From Acidovorax sp. (GTDB lineage: Bacteria; Pseudomonadota; Gammaproteobacteria; Burkholderiales; Burkholderiaceae_C), in contig JANJSZ010000042.1 in the NCBI GenBank assembly GCA_024711405.1, forward strand, positions 1 to 60,946: DNA of 60,946 bases. The letters are read 5' to 3'. Below the pieces are notes generated by a model that made no database searches, was not told the DNA's origin, and worked only from the letters and a program-made list of their open reading frames with translations. Positions 1-60,946 of this stretch are shown piece after piece (within the stretch, counting starts at the first letter, position 1; each line of letters begins with the position of its first letter). Position numbers and translations under genes: made by a program.

Positions 1-2
1 TC

Positions 3-860
3 GGCAAACGCACCAGCCCGACCATCCGTCAGCTGGGTTACCCAACCAAGAATGCATTGAAGGGGTGGTACCGCGAGTATCAGCAGCGGCTCGACCTGCC
101 GCTGGGATATGCCCGTCGGGAGCCGAAGTTCTCGCAGGGCCAGAAGGCAGCGGCCAACCGCCTGTTCCTGGGCCGGGCAGGCCCGACACCGCAGATCCGG
201 ACCGTGTCCGGCCTGCATTGGGCCGGCCGGATGAAAGGCTTTGCCGCCTACGCCGGCGTTGATTGGCGCCTCTCGCCTCACCAACTGCGCCGGGCGTACG
301 CCTGGACCTTCGTGCGGCATCGCCTGGGAAATGTCCTCTTCCTCAAGGAGCAGTTCAAACACTCGAGCATCGAGATGACGCAGCTGTATGCGGCGAACCC
401 TATGCAAGATGACGCGCTGTTTGAAGACCTGTTCACGGAGATCAGTGCCCGAAAAGTCGAGCTGATCGAAGGCTGGCTCCACGCGGATACGCCCCTGGCG
501 GGGCGCGCCGGCCAGCGAATCGTGAGCATGCGGGCCCACGACTTCCCTAGCCGCGAAACTCTCATCGAGGAGACGGCCGATTGGATCAATATCCGCAGCA
601 CCGGCCATTCGTACTGCTTGGCCCAGGATGATGGCTGTGGCGGGGCCGGTCTGTATGAGCCGTGGCGGTGCGGCGCCTGCAATGACTCTGTGATCGACAG
701 TTCCCAGCGGATCGCGTGGCAGGCAATACACGCCCACCAACTGGAGCTCCAAGTGGAGGCCCGCGAGTTGGGACCGGCAGCGGTCCAGCGCGTGCAACGA
801 GACCTCCACCGGGTCGAAGACGTCTTGAAGCAGCTGGGGCCGGGGATCGAACCGCTATGA
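3..860 (+). pseudogene. Chimeric ORF, open from the window start: IS3-family transposase N-terminal fragment (to ~155) fused in frame to the C-terminal half of a tyrosine recombinase
   Basis: Frame from nt 3 reads GKRTSPTIRQLGYPTKNALKGWYREYQQRLDLPLGYARREPKFSQGQKAAA, which I recognise as IS3-type. It then switches to NRLFLG...HQLRR...FKHSSIEMTQLY (HxxR, H, Y of tyrosine recombinases) and a Cys-rich tail (YC..C..CGAC). Confidence 0.7.
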
Positions 861-1285
861 AAGCCAGATGGGACCGACGCCAGGCGCCCGAAGAGGTTCG
901 CGGGCGCAATCGAGACACAACGACCGCCGATCTGTGGGAGGCTCTGGCACGCCTGCAGCGTGCCGAGGCCGTTCCGACGATCACAGCCCTAGCGGTCGAG
1001 GTCGGCGTCACTCCAGCGTTGATTCACAACCGCTACCCGGATGTCGCGAAGGAGGTTCGCCGCCTGAGCGGCCGAGAGCCCGGCGCAAGCGAGGACAGCC
1101 TCAAGGCGGCGCTCAAACGCGAACAGGAGACTGCCCGTGATTTGCGCGCCGAGAACTTGGACCTGCGCAAGCAGCTTCAGGCCATGGCCTCGGTGAACGA
1201 AGCGCTGCGGCAGGAGGTCAGGATTCTGCATGCGACCGGCCACGCGAAGGTCGTGAGCTTCGTGCCCGGGGCACCGACACGCTAG
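857..1285 (+). CDS. Small HTH + coiled-coil recombinase accessory protein (Tn554 TnpC-like)
   Basis: ATGA overlap with the upstream stop; HTH-like PTITALAVEVGVTPALIHNRYP followed by a heptad coiled coil; typical last gene of multi-recombinase modules. Confidence 0.7.
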   Translation: MKARWDRRQAPEEVRGRNRDTTTADLWEALARLQRAEAVPTITALAVEVGVTPALIHNRYPDVAKEVRRLSGREPGASEDSLKAALKREQETARDLRAENLDLRKQLQAMASVNEALRQEVRILHATGHAKVVSFVPGAPTR

Positions 1286-1989
1286 TCGAATAGGGAAGCT
1301 GTTTGAGGAACGGCCTTAGCCGGCGCTCGCTCGACCGGCTCGCCGGTGGCTGCCAGGCGCTCAGGCGGACAAGCCTGCATGAAGTCCATCGAGCCTTCGG
1401 CGGGCGCGTCCAGCCAGGCGTCGTACTGGGATTCGTCCAGCAGGACGACCATACGCTTCTCTTCGCCTGGGCGGTGATAGTTGCACATGACGGGATGGGA
1501 GTCGGCGTTGACCGTCATGAGCGTGAAGGTATGAACGCGCTCTCCTGCAGGCGAATGCCAAGTGTTCCATAGCCCGGCGATCGCCAAGGGGCTGCCGTCG
1601 GCCGCGCTGATACGTGTGGGCACGTGCACGTTCGAGCGCCAGTCTGGCTCGTAGATGGCCTCAGCCGGGACAATGCAGTGCTGGGCCTTCTTCCAAGCGG
1701 CCTGGAACGGCCTCGCGGTGGCAACTGTTTCGGAGCGGGCGTTGTACGTCAGCTTCACCTTGCGCATATCGGTGGCCCAGAAAGGGATCAGGCCGAACCG
1801 CGCGACAACGGCCTCGCGCTCAGGAACCGCCTCGTCGCCCGATTCGAGCTCGGGCGGGCGCCTCACGATGGGCGCAAAGCGTCCTGGAAAGACATCTCGA
1901 TCGAGAACATCCAAGCCGCTGTCGCGGATGGCTCGAAAGAATTCGCGCAGCCGCGCTGCGTCAAGAACCGAGTGGTAACGAGCGCACAT
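1282..1989 (-). CDS. SOS response-associated peptidase (SRAP/YedK/HMCES family)
   Basis: True start MCARY gives the catalytic Cys2; motifs FGLIP, YNARSET, CIVPAEAIYE, AIAGLW, HRPGEEKRMVVLL. Confidence 0.92.
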   Translation of the reverse strand: MCARYHSVLDAARLREFFRAIRDSGLDVLDRDVFPGRFAPIVRRPPELESGDEAVPEREAVVARFGLIPFWATDMRKVKLTYNARSETVATARPFQAAWKKAQHCIVPAEAIYEPDWRSNVHVPTRISAADGSPLAIAGLWNTWHSPAGERVHTFTLMTVNADSHPVMCNYHRPGEEKRMVVLLDESQYDAWLDAPAEGSMDFMQACPPERLAATGEPVERAPAKAVPQTASLFD

Positions 1990-2398
1990 TCTTTGAATTC
2001 TGCTTGGCCGCGCGCTCAAGTCCACCCAGGATGCCGCAGTTGACCGCGGCACGGCCAACCGAGCAGCTGCGGTGCAGTGAGCGCAATTCGGCTTCCAACG
2101 CCTTCAGCTCCCGGATGCGGACCACGACCTGCTCGATGTGACTTGCAATCAGCTCATCCACGACGCCGCAATTCTCGGAAGGAGCGTCTTTGAAGTGCAG
2201 CAGCGTGCGGATCTCAGCCAGCGTCATGTCCAGGCTGCGGCAGTGCCGAATGAAGGCGAGCCGCTGGGCGTGCTCAGCCGTGTAGCTGCGGTAGTTCCCC
2301 TCGGTCCGGGCGGGGGACGGCAGCAGTCCCTCGCGCTCGTAGAAGCGGACCGTTTCGGGAAGCGTATTGGTGGCCTTGGCCAGGTCGCCGATCTTCAT
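1961..2398 (-). CDS. cadR: Cd(II)/Pb(II)-responsive MerR-family regulator (CadR/PbrR)
   Basis: MKIGDLAK...RFYEREGLL...GNYRSY...FIRHCRSLDMTLAEIR; three conserved Cys (NCG, RSC, NCGIL); divergent from the efflux gene. Confidence 0.9.
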   Translation of the reverse strand: MKIGDLAKATNTLPETVRFYEREGLLPSPARTEGNYRSYTAEHAQRLAFIRHCRSLDMTLAEIRTLLHFKDAPSENCGVVDELIASHIEQVVVRIRELKALEAELRSLHRSCSVGRAAVNCGILGGLERAAKQNSKNVRSLPLGS

Positions 2399-2422
2399 GG
2401 ATGAGCCGCCCTTGCAGCGGGC

Positions 2423-2453
2423 TTGACTTTGTAGTTGCTAGAGGGTTTCCAAT
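2423..2453 (+). promoter_or_regulatory. MerR-type promoter/operator for the efflux gene
   Basis: TTGACT (2423-2428), 19-bp spacer, TCCAAT (2448-2453), with the imperfect dyad ACTTTGTAG-TTG-CTAGAGGGT typical of CadR/PbrR operators. Confidence 0.85.
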
Positions 2454-2474
2454 TATGCAGTCCGAGGAATACCC

Positions 2475-3521
2475 ATGAGCGCCACCACAAAATTCGAAAG
2501 TACCTTTGCCGTTCCGAAGATGGATTGCCCGTCCGAGGAGAACATGATCAAGATGGCCTTGCAAAGCGTCGAAGGCGTGCAGTCGCTCACCTTCGACCTG
2601 CCGGGCCGAAAGCTGGTGGCCGTGCATCGCGCGCCGGTCGCCGAGGTGTTGCAGCGTCTCGAACCGCTGGGCTTGGGCGCGAAGCTGGTGCATTCGGCCG
2701 CGGTAGACGATAGCGCCGCCGGCAGCTTCAAGAGCACCTTCCATGTCCCGAAGATGGATTGCCCATCGGAAGAGAACATGATCAAGTTGGCCCTGCAAGA
2801 CGTTCCCGGGGTGAAATCCCTGTCCTTCGACTTGGCCAACCGCAAGCTGACCGCAGTGCATGGCGCTCCGGTGGCGCAGGTCCTGCAACGCCTGGAGCCG
2901 TTGGGTCTGGGCGCCAAGCTGCTGGAATCGGACGCGGTCATGGGTGACGACGATGAAATCGACCCGCCTGACAATGCGGCCGAGGCCAGGCTGCTATGGA
3001 TACTGCTCTCGATCAATGCGGCCATGTTCGTGATCGAGATCGTGATGGGCTTCATCGCTCAATCGACCGGGCTCATCGCCGACTCGCTCGACATGTTCGC
3101 CGACGCTGCGGTGTATGGGCTGTCCCTGTTTGCCGTCGGCCGAGCAGCTGCCCTTAAGACGCGTGCGGCTCACACGGCGGGCTGGTTGCAACTGGCGCTT
3201 GCGCTCATGGCACTCAGCGAGGTCGTTCGACGCTTCATCGCCGGGAGCGAACCTGTCTCGGGCCTGATGATGGGGATGGGCCTGGTGGCCCTGATCGCCA
3301 ACGTCATCTGCCTGGTCTTGATATCCAAGAAGCGGGATGCCGGTGCGCACATGAAGGCAAGCTACATCTTCTCGGCCAACGACGTGATCGCCAATGCGGG
3401 CGTGATCCTGGCTGGCTTCCTGGTGGCCATGACCGGATCCAACTACCCTGATCTGGTCATCGGCACCGTGGTGGGTCTGATCGTCTTGAACGGTGCCCGG
3501 CGCATCCTGAGTCTCAAATGA
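2475..3521 (+). CDS. Cation efflux (CDF-like) transporter with two N-terminal HMA-like domains
   Basis: Two copies of F.STF.VPKMDCPSEENMIK.AL...; CDF TM motifs GLIADSLDMFADA and IFSANDVIAN. Confidence 0.88.
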   Translation: MSATTKFESTFAVPKMDCPSEENMIKMALQSVEGVQSLTFDLPGRKLVAVHRAPVAEVLQRLEPLGLGAKLVHSAAVDDSAAGSFKSTFHVPKMDCPSEENMIKLALQDVPGVKSLSFDLANRKLTAVHGAPVAQVLQRLEPLGLGAKLLESDAVMGDDDEIDPPDNAAEARLLWILLSINAAMFVIEIVMGFIAQSTGLIADSLDMFADAAVYGLSLFAVGRAAALKTRAAHTAGWLQLALALMALSEVVRRFIAGSEPVSGLMMGMGLVALIANVICLVLISKKRDAGAHMKASYIFSANDVIANAGVILAGFLVAMTGSNYPDLVIGTVVGLIVLNGARRILSLK

Positions 3522-3832
3522 CGAACCTGACAGCCATAGACGATCGGCAGCGCGGGGCAGCATTTGCTCACCTCGTGGAGCGGGCGAGATCCCGAGGACC
3601 TGACCGGTGGAAGGTCCTGGAGGCCGCGCACGTGCTTGGCCAAGAGCGCTTCTGGCTTCATCTGCGGAGTCATTGGTACATGCTGGCCCTGGCCGCGCGT
3701 GAGCGTGACGTGCGGGAAGCCGCGGGCCAGCTGTTTAGGATCCTGCTGGTGCCGCTTGGCCACCTCTCGGGCAGGCTGCCGCTTGGCAACCCTGGCCGGG
3801 CCACGGTCAGTGCCTTCGCGCCAATGCTGTGA
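3518..3832 (+). CDS. DUF3703-like protein
   Basis: LEAAHVLGQ...HLRSHWYML...GQLFRI...LPLGNPGRATVSAFAPM; ATGA-coupled to the transporter. Confidence 0.75.
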   Translation: MTNLTAIDDRQRGAAFAHLVERARSRGPDRWKVLEAAHVLGQERFWLHLRSHWYMLALAARERDVREAAGQLFRILLVPLGHLSGRLPLGNPGRATVSAFAPML

Positions 3833-3945
3833 GACCGGAACTCGCTGAAATTCTGTCCGCGTCAATAGCACTCACGGCCGAGCACGGTGCGGCAACGCGC
3901 TGAATCCAACCACGGCCCTGCGATCTGGTCTAACCAACAAGAACG

Positions 3946-4446
3946 ATGAAGTATGTCAACCGACCAGCTCGCTGGTATTGCCTTGCGCTTGTAGTCTTTG
4001 CCGCAGACCAGACTGCCAAGACCTGGATTCATCTGACCACCCTGCTCGGCTGGTCGCGCGAGGTCGCACCGTTCTTCAGCCTGGTCCACGTACTGAACCC
4101 CGGCGCGGCCTTCAGCTTCCTGGCCGGCACCGGCGGATGGCAACGCTGGTTCTTCCTGGCCATCGCCCTGGGCGCGTCGGCCTGGCTCGCTTGGCTGCTC
4201 GCCAAGCCGGTGCGCAGCCTCGAGGGCTTGGCTTATAGCCTCATCCTGGGCGGCGCCCTGGGCAATGCCTTCGACCGGGCTGTGCGCGGGTCCGTGATTG
4301 ACTATCTGGACTTCCACCTGCACGGCTGGCACTGGCCGGCATTCAACATCGCCGACATGGCCATCGTTGGTGGCGCCGTTGGTCTCATTGCATCGTCAGT
4401 TCTGGGGCACCGCGAGGCAAACACATCCTCTCGAAGGCACACGTAA
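3946..4446 (+). CDS. lspA: Lipoprotein signal peptidase II (PbrC-like accessory copy)
   Basis: DQTAK, NPGAAFS, GGALGNAFDR, VIDY, WPAFNIAD motifs. Confidence 0.95.
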   Translation: MKYVNRPARWYCLALVVFAADQTAKTWIHLTTLLGWSREVAPFFSLVHVLNPGAAFSFLAGTGGWQRWFFLAIALGASAWLAWLLAKPVRSLEGLAYSLILGGALGNAFDRAVRGSVIDYLDFHLHGWHWPAFNIADMAIVGGAVGLIASSVLGHREANTSSRRHT

Positions 4447-4528
4447 CTGTTGCCGCTTAGCAGTCCCGACAACAAGGGAGCCCCCCAACCCGCGCGTGCA
4501 GGCGTGCTCTGCTGTGCGAAACTTCCTG

Positions 4529-5128
4529 ATGACCAAAGGAATCATCGCGCTTGACGCTGACGGAGTCCTCCTGGACTACGGCTTGGCCTATGCCAGCGCT
4601 TGGCAGAAGGCGTTCGGCACGTACCCTGGCGAGCGCGATCCGCTCGCCTACTGGCCCATCGACAGATGGGAAGTGGAGCGAGTTGAAGGGGATAGGCTTG
4701 ATCTGCTTCGGCGGGCCTTCGACAACGAGTTCTGGTCATCGATCCCGCCGGTTCCAGGAGCGATTGAGGCGTGCCACAAGCTCGCCGCGGCGGGCTCGGC
4801 CTTGCCTGCGGAATTCAGGGCAGCTCGCGAGCACAACCTGAGACTGCACGGATTCCCGATTCACCTGGTCCACGCCACCGACAACGTGGCAACGGCCGCG
4901 AGCCCTAAGGCCGACACGCTCAACTCCCTAAAGCCGATCGCCTTCGTCGACGACTACTTGCCGTACTTCGTGGGCGTCGATGCCGCGATCCATCGCGCAT
5001 TGATTTTGCGTGGGATTACCGGGTCGCCCAACGCGGGCGACCTGTTGGTACACACGGATTCGCATCACGCCGACCTTCTTGCGTTTGCGAATTGGTGGTC
5101 GCAGCGCGCTGGTGATAAGTGCCGGTAA
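4529..5128 (+). CDS. HAD-superfamily hydrolase
   Basis: Start MTKGIIALDADGVLLD (motif I DxDGV), SPKA (motif III), FVDD (motif IV). Confidence 0.8.
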   Translation: MTKGIIALDADGVLLDYGLAYASAWQKAFGTYPGERDPLAYWPIDRWEVERVEGDRLDLLRRAFDNEFWSSIPPVPGAIEACHKLAAAGSALPAEFRAAREHNLRLHGFPIHLVHATDNVATAASPKADTLNSLKPIAFVDDYLPYFVGVDAAIHRALILRGITGSPNAGDLLVHTDSHHADLLAFANWWSQRAGDKCR

Positions 5129-5150
5129 CAGTTACTGCTGTTGAGAAACC

Positions 5151-5405
5151 ATGATCACGCAGAACTGCGACAACGTGCCCGTGCTGAACCTGATGCACAG
5201 ATCAGACCCCAAGCGGGCACCGGACATGCAGGACAAGCGCACGGTTGTGCCGCTGGAAAAGGGGGCCTGGGACGCCTGGCTGCATGGCACGGTGGGGGAG
5301 GCCGAGGCATTGATCAAGGTGCTGCCGTTAGTTTGTTTCGTTCATGGCGCCAGGGATCCGACGCAGCAGGTTGAGTTGCTTGATTCGCCAGACCAACGCA
5401 GGTGA
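5151..5405 (+). pseudogene. C-terminal remnant of a second SRAP-family gene
   Basis: MITQNCD..P.LNLMH..DP....QDKRTVVPLE...WDAWL parallels the C-terminus of the intact SRAP (TVNAD.HP.M..YH...EEKRMVV.L....DAWL); no N-terminal MC start. Confidence 0.75.
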
Positions 5406-5842
5406 TCGACCGTACACCGGAACCGAGATTGATCGATTGGATAACTTCAGCCCTCAATCAGACCAGTGACATAGACGGTTTAGCAGCGACTGCGGTCGGT
5501 CGCTGCAGGGGGCTGGATTCACGGAGCCTGGCGCGAAGCTGTCATCGGCTCACCCAGCAGCACGGCGACATCAATGACAGGTATCGAAAGGGCTGCAGTC
5601 ATCCAGCGCGGCAGGCCACCGTTTGCACCGCCAACTCGCGGTCGAATGTCCACTGCACGAAGTGGTCGAACTTACGCTCTGGGCCCAAAAGGGAAATATC
5701 CATGTCGTTGGTCAATGGCCGCTACCGCTGCTTTGCAGGTACTGATTTTGACAGCCGTCCACCTCTTGTGTCGATATGTGCAAGGCATCGGTGGTTAACA
5801 CAACGGAAGGCGAAGAAGCCTTCGCGCTCATAAACTCCGCGC

Positions 5843-6736
5843 ATGACCACAACCCAAACGGCGCACCGATCCGAAGCCCTCACCGCAGTCTACCCACTGT
5901 TCTTTGTTGTACTGTGGAGCACCGGTTTCATCGGTGCCAAGTTCGGTCTGCCTGATGCCGAACCACTGACCTTTCTGACCCTCCGCTATCTGGCCGTCCT
6001 GGTGCTGATGGGTGTTCTCACTTGGCTCATGCGCGCACCTTGGCCCCGAACAGGGCTGGAGTGGATTCACATTGGCGTGTCAGGACTGCTCATTCATGCG
6101 GTCTATCTGGGCGGTGTGTTCACCGCCATCAGCCACGGCTTGCCAGCCGGTGTTGCCTCCCTGGTGGTGGGACTGCAGCCTGTACTGACGGCACTTGGGG
6201 CCGGAATGCTGCTGGGCGACCGCGTGCGCCCGACACAATGGGTTGGCTTGGCGGTGGGTTTTGCCGGCGTTGGCATGGTGGTGGCGCACAAGGTTGCAGC
6301 CAGTGCCAGTGGTGACGCCATCTCGGCCATGCTGCTGCCAGCCGTGATCGCACTACTGGCAATTACCGCGGGTACGCTTTACCAAAAGCGGTTCTGTCAC
6401 TCGTTTGATCTACGCACAGGCTCGGTGATTCAGTTCCTCCCGTGCCTGGTGTTCACTGCGCTGGTGGCCAGCCAGACCGAAACCATGCGGGTGCACTGGA
6501 CCGGCTCCTTCGTCTTCGCACTCGGATGGTTGGTACTGGTGCTCTCGCTTGGCGCAGTGAGCTTGCTGAACTTGCTAATCCGAAGCGGCAGTGCCGTGAA
6601 CGTCGCCAGCCTGTTTTACCTGACCCCACCCACTACCGCACTCATTGCCTGGGCGCTGTTTGGTGAGACCTTGACGGGCCTGTCCTTGATCGGCATGGCG
6701 CTGACCGTCTTCGGGGTGTGGCTGGCTCGCAAGTAA
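5843..6736 (+). CDS. DMT/EamA-family transporter
   Basis: About 10 hydrophobic segments, FVVLWSTGFIGAKFG, internal two-fold repeat. Confidence 0.9.
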   Translation: MTTTQTAHRSEALTAVYPLFFVVLWSTGFIGAKFGLPDAEPLTFLTLRYLAVLVLMGVLTWLMRAPWPRTGLEWIHIGVSGLLIHAVYLGGVFTAISHGLPAGVASLVVGLQPVLTALGAGMLLGDRVRPTQWVGLAVGFAGVGMVVAHKVAASASGDAISAMLLPAVIALLAITAGTLYQKRFCHSFDLRTGSVIQFLPCLVFTALVASQTETMRVHWTGSFVFALGWLVLVLSLGAVSLLNLLIRSGSAVNVASLFYLTPPTTALIAWALFGETLTGLSLIGMALTVFGVWLARK

Positions 6737-7137
6737 GGTGCCTCTGATGTTAGGCGACACGTTAGGAGGTGCGTCCGCAAATGTCGCTGCGGCATGGCAC
6801 CACAAGCAAATTGAACCCTGTCGCCCCAGACTCAACAAACGACTGCTGCTGCGGCCACGTTCACTTTCATGACACTGCCCCGCTGATCAGGTGCGGCAAG
6901 CCCAGCGGGCCCAATGCGTGCATCACCCCCCGGTTACTTTGGTCAGGTGAAGAAGCGCAGTTCAGGAGCCCGGGTGCCGTGTCAAACGCTGCCCTGTTAC
7001 GACCGATCAATCAAAGGGATACCTTTTTGACACTCGACCATCAGGTTGGATTGGCATAACGCCCCGTCGTGCCAGCTGTGTCTGCTAAATCGTGGCACGC
7101 TATGGCCGCGATCTGGCGGGCATTTCAGCTACATGGC

Positions 7138-7167
7138 CGACAGCAACCAGCCTGAAGCGGTAGTTCG
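7138..7167. repeat. Copy of a dispersed junction repeat
   Basis: 7138-7160 matches the reverse complement of 27158-27180 at 21/23; 7156-7167 is the exact reverse complement of 43288-43299. Confidence 0.6.
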
Positions 7168-7264
7168 ACCGTAAGACGTGAAGGTTGCTCTTGACCATCA
7201 CCTGCCAGCCCCATAGAAACCAACTCTACTGAGCCTGGTAGCGTTTCACGAGCGCAAGACATGG

Positions 7265-10200
7265 CTACTGAGCATTGAATCTGTTGCCCCCCCGCTCCCT
7301 CAACACCTCATACAACTGCGCCGGCCCCAGCAAGATGGCCTTGAGCCCGGAGCGCACCCGCTCGCTGTCCAGCGCCTGTTTGCTCATGGTGGTGTAGGCA
7401 TCAAAGGCGTCGATGATGGCGTCGGTCAGTGCGCTGTCCAGGTCGGGTGAGTTGTCGAACTGGCCCTTGCTGTTGTTGCTGGCCTGTTGCACCAGGATGT
7501 CGGACTCCAGCAGTTTGCCTTTGACGTGGTTCACATACACCAGCCGGTCGTCGTCGCTGAGTTCGCCGTCGAACAGGTCGTTCACCTTGGCAACGATCTC
7601 TGATAGCAGCACTTTCATCTTGTCCTGCACCGCGCCCGCGCCGGTGTCGGTCAGGGGCTGCAGCTTGTAGTCGCCGTCGGTGTCGTGCAGCGCCAGGCTG
7701 CGCTGGCCTTGCTCCTTCAGCCGGTGGTGGGTCAGCACCACCTTCGACAGGTCCACCCCTTCGCGCTCCCGGCCGAAGTCCAGCAGGGGCAGCAGGCGCT
7801 TGAAGAAGATGGCGCGCTTTTCGATGGCGGTGTTGCCGTAGTCGAATACTTGGCCCAGGAAGGCGTACACGCGCACGAAGGTGCCCAGGTCGCGCTTGAA
7901 CAGGGTGAGGGCTGCCAGTTCATCCTTGGCGGCCTGCGCAGCCGGGCCGTCTGGGATGGCGCTGGCCTCTGCGTCCTGCAGGTTCTGCCGCGCCGCCATG
8001 TAGCGCTTGAGCAGCCGGTCGGCCACCGGCTCGATGGCAGCCACCAGTAGGGCCTGCGTGGCCTTGGGGTTCAGCTCGGCCAGCACCACGCGCTCGACCT
8101 CGAACTCGTCGTAATGGCCCGAGGCATCGAGCTTGGCGCGCAGGTCATAGACCAGATGCGGGTCGGTCACCCCGGCCAGCTCGGCGGTTTCGTAATAGGT
8201 CTTGAACGCTGCCAGAACATCGTCGGGCTCGTTCACAAAGTCGAGGATGTAGGTCGTGTCTTTGAGGCCGAATGGCCCGCTGTAGGCGCGGTTCAGGCGG
8301 CTCAGGGTCTGCACCGCCTGGATGCCGCCCAGGCGCTTGTCCACGTACATGCCGCACAAGAGCGGCTGGTCAAACCCGGTCTGGAACTTGTTGGCCACGA
8401 GCAGGATTTGGTATTCATCGGTGGCAAACGCCTCGCGCATGTCGCGGCCCTTGAGGTTCGGGTTCAGCGCGGTGCTGTTCTCCGACACCGGGTCAGGCAG
8501 GCTCTGCGGGTCGTTTACCTCGCCCGAGAAAGCCACCAGCGCGCCCAGTGGGTAGCCGTTGTCCTGGATGTAGTTCTGGATGGCCAGTTGCCAGCGCACC
8601 GCCTCTTGCCGGCTGCCCACCACCACCATGGCCTTGGCGTGGCCGTCGAGCAGGGGCTGCACGTTCTCGCGGAAGTGCTCCACCACCACCGCCACCTTCT
8701 GGCTGATGTTGTAGGGGTGCAGGCGCACCCAGCGCATCAAGCCCTTCATGGCCTCGTTGCGCTCAACCTCTTTCTCGTCCCACTCCTTGCCGTTGTTGGC
8801 CAGCTTGAAGGCCAGCTTGTAGGGCGTGTAGTTCTTCAGCACGTCGAGGATGAAGCCCTCCTCAATGGCCTGGCGCATGCTGTAGATGTGGAACGGCGCG
8901 GGCAGGTTGCCCGGCCCGGCGGGCTGATCCGGCTGCGGGCGGCGGCCAAACAGCTCCAGCGTCTTGGCCTTGGGCGTGGCGGTGAAGGCCACATAGGTGA
9001 TGCCGGTGTCTGCTCTGCCGTTGCTCGCCCGGGCCGCCATCTGCGCCGCCAGCAGGTCTTCGGTGCCCACCTCGCCCCCATCGGCCAGGTCTTTCAGTTC
9101 TTCAGCGCTGAGCAGCTGCTTGAGCTTGGATGCGGCCTCGCCCGTCTGGCTGCTGTGCGCCTCGTCGGCAATCACGGCAAAGCGCTTGCCCTGCGTGGCG
9201 GCCAGCTCCTGCACGGCCTTGAGGGCGAATGGGAAGGTCTGGATGGTGCACACCACAATCTTCTTGCCGCCGCCCAGTGCCTCGGCCAGCTCGCCGCTCT
9301 TGCTGCCCGCGTCACCCTTGATGGTGGCCACCACGCCCTTGGTGCGCTCGAAGTCAAAAATCGCCTCTTGCAACTGCGCATCCAGCACATTGCGGTCGCT
9401 CACCACCAACACGCTGTCGAACAGCTTGTGGTTGTGCGCATCGTGCAGGTCGGCCAGAAAGTGCGCCGTCCAGGCAATTGAATTGGTCTTGCCACTGCCA
9501 GCGCTGTGCTGGATCAGGTATTTGTGCCCCGCACCCTCGGCCAACACGGCGGCCTGCAGCTTGCGCGTGGCATCGAGCTGGTGGTAGCGCGGGAAGATGA
9601 AGCCCGTCACCTTCTTCTTGCTGTCGCGCTGGGTGACGAGGTAGCGGCCGATGATCTCCAGCCAGCTGTCGCGCTGCCACACCTGCTCCCACAGGTAGGC
9701 CGTGCGGTGGCCTGCGGGGTTGGGCGGGTTGCCCGCGCCGCCGTGGTCGCCCTGGTTGAAGGGCAGAAAGCGCGTGGCGGGCCCAAGCAGGCGGGTGGCC
9801 ATCATCACCGTGCGGTTGCTCACGGCAAAGTGCACCAGTGCGCCGCGCGGGAAGTCCAGCAGCGGCTCGGCAAACGGTTTGCCCTTGGGCTTGGGGATGC
9901 GGTCAAAGCGGTACTGGTCCACCGCCGCGTTCATGTCCTGCGTGAAGTCGGTTTTGATTTCTGCCGTGGCCACCGGGATGCCATTCAGGAACAGCACCAG
10001 GTCGATCACGTCGTCGTGCCCGGTGCGGCACTGGCGCACCACGCGCAGGCGGTTGGCGGCGTAGCGGGCTTGCAGATCCGGGTTCATGGCCAGCGCGGGC
10101 TTGAACTGCGCCAGCTTGAGCGGGCTCTTGAGCCCCAGCATGTCGATGCCCACTCGCAGCACTTCGAGCGTGCCCCGGTCGTCCAGGGCCTTGCGCAGGC

Positions 10201-10429
10201 GATCGAGCAGCATGGCTTCGGCGGCGGCGCCGTGGTTCTTGCTCAAAGCCTCCCAGGCTTGCGGCTGGGTGGCCTGCACCCAGGCCAGCAGGTCAGCGGG
10301 GTACAGGGCGCGGGGGGTGTCGTAGCCGCTGGCATCGCCCTCGGTGCCGGGTGCGCCGTAGAGCCAGCCCTGCGCTGCCAGGTGGTTGCAGATGTCGGTC
10401 TCGAACGCGATTTCGTTGTGCAAGCTCAT
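7265..10429 (-). CDS. hsdR: Type I restriction enzyme subunit R
   Basis: DLVLFLNGIPVATAEIK (PD-(D/E)xK), HSAGSGKT (Walker A), DEAH, FTATP, KFQTGFDQP, QTLSRLNR; likely start MSLHNE at 10429. Confidence 0.97.
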   Translation of the reverse strand: MSLHNEIAFETDICNHLAAQGWLYGAPGTEGDASGYDTPRALYPADLLAWVQATQPQAWEALSKNHGAAAEAMLLDRLRKALDDRGTLEVLRVGIDMLGLKSPLKLAQFKPALAMNPDLQARYAANRLRVVRQCRTGHDDVIDLVLFLNGIPVATAEIKTDFTQDMNAAVDQYRFDRIPKPKGKPFAEPLLDFPRGALVHFAVSNRTVMMATRLLGPATRFLPFNQGDHGGAGNPPNPAGHRTAYLWEQVWQRDSWLEIIGRYLVTQRDSKKKVTGFIFPRYHQLDATRKLQAAVLAEGAGHKYLIQHSAGSGKTNSIAWTAHFLADLHDAHNHKLFDSVLVVSDRNVLDAQLQEAIFDFERTKGVVATIKGDAGSKSGELAEALGGGKKIVVCTIQTFPFALKAVQELAATQGKRFAVIADEAHSSQTGEAASKLKQLLSAEELKDLADGGEVGTEDLLAAQMAARASNGRADTGITYVAFTATPKAKTLELFGRRPQPDQPAGPGNLPAPFHIYSMRQAIEEGFILDVLKNYTPYKLAFKLANNGKEWDEKEVERNEAMKGLMRWVRLHPYNISQKVAVVVEHFRENVQPLLDGHAKAMVVVGSRQEAVRWQLAIQNYIQDNGYPLGALVAFSGEVNDPQSLPDPVSENSTALNPNLKGRDMREAFATDEYQILLVANKFQTGFDQPLLCGMYVDKRLGGIQAVQTLSRLNRAYSGPFGLKDTTYILDFVNEPDDVLAAFKTYYETAELAGVTDPHLVYDLRAKLDASGHYDEFEVERVVLAELNPKATQALLVAAIEPVADRLLKRYMAARQNLQDAEASAIPDGPAAQAAKDELAALTLFKRDLGTFVRVYAFLGQVFDYGNTAIEKRAIFFKRLLPLLDFGREREGVDLSKVVLTHHRLKEQGQRSLALHDTDGDYKLQPLTDTGAGAVQDKMKVLLSEIVAKVNDLFDGELSDDDRLVYVNHVKGKLLESDILVQQASNNSKGQFDNSPDLDSALTDAIIDAFDAYTTMSKQALDSERVRSGLKAILLGPAQLYEVLRERGGNRFNAQ

Positions 10430-11043
10430 GGGCTGCAGGTTCCTTCCGATGCTGTTTGTCTCATGGGGACACCGTGACTGCACTCCATGCCTGGCCTTGG
10501 ATTCAGCGGGGGGCAGGTGAGCTTCAATGCCTTGCGATGCCGCGCCATCCTTTTGCGGGCAGCGGGCAGCTCCCCTTCCAATGCCGGTGCGCTCGCAATC
10601 CGACGTTCAATGGTGTGCATGTCGAGGAGCCCACTTTTCAGTCCAGCGAGCAGCCAACGCAGGTCGCGTTCTTCGCCGCGCATGTACTTGGAAACCGCCA
10701 CATCGTCAGGCTGCACAAAAAAAGCCTTCACGTCACCGAAATCCAGCGGAATCAACCTCTCCTGCCACCCCTCCGGGAACGAGGGCAGGCTGGGGGATAC
10801 CGGGTCCAGGTAATAACCGAATTCATCCTCGAACACAGAGCCCTGGCCCAGTGCCTGGGCCAGTTCGTAGGTGCGCTGGGGGTCGTTCTTCAGATAGGTA
10901 TCCACATCAATGGACATCACCATCGTGCGGGGTGGGTCGCTGACGGCGCCCAGGATGGAGAGCGAGCCAACGATCACGAAGTCTGTGTGGTGAACGATGG
11001 CTTTGGCCTGCGTCAGCAGTGCATGAAGCTGTTCGCGGTTCAA
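10426..11043 (-). CDS. Nucleotidyltransferase-like protein (DUF6036-like), putative toxin
   Basis: TTG start (LNREQL) overlapping the upstream stop; VIVGSLSI...SIDVD (GS...DxD NTase signature), LP..PEGW.ERL, SKY.RG.ERD. Confidence 0.75.
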   Translation of the reverse strand: MNREQLHALLTQAKAIVHHTDFVIVGSLSILGAVSDPPRTMVMSIDVDTYLKNDPQRTYELAQALGQGSVFEDEFGYYLDPVSPSLPSFPEGWQERLIPLDFGDVKAFFVQPDDVAVSKYMRGEERDLRWLLAGLKSGLLDMHTIERRIASAPALEGELPAARKRMARHRKALKLTCPPLNPRPGMECSHGVPMRQTASEGTCSP

Positions 11044-11354
11044 CGCAATTCCCGCAGCAAGAACGAAAAGGGCGTGTTCTGCATCATTCCCAGCGAGCGG
11101 CGCTCCGACGCTTCCAGCACTTTCTGCTTGTAAACAGCACTGTCGCCCGAGCTCACCACACCAGACCAAAACCGGATGTAGTAATCGCTGCACAGGCGGC
11201 CCTGTTTCCACAGCCCGATGCGCTGGCGCGCATGTTGCAGGATCTCATCCTTGCGGTCTGACTGCAGCTGCTCGTAGACATAGCGGTGCAAGGACCGCAG
11301 CGCTTCGTCCTGCGCTTGCTTGCCTTGGCGTGCTTGCATGTTGGGCGCTTGCAT
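11040..11354 (-). CDS. Small alpha-helical protein, putative antitoxin partner of the NTase
   Basis: 104 aa, RSLHR...ARQRI..W...YY...W...MMQNTPF pattern seen in small genes upstream of DUF6036-like NTases; TTGA coupling. Confidence 0.65.
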   Translation of the reverse strand: MQAPNMQARQGKQAQDEALRSLHRYVYEQLQSDRKDEILQHARQRIGLWKQGRLCSDYYIRFWSGVVSSGDSAVYKQKVLEASERRSLGMMQNTPFSFLLRELR

Positions 11355-11701
11355 GAAAAACCTTGGGTGAGGGACCGTCTGGAAATGAGATGACTGAATG
11401 GTAGCAGGAGGGCTGTCAGAGGGCGTTTGCGTGGAGGCGCCTTGCTGGACAGCGCCCGCAGAACTTGGCGTCGGCGTTGCGCCCGAACAATCGGGGGGAA
11501 TTTTCAGCGCCAGGGGATTTTTCTCAGAAATGCGGGGATGGGCGATTTATTTCTCAGTTTCCTGGCCGCCGGTTCACTACCCATCTGCCCATGCAAGGGC
11601 GCTATGGCGGTCCGTTCTGTTTGTTGCTCATAAGGCGACGATGGTTGCCTTGAAGGCTTCATGCGGCAAGGGGATAGGGTGGGTTTGAAGCAAAATTGGC
11701 C

Positions 11702-13072
11702 TCAAGCGCTTGCTGGATAAGCGCTGGCAGCTACTGAATCAGGAGCATTTGCGCTGCCCGCCAGCCCGCGCACGTCGATCTGGCCGGTGACGGCGGCGGA
11801 GATCAGGGCGGTGCGGCGTTCTTGGAGGAGGATGATGGCGGTGCGGGCTTCGTACATCAGGGTGTCGAGCTTGGCAGTTTCGCTATCGAGGTAAATCGCT
11901 ATGGTTGTTTGCTCAGTGAGTGGCGGCGACGGGTACTTAGTTTCTCCAAGGCGCTCTGTATTGAGTATTTTTAGGACATTCCCTGTCGCTGAATTTTCGA
12001 GCTCCACCCTGGCAGCACAGGTAGTGAAGTAGAAATAGCGAGGGTCCCCCAAGAAGGTTGCAGCGGTGATTTGCTGGTTGGTCGAAACGTTCTCATCAAC
12101 GATTCCCACTTTACCGATGGTTCCGATGCAACAAATAAGGCTCGCTCCCGCTGGAATCAATCGGGCCAGTGCTTTGCCCTTTTCTGATAAAAATTTCGAT
12201 GCTTTTGTGATGGCACCACTTTCATCAATGTCCTCTGGTCTGACCCACGGGAAGCCATTTTCTTCGTAGTTTTCGTGTTCATCTGTGGGAGGCGTCATCC
12301 CTGTTGTCAGTCTCGCCAAATGCTTTAGCTGTCTGACCTCCCAATGCCCCGGCACTTCCCCCAGCCACTCCACGCCCGAGTCCTTCATAGTCACGTTCGG
12401 GTCCAGCCCCTTGGTCACGGCGTGGGAGATGACGGCCTGGCGCTTTTCCTGCAGCAGGGCGATCAGCTTTTCCTGTTCGGCCACCAGCGCGTCGATCTTG
12501 GCGGTTTCGCGGTCGAGGAAGGTGGCGATGGTGGTTTGTTCTTCAGTTGGAAATGCGAATCGGACTTGCCCGAGAGTGCTGCGGCTGATGCGCTGCATGG
12601 TGGTGCCGCGAGCCAAAATCTCCATGTTTGCAAAGTGCGATGCACTTGAAAGCATGTAGGCAAGATATGCCCGGGAATAACCGCTATCCGGGCGGGTGAT
12701 CACGTTATCCACTGAAGTGATGATTCGTTCACCCAGATCAGGCACAACACAAGCGCGGCCTATCGGCAGGTTGAGACGCGAGATCAATACATCGCCGGGT
12801 AGCACTTCTGTGCATCGCAGTTCGTCAAACTTGGCCTGACTGATGTATCCGCTGCCTTGTTCCTTGTATCTGCCTTCGCCAACATTGCCGGTCGTGATGT
12901 ACCTAATGCCGTCATCCGCCAAGTCCTTGCTCTCGACCCAGTCCCCATCGATGAAAAGTGAGCCTGGCCCCAGGGCTATCTTGGCCAATGGCATGACAGT
13001 CCAATGGCTCGGAATAGTTCCAAGCCAATCCTGACCACTGTCCTTGTACTCCGGGTATCGCGGAAAGCTCAT
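11702..13072 (-). CDS. hsdS: Type I RM specificity subunit
   Basis: Conserved repeats DSG.(D/E)WLG.(I/V)P.HW and EQTTIA..LD.ETAK.D flanking two lower-GC target-recognition domains. Confidence 0.95.
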
Positions 13073-14814
13073 GCCGACAGCCCCTTGATCATGTCCAGGA
13101 TGCGGTCGGTGGTCTGCTTCAGTTCTGCATCAATCTCGGCCAGCGGGCGCGGGGGCTTGAAGACGTAGAAATGCCGGTTGAACGGGATTTCGTAGCCCAC
13201 CTTGGTTTTTTCGGGGTCGATCCAGGCGTCGGGGGCGTGGGGCAGCACTTCGCGCCGGAAGTATTCGCCCACGTCTTCGGTGTAGGGCACGTTTTCGGTG
13301 TCGCGCAGGCTGGCGTCGGGCTGGGGCTTGCCCTTTTGCTTGCCCTTGACGCCCAGTACCACGTTGCCCGCTTCATCGCGCAGCGGGCGCTCGACGGTGA
13401 TGGCGTGGTAGCCAAAGGCTTCGTTGTCGAAGATGCGGCTGATGGGGGTGCCGTCGTCGTCGTGCGCCTCGGCAAAGTCGCCAAACAGGCGGGTGATGCG
13501 CTCGATGTGGGCATCGCTCAGTTCCTTGCGCTTGCTGCCCAGGCTCTTGCGCATCTTCTGCCACATGCCGCTGGCGTCGATCAACTGCACCTTCCCCTTG
13601 CGCGCCTCGGGCTTGCGGTTGCTGATGATCCAGACGTAGGTGCTGATGCCGGTGTTGTAGAACATGTCGGTGGGCAGGCCCACGATGGTTTCACACAGAT
13701 CGTTCTCCAGCACGTAGCGGCGGATTTCGCTCTCGCCACTGCCCGCGCCGCCCGTGAACAGCGGCGAGCCGTTGAGCACGATGCCGAAGCGGCTGCCGCC
13801 CTCTGATGTGGGGCGCATCTTGCTGAGCAGGTGCAGCAAAAACAGCATGGAGCCATCGGACACGCGGGGCAGGCCGGGGCCGAAGCGGCCGTTGTAGCCC
13901 TGGCTTTCGTGCTCTTTGCGCACTTCCTTCTCGACCTTCTTCCACTCCACGCCAAAGGGCGGGTTGGACAGCATGTAGTCGAATTTCTTGTTGCCATGGC
14001 CGTCGTCGCTGAGGGTGTTGCCAAAAGCGATGTTGCCCACGTCCTGGCCCTTGATCAGCATGTCGGCCTTGCAGATGGCGTAGGACTCGGGGTTGAGCTC
14101 CTGGCCAAAGACGGTGAGGCGCGCCTGGGGGTTGTGCTCGGCCAGGTATTCGCCCGCCACGCTGAGCATGCCGCCGGTGCCTGCTGTGGGGTCGTAAATG
14201 GTGCGCACCACGCCGGGCTTGCTGAGGATGGCGTCGTCTTCAATGAAGATGAGGTTGACCATGAGCCGGATGACTTCACGCGGGGTGAAGTGCTCCCCGG
14301 CGGTCTCGTTGCTGATTTCAGCGAACTTGCGGATCAGCTCTTCAAACACCAGGCCCATCTGCATGTTGCTGACCACCTCGGGGTGCAGGTCGATCTGGGC
14401 GAACTTTTCAGCCACCTGGTACAGCAGCCCGGCCTTGGCCAGGCGCTCGACCTGGGTGTGGAATTCAAAGCGCTCGAACACATCGCGCACCGCGGGCGAG
14501 AACGCCTGCACGTAGCTGAACAGGTTCTGCGCGATGTGGTCCGGGTCGCCCCGCAGCTTTTGGAGGTCGAGCGTGGAGGTGTTGTAGAAGCTCTGGCCCG
14601 CCTTGCGCAGCAGGAAGGGCTCGGGGTTGACGCCCTGTGCCTGCTTGGCGACCAGCTCGGTCAACACGGCGGGCTTGGTCGATTCGAGCACGCAGTCGAG
14701 GCGGCGCAGCACGGTGAAGGGCAGGATGACCTTGCCGTAGTCGGATTGCTTGTAGTCGCCGCGCAGCAGGTCGGCCACGGACCAGATGAAGGCGGAGAGG
14801 GTTTGTTGGTTCAT
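13069..14814 (-). CDS. hsdM: Type I RM N6-adenine methyltransferase subunit
   Basis: [19 protein letters not shown] (SAM binding), NPPF catalytic motif. Confidence 0.97.
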
Positions 14815-14875
14815 TGATGGTGGTTATACGCAGATCTCTGAGGCAACTTCGTGTTGTGCCGCAGGGGACGGGTTG

Positions 14876-15109
14876 TCATTCTTGGTCCGACGTACTGTCT
14901 GGGACGTATTCGAACAATTCACCTACCGGAACGCTGAAGTAGCCACACAAGGTGTTGATCGCATCCAGATCAACTCGTGTAGCCGTCTCCTGGTAGAGCA
15001 GCGTGATGGTGTTCCTATGGAGACCAGTGTCCCGCGCAAGGTCGCTGATCTTGAGCTTTCGTTCTCCCATAAGCCTGGACAGGTGACACTTGATCAAGAC
15101 ATTCTCCAT
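14876..15109 (-). CDS. XRE/Cro-type HTH regulator (start ATG 15109 or TTG 15097)
   Basis: IKCHLSRLMGERKLKISDLARDTGLHRNTITLLY...LC.YF...VGELFEY; leads the hsdMSR direction, divergent from int. Confidence 0.85.
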   Translation of the reverse strand: MENVLIKCHLSRLMGERKLKISDLARDTGLHRNTITLLYQETATRVDLDAINTLCGYFSVPVGELFEYVPDSTSDQE

Positions 15110-15130
15110 GTAGAAATATCGCTCAGAACG

Positions 15131-15210
15131 ACAAAAAGTCATTGACAAGGGTGATTTCGCGCTCATAATGCCATCCAGGATGACAAAAAAACGCAGTGCG
15201 TGACTTTTTT
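15131..15210 (+). promoter_or_regulatory. Sigma70-like promoter for the excisionase-integrase operon, bracketed by an inverted repeat
   Basis: TTGACA 15142-15147, 16 bp, CATAAT 15164-15169; AAAAAGTCA (15133-15141) and TGACTTTTT (15201-15209) are inverted copies. Confidence 0.55.
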
Positions 15211-15245
15211 GAATCCTGATTGTCCACCATTGCAAGGAGAGAGAA

Positions 15246-15485
15246 ATGACATCGTGTACCTATCTGACCACTGACGAGTTGTCAGACCGCATCAAGTACG
15301 ACGCACGGACCATCCGGGACAGGCTCAAGGACAGCGTCCTACTTGAGGGTCGGCATTACATCCGCCCTTTCGGTGGACGCAAAACTCTCTATATCTGGGA
15401 GCACATCGAAACAGACATGACTCAGTATTCGGCCGTATGTGCAGAGGGCATACCGCTGGCCAATGGAGGTGTGATTCATGGGTAG
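15246..15485 (+). CDS. Excisionase/recombination-directionality-factor-like small DNA-binding protein
   Basis: YLTTDELSDRIKYDARTIR winged-HTH pattern; overlaps the integrase start. Confidence 0.7.
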   Translation: MTSCTYLTTDELSDRIKYDARTIRDRLKDSVLLEGRHYIRPFGGRKTLYIWEHIETDMTQYSAVCAEGIPLANGGVIHG

Positions 15486-16749
15486 TATCCGCCGCCTGGA
15501 AAGTAAAGGGACGCTGTTCCTGGACTTCCGATATGCGGGGCAGCGGCTGCGGGAATACACCACGTTGCCCGACACCTCAGCCAACCGCAAGCGCTTACTG
15601 AAGGTGCTGGAGCGCATCGAAGGAGAAATCGCCCTGGGCGCCTTCGATTACCAAAAAACCTTCGGCAAACCCTTGCCTGCCGTGGAGACAGACCCCCCGC
15701 AGGAGCCCATGCTTGCCGGGCCTGCACCAGGCGCGTTGAAGCAGCCTCCCAGCACAACCCCGCTGTTTAGCGACTTCGCCGAGGTGTGGTTCGTAGAGGC
15801 CGAGGTGACATGGCGGCGCAGCTACAGCATCACGCAACGCGGTGCACTGGACAAATACCTGATCCCCTTTTTCGGGGACAAGGAGGTCGGCCAGATCACC
15901 AAGGCAGACGTACTGGCATTTCGGGCTTCACTCGCCAAAGTTCCCGCCCGAAAGTCCAGCAACACCCTATCCAACCGACGCATCAACTCCATCATGAAGC
16001 CTTTGCGACAGATCCTTAACGAAGCGGCCGACCGGTTCGAGTTTACGTCCGCCTTCCGCAATATCAAACCCTTGAAGATGAAGCGCAGCGATGTCATGCC
16101 CTTCACGCTGGAGGACGTGCAGCGCATCCTGTCCACCGCGAGGGCGGACTATCGCAACTACTTCACCGTGCGCTTTTTCACAGGAATGCGAACCGGAGAG
16201 GTGCATGGTCTCAAATGGAAGTACATCGATTTCGAGCGTCGGCTCATCCTGGTGCGTGAAACGATCGTGCTCAACGAGGAAGACGAGCTCAAGACGGATG
16301 GCAGCATGCGCGACATCCAGATGAACGAGATGGTGTTCGATGCCCTGCAGGCGCAGTTCAAGACTCGGCACCCTGACTCGGAGTATGTATTCAGCTTGCG
16401 CAGTGGCAAGCCCATTGATAACCAGAACTTCCTCAACCGGGTCTGGGCGCCGCTGCTACGTCACCTGGGGTTGGAGCACCGCAGGGCCTACCAGATGCGG
16501 CATACGGCGGCAACGCTGTGGCTTGCTGCCGGGGAAGCGCCGGAATGGATTGCGCGACAGTTGGGTCACACCAGCACCGAAATGCTGTTCCGTGTCTACA
16601 GCCGGTATGTGCCCAACCTGACGCGCCGGGACGGCTCTGCCATGGAGCGCTTGCTCAAGCAGCACATCTCGTTAGCGTCCGTCACGGGGAACGTGACCCC
16701 CGTGATCCTGGCGCTTGAGGCTTCACCGGCAGTGGCAACCACTACCTAA
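15478..16749 (+). CDS. Site-specific integrase (tyrosine recombinase with DUF3596-like arm-binding N-terminus)
   Basis: LFLDFRY.GQR.RE N-terminus; FFTGMRTGE (R), LKT (K), YQMRHT, QLGH, RVYSRY. Confidence 0.95.
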   Translation: MGSIRRLESKGTLFLDFRYAGQRLREYTTLPDTSANRKRLLKVLERIEGEIALGAFDYQKTFGKPLPAVETDPPQEPMLAGPAPGALKQPPSTTPLFSDFAEVWFVEAEVTWRRSYSITQRGALDKYLIPFFGDKEVGQITKADVLAFRASLAKVPARKSSNTLSNRRINSIMKPLRQILNEAADRFEFTSAFRNIKPLKMKRSDVMPFTLEDVQRILSTARADYRNYFTVRFFTGMRTGEVHGLKWKYIDFERRLILVRETIVLNEEDELKTDGSMRDIQMNEMVFDALQAQFKTRHPDSEYVFSLRSGKPIDNQNFLNRVWAPLLRHLGLEHRRAYQMRHTAATLWLAAGEAPEWIARQLGHTSTEMLFRVYSRYVPNLTRRDGSAMERLLKQHISLASVTGNVTPVILALEASPAVATTT

Positions 16750-16871
16750 CCACATCGCTTTTTTGAACCTACGCCAAGTGCCCGACGCGCAGGGCAGGGC
16801 GGAGCCTTGCCTGCGCCCACCCTGTAAGCCCGATTGGCCGAATCTGCACTTCGAGTGCCAAGGAGTTTCAT

Positions 16872-17489
16872 ATGACCGCATCACTTCACTTGCATCGAAA
16901 CCGTAACCGCATCTCCCTCCGCACGCTCATGTCGGAGCGCGTGCAGCAACATGACTGTGACGTGATCACGCAATATCGCGACGAGATCTACGCTCGTATG
17001 CCCGATGCTGCACAGGGCGCGCTGAACGCATTCATTCGCAATCTTTTTGGCGATGATGGCCTGGTGCGTGCCTATCTTCATCCCGTGGCAACTCCTGCGG
17101 GAGAGCCGGCGACCATGCCTCTGGACCTTTGCGAACGCGCCGCAAACCAAGCGAGCCGTTACCCGAGACTGTTGCACCGCCACGAAAGAGAGTTGGCAGC
17201 AGTCGCCGCCTTTGTGCAATCCTGTGGCTACTATTGGTGTGCCTACCAACAAGTCCTGGGGCGGCCTGCTGCCCAGAATGCCGAAACCATGCGCTTCTAT
17301 CGCAGCCGCATAGCCTCGGCACACAAAGCGTTACTGGAAGAGCCCCTCAGGCAACTGCGACGCTGCCACGCGGATCTGGGATACACACTTGCTCAAGTGC
17401 TGGGGATGGAACATGACGACACGGCTGACCCGCAGCAGGTAGCGCGTATACAGGCTGCGCTTGGCAGTGTGATGATGCAGATGCCTTAG
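16872..17489 (+). CDS. Hypothetical protein, degenerate HD-domain/MobI-like
   Basis: Good RBS (AAGGAG); ERELAAVAAFVQSCG resembles the E..LA.VAAL.HD.GK core of HD proteins with HD replaced by QS. Confidence 0.5.
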   Translation: MTASLHLHRNRNRISLRTLMSERVQQHDCDVITQYRDEIYARMPDAAQGALNAFIRNLFGDDGLVRAYLHPVATPAGEPATMPLDLCERAANQASRYPRLLHRHERELAAVAAFVQSCGYYWCAYQQVLGRPAAQNAETMRFYRSRIASAHKALLEEPLRQLRRCHADLGYTLAQVLGMEHDDTADPQQVARIQAALGSVMMQMP

Positions 17490-17510
17490 CTATCAATCAA
17501 GGTGCACAAA

Positions 17511-17765
17511 ATGAGAGTTCATGAATTGATGTCGACACCGTTCGTCGCGGAACTCATTTGCGACCGCTGTGGAACGCAGGCGCGACACGATGAGGGCGAT
17601 GGCCTGAACAACTTCCTGCAGCTGGGGTTCGACGCGGGCTGGGGATCGCCCCTGGGCGATGGAACGCGGGTGGATATCGATCTTTGCCACAGTTGTTTGA
17701 AGGAAACACTGGGTCCCTGGCTGCGCCTGTCGACGTCTGCCTGGGCCTTAGCACCCAAGGGTTGA
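17511..17765 (+). CDS. Small putative Zn-binding protein
   Basis: CDRC ... DLCHSC pair; same strand and closely spaced with neighbours. Confidence 0.65.
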   Translation: MRVHELMSTPFVAELICDRCGTQARHDEGDGLNNFLQLGFDAGWGSPLGDGTRVDIDLCHSCLKETLGPWLRLSTSAWALAPKG

Positions 17766-17778
17766 CCAAGGAATCCAC

Positions 17779-18453
17779 ATGAGAAATCCGCATTATGAGT
17801 ATTTGGGTAGGCGCATGCGTGAGTATCACCGCATGCAACAGTGGCGTCTTTCAGATGGCGGTCTGTTCATCCCGCACGCCTACTGGAACATGGGGCCTGA
17901 AAGTCTGTCGTATTGGGATGACGTGGGTTTCATCCTCAACGGGCGGCGCATCATCGTCTGGTGGCATCACCCTCGACACATCTATGGGGAGGCTATTTCT
18001 TCCATGGCTTGGGACGAGGCGGGTGACGGCCCACGGGATGACTGGCTCTTTGAGGGCGGGACCAAAGGCTACAAGATGGTTGGCAAGTCGAGCAAGCGGA
18101 AAAAACTGAGCAGCTTCACCAGCCGCGCACCTTCCGAGGCCCAGACACAGCACTACGCAAAGCTTCAGAAAATTGAAGAACGGCTGACCCGGGATGGGAT
18201 TGACTTGGAGGTTCGGCCCTCATGGAAATGGGAGCGTCTCAGTTGGGCGATGGGTGTCAGCCTTGTGGCACCGTTTGAAGTAAGAAATGAAAAGGAGCTG
18301 GCAGAAGTGGCGCACTTGGCCCGAGAACTCATCTTGCAGAAAACCACCTTGACCCAAGAGTTTCCGGACTTTGTATACGACAAAGCAAGCTGGCTGCGCG
18401 AGCGGGCCGTACTGGCTCCCGCCCACCACACTGCCCCTGAAGTGAAGGCCTGA
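17779..18453 (+). CDS. Hypothetical protein (Trp-rich)
   Basis: 224-aa ORF with RBS AAGGA; no family recognised. Confidence 0.7.
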   Translation: MRNPHYEYLGRRMREYHRMQQWRLSDGGLFIPHAYWNMGPESLSYWDDVGFILNGRRIIVWWHHPRHIYGEAISSMAWDEAGDGPRDDWLFEGGTKGYKMVGKSSKRKKLSSFTSRAPSEAQTQHYAKLQKIEERLTRDGIDLEVRPSWKWERLSWAMGVSLVAPFEVRNEKELAEVAHLARELILQKTTLTQEFPDFVYDKASWLRERAVLAPAHHTAPEVKA

Positions 18454-18514
18454 AGAGGCTTGAATGGACAGGGCAGTACCGGCTGTATGGCGAAGTAGTA
18501 CGCAAGGAATTGAT

Positions 18515-18886
18515 ATGACGATTGACCGTGCCAGCTATCCAGGCGTGCCGGATGATTTCCCGGTGACTGCGGTTCCCTCTGCCATTGGAGGCGCCCAGCC
18601 GAAGATGAGCCTCGTTGAGGAAGATGGAAAGTTCTATGCGCCAGGTACTTCGCCCTCAGAAGTCGTGGCAGCCTTTCAGATGTGTGACGACCTGGTCTCG
18701 CAGATGGTTCCGTACTGCCAGCGAAAGCTGCCCACCTTTGAAGGGGGCCAGGAAGCGACGGTGAAGACTGCGTTAAAAGGTCTTCTGGCCAAGCGATGGT
18801 GCACAGATGCGCAGTGCGTATGGATCATGCGCAGGGTTGCGCGAGAGCTGCAGTGGCCAGTGGACGAAAGCGCTTTGGGCGTCTGA
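18515..18886 (+). CDS. Hypothetical protein with a HipA-like S..GAQPK motif
   Basis: RBS AAGGA; PDDFP...SAIGGAQPK; no kinase catalytic motifs downstream. Confidence 0.6.
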   Translation: MTIDRASYPGVPDDFPVTAVPSAIGGAQPKMSLVEEDGKFYAPGTSPSEVVAAFQMCDDLVSQMVPYCQRKLPTFEGGQEATVKTALKGLLAKRWCTDAQCVWIMRRVARELQWPVDESALGV

Positions 18887-19268
18887 ACGCTTTGGCTCGT
18901 TACCCCGGCGCTGTTGATCGAAGACCATGTGTTGACGCAAGGTGCGCTTCGCGCTGGCACGCTCATGGGATTTACCGACGAAGTGCTCTCCAATGCCATT
19001 GGACTGTAGCTCAAGACGATTTTAAGGTTGGACGCAAGACTGCAGGATCTTTGTGCGGGCACTGCAAGTGGGCTCACTTGAAGTCGGCTGTGCAGCGGAG
19101 GACTAAACCGCTCGCGCGGTAGACCGCCGCGAAGGCCCTGACGCAAAGTACACATCGCGCCCCTGTCTATGTTGGCGAGTGAGGCAACCCATGCTGGTGC
19201 GCAGGCGTTGATCGGTATCGCATGAGATCTGCTTGGCAGTTCTCTACAAGATGAAAGGAATATGCGCC

Positions 19269-19610
19269 ATGGTGGGCTTAATTACCCTATGCCTTATCGG
19301 CGGCGTGATTACCTGGTTCGGCATATATGTGGCCACGAGCCAAACGCAACCTTCTGGCCCCTGCGCCGCCAACTACACGTTGGAGTGCATGCGTGACAAC
19401 GACGGACGGTTTCTGGCCGAGGTTGTCCCGGAGCTGCCGGGAGCACGTGCCTTGGGAGCCACGGCTGAAGATGCCATGGCGAAGGCCCAGGCCGTAGCGT
19501 TGCGCGTTCTGGCCGAGCGGTTGGAGCAAGGCGAGGTCACGCCGCGCGCCATCCGCATCGAACTCCGCGTACCCGCAATGACGGTGGATGCCCCTGCCAC
19601 CCCAACGTAA
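19269..19610 (+). CDS. HicB-like protein with an N-terminal hydrophobic segment
   Basis: YTLEC.RD.DGRFLAEV.PELPG..A.GAT.EDAMAKAQA.ALRVLAERLE is a HicB core. Confidence 0.7.
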   Translation: MVGLITLCLIGGVITWFGIYVATSQTQPSGPCAANYTLECMRDNDGRFLAEVVPELPGARALGATAEDAMAKAQAVALRVLAERLEQGEVTPRAIRIELRVPAMTVDAPATPT

Positions 19611-19657
19611 ACATTACCCGAAGGCAAAGGCACAGATTCGAGCGCTCCTCATGTATG

Positions 19658-20434
19658 TCAACAGTCATCCGGCGATTCAATCATCCTAAGAAAAGACAAA
19701 TTGACGGTTTGGCCTATCCGATTGACATAGCGGCATGCGTCAACCTCAACGAGTGCTCGTGACTCCATGGATTCCAGGAGAATTTCATACAGAAATGGAT
19801 GCTCCAGCGGAAGCCAGTGAAGCTGGATCTGCTTGCTCTTGGTCTTCAGTTGTGATCGATGTTCCTTGGTCGGCTCAATAACAGCTTTCTCGCGACCTAC
19901 CATGTCTACACGAAAGCGAACGGAGACGGGGTCGGGAAGCATTGTTCTTCGCGATTGGTAGATTGAATCCACAGAGATAGTCACGCCATCGCTGGTCCGG
20001 AAGCTCGTGGTTTCTTCCCGGTCCGTAAGCAGGCGGATCAATGCTGGCGCAGTGGTGCGTATGGCATCAATGAAGTCATCAGGGCTCAAGCCCGTCGAGG
20101 TAGACAATGTTCTCAGGTGCTTCAATGCGTTAGTCGCTTGCATGACTGTTCCAGCGAGAAGCGGATCCTCGGTGGAGGATGCTGAGTAAGGCGCCTTTCT
20201 GTCCTCAAAGAGCCTGCGCTGAAGACTGTCACAGCAGGAAACCACTAACCACTGGTCAAGTTTGCACGGGTCTACCTCCAGAGAGTAGTACAGGCGGTCC
20301 TGTTCAGACAGCTGCCCCAAGACCGTGTTCATCGTGTTCTGCACGAGCATGATCTCCCGCTGCTCCTTGGCGGGATCTCTGGCCTTTTGCACCGAGTTGA
20401 TGAACACCCGAAATATTTCTTCGTGCTTACTCAT
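19658..20434 (-). CDS. Hypothetical protein, third gene of the twin-recombinase operon
   Basis: About 258 aa; start MSKHEE overlaps the upstream stop by 8 nt. Confidence 0.65.
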   Translation of the reverse strand: MSKHEEIFRVFINSVQKARDPAKEQREIMLVQNTMNTVLGQLSEQDRLYYSLEVDPCKLDQWLVVSCCDSLQRRLFEDRKAPYSASSTEDPLLAGTVMQATNALKHLRTLSTSTGLSPDDFIDAIRTTAPALIRLLTDREETTSFRTSDGVTISVDSIYQSRRTMLPDPVSVRFRVDMVGREKAVIEPTKEHRSQLKTKSKQIQLHWLPLEHPFLYEILLESMESRALVEVDACRYVNRIGQTVNLSFLRMIESPDDC

Positions 20435-23153
20435 GCGCATCCATTCCAATCATGCCGTGCCATACGGCCATGGAAAACATAAGGCCATGAAAAGATCCCA
20501 TGCGCAATCTGGCGGAAGGGCAAGGCTTGGATGTTTTGGTGAAAGGCTTTCTTGAGATCAGCATGTAGGGAGGTTGTTCGAGTTTCCGTTGGCGAACCCC
20601 TTCAATCGTGACGGAGGTCCCGAAGTACTGTCCTAGCTGATCTTGCGCACTTCTGGCTGAATCACTGCTCACAGTCGTAGCGCGAGAATGAGGATCAGCA
20701 ACATGCTTCATTGGAACTCGAAGGACAATGCAGCTGCCAGGAACGGAGCCGTCGCTCAGCCAACGCAAAAGGTCGTCGGCCGATCCATCGGGTCGCAATG
20801 CAATGCTTTGCCCATCGCGGCAGTGCATCCATGAGCGCACGGCATTGCGCTGTGCAAACGTAGGAGCAATGTTTTGAGGTGCCAACTTTTGCCAGGAAGG
20901 TTCATCGGTGACTGTCGGCCGAATATCGCAATCCATAAAGATCTGAAGTAGCCGTGCAAGTTTGATCACCCGCGTGGCATGTTCGAGGATCAGGCAGCGA
21001 CCACGGACACTTCCCAAGACAAGAAGCTGGTTGGCGATCAATACAGCACGATCGATCACTTCCAAGACGGTGGCCAAAGGGACACTGCAGCGAGAAGCCA
21101 CAGCCTCGACTGGTATGCCAGTGTGAAGGTCGCAGAGGATCTTGCGTACATGCATCAGGCCGATTGACGCTATTGGTGGCGGCGGCAACGCCGCCAGCAG
21201 AGATGGGGGCGGCGCTTGGCGTACAGCCAGCCCAGTGGATGTCTCGAAGAGACAAGACCACAAGAATTCCGCTTTGTTCTCACTGCGTTGTTTAGCCTTT
21301 CGCAATGCGGCAGCGGAACGTCCGGTCCAGAAGGCTGCGACTTCAGCGGTAAGTGGCCTCGTCTGCCAATAGCTGTTCAGAGAGCAGCGCAAGGCCATGT
21401 CGGGTCGGTGGAAATAGTGCTGCAGGGTTGTCGGAACTTGGGCATGTCCCACCTCAGCGGCAACTTTTTGCAACCAGGAAACGGGGCTTGGACGAGAAGA
21501 AGGCTGATCCAGCTGATGGATGATGTTGCGGTTGACCCATGCGTGCCGCAGCGTATGGAAGGAAACTGATTTGTCGCCGCAGACTTGCTTAAGAGCGCGG
21601 TTGACCAGTCGGCTGCAGGCGGAAAACATGTAGGTGCGATGGCTGCTGTGGGGATCTCCAAACAGCAGAGCAGACTTGCCATGTCTGCCCTCTTCTTCAC
21701 TCTTCCTGCGCTTGATCCAGCTGACTACGCACGCCACCCACGCCGGCTCGCCGAAGCTGCGCATCCATCGCTTCGCGCTGTAGCTTTTACCTTGATGCTG
21801 CCCTCGCCGAGGGTGGTATCGGAGTTCGATGCCTTCATCAGTGATGACGAAGTCCTCCAGGCGTAGGGCTTGTGCCTCGCCGATACGCAGGGGAAAAATA
21901 GCGGCAAGAGCCAGCAGCGCTTGCACACTGGCGCAGATGCGTGCATCGCTGCTGGCAGTGAGGGCAAGTTCCAGGGCCCTGTGGATTTCTTGGGACCAGA
22001 CCGTGTTGGCGTGCACTACCGTGGTGTTTCCGTCACCCGAAAAAAGTACCTGCGCCATCGGCGGGGCGCCAAATGTCTGGATGCAAAACTGATGGAAGGA
22101 GGCAAGGGCCGGGCGTTGTGGGTCGCTGTTAACGGCATGCTTCAGTGCATCGAAGAAGGCGATCCACTGTTCATCGTCCATGTGAACTGCAGAGCACGGG
22201 CATTGAGTGTAGTTTTCGGAGATGAGCCCCGCGGCAGCGCTGACGTAGCGAGAGATTGTTGCGACGGAAGGATTCTTCAGGCGCACGCTGCCAACGCTGA
22301 GCAGGTGGTGCACCCACAGCAGGACCAGCGCATCGCCTTCTGTGCCTTGGCGTGCAATCAAGTCGGCGGTCATGGCCAACCTGCTGTACAGGCTTGTTCG
22401 CCAATGCTGATCAGAAAGCCGGATGTCTGTTGCCTGGTTGGGTAGAGTAAACAGGTCTTGAATCTCCTTCAGGCACCGAGCGCGGCGGTTGATGGGCGCC
22501 TCCATCTCAAGGAGTATTTCCAATGCTCCGTCGTGGGAGGGACTGAGAGCATCGTCATCTGCAGCATCCCGCGTTTCCCAGTGCACGTCCTTTTGTCGTA
22601 GGTTCCATCGCGTAAGCACATCGCGGGGCAGTGCCGTGATGGGAATACTGCCCGTGAGCATCCCCAGACAAAAATTGGGGATGTGCTGATGTAGCCAGGC
22701 CAGCGCGTCGTGGAAGATGAGATGCCAGAGGTCCTTGCCCATCTGGGATTGGGCCATTGGGTAGTTCTTCAGCAATACTTGATGGAAGGAGTCCAGGTCC
22801 TTCTTGGGCAACGTTCCACTGGGGACTCGGAACAATGCGATGCGCGTGCGTGGATCGAGCGCCCGGCTATGCAGACGGTCCTGTTCATCGGACCATTGGA
22901 CGTAGTGGCCGTCACAGGTGGAGTGCGATGACACCAAGGCATGAAGGAAGTTCGATAGCTCTGCGGATGAGCCCATGCCTTCGTAGAGGATGGCGCACAA
23001 GATCAGGGCATGCGAAGGCGCGAGTTGGGTCACCAGCCGGTCGGCCGATCGAATAAAGCTGTCGAAGCGAGCGACCCCGCCGGGAGCGCTGAAGGCCGGA
23101 ATCAGGACTGGATTTCGTTTTGTTGTTGTCCAGGGTTGTGACAGAGATGTCAT
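20427..23153 (-). CDS. Large (908 aa) tyrosine recombinase
   Basis: PLRIGE (R), GKS..AKR (K), FHTLRH (HxxR), VGH, TTLQHYFH (Y); catalytic domain central, long N- and C-terminal extensions. Confidence 0.85.
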   Translation of the reverse strand: MTSLSQPWTTTKRNPVLIPAFSAPGGVARFDSFIRSADRLVTQLAPSHALILCAILYEGMGSSAELSNFLHALVSSHSTCDGHYVQWSDEQDRLHSRALDPRTRIALFRVPSGTLPKKDLDSFHQVLLKNYPMAQSQMGKDLWHLIFHDALAWLHQHIPNFCLGMLTGSIPITALPRDVLTRWNLRQKDVHWETRDAADDDALSPSHDGALEILLEMEAPINRRARCLKEIQDLFTLPNQATDIRLSDQHWRTSLYSRLAMTADLIARQGTEGDALVLLWVHHLLSVGSVRLKNPSVATISRYVSAAAGLISENYTQCPCSAVHMDDEQWIAFFDALKHAVNSDPQRPALASFHQFCIQTFGAPPMAQVLFSGDGNTTVVHANTVWSQEIHRALELALTASSDARICASVQALLALAAIFPLRIGEAQALRLEDFVITDEGIELRYHPRRGQHQGKSYSAKRWMRSFGEPAWVACVVSWIKRRKSEEEGRHGKSALLFGDPHSSHRTYMFSACSRLVNRALKQVCGDKSVSFHTLRHAWVNRNIIHQLDQPSSRPSPVSWLQKVAAEVGHAQVPTTLQHYFHRPDMALRCSLNSYWQTRPLTAEVAAFWTGRSAAALRKAKQRSENKAEFLWSCLFETSTGLAVRQAPPPSLLAALPPPPIASIGLMHVRKILCDLHTGIPVEAVASRCSVPLATVLEVIDRAVLIANQLLVLGSVRGRCLILEHATRVIKLARLLQIFMDCDIRPTVTDEPSWQKLAPQNIAPTFAQRNAVRSWMHCRDGQSIALRPDGSADDLLRWLSDGSVPGSCIVLRVPMKHVADPHSRATTVSSDSARSAQDQLGQYFGTSVTIEGVRQRKLEQPPYMLISRKPFTKTSKPCPSARLRMGSFHGLMFSMAVWHGMIGMDAHE

Positions 23154-25180
23154 GGAGCGATTTCCTTGCTCAGGCCGGACCTGGGTCGGATGTTCAGCTC
23201 CAGTAGCACTTGGTCGATGCCTGAAATAAGGCGTTCGGTGCTGTGGTACTTGACGCGGTTGGAGTTCAGTTCGTGCGTTGAGATTCCCGGCGAGAAATGG
23301 CGGAGCCAGTCTTGGATATCCTCGAATGGCATGCCCGCATCCAGCAAAAGATCCGGCAGAGAATGGCGACCAAAGTCCCGGTTGAGCTGGCTGGCTGGGC
23401 CCGTGAAAAGGACATCTGAGCTCAAGGGGACGGGGGCGCCATGCGTGTCCAGCAAAAAAAGCATGGGCAAGTTCTGGAGTTCCCTGATCTGGCGGATGAG
23501 TTGAAAGGCGGCCGAAGAGCCGGGGGCTTGCAATTTCAATAGCCGCTTATCCAGCGCGGCGATGTGCGCGTGCCAAAGCTTGAGCTGCTCGGAGAGCGCT
23601 GCTGGGATGGGGATCGGTGTCGTGCCTCGCGTGGCACTCAAGGGCTTGTCTTCCATCAAGCCGAAGGTCGTGGTGCTGCTCCAAACGCTCGCACGAAAGT
23701 CGATAAGGCGGCGGTCGCGGCCTCCAACGACAAACTGCATCAAGAGGCCGACGTAGCGCGCACACGCGTTGTGGTGCTCGATCAATGATGGCAACGAGTA
23801 CCTGCGACCACACTTTTTCGCGAGCAGTTCATCGCCAGCGCTTGCAAATACTTCTTTGATCCAATCCGCCGATGGTGTCAGGCGGGAGCCGATGCGGACG
23901 TTGGAGTTGCCACCACTTTGCGGTACTGCTGGCCCCAGGCCGACGGCGTCATAGAAGTCGGAGCAGGCCTGCCAGATCTCGCGCTCGCGTGGGCAGACGT
24001 AATGGAGATCGGATTTGTTTACCAGTTCAAGGGCAAGAGTCGCGTAGGCAGAGATATCACGCCTGTCGGTGGTCTCTAATGAAATCGATCGCGCGGAGTT
24101 CATCAGTCCGGCCAACGAAGCGCTGTGATGAACCCCCAGCAACGAGATTTTTTTGCGGCTGGTTGGTTTGTTAATGCACAGATCGGCGAGCGTGCGCAAC
24201 TGGCTGTTTTGCGTGTGAGCCTCTCGCAGCATGGTGGCAACACCCTGCGGCAGGGGGCGCTTCAGGATCAGCGTGGACGCTTGATGCCGCGGGCTTGAAC
24301 GTTTACCAAGACCTGCCAGTGCGAATGACAAGTCCACGTATGTTGAGCCTGCAACCGGATCGATCCAGGCCATCCAGCCTTGTCCGCTTTCGCCCGAAAC
24401 CAGTGGTATTCGCTTGCCGAGGTTTAGGCCGAGGCCAACGCATAGGCAGATGAGGGTGACCAGGTCATCAGAGTGACCCTGCTGTGCGTGGTCGAGAAGA
24501 AGGACGACGGTGCGTGTGAGCTCGTTGCGGCGGAGTGTTTGGCCGGTATCTACGGCCTGGCGCTCGGTTTGACGTAGGGAGCTCAGTCGATTGGAAAGGC
24601 AGGAGGTCACCGCTGCGTTAAATGACAGTTGCGCGCTGTTCGTGGAGCAGGAGTTCAACGCCAGCAACTGCAGGAGCTTTTGATGTGCTTGCCCTTCAAG
24701 CTTGGTGACCTCCGCTTCGAACTGCTGGTTTGTCAGGATCTCGTCGTGAGATTGTTTGATGAGCTTGCGCAGTTTTTGAACGAAGCTCTTTTCTATGGAG
24801 GCTTCTTTCAGGAGGGCCGCGGCCAAATGCTTGCCGACCAAGCTCTGGAGTCGATGCGCGCAAGGAAAACTGGCCGATACGAACCAAGCCCAGGCTGGGT
24901 AATCGCTCGCGAGGCCGAGCATTGCATTCGGATGAGCAATGCAGGCGCCTGAATCGTCGCTCAACTTGTTGAGCAGCGAGATATGTTGCGCGAGATGAGA
25001 TCCGGCAGCGGGAACTTCGATCAGCAGTGCCGTCAGGCAGGTCAAGGCATTTTTAGCGACTAAGCCGATGCCCGGTTGATGCGGTGGCGCCGGAATGATG
25101 CTCAAAAGCAGTCGCGCAGCATCAGGCCCCTCCACGGCAACGGAGGTTTGAGCGAAAACGAAGGACGCCGGAATAGTCAT
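23150..25180 (-). CDS. Large (~676 aa) degenerate tyrosine-recombinase-like protein
   Basis: Start MTIPAS with RBS GGAG; C-terminal GGR...EDK...DFGRH...WLRH spacing mimics R-K-xxxRH-H; no clear catalytic Tyr; ATGA-coupled to the next gene. Confidence 0.65.
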   Translation of the reverse strand: MTIPASFVFAQTSVAVEGPDAARLLLSIIPAPPHQPGIGLVAKNALTCLTALLIEVPAAGSHLAQHISLLNKLSDDSGACIAHPNAMLGLASDYPAWAWFVSASFPCAHRLQSLVGKHLAAALLKEASIEKSFVQKLRKLIKQSHDEILTNQQFEAEVTKLEGQAHQKLLQLLALNSCSTNSAQLSFNAAVTSCLSNRLSSLRQTERQAVDTGQTLRRNELTRTVVLLLDHAQQGHSDDLVTLICLCVGLGLNLGKRIPLVSGESGQGWMAWIDPVAGSTYVDLSFALAGLGKRSSPRHQASTLILKRPLPQGVATMLREAHTQNSQLRTLADLCINKPTSRKKISLLGVHHSASLAGLMNSARSISLETTDRRDISAYATLALELVNKSDLHYVCPREREIWQACSDFYDAVGLGPAVPQSGGNSNVRIGSRLTPSADWIKEVFASAGDELLAKKCGRRYSLPSLIEHHNACARYVGLLMQFVVGGRDRRLIDFRASVWSSTTTFGLMEDKPLSATRGTTPIPIPAALSEQLKLWHAHIAALDKRLLKLQAPGSSAAFQLIRQIRELQNLPMLFLLDTHGAPVPLSSDVLFTGPASQLNRDFGRHSLPDLLLDAGMPFEDIQDWLRHFSPGISTHELNSNRVKYHSTERLISGIDQVLLELNIRPRSGLSKEIAP

Positions 25181-25804
25181 AGCAACTCCATAGAAAAAGC
25201 CGGGCCGAGAAAGGGGGGAAGGGCCATGTAGGCGCGCGCGGATGCACCTCGATCGGCGCCAGCCGAGGTGTCGGGCATCAAGGGGGGCGGCGTGACGCCG
25301 CTCGTGATGTGGCTGCGCCGGCCCGAACGTGGTACGCGTCAGGCGGGCAGCATTGAAGGGGCGCGCGTGAGCGCGCCGCATTGATAGCCCCTAATCAGGG
25401 CAACTTTTGGGGCTTGGCTTTGCTGGCCTAATTTCCGGACATCGGAGATCGTTCAGTCGAACGCCCTCCACTGAGGTACAGGACGACCTCAAAGAGACTT
25501 TTGGCAAAAAAGCCATCGCGAGCAAAAGCCCACGAAATTTTTATCTGGGCAAGCAGAAATATCCGGCCTAGGGGCCTTTTGCTGGGATCGGGCCCAGCTT
25601 GTTCAGGGGCCCGCAAGTATTTTTGGTGCGGCGGGCTCACACCAGCAGGCCATAAAGCTAGCTCGCGCTAATCTAGCGGAGCTGATGGCTCTTTGTCAAT
25701 GCCCATTGAGCGCGTCCGATCAGAAGCTGACTGCCCGGTAACTTTATGCATGTGATCAGCAACTGGTCGATGGGACAAGAGGGCTGTTCCCTTCTGCCCT
25801 GTAT

Positions 25805-26989
25805 TCAATCATCATCAAGGGGCAGCACGCCCTGTGGCGGTGTGGGTGGCCACTTTCCTGCGCCGCCGCGCTTTTCAAACCAGCGGTGCATGGCCACGTC
25901 TTCTAGCGCGTATTCACCGCGGGCCGACTTCCATACCAACGCGGGCATACGCTGTCGCAAACCCTCCAGCGCCCGCTGAACTTGGGTAGCGTTTACTGGG
26001 TGGCCAGTTCTTTCCCGGTAAAAGCGCAGTGCTTCGGCATCGTAAGGGCGGTATCGTGAACCTTGCGTCAGCATGCGCCACAGCACGGCCTGCTCGGTGG
26101 GCTTCAGCCCCAGGTAGTCCGACTCCATCTGCGCTTCGTCGTGGGTTTGTTGTTGTTGAGCCGCATCCAGCAATGCCGATTCAAAGCGCCCGGTCAGGGC
26201 AGCGAGGGGACTGAGCACCTGGCCCAATGCGGCCATGAAAAATTGCGGACGGAAGCCGAACACTTCAAATGCCTGTTGCAGCAGGGTCTGATCCACCGGT
26301 TTGAGTTCGGGCCGCTGCGCCTCGATCAACGCTGCTATGTGGGCAATGAAGTCAGGCCCCAGGGGCGGCATGCGCTGAATCTGTGAGCCGTAAAACGGTG
26401 CACCGGCCGTGTTGACCAAGCGCAGCAATTTGTCGCGGTCTGAGCCTGACATCACCAGCATCAGGTTCACCACGCCGGGCTGATTGAGTTGGTCGCGGGC
26501 TGATTTCAAGGCAGTCATGGCTGCCTCGCCGGCTTCGCTGGTAAGGGCGTGCTGCGCTTCGTCGATGATCAGCGCGATCGGCTTGCCGGCGTGGTCATGC
26601 AGCAGGCGCAGCGCATCGGTCAGGGTGAGTCCATCGATCTTGCCGATCTTGCTGGTGTCCACCTCTAGCCCGCCCACCTTCACCTTGTCCAACCCCGCCT
26701 TGCGGGCGGTTCGGGCCACAATGCCCAATTGGGGTTCCAACGCGCGAGCAATGGCTTCGGCGATCAGTCCACCCGGGTCACGTCGCGTATCGGCCCACAG
26801 ATCCACATACACCACGACCACATCGGCTGCTTCCAGCGCGGGTCGTAAGTCACCTTGCAAAAAGGTGGACTTGCCGGTGCGGCGGGGGGCGGCCAAGAAC
26901 AGGCCGTTGTGGGCGTCTCCCAGCAGGGCTTTGCCTTGCAGGGCGGCGACTAACTCTTGGGCGAGTGCGGCGCGTGGGAAAGCGATCAT
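25805..26989 (-). CDS. Stand-alone AAA+/P-loop ATPase with a C-terminal winged-helix-like region
   Basis: APRRTGKST (Walker A), LIIDEAQH (Walker B), MSGS; VQRALEGL...LVWKSARGEYALED tail. Confidence 0.85.
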   Translation of the reverse strand: MIAFPRAALAQELVAALQGKALLGDAHNGLFLAAPRRTGKSTFLQGDLRPALEAADVVVVYVDLWADTRRDPGGLIAEAIARALEPQLGIVARTARKAGLDKVKVGGLEVDTSKIGKIDGLTLTDALRLLHDHAGKPIALIIDEAQHALTSEAGEAAMTALKSARDQLNQPGVVNLMLVMSGSDRDKLLRLVNTAGAPFYGSQIQRMPPLGPDFIAHIAALIEAQRPELKPVDQTLLQQAFEVFGFRPQFFMAALGQVLSPLAALTGRFESALLDAAQQQQTHDEAQMESDYLGLKPTEQAVLWRMLTQGSRYRPYDAEALRFYRERTGHPVNATQVQRALEGLRQRMPALVWKSARGEYALEDVAMHRWFEKRGGAGKWPPTPPQGVLPLDDD

Positions 26990-27019
26990 GTCAATTATCG
27001 GAAATTATCTTGAAAAAGA

Positions 27020-27045
27020 TATTTTATCGTATTTTCGATAAAATA
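27020..27045. promoter_or_regulatory. Perfect 10-bp inverted repeat upstream of the ATPase (putative operator)
   Basis: TATTTTATCG-N6-CGATAAAATA in an AT-rich tract with extra TTATC copies. Confidence 0.6.
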
Positions 27046-27152
27046 GCATAATTAACGGTGTTCTTACAGTGGCTTTGTTGCACAAGCCCAATTGTGCGAA
27101 CTGGTATCAGCGCACCGGCGAAGGGCGCAATGAGCGAGTGGCGCTTGCATTT

Positions 27153-27227
27153 GAAGGCTGCTTCAGGCTGATTGCTGTCGTTCAAACTGAGCGATTGGAT
27201 GTCCGCTAAAGCGGATGCCGGACATTG
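27153..27227. repeat. Two adjacent copies of the junction repeat family
   Basis: 27158-27180 is an inverted match to 7138-7160; 27156-27170 is identical to 40315-40329; ATGTCCG-N13-CGGACAT at 27199-27225. Confidence 0.6.
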
Positions 27228-27397
27228 CCAAGTCACCGACCTCCTGGGCGGTGTAATCCCGGGTGAGAAGCTGTTCAGCCGTGACCTCGCCATGGACCGA
27301 TCACTTGCGAAACCTGTCCGTTTGGCATGGAATTCGGATGTAACCATTCCAGTATCGCTATGATCGCGATCAATTCTCAATAGCCATTTCGTACTTC

Positions 27398-27754
27398 ATG
27401 CGCCGACTGCTCGCAGTCATCCTGTTGCTCTCCTTCTTCTGCCAGGCCTTCGCAACGGCCCGTCAGGTGGTCGCGTTCGACCATGAGGGAGCATTCCAGG
27501 TGGTGCACGCTGAGATGCATTTGGACGGTGCCGCGCACCACCATGACGAACACGGTGTGATGCACCAAGACGATTCCCAGGAGTCGATCCAGCACATGCT
27601 CGCGGAAGCAGGCCCAGGAACCGTAGCACTTCTCCATTTCCCCTTGCTGTCGCATTCTCTCGACCGCTCGCCAGCCCCAGCAGTGACCGACGAAACCGTG
27701 AGCCCGTCACCCTATCTGGACGGTTTGCGACGACCTCCCAGACGGTTTTCCTGA
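27398..27754 (+). CDS. CzcI-like His-rich periplasmic protein
   Basis: Signal peptide, HHHDEHG, C-terminal LRRPPR; first gene of the HME-RND cluster. Confidence 0.7.
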   Translation: MRRLLAVILLLSFFCQAFATARQVVAFDHEGAFQVVHAEMHLDGAAHHHDEHGVMHQDDSQESIQHMLAEAGPGTVALLHFPLLSHSLDRSPAPAVTDETVSPSPYLDGLRRPPRRFS

Positions 27755-27767
27755 TCCACCCTTAGCG

Positions 27768-27792
27768 CCCCGCTTTTCACACGAAAGCGGGG
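27768..27792 (+). terminator. GC-rich hairpin after the czcI-like gene (terminator/attenuator or mRNA-stabilising stem)
   Basis: CCCCGCTTT-N7-AAAGCGGGG followed by TTGTT. Confidence 0.5.
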
Positions 27793-27877
27793 TTGTTCAT
27801 CGGTGCGGCAGTCCTTTTGATCAGGCGCTGACGCGCCAAAGATCCCGGATTGCTGCCTTTGATCGGTCAGGAATCAC

Positions 27878-29170
27878 GTGAGTTTTGTTATTTCCAGGCT
27901 TGCGGTGCGTTGCGCCACAGGCTGCGCGTTGAGCTGCGCCCTCGTCGGCGCTGCGCTTGCGCAGTCCAACACCGCCCCTTCACTTTCTGCCACGGCATCT
28001 CCTGTGGCTCCGACACTTGCACAAGCTGTGGATGCCGCATGGCAGCGTGCTACGCAGGCTAGAGAAGCTGAAGGTCAGACGCAGCGGGTTGCTGCCGAAC
28101 GGGTGGCGATCTCCAGCCCGTGGGCGGCGCCCCCAGCACTGGAGTTGTCCTACAGGGACGACCGCTGGCAAACATCGGCTGGACGCCGGGAGACTGAGGC
28201 TGGCCTGGCCTGGCCGCTATGGCTGCCTGGCCAGCGCAGCGCACGCGGCGCTGCTGTGGATGCCGATGTAGAGCTATCACAGGCTGCCGTTCAAGCGGGG
28301 CGCCTGCATTTCGCGGGCCTGGTGCGGGAAGCCGCCTGGGGCATTGCCGCGCAAAAGGCCGAGGTCGACCTGGCTGACGCCCAAGTGCGATCTCTGCAGG
28401 AGATATCCGATGACGTGCGCCGCCGTGTCAAAGCGGGTGATCTGGCCCATGCGGATGCGCTTGCCGCTCAATCCGAAGCGCTGGCTGCGCAATCTGCACA
28501 GATGGCTGCACGGCAGCGTCTGAGCGCCAGCCTGTCTCAATGGACAACCCTGACGGGCATAGCCCTGGCGCCTGATCTCACGGCTGCCCCGGTTGTTGAT
28601 GGTGCTGCAGTTTCACCAGGCGGGGCTCACTTCACCGTTGAAACCCACCCCGATGCGCGTGTCGCTGCGCTGACGGTTGAGCGCGCTCGCAAGCGGCTGG
28701 ACGTGGTGGCCGTCACAAGGCGCGACCCACCTGAACTGCTCCTTCGTATCCGGCAAGACATGCCGGGTAGGGGTGAGTCGGCTCAAAACAGCATCGGCGT
28801 AGGTGTGCGCATTCCCCTGGGCACAGCGAGCCGCAACCAGCCGCTGCAAGCTGCCGCACTGAGTGAGCTGGATGTAGCGCTGACCACGAAACAGCGAACC
28901 GAGGAGCGGCTGGCTGCTGACGCCGCGATGGCGCAGTCTGCGGTGCACACGGCAGAGCAGCAACTGGAAGCGGAGCGCCAGCGCTCGGCACTCCTGCGGG
29001 AGCGTGCCACGCTCATTGAACGATCTTTCAAGGCGGGTGAAACACCGCTGCCGGAGTTGTTGCGCGCTCTAGCCGCAGCCTCCCAAGCCGACACCAGCTT
29101 CGCACGCCAGCAAGTGGCCCTGGGCCTGGCCCGCGCCCGCTTTCAGCAATCTCACGGAATCCTTCCATGA
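27878..29170 (+). CDS. Outer-membrane factor (TolC/CzcC-like)
   Basis: Signal peptide, alanine-rich coiled-coil repeats, R.KAGD and FKAGE motifs; upstream of MFP and RND genes. Confidence 0.88.
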   Translation: MSFVISRLAVRCATGCALSCALVGAALAQSNTAPSLSATASPVAPTLAQAVDAAWQRATQAREAEGQTQRVAAERVAISSPWAAPPALELSYRDDRWQTSAGRRETEAGLAWPLWLPGQRSARGAAVDADVELSQAAVQAGRLHFAGLVREAAWGIAAQKAEVDLADAQVRSLQEISDDVRRRVKAGDLAHADALAAQSEALAAQSAQMAARQRLSASLSQWTTLTGIALAPDLTAAPVVDGAAVSPGGAHFTVETHPDARVAALTVERARKRLDVVAVTRRDPPELLLRIRQDMPGRGESAQNSIGVGVRIPLGTASRNQPLQAAALSELDVALTTKQRTEERLAADAAMAQSAVHTAEQQLEAERQRSALLRERATLIERSFKAGETPLPELLRALAAASQADTSFARQQVALGLARARFQQSHGILP

Positions 29171-29799
29171 ACCTCTTGAATCTATGCCCCCCTCGTTGCC
29201 GCCTCTCATTGCTGGGTGCAGGCTTCGCCTTGCTGGTGCTTGCCGCAACACCCTGCTATGCCGCGCCAGGTGCGCACGGCCCCAATGGCGAGCACCTGGA
29301 TGCCCCCGCTCAAGCTGGGGCCCAAAGTGGCACCGGACCCAGCTTTGAGGCCCGCTCGGAAGCCTTCGAGTTGGTGGGCCGGCTGCAAGGCGGAGAGTTG
29401 TCCATCCTGATCAACCGCTTTGCCACCAATGAACCTGTGCTCAATGCCACAGTGGAAGTGGAGACGGGCGATCTCAAGGCGCCTGCCAAGTTCCATGCAG
29501 ATATGGGCGACTACGCCATCGACGATGCCAACATGCTCAAGGCTCTGGCGGCGCCCGGTGACCACCCCATGGTGGTCACCGTACTGGCGGGCAATGACTC
29601 CGACCTTCTGGACGGCACCCTCACGGTCGCGGGCGCCATGCTCGATGACCATGGTCACCCCCACGACGACGGTCACGCCCATGGGCCCTCCCGAACGGTC
29701 TGGCTGGCTGTGGCCCTGGCGGTCCTGGCGGCGGTCGGTTGGTTCCTTGGCCGCACGCCGAAGGCTGCAGGTACGTCCTCCAAAGGAGGTGCGCTGTGA
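29167..29799 (+). CDS. Periplasmic His-rich accessory protein with a C-terminal TM anchor
   Basis: Signal peptide, [25 protein letters not shown]-terminal hydrophobic helix. Confidence 0.75.
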   Translation: MNLLNLCPPRCRLSLLGAGFALLVLAATPCYAAPGAHGPNGEHLDAPAQAGAQSGTGPSFEARSEAFELVGRLQGGELSILINRFATNEPVLNATVEVETGDLKAPAKFHADMGDYAIDDANMLKALAAPGDHPMVVTVLAGNDSDLLDGTLTVAGAMLDDHGHPHDDGHAHGPSRTVWLAVALAVLAAVGWFLGRTPKAAGTSSKGGAL

Positions 29800-30962
29800 A
29801 CTCATCGACTCAAAAAACCAAGGCAACCAGCATGCTCCATGTTTTCGGCTTGAGTGTCATCACGTGCATCGCGGCGATGTTTCCACCTGCTGCCGTCGCA
29901 GCGCCGGGTGCCCATGGGCCGAACGGTGAGCATCTGGATGCCCCCACGGCGGTCAGCGCATCCGGTTTGATGCGGTTGCCAGACGGCAGTGTCAACGTTC
30001 CGATGCTCGCCCAACGGCGCCTGGGTATCCGCACACAGTTGACCCCTGAAACCCAGGCCGCCGCCACCATCGAGTTGTCAGGCCGTGTGGTCGTGGACCC
30101 CAATGCGAGTGGTCGTGTCCAGGCGATCCATGGGGGACGGATCGAAGCGGGACCACGCGGTCTGCCGGTTGCCGGTCAGACCGTGCGACAAGGAGAGGTG
30201 CTGGCCTATGTGGCTCACCACGCAGAACCCTATGCCTTGGCAAATCAGCAAGCCCAATTGGCAGATTTGCGTAGTGGCCGCGATCTGGCTGCACAGCGGG
30301 TGCAGCGGCTGCAGTCCCTCGAAGGCACGGTGCCGCGCAAGGAGATCGAGGCGGCACGTGCTGAGCTGCAGAGCCTTACCGCGCGCGAAAAAAGCATTGG
30401 AGCGAGCCTTGCTGCCCGAGAGGCCTTGCTGGCTCCCGTCTCCGGGGTGATTGCAAGGGCTGATGTGACCAAAGGCCAGGTGGTTGAGGCCCGCGAAGTG
30501 TTGTTCGATGTGATTGACCCGGCACGCGTGCTGGTGGAGGCCACTACGGCAGATCCTGGCTTGCCCGCACGCGTCGGCCAAGCCCACATGCAGGGGGTGC
30601 CTGGAGTCAAGTTGCAGCTGGTCGGCGCTGCGCGCAGCCTGCGCGATGGCGTGCTGCCAATGACCTTCAGGGCGGTCCCGGAGCAATCGGGCACGGCTTT
30701 GCCGCTGGCGGTCGGACAGCCTGTCACCGTCGTGGCCTCGCTGAACGAGCAGGTCAAAGGCTACGTCCTGCCTGCGCAGGCCGTCGTGCGCAACAGTGCC
30801 AACGAACCGGTGGTCTGGATCAAGTCCGGCGCAGAGCGCTACATTCCCCAGCCGGTGCAGTACCGGTCTCTGGACGCCGCCACTGTGGTCGTCACGCAGG
30901 GCCTGGGCGCTGACAACCGCGTGGTGGTGCAAGGTGCACCGCTGATCGCACAGATCCGCTGA
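29796..30962 (+). CDS. RND periplasmic adaptor (CzcB-like)
   Basis: GTG start overlapping the upstream stop; lipoyl half-motifs [10 protein letters not shown] and APVSGVI...[18 protein letters not shown]. Confidence 0.88.
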
Positions 30963-30976
30963 ACGGAGCCCACGCA

Positions 30977-33900
30977 ATGTTCAATTGGATCGTAAGGAAC
31001 AGCCTTCACAACCGCCTGTTCGTCCTGGCGGTCGCGGCGCTGCTGATGGTCTACGGGGCTATCACCGCATGGCGCACGCCAGTCGATGTGTTTCCTGACC
31101 TCAACAAACCCCTGGTCACCGTCTTGACGGAAGCAGGAGGTATGGCACCCGAAGAAGTCGAGCAACTGGTGACCTTCCCTCTGGAGACCGCGCTCAACGG
31201 CATGCCGGGGGTCACGCGCGTGCGCTCCACGTCAGGGGTGGGCCTGTCCATCCTCTATGCCGAGTTCGATTGGGGGACGGACATCTACCGCAACCGCCAG
31301 CTCGTTGCGGAGCGCCTGGCACTGGTGCGGGAGCAACTCCCAGGGGGCATCACGCCCGTCATGGGGCCAGTGTCTTCCATCATGGGCGAAGTCATGCTCA
31401 TCGCACTGCCGTTGGCGGCAGGCGATGGTAAGGCCGCTGCAGCGACACCCATGCAGGCCCGGGAGTACGCGGACTTCGTGCTGCGCCCAAGACTTCTGTC
31501 GATTCCAGGGGTGTCTCAGGTCATCCCTATCGGCGGCGAAGTACGTCAGTTGCGGGTGGAGCCTGATACCGCGCGCATGGCGCAGTTTGGGGTGACATTG
31601 ACACAGATTGAGCAGGCCCTTCGAGGCTTTGCGGGGAATGCGGGAGGTGGCTTCATCGACCTCAACAGCCGCGAATTCCTCATCCGCCACATCGGCCGTA
31701 CCAGCCGTGTCGAGGATCTGCAGGGTGTGGCCGTTGCCTGGAGGGACGGCCGAGCCATCTTGCTGGAACAGGTGGCCAATGTCCGGTTCGCTGCCGCCAT
31801 GAAGCGCGGCGACGCCGGATACAGCGGCGTGCCCGCCGTCATCGTCAGTGTGCAAAAACAGCCTGCGGCCGATACCGTCAAGCTCACCCACGCCATCGAA
31901 GCGGCATTAGGGGATCTCAAACAGGGGCTGCCCGTGGGCTTGGCTGCTCCGAAGGTGTTGTTTCGCCAGGCGGACTTCATCGAGGCGTCTATCGGCAACG
32001 TGACCGAGGCCTTGCGTGATGGTGCCATCATGGTAGCCATCGTGTTGTTCGCCTTCCTGTTGTCCGCGCGAACCACTTTGATCTCGCTCGTGGCGATTCC
32101 CCTGTCGCTGGCCGTGACAGCCATGGTCTTCCGGCTGCTGGACCAGTCCATCAACGTCATGACTCTGGGTGGCCTGGCCATTGCCATTGGCGAACTGGTG
32201 GACGACGCGGTGGTGGATGTGGAGAACATCCTGCGCAGGCTGAAGCAAAACCGTGCCCAGGGCAATCCACTGTCCATGCTGGAGGTCGTGCGTCGGGCGA
32301 GCGTGGAAGTCCGCTCGGGCATCGTCTACGCCACCGCCATCGTGGTGCTGGTGTTTGTGCCGCTCTTTGCGCTGCCGGGCATCGAGGGTCGCCTGTTCAC
32401 GCCCCTGGGCATCGCCTATATCGTGTCGGTGCTTGCATCGATGCTGGTCTCAATGACGGTGACGCCGGCGTTGTGCCTTTACCTGTTGCCGGGGATGAAA
32501 CGGCTGGACCATGGTGACAGCACCCTGGTCGCCTGGCTCAAGCGGCGGGATGCGCAAGTGCTCAGCTGGTCGTTTTCTCGCGCCAAGTTGCTGATGGCTG
32601 TCGCCGCACTGGCGGTGGCGGCTGCGGCGGCCAGTGTCCCGTTTTTCCCGCGCGCCTTTCTTCCGGCGTTCAATGAGGGCTCGCTGGTGCTGGGCATGGT
32701 GTTCAACCCGGGCACGGCGCTGGCGGAAGCCAATCGCATGGGCGCGTTGGCCGAGACGCTGATCGCTGAGGTCCCCGAGGTCACCCAGGTTGGGCGCCGG
32801 ACGGGACGCGCCGAGCTGGATGAACATGCCGAAGGCGTGCATTCGGCCGAGATCGATGTGGACCTGAAGCGGTCCGCCCGGGACCGCGAGGCCGTGATGG
32901 CAGATATCCGTGCCCGTTTGGCCGTCCTTCCAGCCCAGGTGGCCATTGGCCAGCCTATTTCCCACCGCCTGGATCACCTCTTGTCAGGGGTGCGGGCGCA
33001 GATCGCGCTCAAGATTTTCGGCGATGACACGGACACCTTGCGGGGCCTGGCCGAGCAGATGCGCCAGGGAGTCTCGGGCGTTCCAGGGCTGGTGGATTTG
33101 ACGGTGGAAAAGCAGGTGCTGATCCCCCAGATCACGGTACGGCTGGACCACCGCAAGGCCGCGCAGGTTGGGCTGTCCCCGGGGGAGGCTGTGCGGCTCC
33201 TACAGGCCCTGACAGATGGTGCCCATGGTGCGCAGATCGTGGATGGACTTCGCCGCTATGAACTGGTGCTGCGCCTGCCCGATGACAAACGCAGCCCGCA
33301 GGATCTGGCGCGCACACTGATCGACACCCCAGCGGGGCAGATACCGGTGTCTGCCATCGCCACGGTCGAGGAAACCGATGGCCCCAACCAGATTGGCCGA
33401 GAAAACGGTCGTCGGCGCATCGTGGTCTATGCCAACACGGACGGCTCCGACATGGGCCGCGTCATTGCAGACATTCGTGCGGTGATGGCAAAGACGCCAT
33501 TGCCACCGGGGACCTTTCTGAGTCTGGAAGGCCAGTTCCAGGCCCAGGAGCAAGCGATGCAACTGATCGTCGGCTTGTCGCTGGTGTCTTTGGCAATGAT
33601 CTTTCTCGTTCTGTATGTACGCTACAAGTCGGCTGTGTTGGCCGGGATCATCATGGCCAATATTCCGCTTGCGCTGATCGGCAGCGTGGCTGCGATGTGG
33701 CTGGCGGGGGTGAGCCTGTCGGTGGCCTCCATGGTGGGCTTCATCACGCTGGCGGGCATTGCCACGCGCAACGGGATTTTGAAGGTCAGCCACTACATCA
33801 ACCTGTGCAAGTTCGAGGGAGAGGTCTTCGGCCAAACCATGATCGTGCGCGGCTCGCTGGAGCGGTTGACCCCGGTCTTGATGACGGCGCTGGTGGCCGC

Positions 33901-34123
33901 CTTTGCGCTGACCCCGCTGCTGCTGGCGGCCGATGCACCTGGTAAAGAAATCCTGCATCCGGTGGCGGTCGTGATTTTTGGTGGACTCGTCAGCTCGACC
34001 TTGCTAGATACGCTGCTCACGCCTGTGATGTTCTGGCTGTTTGGAGAGCGGGCGATGAGGCGCCTGATCGAAGCTGATGCCCAGATGCAAACCGAGGGTA
34101 GAACGACGCTGGAAGCCTATTGA
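30977..34123 (+). CDS. Heavy-metal efflux RND permease (CzcA/CusA family)
   Basis: 1048 aa; [55 protein letters not shown]. Confidence 0.95.
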
Positions 34124-34224
34124 CTCCGCACAAATCACTCCAGTTTTCGCTGTTCCCGTAGGCATTTAGGCGCCGCCTTTTAAAGCGCGCCGTTTCACGC
34201 AATTTTTCATTCAAAGGAAACGCA

Positions 34225-34620
34225 ATGACCATTAAGTCCAAACTCTCCCAACTGACTGCTGGTGCTCTGATGCTTGCCGCATCTGCACTCGTCGCTCCTA
34301 CGGCAATGGCCCATGGAGCTGCCGCCCCCATGCATGGAGGTGTCGTGCAGACCGCCGCTGACTTGTCGTTTGAGCTGGTTGCCACTGGCGAAGGCGCGCA
34401 GATCTACGTGCAGGATCACGGCAAAGACGCGGATGCCTCGCGGTTCGAGGGCAAGCTGACGGTTCTCAACGGCGCAGACAAATCCGAAGCACCCCTGAAA
34501 CCATCAGGTGCGAACAAGCTGGAGGCTAAGGGTGTCACCTTGTCTAAGGGCGCCAAGGCCGTCGCGGTGCTGACCACCAGTAGCCAAAAGAGTATTACCG
34601 TGCGTTTCACGGTCAAATAA
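34225..34620 (+). CDS. Periplasmic protein associated with metal RND clusters
   Basis: Signal peptide ending AMA/HG, P.HGG motif, small beta-rich domain. Confidence 0.75.
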   Translation: MTIKSKLSQLTAGALMLAASALVAPTAMAHGAAAPMHGGVVQTAADLSFELVATGEGAQIYVQDHGKDADASRFEGKLTVLNGADKSEAPLKPSGANKLEAKGVTLSKGAKAVAVLTTSSQKSITVRFTVK

Positions 34621-34627
34621 GACACCC

Positions 34628-35683
34628 ATGGCGCACGAATCTCTGCCCCTTCCTGCACTGCGAGGTGGTCTGCTGGCTTTGCTGGCCGCAGCCTTGTTCG
34701 GTATCAGTACTCCCATGGTCCAGAGGCTGGGTACAGGGCTGGGGGCATTCACGACGGCCGCGCTGCTGTACGCAGGGGCGACTGTCGTTGGAGCCTTGTC
34801 CCTGCGCACCGCCGCCCACGAGGCCAGGTTGCAGAGATCCGATGCATGGCGCCTCATCGCCATGGCGGGATTCGGCGCCGCCCTGGGCCCTGTCGCCCTG
34901 TCCTGGGGATTGCAGCACACGAGCGGCGCCAGCGCCTCTCTCATGCTCACGTTGGAAGCGCTATTCACGGCCACGTTAGCGTGGTGGCTGTACAGCGAAA
35001 CCATGGACCGCCGCGTGTGGGCTGCCATGCTTCTTTTGCTGGCCGGTGGTATGGCTTTGGTCATGGACCAGGGCCTGCAGGGCGGCACGCAGCTGCTTGG
35101 TCTGCTTGCCGTGCTGTTGGCAACCGTGGCCTGGGGCGTGGACAACACCCTATCCCGGGGATTGGCCGAGCGCGATCCCAGTCAAGTCGTGATGGCCAAG
35201 GCGTCGCTTGGAGCCGCTGCGACAGCATGTCTTGCCATGGTGTCGGGAGAGCCTTTGCCCTCCGTGACAGCAGCTCTAGGACTCTTTGCAGTAGGGGCCA
35301 CGGGGTATGGCTTGAGTCTTCGGTTCTACCTTCTGGCGCAGCGGGCTTTTGGCGCGGCGCGGACTGGCTCCGTGTTCGCTTTTGCTCCTTTCATCGGTGC
35401 GGCTGTGGCCTTCGGCTTCGGTGAACGGTCTGCAGGCTGGTTGATGCTGCTCGGGGGGCTTCTGATGCTTGCGGGTGTGCTGCTGCATTTGGCAGAAAGC
35501 CACGGGCATGAACATGCGCATGAGCCGATGGAGCATGAGCATGCCCACCGTCACGACGATGGACACCATACGCACGCGCATGACGTGATGCCCACGGGGA
35601 GCCATAGCCACGTGCACTTCCATGAGCCGGTCACCCATGCCCATCCCCATGCGCCAGATGTTCACCATCAGCATAGGCATTGA
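34628..35683 (+). CDS. DMT/EamA transporter with a His-rich C-terminal tail
   Basis: About 10 TM segments; tail H.HEH.HE..EHEH.H.HDDGHH.H.H...HPH.PD.HH.H.H. Confidence 0.9.
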   Translation: MAHESLPLPALRGGLLALLAAALFGISTPMVQRLGTGLGAFTTAALLYAGATVVGALSLRTAAHEARLQRSDAWRLIAMAGFGAALGPVALSWGLQHTSGASASLMLTLEALFTATLAWWLYSETMDRRVWAAMLLLLAGGMALVMDQGLQGGTQLLGLLAVLLATVAWGVDNTLSRGLAERDPSQVVMAKASLGAAATACLAMVSGEPLPSVTAALGLFAVGATGYGLSLRFYLLAQRAFGAARTGSVFAFAPFIGAAVAFGFGERSAGWLMLLGGLLMLAGVLLHLAESHGHEHAHEPMEHEHAHRHDDGHHTHAHDVMPTGSHSHVHFHEPVTHAHPHAPDVHHQHRH

Positions 35684-35722
35684 CCCAACCAGATGTCTCA
35701 AGACTGTCGCAAAGGAACTTTG

Positions 35723-36100
35723 ATGATGAAAAAAATCAAGCTTTCGCTGGTTGCAGCGTTGGCATTCTTGATGATTTCTGGCTGCAGCACCCCTGTTTAC
35801 GAAAACCAATACGCTGTGTCCGAAGGCTGGAGAATCGGCAAGGTCACCAAACTGGTCACCGCAGAAGAATTCTTGAAGATGGGTAGCCCTCGCTGCCGGG
35901 GAATGGAGATTCGCCCCAATGGCCGCTTTGCATTCATTCAGACGCAAGTGACCCGAACGCGCGGTCACTTTGCCAAAGTGGATCCGGGCACTGGCATAGC
36001 AGTGGGCGACAAGGTCTACTTCAACGCATCGAAGTGTGACCAACCTCCAATAGTGCCGAAATTCCCGCATGGGTCCAAGACGGGGCAAGCGCTGTTGTAG
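35723..36100 (+). CDS. Putative lipoprotein
   Basis: RBS AAGGA; MMKKIK, hydrophobic stretch, lipobox ISGC. Confidence 0.65.
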   Translation: MMKKIKLSLVAALAFLMISGCSTPVYENQYAVSEGWRIGKVTKLVTAEEFLKMGSPRCRGMEIRPNGRFAFIQTQVTRTRGHFAKVDPGTGIAVGDKVYFNASKCDQPPIVPKFPHGSKTGQALL

Positions 36101-36116
36101 AGGCTGACTTGTAGCC

Positions 36117-36515
36117 TCAACGCGGTGGACTCTTTCTGACCGTACCCACATACACCACGCTGCCCGCATCGCGGTACTGCAATTGAACCCCGACACGTAC
36201 CACATCAAAGCAGACCGGTGAAACCTTGCTGACCTCTGGCAACAGCAAGCACAGCTGGTTGTCCTGCGCGCTCCAGCGTCCGGTGCGTGTGCGGCCGTTC
36301 TCCGAACGCTCCAGACGCCCATCCAGAAAGTAGTCATGCCCCCAATGACGCCCGTCGGTGACATGGTGCCCGCCCAGCGAGGAACGGATTTGCGCCGTGG
36401 TCAGTTTGGTTTCAGGGGGCGCTGCGCAGGCCAATGGCACCAGCGTCAAGCACAGGAAATGCGCGCACAACACCCTGCTGAAGCGGTGGAGCCACCGCTC
36501 AGCACCCGCCGTCAT
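36117..36515 (-). CDS. Hypothetical exported protein at the end of the chr operon
   Basis: ATGA-coupled to chrF; signal-like segment; GRW....QLCL...CFDV. Confidence 0.6.
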   Translation of the reverse strand: MTAGAERWLHRFSRVLCAHFLCLTLVPLACAAPPETKLTTAQIRSSLGGHHVTDGRHWGHDYFLDGRLERSENGRTRTGRWSAQDNQLCLLLPEVSKVSPVCFDVVRVGVQLQYRDAGSVVYVGTVRKSPPR

Positions 36516-36970
36516 GCCGCCGCGCTCGGTGGCCAATTGTGGGTTTCTGACTGGCACGATTGGCACCACGCATACAGCGCGTCGTACATCACCATGCCAT
36601 GCCCCAGCATTTCGTGGTCATTGCGGAAGGTCTGGGACAGACCGAGCGACAGCGCGTACAGGCCCGCAGACTGTGGCGCCAGGTCCAGTCGGGAGGTGTC
36701 CGCACCCCGCACGATCACGGCCAGTTGCTGCAGTGCGGGCTCGGTGAGGTCGTATTTTTTGAGAAAGGCGTCGAAGCTGCAATGCTCACCGTCGTGGGTC
36801 ATTTCCACGCCGGGCACGTCGTAGGGGATCGCACCTGTGTCTTGGGCCACCCGAAGCACGGAGGCCGCAGGCACGTAGAGAAACTCAGGTGCCTTGTCGA
36901 TGAACCGGGCAATCAGCCAGGGGCAGGCGATGCGGTCGATCTTCGGTCGCTCGCGGGTGACCCATTTCAT
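36512..36970 (-). CDS. chrF: Chromate resistance protein ChrF (ChrB C-terminal-like domain)
   Basis: MKWVTRERPKIDRIACPWLI.RFID, H.G..CSFDA, IVRGADT, YDALY.W. Confidence 0.9.
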   Translation of the reverse strand: MKWVTRERPKIDRIACPWLIARFIDKAPEFLYVPAASVLRVAQDTGAIPYDVPGVEMTHDGEHCSFDAFLKKYDLTEPALQQLAVIVRGADTSRLDLAPQSAGLYALSLGLSQTFRNDHEMLGHGMVMYDALYAWCQSCQSETHNWPPSAAA

Positions 36971-37886
36971 GTGGCACCTCCTGGTGTTTCCAGAGGCAGG
37001 CCAGCGGCTTGCCAGGCCTCAATGCCACCCACGAGGTAGCGTGCATCCAGGCCGCGTGCACGCAAGGTGAGGGCCGTTGAGCGCCCGATGTCCTTGCCGC
37101 GTAGGCAGTACAGCAGAACCGGCTTCGATGCATCGAGTTCCTGGCTCCACTCATGCACGCGCGACGGGTCGCGCCAGGTGCCCCGGCAATGACCTGCGGG
37201 CTTTGCAGATAGTCCTCTTGGCGCCTCACGTCGAGCTTGCCTGGCACACCAGCCAATGCACCGCCCGTGTCGATGCCAAACGCCAACGCATCCGCCTCGA
37301 CAGCAGCGCCGTAGCGCTTGTAAACCTTGTCCCACTGAATGTTGGCCATGAACGCATCCACATAGGCGCCTGCCTTGGCGCCAAAGTCCAGGTGGTAGGC
37401 GTGCTCGTACATGTCCAGTGCCAGCACCGGAGTGGCGCCCGCCAGAAGGTGCGTGTGGTCTGCTGCCCAGTGGTTGATGAGGCGGCTTTCGCGGGAAGAC
37501 CAGGACAGCAAGGCCCATCCCGATCCACCGCCCATGGCCTTGGCCAGCCCGATGAATTGGCTGCGCCAGGCGTCCACGGAGCCAAAGTCACGCGTGAGCG
37601 CAATGTTGAGGCCACACGATGGCAGCACACCATTGCCCCCCAGGTTGTCGAAGTACAGCTCGTGCAGGAACGCCGAGTTGGCCGCGATCAATTCCTCGCG
37701 CTTGAGGCCGTTGATGGTGAAGGTGGCAGCTGTGCTCCAGTCCAGCACTGCGAGTTCGCTGCGGATGGCGTTCAGGCGCTTGACGGCGCCAGCGTAGTTG
37801 TTCTCGTAGTGGCTGGTGATCAGGTGATTCGACAAGCCAGGCAGCTGATCGGTATTCAGCGTCAGGGGGCGGATTTGGTACTTCAT
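36967..37886 (-). pseudogene. chrC: Fe/Mn superoxide dismutase (ChrC)-rhodanese (ChrE-like) fusion, frameshifted near 37180
   Basis: SOD motifs SHYENNY, LHELYF, DMYEHAY in one frame up to VIAGA; the rhodanese continuation TWRDP...LYC..G...YLVGGIEAW is in another frame. Confidence 0.85.
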
Positions 37887-37917
37887 GCAGTTCTCCTTCA
37901 GATGGCTAGGCTCTGGG

Positions 37918-39126
37918 TCAGACGTGGGTAATAAGCGGGTAGACGGCCAGGCCAATCAAGGCTGCAGCAAGCACAACCACCGGCTCGGGCAGCTTCTTGA
38001 ACCGCCACAGCACAGCCGTGGTGGCAAGAAACAGCGCAGCGGTGGGCAGGTCCACGATGGACCGCTGGCCCAGTACCACCACCGCCCCCGCAATAGCACC
38101 CACGGCAGCGGCAGTCACGCCATCCACAAACGCCACCACACCAGGGTGCTTGCCATGCTTTTTGAAGTACGGCGCCGGGATCACTGTGAGCAGATAACAG
38201 GGCAGAAAAGTCGCAGCCGCAGCAACCACCGCGCCCCAAAAGCCGCAGGTCAAAAAACCAATGAACCCCGTGGTGATGACGACCGGGCCTGGGGTGATCA
38301 TGGCCACGGCCACGGCGTCTACGAACTGGCGATCGGTCAGCCATGCGTACTCTTTGACCACCCCGCCGTAGAGGAACGGCACGATGGCCAGGCCGCTGCC
38401 AAAGACGAATGCCCCTGCATAAGTGAAGTACGCGGCAATCTGCCCGAGCTTTTGCCAGTCGAGGTGGTCCAGGCTGAGTGCCCCGGCGATGGGGGCTGCC
38501 CATGCCATGCTGTGCAGCCGCCCCCCAGCCCGCTTCAATGGGCCGCGCACGGCCCACACCAACAACCCCGCGCCGAGAAAGACCCAGATCACTTCGGACT
38601 GGGTGGCAATGGTCACGCCCGCGCTGACCAGGTAGATGGCCCCGAGCAGCCTGTCCTTGCCCACGCTCTTGGTCGTGAGCTTGTAGGCACTCAAGGCAAT
38701 GATGCCGATGACGGAGGCGCCCACGCCATAGAAGACTGCCTGCATCCAGGAGATGCCGCCGTAGGCTTTGTAGGCAGCCCCCAGTGCCACCACCATCGCA
38801 AAAGACGGCAGCACAAACGCCACGCCGACCAGCGTGGCGCCCCACAAGCGGAAATGCACATAGCCGAGGTAGATGGCCAACTGCGCAGCCAAAGGGCCTG
38901 GCATGAGCTGGGCCAGGGCCATGCCCTCCTTGTAGTCGGCATCTGAAATCCAGCCGCGTTGCTCCACCAGATCGCGGTACATGTAGCCGACCAGTGCCAC
39001 GGGGCCACCAAAGCCCAGCGTGCCCAGGCGCAGCATGTACAGCACCAGTTGCCACAGCGTGTAGACAGGAGCACTGGTAGTGCTGGCATCCGGCGCTGCC
39101 GTTACCTTGGGATCGTTCATGTTCAT
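37918..39126 (-). CDS. chrA: Chromate efflux transporter
   Basis: GFGGP, AQLMPGP, FGSG, AMITPGP motifs of the CHR family. Confidence 0.95.
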   Translation of the reverse strand: MNMNDPKVTAAPDASTTSAPVYTLWQLVLYMLRLGTLGFGGPVALVGYMYRDLVEQRGWISDADYKEGMALAQLMPGPLAAQLAIYLGYVHFRLWGATLVGVAFVLPSFAMVVALGAAYKAYGGISWMQAVFYGVGASVIGIIALSAYKLTTKSVGKDRLLGAIYLVSAGVTIATQSEVIWVFLGAGLLVWAVRGPLKRAGGRLHSMAWAAPIAGALSLDHLDWQKLGQIAAYFTYAGAFVFGSGLAIVPFLYGGVVKEYAWLTDRQFVDAVAVAMITPGPVVITTGFIGFLTCGFWGAVVAAAATFLPCYLLTVIPAPYFKKHGKHPGVVAFVDGVTAAAVGAIAGAVVVLGQRSIVDLPTAALFLATTAVLWRFKKLPEPVVVLAAALIGLAVYPLITHV

Positions 39127-39144
39127 TCCTGAGGGGGTGAGGTG

Positions 39145-40107
39145 CTACGGTTTGCGGTGGGTAGAGAAATGCGCATGGAGCGAGTCCAGCACCCCGCCCA
39201 CATCGGCCAACAGGGTGTCGTCGTCTGGCCAGCGCTTGCGTGCACCGGCCAGCACGGCTTCGAAGCCACCCGCTTCGGGCGTGGTCGCGCCCCCCACATC
39301 CAGGGCATGCACCATGGCCCCCAGGCGCTGCAGGCCGCGATCACCGTCCAGGCCAAAGCTCGCCAGCAGCACCTCAAACGTCACCCTCTCACCCACATGC
39401 GAAAACGTGGCGCCGTCGAAGTCAAAGCCCAGTGCATCCGCAGGGCAGTCTGTGATGGCGTTCAGCCACACAAAGCGCGCGCTGGGGTCGATGAAGCGCT
39501 GAATGAGCCAGGCGCTGGCCACGCGATCGACCCAGAGATGGCGGCGCGTCGCCCAGAGCCGCCCTTGGTATTGCATGCGGTCACGCCGTGCAATACGGCC
39601 CGCTGTGGCCTGAGGCTCGCCGGGTGACTGCAAGGCCTCCACGGCGTTGGTGAAGTCGCGCCACTGGGCTTCGGCCCGGATGGAGGCTTCGCCCGGAAAG
39701 AAGTCGATCTTGCGGATCGCCTCGTAGGTGCGCGCATATCGGCGCTGCAAGCGCTGAAGCTCGGCGCCCACCAGCGTGGGCAAAAGCTGGCGGGCTTGCG
39801 CCAACTCGTCCAGCCAAGGCATGTAGTCGGCTGTGCGGTCAAACAGTGCCTGATAGGCCGCTTGCTCAGCCATGTCCTGGGCATGCACATGGAGCAGCCA
39901 GGCTTGCCCGCCTTCCTGCAGGGTCTCGTCGGCCAGCGTTTGCAGTTGCGCAGCCTGTTCCGTCCGTGCTGGCAATAGGTACGCCCCGTCGCGTAGGGCA
40001 GCACAGCCCAGTGCCTTGACAGCGCGCCAAATGCGCATGCGCGCCGTCGCTGCCGCAGATGGGAGACTGACGACAAAGGCCAGCCAAGAGTCAGAGGTGA
40101 GAGACAT
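39145..40107 (-). CDS. chrB: Chromate-responsive regulator
   Basis: RMRIWR..K.LG...LRDG.Y.LP, IDFF, WATR...VDR.ASAWLI.RFID, FDFDGA.FSH. Confidence 0.93.
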   Translation of the reverse strand: MSLTSDSWLAFVVSLPSAAATARMRIWRAVKALGCAALRDGAYLLPARTEQAAQLQTLADETLQEGGQAWLLHVHAQDMAEQAAYQALFDRTADYMPWLDELAQARQLLPTLVGAELQRLQRRYARTYEAIRKIDFFPGEASIRAEAQWRDFTNAVEALQSPGEPQATAGRIARRDRMQYQGRLWATRRHLWVDRVASAWLIQRFIDPSARFVWLNAITDCPADALGFDFDGATFSHVGERVTFEVLLASFGLDGDRGLQRLGAMVHALDVGGATTPEAGGFEAVLAGARKRWPDDDTLLADVGGVLDSLHAHFSTHRKP

Positions 40108-40145
40108 GGCGGCAGCTTAGTGTGCCGTAATGGCTGTTGCAATGA

Positions 40146-40161
40146 TGTAGTTATCTCTACA
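40146..40161. promoter_or_regulatory. Putative ChrB operator
   Basis: TGTAG-N6-CTACA palindrome ~40 bp upstream of chrB, fitting the GTAG-N6-CTAC form I recall for ChrB sites. Confidence 0.65.
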
Positions 40162-40767
40162 AATTACCCAATTCCTTGGCGTACGTCCCGTGGCAATTCA
40201 GGCGCTCACGTCGCAATACGCGCAGTCTGCCAAATGACCGCTTCTTCAGACAAAGCACTCCGTCAGCTGCGAATGGCCGGCGATTGCAATCGCTGCAGAG
40301 CGGCTCTACGATCTGGCTGCTTCAGGCTGTGTACAGACGATCAGCTTGCAGCGATCGAGCGTTCGCCCAAGACTTCAAAGCGACCGATCACCGATCGGCC
40401 ACTACGCTAACTTGGCTGCAACCTCGTCGCAGACGGTACCACCACTTCGTAAAGGAATGAGTTGCTGTCTGGGGAAGGCGTGACGTCAGGAATCAGCGCA
40501 ACGCCCTCGTGGATGTGTCTGCCGATGATCGAGGAATGCCTGTAGCTAGAACCACGACCAAACTGGTTAAACGCCGACTGCCATTCCCGGCATCCGCTCG
40601 GCCCGAACGCGGCTGGTGGCGATGTCCAGCGTCTTGGCGGACAGAGAGTTGGCTAGGTCTTCAAAAACCTGCTGTTTGTGCGCGTCGTCGGTCGGCTCGG
40701 CGGGGTCCCACCGGCGCGGGTTCTGCAGCAATACTTGGAGAATGGCGCGCGAATTTTCTGGCCGCAG

Positions 40768-40806
40768 TGTCAACTAAGGTGTAAACTGACAACTGAACTG
40801 TCAACC
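40768..40806 (+). promoter_or_regulatory. Operator-like repeat cluster upstream of the three-gene operon
   Basis: TGTCAACT 40768, TGTAAACT 40780, TGACAACT 40787, TGTCAACC 40799; includes the palindrome TGACA-N7-TGTCA. Confidence 0.6.
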
Positions 40807-40828
40807 AAGAGAAGATTGGAGCTTACCA

Positions 40829-41629
40829 GTGAGCGAGAGGATGTCGAACGCGCCGGTGTACTACGCGCTCGCGCAGGCGCACTTTAATCCTGTCGCAGCG
40901 ATGTCCAAGTACGTGGATCAGATCCAGGATCGTCTGCGGCGCGAGGGATATCCGTTGTTCGAGCCGCAACAGGTCACGCACCTGGTTGTGCCGGGCCCTG
41001 GCCAAGCGCAGCAAGCAGAGCCGCAGATTACGCATACGGTCTCCTGGCTCATCACGCGCAGCGACCGTACAGCCGGCTTCATCCTAGCGCCGTCTGCAAT
41101 CACGTACCACACGACCCACTACGACACGCACAACGAGTTCATACCGGAGCTACTGCGCGGCTTGGCGGCCGTGCACGAGGTGGCCACCCTCGATCATGTC
41201 AGTCGGTTGGGCCTTCGCTACCTAGATGCCGTGTTGCCTCGCGCCGGAGAGAGCGTGGAGCAGTACCTCGTCGGTGGATTGCACGGCATTGAGTTCAATG
41301 CAACGCAGCGGTACAGGCTGACGGAATCTGTCTTTGGGACGGACACCGGCCCACTGGTGCGGACCGGGACGCTCGTGACACGGGTGCATAGGATGACCGC
41401 GCCTTTGGGGTTCCCGCCAGACATGCAGCCCAACGGCTTGATGATCAATCCGAAATTCGAGGTGAAGGAGGCCCGGGCGCATGCGGTCATCGATACGGAC
41501 CACTTTGTCGAAGGCAGCATGCCTATTGATATGGACATCCTAGATAAGCAGGTGCTCTCGCTGCATGCGACCATCAAGTCTGTCTTCGGAGCGACCACGA
41601 CGGATAACGCGCGCGATGCATGGGCCTAA
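40829..41629 (+). CDS. TIGR04255-like protein
   Basis: NAPV..ALAQ..F N-terminus, I...LR...YP, TT.Y, RLGLRYLD, IDTD.F, LH..IK..F...TT..A...W C-terminus. Confidence 0.8.
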   Translation: MSERMSNAPVYYALAQAHFNPVAAMSKYVDQIQDRLRREGYPLFEPQQVTHLVVPGPGQAQQAEPQITHTVSWLITRSDRTAGFILAPSAITYHTTHYDTHNEFIPELLRGLAAVHEVATLDHVSRLGLRYLDAVLPRAGESVEQYLVGGLHGIEFNATQRYRLTESVFGTDTGPLVRTGTLVTRVHRMTAPLGFPPDMQPNGLMINPKFEVKEARAHAVIDTDHFVEGSMPIDMDILDKQVLSLHATIKSVFGATTTDNARDAWA

Positions 41630-41648
41630 ACCAGCCGAAACCGACGCC

Positions 41649-42296
41649 ATGTACACCGCGACACTACCTACTTACCGACCGATGCCGTTCGCCGCGCCGA
41701 TTGGCGCTGCCGCCACTGCAGCCTTTGCGTTGCTTGGCTCGGCCCTTGCGGTCGGTGGCACGGGCAGCGTCTTCGACATCTCTCGCGCAGGTGACTGGCG
41801 CAAGATGTTGGAAGCGCGAGTTCCCTTTCACGTCGACGTCGAGATGGCTGATGACAGCCAGGAGCAACGCCCTGATCTGCGATCAGCATCTGACCACCTC
41901 GGCAACATCCGCCAGGTGTTGAATCCGGCCATCGCTGATCTGGCCACGGTGTTCGGCGTCTCCAGACAGGCAATCTACAAGTGGATCGGCGGAGAAGCGA
42001 CGCCAGAGCCTGACAAGTTCGAGCGGATTCACGCCCTGAGCCATGCAGCCGACGCTTTTCGAGATGCTGACATCACTCGTGCGTCTTCCATGCTGAAGAT
42101 GAAGGCATTTGAGGGCCGGTCCTTGATGGATCTCGCTGCTGCCGGTCAACTCTTGCCATCGCACATCCAGTCGCTGATCGCCGAATCCCAGGCGATGGAT
42201 GCAGCTTACGACCGATCAGGCTTGGCGAAGTCGAAAGCGAAGCCCTCGGAAGATTGGCGTACCGAGGTGTCCATTCCCGGATCCCCCGAGCGATAG
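41649..42296 (+). CDS. HTH protein with a hydrophobic low-complexity N-terminus (putative antitoxin/regulator)
   Basis: IADLATVFGVSRQAIYKWIGG XRE-type HTH; N-terminal AAATAAFALLGSALAVGGTG. Confidence 0.75.
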   Translation: MYTATLPTYRPMPFAAPIGAAATAAFALLGSALAVGGTGSVFDISRAGDWRKMLEARVPFHVDVEMADDSQEQRPDLRSASDHLGNIRQVLNPAIADLATVFGVSRQAIYKWIGGEATPEPDKFERIHALSHAADAFRDADITRASSMLKMKAFEGRSLMDLAAAGQLLPSHIQSLIAESQAMDAAYDRSGLAKSKAKPSEDWRTEVSIPGSPER

Positions 42297-42311
42297 GTCG
42301 GGGGGCGATAG

Positions 42312-43169
42312 ATGCTGGCGCGCGATACGGACTGGCGACAGGGTGATCTTATAACTTGCCAGGCAGCTGCTGCATTGGGTTTGGTCGGCGTGACCCACCA
42401 CGGACACCGCGTCATTGTCATCACCCATGACTGCGACTTGCCGCATGCAAGCGAGCACCGCGTCGAGGTCATCGTCGCCGAGTTGGTTGTCAAGGACCCA
42501 AAGCCTGACCCGCAGCTCTCCTACGCCAAGAACCCGCGACGACTCCACCTCGCCTACGCGGGCGCCGACGCTGCACCGTTGATTCTTGAGCTCCGGCATG
42601 GTGATCGCCGAAGCGTACCGAAAGGTGACTTCGCCGAGCGCGCAGTCAAAGACAACAGTCTCACACTGCCGGTTGACGCGAAGCGTGCCCTGAAGCAATG
42701 GCTTGCCGCGCGATACGGCCGACCGGTCTTCCCCAATGCTTTCGAGGAGCGGCTGCGCAAGCTATCTGGCAAGCGTACCGTCGAACAGCTGATCGCCAAG
42801 ATTCTGGAACCCGACGCGAAGTACCTGGTCGGGCTGTTCTTCGATCTGGGCAAGCACCGGGGCGCAGAAGCCGTCGAAGGGGAGCCATACGCCCTGTCAA
42901 TGTCCATTGTGTACGACGCAACCGAGGGCGGCATCAACGCGAGGCTGTCGGCTGAGCGGGTCGCCGGGCAGCTGCGCGAGCTGTTCGAGAAGACCTACGG
43001 CATGCCCGACTTAGCCACGGAGATCGCGCTCGACGCTTGCGAAGCCGTGGCAGACACCCACCTGACACTGGCTGATCTACGCCGCGTGGATCAGTGGCGC
43101 CTGGAGTTCATCAGCCTGCGAGATGATGATCAGGGCGACTTCCTTCCGGTTGGTGAAATACCGGCGTAG
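42312..43169 (+). CDS. Hypothetical protein (putative effector)
   Basis: 285 aa; WRQG...VIVITHDCDL...KNPRRLHL...WLAARYGRP.FP..FE.RL; 15 nt after the previous stop. Confidence 0.75.
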   Translation: MLARDTDWRQGDLITCQAAAALGLVGVTHHGHRVIVITHDCDLPHASEHRVEVIVAELVVKDPKPDPQLSYAKNPRRLHLAYAGADAAPLILELRHGDRRSVPKGDFAERAVKDNSLTLPVDAKRALKQWLAARYGRPVFPNAFEERLRKLSGKRTVEQLIAKILEPDAKYLVGLFFDLGKHRGAEAVEGEPYALSMSIVYDATEGGINARLSAERVAGQLRELFEKTYGMPDLATEIALDACEAVADTHLTLADLRRVDQWRLEFISLRDDDQGDFLPVGEIPA

Positions 43170-43468
43170 GGGCAAGGGGTAGCCGCGTCATAGAGATGGT
43201 TGCTACAGCGGCACTCCACCAGAATCGCGGTGAGGCACTCCAATCACCGATATGTGACCAATACGGTGTGAATCAGTCGCTTCAGGGCGAACTACCGCTA
43301 TCGCTGCACAACGGTCATTCAAAGTGGAGCTGAGCTTGTCAGATCAGGGTCGACCCAAGCAACGCCATCGGCTCTTTATGGGCGGCAACTGCAATTCCAC
43401 GTAGGGCACCCAGTACGTAAACGCACGGCAAACCCATGTTGACCGCCGATGGCGACCATTGCTGACGA

Positions 43469-45025
43469 TCAGATGTCAGTGGGCTGCCAGCGGTGCGGCA
43501 AGAGCTCGTCGATACGGCTGGCCTTGTGCGTGGGCAGCTTGGTGAGCACGTCCTTGAGGTACGCATAGGGGTCGTGCCCGTTCATGCGGGCCGACTGAAC
43601 CAGGCTCATCACCGCCGCCGCCCGCTGGCCCGCGCGCAGGCTGCCGGCGAACAGCCAATTGGCTCTGCCAATGGCAATCGGCCGGATCTGGTTTTCGATC
43701 CAGTTGTTGTCCACGGGCAGTTGCCCGTCATCGATGAAGCGCGTCAGTGCCGTCCAGCGCCGCAGGCTGTAATCCAGGGCCCTGGCAGTCGCCGAGCTGT
43801 CCGGCAGCTTTTGCCGCTGCAGCGTCATCCACTGGTGCAGCGCATCGAGGATGGGCTTGGAGTGCTGCTGCCGAATGCTCTGGCGTTGATCAGCGTTCAG
43901 CTCCTTGACCTCGCGCTCGATGTCGTAGACCTTGGCGAACTGCTCCAAGGCGAACCCGGCGATCTGGCTTTTGTTTGCCGCATGCAGGTCAAAGAATTTT
44001 CGTCGGGCGTGCGCCAGGCAGCCGACCTCGGTCACGCCGTTGGCGATCGTGACTTTGTACCCGCCGAAGTCATCGCACACCAGGCTGCCGCGCCAGTCTC
44101 CGAGGAAGCGGCGAGCATGCTCACCCGCCCTGGACTCGCAGAAGTCGTAGACCACGGCCTTCATGTCTTCGAAGGCGCCTGGCGCGTAGGCCCACAGGTA
44201 GGCCCGGTGGGTCGTGCCCTTGCCGGGCTTGAGCATCTGCACCGGCGTCTCGTCGGCGTGCAGCACGCGCTGGCCCAGTATTTCGGCCTTGAGCGCATCA
44301 ACCAGTGGTTGCAGCCGCACGCCACAGGTGCCCACCCACTGCGCCAAGGTGGAGCGAGGGATGGCCAGACCGGCGCGTGCGAAGATGCTTTCCTGGCGGA
44401 ACAAAGGCAGATGGTCAGCGTATTTGGCCACCAGCACCTGGGCCAGCAGGCCCGTGGTGGGGATGCCCTTGTCGATCACATGCGCCTCGACCGGCACCTG
44501 GGTGATGGTCTCGCACTTGGCGCAGGCCCACTTGCCACGGATGTGGCGCTCCACTGTGAACACGCCGGGCACATAGTCCAGCTTTTCGGCCACGTCTTCA
44601 CCGATGCGCTTCATCGCACAGCCACAGGCGCAGGTAGTCAACTCAGGCTCGTGGCGGATCTCGCGCCGCGGCAGGTTGGCCGGCAGCGGCTGGCGCTTGG
44701 GTTGCTGTTTGGCTTGGGGCGCTGGCGCAGGCGGCTGCAGTTGCTCGATCTCGACGGCGACCGCTGCCAGGTCGGCCTCGATCTCGTCTTCAAGCAGGCT
44801 GCGCTGCTCGGCGTTGAAGCGCTCGGACTGTGCGGCGAACTTCATGCGCTTCAAGAGCGCGTTCTCGTGGGCGAGCTTGGCGTTGAGCGCCTGGCTGTGC
44901 TTGAGTTCGGTTTGGTGGCGGGCGATTTGCGCGTCCTTGTCGCTCACATGGCCCATGAGGCTGGCGACCATCTCGCGCAGTTGCTGTGCGCTGAGATTGT
45001 TCAGGGATTGTTGCTGCACCACCAT
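43469..45025 (-). CDS. tnpC: IS66 transposase TnpC
   Basis: Coiled coil, C.CG zinc finger, KYADHLP, LHADET, CLAHARRKF, DNN..E..IR, LLP..W. Confidence 0.96.
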   Translation of the reverse strand: MVVQQQSLNNLSAQQLREMVASLMGHVSDKDAQIARHQTELKHSQALNAKLAHENALLKRMKFAAQSERFNAEQRSLLEDEIEADLAAVAVEIEQLQPPAPAPQAKQQPKRQPLPANLPRREIRHEPELTTCACGCAMKRIGEDVAEKLDYVPGVFTVERHIRGKWACAKCETITQVPVEAHVIDKGIPTTGLLAQVLVAKYADHLPLFRQESIFARAGLAIPRSTLAQWVGTCGVRLQPLVDALKAEILGQRVLHADETPVQMLKPGKGTTHRAYLWAYAPGAFEDMKAVVYDFCESRAGEHARRFLGDWRGSLVCDDFGGYKVTIANGVTEVGCLAHARRKFFDLHAANKSQIAGFALEQFAKVYDIEREVKELNADQRQSIRQQHSKPILDALHQWMTLQRQKLPDSSATARALDYSLRRWTALTRFIDDGQLPVDNNWIENQIRPIAIGRANWLFAGSLRAGQRAAAVMSLVQSARMNGHDPYAYLKDVLTKLPTHKASRIDELLPHRWQPTDI

Positions 45026-45090
45026 GGCAGCCAGTGTGCCAAGGATGGCCCTGCGCTGTCATGCGCAGATCCACCGATTGCGCGCCGGCT

Positions 45091-45423
45091 TCAGACCATG
45101 GTGATAATGCCGGCGTTTCCCATGCGTTGCCAGGGCAGGCCCAGCACCAGGGCGTCAAGCTGGACAGGCTCCAACTGCCACTGCTCATTGCCTGGCGCCG
45201 GCCAGACGAACTTCCCCTGGTGCAGGCGGCGAGCGGCCAGCCAGATGCCGATGCCGTCGTGCACCAGCACCTTGATGCGGTTGGCGCGTCTGTTGGCGAA
45301 CAGGTAGGCGTGATGAGGGTGGGCAGCACCGAACACGCTGACCACCCGGGCCAGCGCCGTGTCGGTGCCGGCGCGCATGTCCAGCGGGGCCGTGGCAAGC
45401 CAGGCAGCGTCGATACGGATCAT
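45091..45423 (-). CDS. tnpB: IS66 accessory protein TnpB
   Basis: P.DMR.G, YLF.NRR..RIK.L..DG.G.WL..RRL..G.F.W. Confidence 0.95.
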   Translation of the reverse strand: MIRIDAAWLATAPLDMRAGTDTALARVVSVFGAAHPHHAYLFANRRANRIKVLVHDGIGIWLAARRLHQGKFVWPAPGNEQWQLEPVQLDALVLGLPWQRMGNAGIITMV

Positions 45424-45968
45424 TGCCGCAGCACCTGGAGCAAACCCTGCAATGCGCGGGAACACTCGCCAGCAGCGGCCACCGGCCAATTGACCGTCAC
45501 GAGGGTGCCGTGATGACAGCACTCGATGCGGATGTCTGATGAGGGAGTTGCCGATGCAGCACTTGGGGCAGCTTGCGCACCCGCTGGCTGAGGCCCCATC
45601 GCCGGCGAGCCCAGCGTCATCGCGATGAAGGCGGGCACGGTGCTGGCATGAGGCAGATGCGCCGGGGCACGAACAGGCTGTGCATTGGCCATTGGCTCAG
45701 CCGCTGCATCGTCGCAGTGCGGGGCGATGCCGGACGCCACAGCATGCGCGGTATCGCAGGCGCTCTGGTGCAGGCCCAGACGATGCTCCTTGAGCCAGCG
45801 ATGCAGCACATTGGCATTCATGCCATGTTCACGCGCCGTGGCGGCAATCGATGCGCCGGGCTGCTGGCACGCGGCGATCAGTTCAACCTTGAATTGCGCG
45901 CTGTAGACCCGGCGCGTGCGGGGGGCAGAGTAGCGCGAATTGGGGATCTCTTGAGACATGGTGTGCAC
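45420..45968 (-). CDS. tnpA: IS66 TnpA (HTH)
   Basis: RRVYS.QFK...PGASIAA.AREHG.NAN.L.RW; ATGA-coupled to tnpB. Confidence 0.9.
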   Translation of the reverse strand: MHTMSQEIPNSRYSAPRTRRVYSAQFKVELIAACQQPGASIAATAREHGMNANVLHRWLKEHRLGLHQSACDTAHAVASGIAPHCDDAAAEPMANAQPVRAPAHLPHASTVPAFIAMTLGSPAMGPQPAGAQAAPSAASATPSSDIRIECCHHGTLVTVNWPVAAAGECSRALQGLLQVLRQ

Positions 45969-46051
45969 GATGGTTTACGTGGACACGATGGTGCTTGCAA
46001 TTCCTCATTCGAGGTAGATGGGTTGGCCGGACGGATACCCCAGTACAGACC

Positions 46052-46162
46052 CTATCCGCCCCAGTCCTCTCCAAATACCTGCGCCTGTTGCAAGATTAGC
46101 TCCGCCGCAGCCTCCTGCAGATCCGGCGGGTACTTGTACTTGCGCAGAATGCGCTTGACCTG
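46052..46162 (-). pseudogene. 3' relic of a second type I hsdR (DUF3387-like C-terminus)
   Basis: Minus strand reads QVKRILRKYKYPPDLQEAAAELILQQAQVFGEDWGG*, the characteristic end of one HsdR subfamily; too short for the ORF track. Confidence 0.8.
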
Positions 46163-46361
46163 CTGACTCGGGCCACTATGTCTTTCCACCTGCGCGCAAG
46201 TTCAACAACTCGGCGCCAACTCACGCAGCTCCTTAACAACGATGTCATCGAGCTGTCCTGATTCTGTTGGGGTGCGCTCCCTACGATGAACACATCTCCT
46301 CAACGCCTAAGCAAGGCATGAGAGATGCAATTTTCGTCCACTTTGTTAAGGAGCTTCAACC

Positions 46362-46712
46362 ATGATCCAACAACGCCTCTCCCTGTCTTCCATGATCGCA
46401 GCCGCAGCCTCAGTGGTTGCCCTGGGCCTCCCAGGGATGGCTTCTGCCGCATACGAACATCCTGCCAACAATGAAAAGGGCGTAATCGTTCACCCGGAAC
46501 ACTTCAAGAGCGAGAAGACGCGAGAGCAGGTTATCGCAGAAACCAAGGCTGCTATGCAGCAAGGACTCCTTTCTTACGGAGAAAGCAACTTCCCGATCCG
46601 CACACCTGATGCAGCTGGTCCAGGCAAGACGCGTGCGCAAGTAATCAACGAACTGCGGAATGAGTCCCCTGCCGAACGCGATGCGCGTCTGCGTCTTTAC
46701 TACCAGGGCTGA
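46362..46712 (+). CDS. DUF4148-like periplasmic protein
   Basis: RBS AAGGAG, signal peptide, two KTR(E/A)QV..E repeats; cop-box-like TAACA-N4-TGTCAT at 46234-46248. Confidence 0.8.
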   Translation: MIQQRLSLSSMIAAAASVVALGLPGMASAAYEHPANNEKGVIVHPEHFKSEKTREQVIAETKAAMQQGLLSYGESNFPIRTPDAAGPGKTRAQVINELRNESPAERDARLRLYYQG

Positions 46713-47052
46713 TTGCCTAAGTTGGTGTCGCAGAAAGCTTTGGAATCCATTCTGTTGGATCGTTGGCGTCGGCCTGACTGACCTCTTGTCAGTCCAGGCC
46801 GCCGCCCGAATTTCCCTGACTCTCAACCGCCGACACACTGTCGCGAGAAGAGCTACGGACCGAGTGGGTGGCGCGAGGGCAGTCGGCCGGGGCGCATCGT
46901 ACCGCGCATGCGAAAGCGACAGTCAAAACCCTATCCTTGGCTGAAGACACCCAGATCCCACGCTCACACCCAGGTCAAGCGCTACGGCCATGATTGGGCG
47001 ACAAAGTAGGTGCCATTCGCCTGATCAACAAACGAGCGGCAGTCTGGTCTAA

Positions 47053-48203
47053 GGCTACGCTGAACAAGCCCTCGAAATTTCCCGCGCGAACGCGGAAGAC
47101 GCCATTTTTTGGATTTTGTGGCCTCTTGCGCCGCCCATTTGGGCCGTTCGCAGGGCCTTGAGGCCCGATTTCCACCCTTACGGGCGCACCTGTCCCTGCA
47201 GTCGCCCTCGGGCAAGGAAAATGTTGGCCAGCGCCAAGGCCGTGAATGCGCGTGTGGCGTTCTTCTGCAGCCCGCGGTAGCGCACCTTGGTGAATCCCCA
47301 CAGGCGCTTGACCACCCCGAACACATGCTCTACCCGAGCGCGGATGCGTGACTTGTTGCGGTTCTTGGCCCGCTGAACTTCGTCCACCTCGCCTGCACGG
47401 CGGGTGCGCTGGTTGGTGAAGTCTTTGGCCTTGGGGGCTTTGCTCGCTATCAGCGCTTTCTGGCTGGCATAGGCCGAGTCGCCATAGACGCGCTGTTCGC
47501 TGCCGTGCAGTAAATCGGGCAGCGGGTGTTTGTCATGCACGTTGGCCGCCGTCACCACGGCGCTGTGCACCAGCCCGCTTTGGCTGTCCACGCCAATGTG
47601 CAGCTTCATGCCGAAATACCATTGCTGGCCTTTGCGTGTCTGGTGCATATCGGGGTCGCGCGCCTTGTCGGCGTTCTTGGTGGAGCTGGGCGCTGCGATG
47701 ATGGTTGCATCCACGATGGTGCCGGTGTTGATCTTGAAGCCGCGCTCCCGCAATTGCTGGCCTACCTTGGCAAACAGGGCTTCACCCAGTTTTTGCTCAT
47801 TGAGCAGTTTGCGAAACTTCAGCAGCGTGGTGGCATCGGGCACGCGTTCGAGGCCTAGGTCAATGCCCACAAAGCGGCGCAGACTGGCGCTGTCATACAG
47901 GGCCTCTTCGCATGCCAGATCGGCCAGGTTGAACCAGTGCTGCAGGAAATGGATGCGCAGCATGCGCTCCAAGCCAATGGGCGGGCGGCCGTTGCCTGCC
48001 TTGGGGTAGTGCGGCTCTATCACCTGGCACAGGGCGGCCCACGGCACTATTGCATCCATGGTCCGCAGGAACTCTTCGCGCCGGGTGGGTTTGCGCGAAT
48101 GCTCGAATCCGCTGTCTTGATCTGCGGCCATTGCCAGGGTCCGTTGCTTCATCTGCGGATAACGTTTGAGAACCCACTATGGTGGACCTTAATCAGCGTT
48201 GCC
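47053..48203 (-). mobile_element. Complete IS5-family element with a CTAA target duplication
   Basis: IRs GGCTACGCTGAACAAG / GGCAACGCTGATTAAG (rc); CTAA at 47049-47052 and 48204-48207. Confidence 0.95.
47178..48152 (-). CDS. IS5-family transposase
   Basis: IVDATII, GMKLHIGVD, GDSAY, R.RVEH.F (DDE). Confidence 0.96.
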   Translation of the reverse strand: MKQRTLAMAADQDSGFEHSRKPTRREEFLRTMDAIVPWAALCQVIEPHYPKAGNGRPPIGLERMLRIHFLQHWFNLADLACEEALYDSASLRRFVGIDLGLERVPDATTLLKFRKLLNEQKLGEALFAKVGQQLRERGFKINTGTIVDATIIAAPSSTKNADKARDPDMHQTRKGQQWYFGMKLHIGVDSQSGLVHSAVVTAANVHDKHPLPDLLHGSEQRVYGDSAYASQKALIASKAPKAKDFTNQRTRRAGEVDEVQRAKNRNKSRIRARVEHVFGVVKRLWGFTKVRYRGLQKNATRAFTALALANIFLARGRLQGQVRP

Positions 48204-48274
48204 CTAAATTTCACCGGAGGCAACATGAAAGGGTACTGTTCCGCCGATGGAAGCCCTGTTGGCGTTTGGTATTC

Positions 48275-49663
48275 TTATAGTATCAGCCTGCTTGGAAATT
48301 CGAGGCTGAACTTTGTTCTCCCCGAGCCGGATTCAACCGTCACACGTCCTCCGTGCGCTTGTGCAATGGCCCGGGTAATTGATAGTCCGAGGCCAGCACC
48401 ATCGGATTGTGGGTGCGACCGAGACGGGTCGGCACGGTAGAAGCGGTCAAACAGACGAGGAATGCTTTGAGGATCAATGTCCTCCCCCGTGTTCTCGACC
48501 GTTACGACAATGGCTTGCGCTGTCTCGCTGATGTCAATCGTTACATCGCTATGGTCTTTGGAATGGCGCAATGCGTTCGACAACAGATTGCTCAGCGCTC
48601 TGCGAAACATCAATCGGTCACCCAAGATGGCTCCATCACCGAAATGGTGTAGCGTAACACCCTTTTCTTCAGCGACGGCTTCATAAAATTCTAATAAGGC
48701 CTGGGCTTCCTTGGCTGCAGAAAACCGCTCCTTGTTCGGCAAGTCAACCCCACGATCCGTCTTGGCCAGGAACAACATATCCGACACCATGCGCGCCAGG
48801 CGTTGGAATTCCTCCGCGTTCGACGCCAGTATGTCTCGATAGGTGTCAGCGTCTCGCCGGGTGGCGAGTGCAACCTGGGTTTGCGTCAGCAGGTTGCTGA
48901 TGGGGGTGCGCAGCTCATGCGCCAGGTCTGAAGAGAACTCGGACAGTCGTTGGAAGTCATTTTGCAGCCTGTCCAGCATTTTGTTGAGCTCCTGCGCCAA
49001 GTCAGCCATCTCCACAGGAACTGCCTCGATGGGCATTCGCTCATCGAGACGATGAGAACTGACCGTTGTGGCCTGGGTCTTCATGGCGCGCAACGGTGCC
49101 ATGCCTTTGTAGGCTGCGAACCACCCAAGCACCCCGCTGACCAAGATGGCACCAAGGGCATAGAGCGTCAGCGTGCGCTGCAATTGCGCCATGAATTGCG
49201 TGTGATCATGCATGTCAATGGCGATCAGGACATCCAGCGGTGGCGCCGCACTATGGACAGGATGGAAGCGCAAGTTCAGCGCGCGAAATTCACGGCCTTG
49301 ATCTTCCCAACTCTGAATCTCAGCGGTACGATTTTTCGGTGTTGGCGCATCCAACGTGGCTGGTGCTTGAAACCCTTCAGTCCTGAAAATAATATTCCCA
49401 TTGTCATCTTTGACACTGACAGACAACCCGTGGTGATTGGTCAATGCCTCGCGCAAGCGCGATTGAATGTCATCGGTGGAGTTGGCATTGACTATGATGT
49501 TTTCGATCAGGTGCTGTTTGTCTTTCAGCGTGATTCGATCCAGTTCCAGGAAGTGGCTTTCGGTCGCAACTAGGAACAATATTCCAAGCCCCAGCACGAC
49601 GGCCGCAGCCACTATCGTGAAAAAGATGGCCAAACGATGGGTGAGCGAAAAGAACCGGAACAT
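48275..49663 (-). CDS. cusS: Heavy-metal sensor histidine kinase (CusS/CopS-like)
   Basis: Two TM, HAMP, AHELRTP, NLLSNA, RFYR.D, GLGL. Confidence 0.9.
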   Translation of the reverse strand: MFRFFSLTHRLAIFFTIVAAAVVLGLGILFLVATESHFLELDRITLKDKQHLIENIIVNANSTDDIQSRLREALTNHHGLSVSVKDDNGNIIFRTEGFQAPATLDAPTPKNRTAEIQSWEDQGREFRALNLRFHPVHSAAPPLDVLIAIDMHDHTQFMAQLQRTLTLYALGAILVSGVLGWFAAYKGMAPLRAMKTQATTVSSHRLDERMPIEAVPVEMADLAQELNKMLDRLQNDFQRLSEFSSDLAHELRTPISNLLTQTQVALATRRDADTYRDILASNAEEFQRLARMVSDMLFLAKTDRGVDLPNKERFSAAKEAQALLEFYEAVAEEKGVTLHHFGDGAILGDRLMFRRALSNLLSNALRHSKDHSDVTIDISETAQAIVVTVENTGEDIDPQSIPRLFDRFYRADPSRSHPQSDGAGLGLSITRAIAQAHGGRVTVESGSGRTKFSLEFPSRLIL

Positions 49664-50347
49664 TCAAGCGCTCTCCGGCGCTTCCAGCACGTAGCCCATA
49701 CCCCGCACGGTCTGGATCAACTTGACGTCCTGGCCTTCGTCGATCTTCAGGCGCAAGCGCCGCATTGCCACTTCGATCACGTTGGTGTCGCTGTCGAAAT
49801 TCACGTCCCATACCTGCGAGGCGATCAAGGAGCGCGGCAAGACCTCGCCATGGCGGCGCATCAGCAGCTCCAAAAGACCGAATTCCTTGGCCGTCAGGTC
49901 GATGCGCTTTCCGGACCGGCTCACACGCCGGCGCAGAAGGTCCAGTTCCAGGTCAGCCACTTGCAGCGTGGTGGCTTCCATACCGGTTCGACCCCGCCGC
50001 AGGATGGTGCGTACACGCGCCAGCAACTCGGCAAACGAAAACGGTTTGACGAGGTAATCGTCGGCCCCCAACTCCAGCCCTTTGATGCGGTCTTCCACCT
50101 GATCACGGGCCGTGAGGAACAGCACGGGCATCTGTCGCCCCTGGCTGCGCAGGCTGCTCAGCACCTGCCACCCGTCCATGCCCGGCAACATGACGTCCAG
50201 GATCACCAGATCATGGTCACCCTCAAGCCCATGGTGCAGACCATCTATACCGTTGGTGACCAGATCAACGGTGTAACCTGCCTCGCGTAGGCCTTGCTTC
50301 AAGTAGTCGCCGGCTTTTGGCTCATCTTCAACGATCAGAATTTTCAC
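49664..50347 (-). CDS. cusR: Heavy-metal response regulator (CusR/CopR-like)
   Basis: GTG start [33 protein letters not shown]. Confidence 0.92.
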
Positions 50348-50399
50348 GGTCTTGCTCCTGGGCGCTAGTTTGCCTGCGTATCGGCCCATCGGATCAAAC

Positions 50400-50416
50400 A
50401 TGTCATTTTTGTAATC
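50400..50416. promoter_or_regulatory. Putative CusR/CopR box in the divergent promoter
   Basis: ATGTCATTTTTGTAATC resembles TGACA-N4-TGTAAT. Confidence 0.5.
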
Positions 50417-50492
50417 TGACGGACAGGGAAGTGACGCACCAGCACCGTGAGAATTCGGCCTGTTTGATCCATATCAAAAAGGAGCGATTGCA

Positions 50493-51599
50493 GTGAGATC
50501 TTCAATTCGAGTCCGTGCCACATGCCGCCTCTTGGTGGTGGGCATCTTGGCTGGCCCACTTGCGCTGTCTGCGCAGACAGCTTCTACAGTTCAGGAGTCC
50601 GACTGGCGTCGTGCCAATGATGCGGTGGGAACTTTCAAACGCGGCCACGCCGACGTGCTCAAGTGGGAGCAGGCCAATCTGACCGCCGATGCCAGACAAC
50701 CGGTCGCTACTGGCGCAGCCATCCCGACCGCCGAAGCGGCGGTTCGCATGGCCTGGCGGGCTCATCTCGAACTGGCCGGTCCGCTGGCTCGCCTGGGTGC
50801 GCAGAACGAACAGTTGATCGCGGAAGGCCGATGGACAGCGCTGGACCCAAGTCTGCAGCGCCGTGTCCACGATGCGGGGGAGGTGCTGGAGGTGGCCGTC
50901 CAGGGGCGCAAAGCGTGGATTGAAGCCGTGGCGGCGCAACAGGTGCTGAAGCACCAGCGCGACATGCTGGAAGCGGCCCAGGCCGCCAGTGAGCTGGGGC
51001 AGCGCATGGTGACGGTGGGCAACTGGAGCAAGTTGCAACTGACCCCGGTTCAGCTGGCTGAGACCAACGCCCGGATGAACCTGCGCCGTGCGCAATATGC
51101 GGCAGACCGGGCACAAAGCAGTCTGATCAAGACGATGGGGCAAATGGGTCTCCAGGACGGGTTTTCGCTCCCGGAGCAGCTTCCCGCCATCCCGGCTCAG
51201 GCCATGTCCGAAGCCGAACTGCAACCGCGTGCCGAGGCGATTCGCCAGCAGTTGCCCGATGCAGAGAGCCTGCGCAACCGGGCGCTGTTTAGGCAATCCA
51301 TGAACGCCTACCGGTCCGCGCATGCACTGGCGCTGGACAGCCAGGGGGATGTTCTGAAGACCCGTGAGTTCATCACCGAAGAAACGGTTCTTCACTACAA
51401 CGGCATGCTCAAAAGCGTCTGGGATCTTCTGGACGAGGTGCGCAACCAGTCCCAGGCGACGGTAGCGGCTATTGGCGCGCAACGCGATTTCTGGATCGCC
51501 GAAACCGACCTTCAGTGGGTCTTGCAGGGTGGAGCGCCTGACGGCTTCGTATCGCTGGGTGGCTCTGGTGGTGACGCCCCGGCCGCAGCAGCCCATTGA
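50493..51599 (+). CDS. Copper-associated outer-membrane factor (TolC-like), short form
   Basis: R.AW..AVAA, RM...GN.S.L, YNGML.SV..LL, RDFWIAE.DL motifs of OMFs found upstream of multicopper oxidases. Confidence 0.75.
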   Translation: MRSSIRVRATCRLLVVGILAGPLALSAQTASTVQESDWRRANDAVGTFKRGHADVLKWEQANLTADARQPVATGAAIPTAEAAVRMAWRAHLELAGPLARLGAQNEQLIAEGRWTALDPSLQRRVHDAGEVLEVAVQGRKAWIEAVAAQQVLKHQRDMLEAAQAASELGQRMVTVGNWSKLQLTPVQLAETNARMNLRRAQYAADRAQSSLIKTMGQMGLQDGFSLPEQLPAIPAQAMSEAELQPRAEAIRQQLPDAESLRNRALFRQSMNAYRSAHALALDSQGDVLKTREFITEETVLHYNGMLKSVWDLLDEVRNQSQATVAAIGAQRDFWIAETDLQWVLQGGAPDGFVSLGGSGGDAPAAAAH

Positions 51600-51612
51600 A
51601 AGGACAGAACCC

Positions 51613-53001
51613 ATGAACAACACCAATTCCAGACGACAGTTTTTTGCCGGCGCCGCGGCGTCCGTGGCCGGTTTGGCCGTGGCCCGCTCCGCCCTGGCGG
51701 GTTTGCCCGAGCCAGTCATTCAGACATCTGTCGACACCGCTCCGCCGCTCATCCCCTCGACTGGCAGGCCTTACAACCCGGTGGTCACCCTCAACGGCTG
51801 GACCTTGCCCTGGCGCATGAACAACGGAGTCAAAGAGTTCCACCTGGTGGCCGAGCCCGTGGTGCGCGAGGTATCGCCAGGCTTCAAGGTGAACATGTGG
51901 GGTTACAACGGCCAGAGCCCGGGCCCCACCATCGAAGTGGTCGAAGGCGATCGCGTCCGCATCTTCGTGACCAACAAGCTGCCCGAGCACACCACCATCC
52001 ACTGGCACGGCCAGCGCCTGCCCAGCGGCATGGACGGTGTGGGCGGTCTGAACCAGCGCGCCATTCCGGTGGGCAAGACCTATGTCTACGAATTTGAAGC
52101 GCGGCGCCCCGGCACTTTCATGTACCACCCGCATGCAGACGAAATGGTGCAGATGGCCATGGGCATGATGGGCATGTGGGTGACCCACCCCAAGACCAAA
52201 CACCCCCACATCAGCGAGGTGGACCGGGACTTCTGCTTCCTGCTCAACGCCTTCGACGTCGAGCCCGGCAGCAAGACGCCCAAAGTCAACACCATGACAG
52301 ACTTCAACATCTGGTGCTGGAACAGCCGGGTGTTTCCGGCCATCGACACCCTGAACGTTCGATTGAACGACCGTGTGCGCATCCGGGTGGGCAACCTCAC
52401 CATGACCAACCACCCGATCCATCTGCACGGCCACGAATTTCTGGTCACGGGCACCGACGGCGGCCCCACACCACCCAGCACGCGCTGGTACGAGGTCACC
52501 ACGGATGTGGCCGTGGGCCAGATGCGCCAGATCGAGCTGATCGCCGATGAGGAAGGCGACTGGGCCATGCACTGCCACAAGAGCCACCACACCATGAACG
52601 CCATGGGGCACGACGTGCCCACCATGATCGGCGTGGACCACCGCGGCTTGGTCAAGGAGATCCAGAAGGTCGCGCCCGACTACATGCTGATGGGCGAGCG
52701 CGGCATGGCCGATATGGGCGAGATGCAGATGCCCATACCCGACAACACGGCGCCCATGATGACCGGCACCGGCCAGTTCGGCCCGCTGGAGATGGGCGGC
52801 ATGTTCACGGTCTTCAAGGTGCGCAAAGACCAGAAACCCGGTGACTACAAAGACCCGGGACCGTACAAGTTCCCCGAAGGCACCGTGGCATACGAATGGA
52901 ACGGCGCGCTCCCGCCGACACCGCGCCCTGCAGCCAGCAGCGATGCGACGTCGGCCACCGCCAAGGCGGTAAAACCCTCCGCAAAAGGCATGTCTCACTG
53001 A
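51613..53001 (+). CDS. Periplasmic multicopper oxidase (Tat-exported)
   Basis: SRRQFF twin-Arg signal; HWHG, MYHPH, HPIHLHGH, HCHKSHH. Confidence 0.95.
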   Translation: MNNTNSRRQFFAGAAASVAGLAVARSALAGLPEPVIQTSVDTAPPLIPSTGRPYNPVVTLNGWTLPWRMNNGVKEFHLVAEPVVREVSPGFKVNMWGYNGQSPGPTIEVVEGDRVRIFVTNKLPEHTTIHWHGQRLPSGMDGVGGLNQRAIPVGKTYVYEFEARRPGTFMYHPHADEMVQMAMGMMGMWVTHPKTKHPHISEVDRDFCFLLNAFDVEPGSKTPKVNTMTDFNIWCWNSRVFPAIDTLNVRLNDRVRIRVGNLTMTNHPIHLHGHEFLVTGTDGGPTPPSTRWYEVTTDVAVGQMRQIELIADEEGDWAMHCHKSHHTMNAMGHDVPTMIGVDHRGLVKEIQKVAPDYMLMGERGMADMGEMQMPIPDNTAPMMTGTGQFGPLEMGGMFTVFKVRKDQKPGDYKDPGPYKFPEGTVAYEWNGALPPTPRPAASSDATSATAKAVKPSAKGMSH

Positions 53002-53063
53002 ACCTGCAACACCCGTAACAAGGGTGCTCAACCTTTTTCCAACCCAACATTGAAAACATCCCC

Positions 53064-53555
53064 ATGAAACTCGCACGATCCATCCTGTCCCTTCGCTCTG
53101 CGCTTTTTTTCTCCGGCGTTTTGCTGGCCAGCACGGCGGCCACCGCCGCCGGAAAACATGACGGCGGGCACCACGAGTCCCCGATTGGCAAGCCTGGTGT
53201 GGCCTCAAAAGTCAGTCGCACCATCCATGTTGACATGAGCAATGGCATGCGGTTCAAGCCCTCGGACATCCGCGTCAAGCAAGGCGAAACGATCCGCTTC
53301 GTCCTGAAAAACACCGACAGCGTCAAACACGAGTTCAGTCTGGGTACGCCGCAAGAACTGCTGGAGCACTACGAAGTGATGAAGAAGTTCCCCGAAATGG
53401 AGCACGATGAACCCAACAAGATTTCACTGGCCCCCGGCAAACAAGGAGAGGTGATCTGGCAGTTCAGCAAAGCTGGTACCGTTGATTTCGCGTGTCTGCA
53501 CGTGGGTCACTTCGAAGCAGGCATGAAGGGCCAGGTCAAGGTCGCCGCCAAGTAA
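53064..53555 (+). CDS. Cupredoxin-family periplasmic protein (CopI-like)
   Basis: MRF.P, HEF, M.H, FAC...GH.EAGM.G. Confidence 0.88.
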   Translation: MKLARSILSLRSALFFSGVLLASTAATAAGKHDGGHHESPIGKPGVASKVSRTIHVDMSNGMRFKPSDIRVKQGETIRFVLKNTDSVKHEFSLGTPQELLEHYEVMKKFPEMEHDEPNKISLAPGKQGEVIWQFSKAGTVDFACLHVGHFEAGMKGQVKVAAK

Positions 53556-53604
53556 CCGAACTTTGATCCAGCATGACCTCAACCCAATTGCACATGGAGT
53601 CACG

Positions 53605-53943
53605 ATGAAACTGCGATTATTTCTGAGCGCAACCGCACTGGCCATCACGGCCCTGGCTGGCAATCCTGTGTTCGCGCAGATGAACATGGACCACGGAAAA
53701 ATGGGCATGGCGGCAGCCCCCGGCATGACCGATGGCGAAGTCCGGAAAATCGACAAGGACGCGGGCAAGATCACCATCAAGCACGGCGAAATCAAGCACA
53801 TGGAAATGCCCGGCATGACCATGGTGTTCGTGGTCAAGGACAAAGCCTTGCTGGACAAGACTGCTATCGGGGCCAAGATCCAGTTCATGGTCATGAGCGA
53901 AAGCGGCCAGATGGTGGTGACGGATATCCAGCCCACCAAGTGA
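53605..53943 (+). CDS. cusF: CusF-like Cu/Ag metallochaperone
   Basis: GEVRKID...KITIKHG.I....MPGMTMVF. Confidence 0.88.
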
Positions 53944-54449
53944 TCCGGCGGTCCCAGTCTGTCCGTCTTGCTGCGGCCGGCCTTGCCTTGGCGGGGATGG
54001 CCGCAGCCCTCTTTTGGTGGCGATCGGCTGATCTCTTCGGCGCAAACGCACCAGGAGTGCTTCGCCCTGATGACGCTGTGGTGCTCAAGCAGGGTGGGCA
54101 GATCTATCAGGCGCGGTGCGCCAGTTGTCACGGCGTGAATCTTGAAGGGCAGGCTAACTGGCGAGAGCCGGGCACGGACGGGCGCTTGCCCGCGCCGCCC
54201 CATGACGAGAGCGGACACACCTGGCACCATCCTGACGACGTGTTGATTCGCATCACCAAAGAGGGCGTTGTCAAGGCAGCTGGCTTGACGGACTACGCCA
54301 CCAACATGCCGGCCTTTGGCGACTCGCTCAGCGATGCCGACATCGTGGCGGTGCTGTCCTGGATCAAGTCCCGGTGGTCGCGAGACATCCAGTCCCAACA
54401 CGACGAGGCCAACCGCCAATTGAATCAACGGTCGAAACGCGGATCCTGA
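53940..54449 (+). CDS. c-type cytochrome
   Basis: CASCHG haem motif, APPHD..GHTWHH, MPAF. Confidence 0.9.
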
Positions 54450-54461
54450 CTTTTTTGTCAT
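54446..54461. promoter_or_regulatory. Second CusR/CopR-box-like palindrome
   Basis: TGAC-TTTTTT-GTCA upstream of the Met-rich gene. Confidence 0.4.
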
Positions 54462-54603
54462 CTTTGGGTCATCTTGCCGACCATGGTCGGCTCCTACAGT
54501 GACTGCATGGCGTGAGGGCGCCGATACAAACCACATGGTTGTCGATGACCTTCATACCTGCTCTGGCAATCCTGCCGGTTTCTGGTCGTGAAAGGAAATA
54601 GAT

Positions 54604-55065
54604 ATGTCCAAGTGGATCCCAACCCTTCTGGCGGTGGCAGTCTCCGGCATGGCGTTTGCTGCTTCGGCGCAACAGGCCGAAGTGCAAGCCCCGCAGGCAA
54701 CACCCCAGGCCGGCATGCCCATGGGCATGTCTTCAATGCCGCAGATGCAACAAAAAATGCAGCAGCAGATGGACACCATGCAGGCGCTGCGCGCCAAGAT
54801 GGCGGCGGCCAAAACACCTGCTGAGCGACAAGCCCTGATGGCCGAGCATACGAAGGCCATGCAAGAGGGTATGGACATGATGAAAAGCATGAAGTCCATG
54901 GGGGGCATGCAAGGAATGCAGGGAATGGGTACCCCTGGCGCCGGATCGGCGGATCTGCCCCAGCGTCATCAAATGATGGAAATGCGCATGGACATGATGC
55001 AGAACATGATGGACATGATGATGCAGCGCATGCCGCCAACGCCCGGAGACGCCGGCGCCAAGTGA
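54604..55065 (+). CDS. Met-rich periplasmic protein (putative Cu(I)/Ag(I) binding)
   Basis: Signal peptide; ERQALMAEH...MQEGM, MMEMRMDMMQ.MM.MMM. Confidence 0.8.
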   Translation: MSKWIPTLLAVAVSGMAFAASAQQAEVQAPQATPQAGMPMGMSSMPQMQQKMQQQMDTMQALRAKMAAAKTPAERQALMAEHTKAMQEGMDMMKSMKSMGGMQGMQGMGTPGAGSADLPQRHQMMEMRMDMMQNMMDMMMQRMPPTPGDAGAK

Positions 55066-55197
55066 GTGCACGGGCCGACCGGCTCTTGCCGACCTTCCAG
55101 TTCCAACCCAGGAGATGCTGGATAGATCACGCCGAAGCAGGATGGATGCTGCGGTACGCGGTAACGGTCTGAATAACCAACGGCGCAGGAGCCCACC

Positions 55198-55491
55198 ATG
55201 AACCAGCAGATACCCAACCACGCGCATGAACCCAAGAGCCTGTGGCGCACGCGCTATGGCATTGGCCTGCTGGTGCTGGGCGCGGTCGCGGCATTTTTTC
55301 TGCTGACCGAGCACCGGGCACATGTCTTCGGCACCTTGCCGTTTCTGCTGATCCTGGCCTGCCCCTTGATGCATCTGTTCATGCACCGCGGCCATGGTGA
55401 TCATGGTCATCACCGTGGTTCCGAGCAGCCACGGATCGAGGCAGAAGAGCCAGGCCAGCCAACCCAGACGAACCAGGGAGATCGGTCATGA
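55198..55491 (+). CDS. DUF2933-like membrane protein
   Basis: EH..H....LP.L..LACPLMHLFMH.GHG. Confidence 0.85.
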   Translation: MNQQIPNHAHEPKSLWRTRYGIGLLVLGAVAAFFLLTEHRAHVFGTLPFLLILACPLMHLFMHRGHGDHGHHRGSEQPRIEAEEPGQPTQTNQGDRS

Positions 55492-56138
55492 ATCACAGTG
55501 AAACCGCGTATGGCCTTTGGTTTTTGGTGGCCCTTAACTCGGCCGTTTTCATCCTGTTTGCCTTCAGCTTCTTCAAGCCTGCCACTGCGCGCGACTGGCG
55601 CACTTTTGGCGCCTTTTCTGCTTTCGTCGTCGCCTTGTTTGTCGAGATGTACGGCTTTCCGCTGACCATCTACCTGATGTCTGGATGGCTGGCGACGCGG
55701 TTTCCTGGTCTTGACCTGCTGACCCACGATACCGGTCACCTGTGGTCCACCTTGCTGGGCGAAACAGGTGATCCCCATTTCGGTGTCCTGCATCTGGCCA
55801 GCTATGTCTTTCTGGGATATGGCTTTTACCTGCTGTCGAGCGCGTGGCATGTTCTGTATCACGCACAGCGACAGCATTCGCTGGCGACCACCGGGCCTTA
55901 CGCCCGCATCCGGCATCCGCAGTACGTGGCCTTCGTGTTGATTCTGCTGGGCTTTCTCTTGCAGTGGCCGACGCTGCTGACCCTGCTGATGTTCCCGGTC
56001 TTGCTGGTGATGTACGGGCGGCTCGCCATCACGGAAGAAAACGAAATGCGCAAGCAGTTCGGTGTGAAGTACGACGCGTATGCCCGGTCCACACCCCGAT
56101 TTATCCCGCGCATCGGGCGAGGCGCAGCCGAGGGCTAA
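55488..56138 (+). CDS. Isoprenylcysteine carboxyl methyltransferase-family membrane protein
   Basis: EMYGFPLT, L.TTGPYA.IRHPQY, EE......FG..Y..Y....PRFIP. Confidence 0.9.
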   Translation: MNHSETAYGLWFLVALNSAVFILFAFSFFKPATARDWRTFGAFSAFVVALFVEMYGFPLTIYLMSGWLATRFPGLDLLTHDTGHLWSTLLGETGDPHFGVLHLASYVFLGYGFYLLSSAWHVLYHAQRQHSLATTGPYARIRHPQYVAFVLILLGFLLQWPTLLTLLMFPVLLVMYGRLAITEENEMRKQFGVKYDAYARSTPRFIPRIGRGAAEG

Positions 56139-56236
56139 GCAGGTGGCAAGGATGAACCGGACTTTTACATAGGTACGGGTGGCTGCGGTTGCCGCTGACT
56201 AACATGGGCAATGATCTTTTACTCAAGGAGTGCATC

Positions 56237-56686
56237 ATGGTGAATAAAAATGACGGCGTGACGGGCCGGCGCATGGGGTTCGTGGCATCCATGGCCTTGG
56301 CGGGCCTGTTGATGGCCACGGTGTCATGGGTTGCACGGGCCCAAACAAACCCGGCTGCCACCGCCGAGCGGTCGTCCAGTGAGCAGGGGGTGACGGTCAA
56401 GGTGACTGCGAAGTCTCTCGGATTGCCGGGCAGCCCGTGGGAATTCGCTGTTGTGCTGGACACGCACAGTGCCGACCTGAGCGATGACCTGATCCAAAGC
56501 GCCACCTTGACGACCGACGACGGGCGCACGTTTAAGCCCACAGGCTGGCTGGGCGCGCCACCGGGCGGTCACCACCGCGAAGGCTCGCTGGTGTTCGATG
56601 TGCCGGCGCCGCGCCCAGGTGCGATTGAACTGCGGATCGACCGGCCGGGCGAATCCGCTGCTCGTACCTTTCGCTGGCAACTTTGA
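56237..56686 (+). CDS. Hypothetical exported protein
   Basis: RBS AAGGAG; RR-containing signal; LDTHS.DL, GGHHR.G.L.F. Confidence 0.7.
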   Translation: MVNKNDGVTGRRMGFVASMALAGLLMATVSWVARAQTNPAATAERSSSEQGVTVKVTAKSLGLPGSPWEFAVVLDTHSADLSDDLIQSATLTTDDGRTFKPTGWLGAPPGGHHREGSLVFDVPAPRPGAIELRIDRPGESAARTFRWQL

Positions 56687-56698
56687 AAGGTTGACTCC

Positions 56699-56977
56699 AT
56701 GAACCAACCTGACAACGGCTCCCGTCCACCATCGTTCTGGCGCCGCCCAGCCGGCATGGCGCTGGCAACGGCTGCCTTGATCGCCGGTTTTTACCTGCTG
56801 CGAGAGCACTGGGGCCATGTTCTGGGTTATTGGCCCTACCTGCTGCTCCTCGCCTGCCCGCTGATGCACCTGATGCACGGCCACGGCGGCCACGGCGGCC
56901 ATAGCGGCCATAGCGGCCATGGTGGGCATAACAACCCTGCGCAGACGCCCCGGCGGCCCAACAACGACAAGGAATAA
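56699..56977 (+). CDS. Second DUF2933-like membrane protein
   Basis: EH.GH....WPYLLLLACPLMHL.HGHGGH; Gly/His tail encoded by 9-nt repeats. Confidence 0.85.
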   Translation: MNQPDNGSRPPSFWRRPAGMALATAALIAGFYLLREHWGHVLGYWPYLLLLACPLMHLMHGHGGHGGHSGHSGHGGHNNPAQTPRRPNNDKE

Positions 56978-56980
56978 GCA

Positions 56981-59314
56981 ATGGACATGCATGCACACCA
57001 CCATCACGGCAGTCCCCCCCCTGCCGAGCCTGCCCCTCCAACGGATCTGTAGGATCCGGTGTGCGGCATGAACATCACGGAGCAGTCTGAACACCAATGG
57101 ACGCACGCAGGGCGGCCCTACTATTTCTGTAGTGCCAAGTGCCAAAGCAAGTTCGCGGCGAACCCGTTGCAATACCTTGTATCTGTAGCCCCCGCGGACA
57201 CTGCGCCAGAGCCTGCCGGAACCATCTACACCTGCCCCATGCACCCGGAGGTGCGCCAGGATCATCCCGGCACCTGTCCCAAGTGCGGCATGACACTGGA
57301 GCCCATCATTCCCCTGGGCGAGGAAGACAACCATGAGTTAAAGGATTTTCAGCGTCGCTTCTGGTGGACACTGCCCTTCACGGTCATCGTCACCGTTCTT
57401 GCCATGTTCGGCCATCGCCTCGGATGGTTTGACATGAAAGTGCAAACCTGGGTTGAACTGGCGCTGTCGCTCCCTGTCGTGTTATGGACTGGCTGGCCCT
57501 TCTTCGCACGCGGATGGCAGTCCCTCATCCTTCGCAGTCCCAACATGTGGACCTTGATTGGTCTGGGTACGGGCGCGGCCTTTCTCTACAGCCTGGTAGC
57601 CACCCTGGCACCGGGCGTGTTCCCGGATTCGTTTGTCTCCATGGGGCGTGTGGCTGTGTACTACGAGGCAACCGTGGTCATCATCTCGCTGACCATGTTG
57701 GGCCAGATCATCGAGTTGAAGGCCCGTTCGCAAACCTCTGCGGCGATCAAGGCGCTGCTCGGTTTGGCGCCCAAGACGGCACGCCGCATCAATGCGGACG
57801 GCAGCGAAGAAGACGTACCTCTGAACCATGTGCACGTCGGAGACCTGCTGCGCATTCGCCCCGGCGAGAAAGTGCCGGTCGATGGCGTTGTGACCGAGGG
57901 CAGCAGCGCCGTCGATGAATCCATGCTGACCGGTGAACCTGTGCCGGTGACCAAACGCATTGGTGACAATGTCATTGGTGCCACGATGAACACCAGTGGC
58001 GCCTTGGTGATGCGCTCCGAGAAGGTCGGTGCGGCCACCATGCTGTCGCAGATAGTCCAGATGGTGGCCAATGCCCAGCGCTCGAAGGCGCCCATGCAGC
58101 GCATGGCGGACGTGGTCGCAGGAAAATTCGTGGTCGTGGTGGTGCTCATCGCCATTACCACCTTCTTTGTCTGGGGCCTGTTTGGTCCGGAACCCAGCTG
58201 GGTGTTTGGCTTGATCAACGCCGTGGCCGTGCTGATCATCGCGTGCCCTTGTGCACTGGGGCTGGCCACGCCCATGTCGGTGATGGTGGCCACAGGGCGG
58301 GCTGCGACACAGGGAGTGTTGTTCCGCGATGCGGGTGCCATCGAAAAAATGCGCGAGGTGGACACGCTGATTGTGGACAAAACAGGAACTTTGACAGAAG
58401 GTAAGCCCGCTTTCGACACCGCAGTAGCCGCCCCAGGATATACAGCGGACGAAGTTCTGCGCCTTGCTGCCAGTTTGGACCAAGGCAGCGAACACCCTTT
58501 GGCAGAGGCTATCGTCAGCGCTGCGCGTGCTAAAGGCCTGGAGCTGGTCAAACCCGTTGATTTCGAGTCAGGCAGCGGGATCGGTGTGCGAGGCATCGTC
58601 GATGGCAGGCACCTGGTGCTGGGAAACACCGCATTGATGCAGCAGGAGGGCGTGGCCACTGATGCGCTCAAGATGGATGGCGAGCGCCTGCGCAGTGAAG
58701 GCGCCAGCGTGATGCATCTGGCCGTGGACAGGCAACTGGCTGGCATCTTGGCCGTGACCGATCCCATCAAGGCCACCACGCTGGAAGCCATCAGAACTTT
58801 GCACGCCAGTGGCTTGCGCATCGTGATGGCCACTGGCGATGGCCTGACCACCGCCAAGGCCGTGGGTGCAAAACTTGGCATCGACGAGGTGCATGGCGAA
58901 GTCAAGCCCGCCGACAAGCTGGCGCTTGTGGAACGGCTGCAGAAAGAGGGTCGCATTGTCGCCATGGCCGGCGATGGCATCAACGATGCGCCTGCATTGG
59001 CCAAGGCCGATGTCGGCGTGGCCATGGGCACGGGGACCGATGTGGCCATGAACAGCGGTCAGGTCACACTGTTCAAAGGCGACTTGCGCGGCATCACTGC
59101 GGCGCGTGACATCTCCACTGACACGGTCCGAAACATGCGCCAGAACCTGCTGTTCGCATTCGTTTACAACGGCATTGGGGTGCCGATTGCGGCAGGTGTG
59201 TTGTACCCGTTTACTGGGTGGTTGTTGTCCCCGCTGATCGCGGCACTGGCGATGAGCCTCAGTTCGGCGTCGGTGATTTTCAACGCGCTGCGTCTGCGGC
59301 GCGGCAAAAGATGA
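56981..59314 (+). CDS. Cu(I)/Ag(I)-translocating P1B-type ATPase; in-frame TAG at 57050-57052 (pseudogene or downstream restart)
   Basis: YHS domain DPVCGM...[46 protein letters not shown] and MSLSS. Confidence 0.9.
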
Positions 59315-59331
59315 CACCGTAGTTCGGAGGA

Positions 59332-60946
59332 ATGATGAAACCCCCCACGTCGCCACAAAAACCTCGTACCTCTCAAAGCGCCACGGCGGGGGGCAAAAAA
59401 CCAGCGGTGCAAAGGACGCAACGCGAGGCAGAGGATCTACAACAGACCGCCTTGGATCATGCGGGGGAGTTGGTCAAGCCTGCGGCACAGGATGCGTCCA
59501 GTGGCATGAAAAGAGCAGCCGAAGCACCTTCGACGCAGGACTTTTTCGACTACCAGCGGGACTTCTTCGAACGCTCGGTGCTGTTCTGGGACACGCTTCG
59601 CCAGCGCGCGAACAACATGCTGGATCACGAGCGAGCCGGGTTGCCGCCGCTTCTGGACTTCAAATATGAAACGCTGCTGGACGCGCGCAGCTTCGAACGG
59701 CCCGTCAACTATGCACTGCTGCGCATCACGGAAATCGACGGGCATTGCTGGGACGACTGCGTCGACTCTGACAAACCGCCGGTCATCATCGTCGATCCAC
59801 GCGCGGGCCACGGCCCCGGAATTGGCGGCTTCAAGCGCGACTCCGAAGTCGGGATGGCCATGCGCGAAGGCCATCCGGTTTACTTCGTCATCTTCTTTCC
59901 GGAGCCAACTCTGGGGCAGACCCTGGCAGACGTGTTGCATGTGCTGCGACGTTTCGTCGAAGAGGTCGCACTACGCCATCCTGGCAAGCCTCCTGTGCTT
60001 TATGGAAACTGCCAGGCCGGGTGGGCGGTGACACTGCTGTCCGCAGACTGCACCGGTCTGGTCGGGCCGGTCGTGCTCAATGGCTCGCCTTTGTCGTATT
60101 GGGCCGGCGAGTCCGGTGTCAATCCGATGCGTCTTTCCGGAGGTTTCCTTGGCGGCAGCTGGCTGGCGCATCTGACGGCCGACCTGGGCAATGGCCGCTT
60201 CGACGGGGCCTGGCTGGCGCAGAATTTTGAGAGCCTCAAGCCCGAAAAGGCGATTTTGGAGAAGTACGCCCAACTCTTCACCAACGTTGACAGTGAGCAG
60301 GGGCGCTTTCTGGAGTTCGAACGCTGGTGGACCGGGTTTTATTTCCTGAGCCGAGAAGAGATCCTCGCGATCGTTGAGAACCTGTTCATTGGTAACCAAC
60401 TTGAGCAGGGCCTTTTCCAGATTTGCCAGGGTTGCACTGCTGACCTGAGGCGGATCAGGAATCCAATCGTCATCTTTGCCTCTTACGGCGACAACATCAC
60501 GCCACCGCACCAGGCGCTTGGGTGGATCCCCGCTGTCTATAGTGACACCGATGATCTCAAGCGGGCAGGGCAGCGCATCGTTTACCTCACGAACCCGCAT
60601 GTCGGCCATCTCGGCATTTTTGTCTCTGCTGGGGTGGCTCGTCTGGAGCACCGGGCGATCCTGGAGAGCCTGGCTGAGATTGAGGCGCTGGCACCGGGCC
60701 TCTATGAGATGAAGATCGACAACCCGTCCGGGAGCCTGGACTGCCATAAGCCCTCCTACAGCATTCGCTTTGAATCCCGTCAGGTTGAAGACTTGAAAAC
60801 GGATTACCCGCAAGAAGCCTTTGAGCGGGTGAAACAGGTCTCGACATTCAATGAGGCGCTTTACCGGGCATTTGTCAGTCCCTGGGCACAAGCGTTCTCC
60901 ACGCCCTGGACAGCCGAAGTGCTTAAGTGGCTCCATCCAATGCGCA
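59332..60946 (+). CDS. DUF3141-like alpha/beta-hydrolase protein, partial (runs off the window)
   Basis: Not in the ORF track; RBS GGAGG then ATG; reads DYQRD..ERSVLFWD.LRQR, RPVNYALLRI, VDPRAGHGPGIGGFK.DSEVG, GNCQAGW. Confidence 0.88.
   Translation, partial: MMKPPTSPQKPRTSQSATAGGKKPAVQRTQREAEDLQQTALDHAGELVKPAAQDASSGMKRAAEAPSTQDFFDYQRDFFERSVLFWDTLRQRANNMLDHERAGLPPLLDFKYETLLDARSFERPVNYALLRITEIDGHCWDDCVDSDKPPVIIVDPRAGHGPGIGGFKRDSEVGMAMREGHPVYFVIFFPEPTLGQTLADVLHVLRRFVEEVALRHPGKPPVLYGNCQAGWAVTLLSADCTGLVGPVVLNGSPLSYWAGESGVNPMRLSGGFLGGSWLAHLTADLGNGRFDGAWLAQNFESLKPEKAILEKYAQLFTNVDSEQGRFLEFERWWTGFYFLSREEILAIVENLFIGNQLEQGLFQICQGCTADLRRIRNPIVIFASYGDNITPPHQALGWIPAVYSDTDDLKRAGQRIVYLTNPHVGHLGIFVSAGVARLEHRAILESLAEIEALAPGLYEMKIDNPSGSLDCHKPSYSIRFESRQVEDLKTDYPQEAFERVKQVSTFNEALYRAFVSPWAQAFSTPWTAEVLKWLHPMR

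What the first reader, a model, noticed from the sequence alone, without database searches (positions are those of the whole stretch)
40768..43169. Uncharacterised three-gene operon (TIGR04255-like, HTH, unknown): candidate tripartite toxin-antitoxin-chaperone or anti-phage system
Seen: three intact co-oriented genes with 19- and 15-nt gaps, preceded by four TG(T/A)(C/A)AAC repeats including a TGACA-N7-TGTCA palindrome. The middle gene has an XRE-type HTH and an odd hydrophobic low-complexity N-terminus. With the IS66 removed, the operon ends ~250 bp from the relic of a type I hsdR, so it once stood in a defence neighbourhood. Inference: gene 1 could be a chaperone/sensor, gene 2 an autoregulating antitoxin with a chaperone-addiction-like segment, and gene 3 (WRQG...VITHDCDL, loosely reminiscent of PemK/MazF-like barrels) the effector. 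I know of no named system with this composition.
Basis: partly seen in the sequence, partly recalled or inferred. Interest (0 to 1): 0.8.

Follow-up and report, generated by a model that had tools for sequence, protein, structure and literature searches.

The report
Three-gene MazF-fold phage-defence candidate
These three genes travel together through many bacteria and prophages and likely form an undescribed toxin-antitoxin-helper immune module, in which a helper of predicted kinase-like shape would keep a predicted RNA-cutting toxin switched off until a virus attacks.

Summary
In detail: three intact genes, 19- and 15-nt gaps, four leader repeats, IS66 and an hsdR relic are as described. The trio is a conserved mobile unit: same order in 29 of 29 close loci, 20 of 21 evaluable loci from genome samples and 50 of 54 viral-database loci, across three phyla. 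Gene 3 is predicted as a MazF/CcdB-fold domain (Z 8.8) fused to a motif-less nucleotidyltransferase-like domain. Gene 2 is an XRE-HTH protein whose variable N-terminus keeps a G[TS]G spot (33 of 45; shuffles 3). Gene 1 (TIGR04255) best matches the arginine-kinase/McsB catalytic fold (Z 8.8), then TBP, without sequence homology. It also heads operons with YhaV-PrlF, PIN and HNH effectors. The one genome lacking gene 1 has a gene 2 lacking the extension. Best reading: a TAC-like anti-phage module with a different helper; toxicity, binding and defence are untested. No PADLOC match and no describing paper found; DefensePredictor's tables list TIGR04255 clusters as predicted, untested defence genes. 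This scan noted other TIGR04255-like cassettes (other third genes) on other DNA, none matching this trio by sequence.

The parts
40768..40805 (+). Conserved leader with TG[TA][CA]AAC repeats; likely promoter/operator bound by gene 2
   Evidence: Unique cluster in the genome; conserved in 28 related loci with a boundary about 60 bp upstream of gene 1. No sigma-70 consensus hit. Binding untested.
40829..41629 (+). Gene 1, TIGR04255 protein, 266 aa; predicted curved beta-saddle like the guanido-kinase catalytic domain and TBP; proposed helper/sensor
   Evidence: (pLDDT 92.8, pTM 0.89). Conserved Y98, R126, R130, Y131, D222, D224.
41649..42296 (+). Gene 2, 215 aa; variable N-terminal extension + XRE HTH + helical C-terminus; proposed antitoxin/autorepressor
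41757..41768 (+). G37-T38-G39-S40 element after a hydrophobic stretch in gene 2; proposed gene-1-dependent element
   Evidence: G37 invariant in 99 sequences; G[TS]G in 33 of 45 non-redundant extensions against shuffle mean 3.0, max 10.
42312..43169 (+). Gene 3, 285 aa; predicted MazF/PemK/CcdB-fold domain (res 6-138) + nucleotidyltransferase-like domain without catalytic motifs (res 137-268); proposed toxin
   Evidence: (pLDDT 90.7).
43417..46038 (-). IS66 inserted downstream (context, not part of the module)
   Evidence: target duplication at 43409-43416 and 46039-46046.
46052..46162 (-). 3' relic of a type I hsdR, about 35 codons (context)
   Evidence: PF11867 E 1.3e-8; 75% identical over 32 aa to a stretch of contig C248.

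Best explanation
This is a mobile three-gene module that likely works as an anti-phage toxin-antitoxin system with a dedicated helper, in which gene 3 would be a MazF-fold RNA-cutting toxin, gene 2 its antitoxin and autorepressor, and gene 1 would keep gene 2 functional by engaging its hydrophobic G[TS]G extension. Phage infection would divert or inactivate gene 1, gene 2 would fail and the toxin would stop translation in the infected cell. Shown: the operon, its conservation, mobility, family labels and the motif. Predicted: the folds. Inferred and untested: toxicity, neutralisation, the gene 1-gene 2 contact, operator binding and phage triggering.
For: Fixed trio: 29 of 29 close loci (L001 is identical in protein sequence, L009 and L028 carry frameshifts); 20 of 21 evaluable loci from genome samples; 50 of 54 IMG/VR loci; five annotated plasmid/phage records read, from Deinococcota, Cyanobacteria and Gammaproteobacteria, all show it. 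Sporadic spread: 8 of 401, 13 of 401 and 9 of 401 genomes, 0 of 12 in the host's family. Gene 3 N-domain matches MazF-mt3 (Z 8.8, rmsd 3.3, 102 aligned), S. aureus MazF (8.1) and CcdB (8.0); the listed Foldseek rows are all of this fold. TIGR04255 precedes swappable effectors: YhaV (E 7e-46) with an N-extended PrlF-like gene (E 0.006) in L050, PIN in L038 and L041, HNH in L040 and L046. TAC systems show the same helper + extended antitoxin + variable toxin logic (bioRxiv 10.1101/2024.02.24.581848, abstract and passages). Natural experiment: G365 (100% complete) has genes 2 and 3, no TIGR04255 anywhere, and its gene 2 lacks the hydrophobic G[TS]G extension. Neighbours hit PADLOC at E<=1e-50 in 12 of 26 loci (Hma, BREX, type I RM, STK) against 2 of 20 random regions of the host genome (Fisher p 0.011). 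DefensePredictor Table S4 lists 8 TIGR04255 clusters as predicted defensive (PMC13092281 supplement rows).
Against: No experiment on any member was found. The enrichment is not independent: counting the six Hma loci once gives 7 of 21 against 2 of 20, p 0.13, and one of the 12 hits (L019, RmuC) is generic. Gene 3's MazF match is fold-only (15-20% identity, Foldseek E about 0.01); the position I align by eye with the MazF catalytic arginine (recalled) is not conserved, and the invariant residues are a different set, H39-D40-C41-D42, R76, W130, R137. Gene 1's best fold matches are guanido kinases and TBP, not known chaperones. The G365 case is n=1, with no further example in its family (1 of 4) or in metagenomes. 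12 of 45 extensions lack G[TS]G. The extension here is N-terminal, whereas the HigA ChAD is C-terminal with aromatic anchors.
Confidence: 0.45

Rival explanations
1. Gene 1 is an enzyme or nucleotide sensor, not a holdase: it uses a guanido-kinase-type saddle to modify gene 2 (for example the threonine of G-T-G or an HTH arginine) or to sense a nucleotide, and this switches the toxin.
For: Best structural matches cover the whole arginine-kinase catalytic domain (Z 8.8, rmsd 3.7-4.1, 181-190 of 266 aligned) and McsB (Z 8.0, rmsd 4.2, 180 aligned), above TBP (Z 7.0-7.6, rmsd about 5). R126, R130, D222 and D224 are 88-92% conserved in divergent members. A short exact motif in the partner suits a substrate site.
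Against: No profile homology to two fetched guanido kinases (hhalign probability 0.1, shallow template) or to any PDB sequence. The EEDH motif seen in those kinases has no conserved counterpart in gene 1 (by eye). Z near 8 can reflect a common arrangement.
Confidence: 0.22
2. The module is a selfish addiction or stabilisation cassette for islands, plasmids and prophages, with no anti-phage role.
For: MazF/CcdB/Kid folds are classic addiction toxins (established knowledge). It is found on plasmids and next to integrases; in this window it lies in a metal-resistance island; 14 of 26 close loci have no strong defence neighbour.
Against: Repeated placement beside Hma, BREX, type I RM and STK systems, carriage in 54 viral-database contigs, and a three-gene design that simple addiction does not need.
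Confidence: 0.15
3. Gene 3 is not a free RNase. The MazF-like barrel and the dead nucleotidyltransferase-like domain form a self-inhibited or non-nucleolytic unit, and gene 2's hydrophobic segment anchors the complex in the membrane rather than acting as a helper-dependent tag.
For: Canonical MazF catalytic positions are not evidently kept, and a cysteine is invariant. The hydrophobic stretch reaches KD 1.8 over 19 residues in the window and about 2 or more over 15 residues in several homologues. CcdB shares the fold and is not an RNase (established knowledge).
Against: Many homologues have a non-hydrophobic extension yet keep G[TS]G (L039, L056, L037), and TIGR04255 operons elsewhere end in recognisable nucleases.
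Confidence: 0.13

Closest known systems
Toxin-antitoxin-chaperone systems (HigBAC, CmdTAC; bioRxiv 10.1101/2024.02.24.581848, abstract and passages read)
   Same: Three genes; antitoxin-like protein with a variable extension; one third component serving varied toxins; prophage carriage.
   Different: The third gene is TIGR04255, whose best fold matches are guanido kinase/TBP; the extension is N-terminal with a G[TS]G spot, not a C-terminal aromatic ChAD; order is helper-antitoxin-toxin; toxin is MazF-fold plus nucleotidyltransferase-like.
MazEF / PemIK / CcdAB type II toxin-antitoxin systems
   Same: Predicted toxin fold of gene 3 residues 6-138.
   Different: 285-aa two-domain toxin, no PemK Pfam hit in 131 members, XRE-HTH partner, near-obligatory third gene, different conserved residues.
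Xre-RES / MbcTA / ParST (PMC12204516, passages read)
   Same: XRE-type HTH antitoxin that represses through promoter repeats; 5 of 99 gene-2 homologues hit Xre-like-HTH weakly.
   Different: No RES toxin; the MbcA/ParS C-terminal family was not among the 25 of 30 families shown.
DS-42 (PRO1) of DefensePredictor (PMC13092281, supplement rows read)
   Same: Three-gene prophage cassette: 238-aa unknown, 190-aa middle gene, nuclease-type third gene; marked defensive (the one screen row shown: Bas1, -log EOP 1.1).
   Different: Third gene is an MBL hydrolase; no homology of its first gene to TIGR04255 could be shown here.
Type II Gabija GajC (PMC13069673, passages read)
   Same: A MazF-like domain used as an anti-phage effector outside a classical MazEF pair.
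   Different: Partner is a UvrD helicase; no TIGR04255 in that paper's text or its one supplement.

Membership tests
TAC systems | SecB-like chaperone as third component | tested here: inconclusive
   No SecB Pfam hit. Best folds are guanido kinase and TBP. No direct superposition on SecB could be run.
TAC systems | Antitoxin with a variable, poorly folded extension | tested here: met
   56-107-residue variable extension before the HTH in 45 non-redundant homologues; it is N-terminal, unlike HigA's.
TAC systems | Extension makes the antitoxin depend on the third gene | not testable with these tools
   Only the single co-loss in G365 bears on it.
TAC systems | Phage protection triggered through the helper | not testable with these tools
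   Needs phage challenge.
MazF/PemK toxins | MazF/CcdB barrel fold | tested here: met
   Z 8.0-8.8, rmsd 3.3-3.6, 95-107 aligned.
MazF/PemK toxins | PemK_toxin family profile | tested here: not met
   0 of 131 members hit it at E<=0.05.
MazF/PemK toxins | Catalytic Arg/Thr pair (positions recalled) | tested here: inconclusive
   By-eye alignment only; equivalent columns are not conserved.
Minimal nucleotidyltransferases (MNT) | Fold | tested here: inconclusive
   HI0073 Z 6.8, rmsd 3.3, 100 aligned; MNT antitoxin Z 6.3; below the Z 8 guide.
Minimal nucleotidyltransferases (MNT) | G[GS] and DxD catalytic motifs (recalled) | tested here: not met
   Strands 172-178 and 193-201 show neither in the 131-sequence alignment; strand assignment by eye.
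Guanido kinases / McsB | Catalytic-domain fold | tested here: met
   Z 8.0-8.8 over 172-190 residues.
Guanido kinases / McsB | Sequence profile and EEDH catalytic motif | tested here: not met
   No Pfam hit; hhalign probability 0.1; no conserved acidic motif in the strand pair 82-95.
DS-42 | Homologous first gene | tested here: inconclusive
   HMM E 0.73; hhalign probability 0.1 with a 2-sequence template; not folded.
DS-42 | MBL hydrolase effector | tested here: not met
   Gene 3 is MazF-fold.
Named PADLOC 2.0 systems | Profile match of the components | tested here: not met
   Genes 1 and 3: 0 families at E<=1; gene 2 only weak HTH hits.

The most novel reading that the evidence does not exclude
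TIGR04255 is the hub of a large undescribed class of bacterial immune systems. A protein with the arginine-kinase/McsB catalytic fold acts as a universal sensor or modifier that controls G[TS]G-tagged antitoxins and licenses interchangeable nucleases (MazF-fold, YhaV, PIN, HNH): a second, independently invented TAC-like logic, with TIGR04255 present in about 15% of the genomes sampled from this class (44 of 301).
Probability: 0.3. Interest if true: 0.85.

Novelty: new variant of a known kind. Interest (0 to 1): 0.68.

Why it matters
It gives a testable role to TIGR04255, a common family with no described function. If the helper-dependent switch is real, bacteria have evolved the TAC trick twice on unrelated scaffolds, and a whole set of 'hypothetical' three-gene cassettes in prophages and defence islands becomes a family of phage sensors with swappable effectors. 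The MazF-fold protein with an invariant HDCD motif and a fused nucleotidyltransferase-like domain would also be a new toxin subfamily.

Tried and rejected
Complex prediction of gene 1 (alignment A3) with gene 2 residues 1-80 (A4): no answer, score 0.01 in two runs, controls not folded, no evidence either way. SecB was not listed in any fold search of gene 1; an unlisted family is not excluded. AdoMetDC hits for gene 1 (Foldseek E 6e-4) were set aside: TM 0.29, rmsd 14-17, and the E-S pair at 166-167 is not conserved. An internal duplication in gene 1 was not detectable by sequence (probability 0.7). PDB sequence searches gave nothing for genes 1 and 3 and only weak generic HTH hits for gene 2. 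The ESM Atlas returned only unnamed or TIGR04255 clusters. No MbcA/ParS antitoxin was in the host genome for comparison. No sigma-70 promoter and no terminator excess by consensus scan. The hsdR-relic rows used the wrong frame and are void; replace them. Literature: 'TIGR04255' is in 0 papers of the full-text library; searches listed no description of this trio (listings and abstract starts only). Subscription papers, bioRxiv supplements, DefensePredictor's Table S1 and supplementary PDF, and the cut part of Table S4 could not be seen and may mention it.

Full report
Observation. The three ORFs, the 19- and 15-nt gaps and the four leader repeats are at the stated coordinates. The repeat cluster is unique in the 3.3-Mb assembly (765 single matches, one cluster). 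It is conserved in 28 related loci for about 60 bp upstream of gene 1, where similarity ends. Three homologues break the TGACA-N7-TGTCA palindrome but keep the 12-bp-spaced direct repeat, so the operator is more likely a tandem site. IS66 lies at 43417-46038 with an 8-bp duplication, and a 35-codon hsdR 3' end follows on the minus strand, about 250 bp from the operon without the IS. The window is an island with czc and chr metal-resistance genes, an integrase and an intact hsdMSR 26 kb upstream. All three genes are under purifying selection (6 loci).

A conserved mobile unit. Gene 3 has 801 homologues in one search and 1242 representatives at 50% clustering. All 29 close loci carry the three genes in order. 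In samples of whole genomes the gene 3 profile matched 8 of 401, 13 of 401 and 9 of 401 (the first two include the host, the samples overlap, and three matches are weak partial hits). Of 21 evaluable loci, 20 have all three genes; I dropped L087 and L164 (contig ends) and L092, L168 and L169 (weak partial hits). In IMG/VR, 50 of 54 loci have all three; three are cut by a contig end and one is a weak partial hit. Many of these are near-identical, and I did not annotate their surroundings. Of 8 plasmid hits I read four, plus one of two phage-record hits; all five show the trio, in Meiothermus, Gloeocapsa, Klebsiella, Pseudomonas and Acinetobacter records.

Gene 3. The model is confident (pLDDT 90.7). 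Residues 6-138 match MazF, CcdB, Kid and ToxN-type folds (best Z 8.8, rmsd 3.3, 102 aligned). Residues 137-268 match minimal nucleotidyltransferases more weakly (Z 6.8, rmsd 3.3, 100 aligned). No family profile recognises it. The nucleotidyltransferase-like half lacks the catalytic motifs as I recall them. The barrel conserves H39-D40-C41-D42, R76 and a W130/R134/Y135/R137 helix rather than the recalled MazF Arg/Thr pair. A related QGD...[ST]xxCD pattern recurs in third genes of six more distant TIGR04255 loci. RNase activity is therefore an inference from fold and context.

Gene 2. It has an XRE/Cro HTH and a helical C-terminus of no assigned family. Its N-terminal 56-107 residues diverge freely but keep G[TS]G, usually after a hydrophobic run: 33 of 45 non-redundant sequences drawn from 98 loci, against a shuffle mean of 3.0 and maximum of 10. 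Relatedness inflates this count. HTH antitoxins of the Xre-RES type repress through promoter repeats (PMC12204516, passages), which is the model for autoregulation here.

Gene 1. TIGR04255 is confirmed and occurs in 44 of 301 genomes of the class (the tally includes the host and G039, an unpublished genome whose locus L048 is in no alignment and supports no other claim). The model (pLDDT 92.8) is a long curved sheet with helices on one side. Best matches are arginine kinases and McsB across the whole catalytic domain (Z 8.0-8.8, rmsd 3.5-4.3), then TBP (Z up to 7.6, rmsd about 5). There is no sequence homology to guanido kinases and no EEDH-type motif, so an enzyme role is open. TBP-like domains are listed among candidate sensors fused to bacterial Schlafen nucleases (PMC13056530, one passage).

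TIGR04255 as a hub. Among 28 other TIGR04255 loci (excluding the window and G039), 11 match the gene 3 profile, two of them weakly (nine of these helped build the gene 2 alignment, so only the gene 3 hits are independent). Others end in YhaV with an N-extended PrlF-like gene (L050), PIN (L038, L041) or HNH (L040, L046), or in unassigned genes. Their middle genes also have Ser/Thr/Gly-rich variable N-termini (by eye). One constant component, an extended antitoxin-like gene and a swappable toxin is the TAC design (bioRxiv 10.1101/2024.02.24.581848, passages). In G365, genes 2 and 3 sit behind an unrelated ATPase-like gene, the complete genome has no TIGR04255, and gene 2 has its own ribosome site and a short hydrophilic N-terminus without the motif. 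This is the co-loss the model predicts, but it is one case.

Defence context. Up to three called genes on each side were scanned with PADLOC for 26 of the 29 close loci (L001, L004 and L006 lacked flanks; 118 proteins, capped at 500 aa) and for 20 random 12-kb regions of the host genome (117 proteins). At E<=1e-50, 12 of 26 against 2 of 20 hit; at 1e-15, 15 of 26 against 7 of 20. The contexts are Hma/WYL, BREX, type I RM and STK. With the six Hma loci counted once the difference is not significant (p 0.13). DefensePredictor lists 8 TIGR04255 clusters as predicted defensive (PMC13092281 Table S4 rows). No protein named TIGR04255 appears in its table of tested units (0 hits in Table S6). DS-42 has a similar layout, but I could not show homology.

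Verdict. The operon is real, widespread and, as far as my searches reach, undescribed. It most likely works like a TAC-type anti-phage module (0.45), with an enzymatic helper (0.22), plain addiction (0.15) or a non-RNase membrane-anchored unit (0.13) as rivals; some conflict role is likely at about 0.7-0.8. It is not filed as a TAC or MazEF member. New variant of a known kind; interest 0.68.

Noticed in passing
L093:5280-6781 (G365:C128): Two-gene version (genes 2+3) with no TIGR04255 in the genome and no hydrophobic G[TS]G extension; a natural control for experiments.
   Followed up: yes
L050:1483-3091: TIGR04255 followed by an N-extended PrlF-like gene and a clear YhaV toxin: a known toxin-antitoxin pair apparently recruited behind TIGR04255.
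   Followed up: partly
L042:2220-2711, L051, L058, L059: TIGR04255 operons whose middle gene carries a NWDGYG-like domain with no Pfam hit, followed in L042, L058 and L059 by unassigned 170-180-aa genes.
   Followed up: no
window 19658-26989 (minus strand): Run of AAA_22 ATPase (394 aa), 743-aa unknown, 908-aa protein with a weak integrase hit and a 263-aa unknown; looks like an uncharacterised integrative or transposition module.
   Followed up: partly
window 7265-14814: Intact type I restriction-modification operon (hsdM, S, R) next to a tyrosine recombinase at 15478-16749.
   Followed up: partly
L002:147-2411, L003:4049-6313, L007:4045-6309, L014:280-2544: The same 755-aa gene lies divergently next to the trio in four loci; no Pfam hit (L002) and no PADLOC hit in its first 500 aa; beside an STK-type gene in L007.
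   Followed up: partly
L082 (G000:C115:8975-20974): Defence island in the host genome with Mza, a cytosine methyltransferase and AbiE.
   Followed up: no
L150:2797-5233: DS-42 and a 58%-identical variant (L152) sit between antiterminator-like and holin/lysozyme-like genes of prophages, transcribed against them.
   Followed up: partly
window 27878-40107: Metal-resistance cargo: czc-type RND efflux, chrB/chrA/superoxide dismutase cluster; cus-type two-component system at 48275-50401.
   Followed up: no
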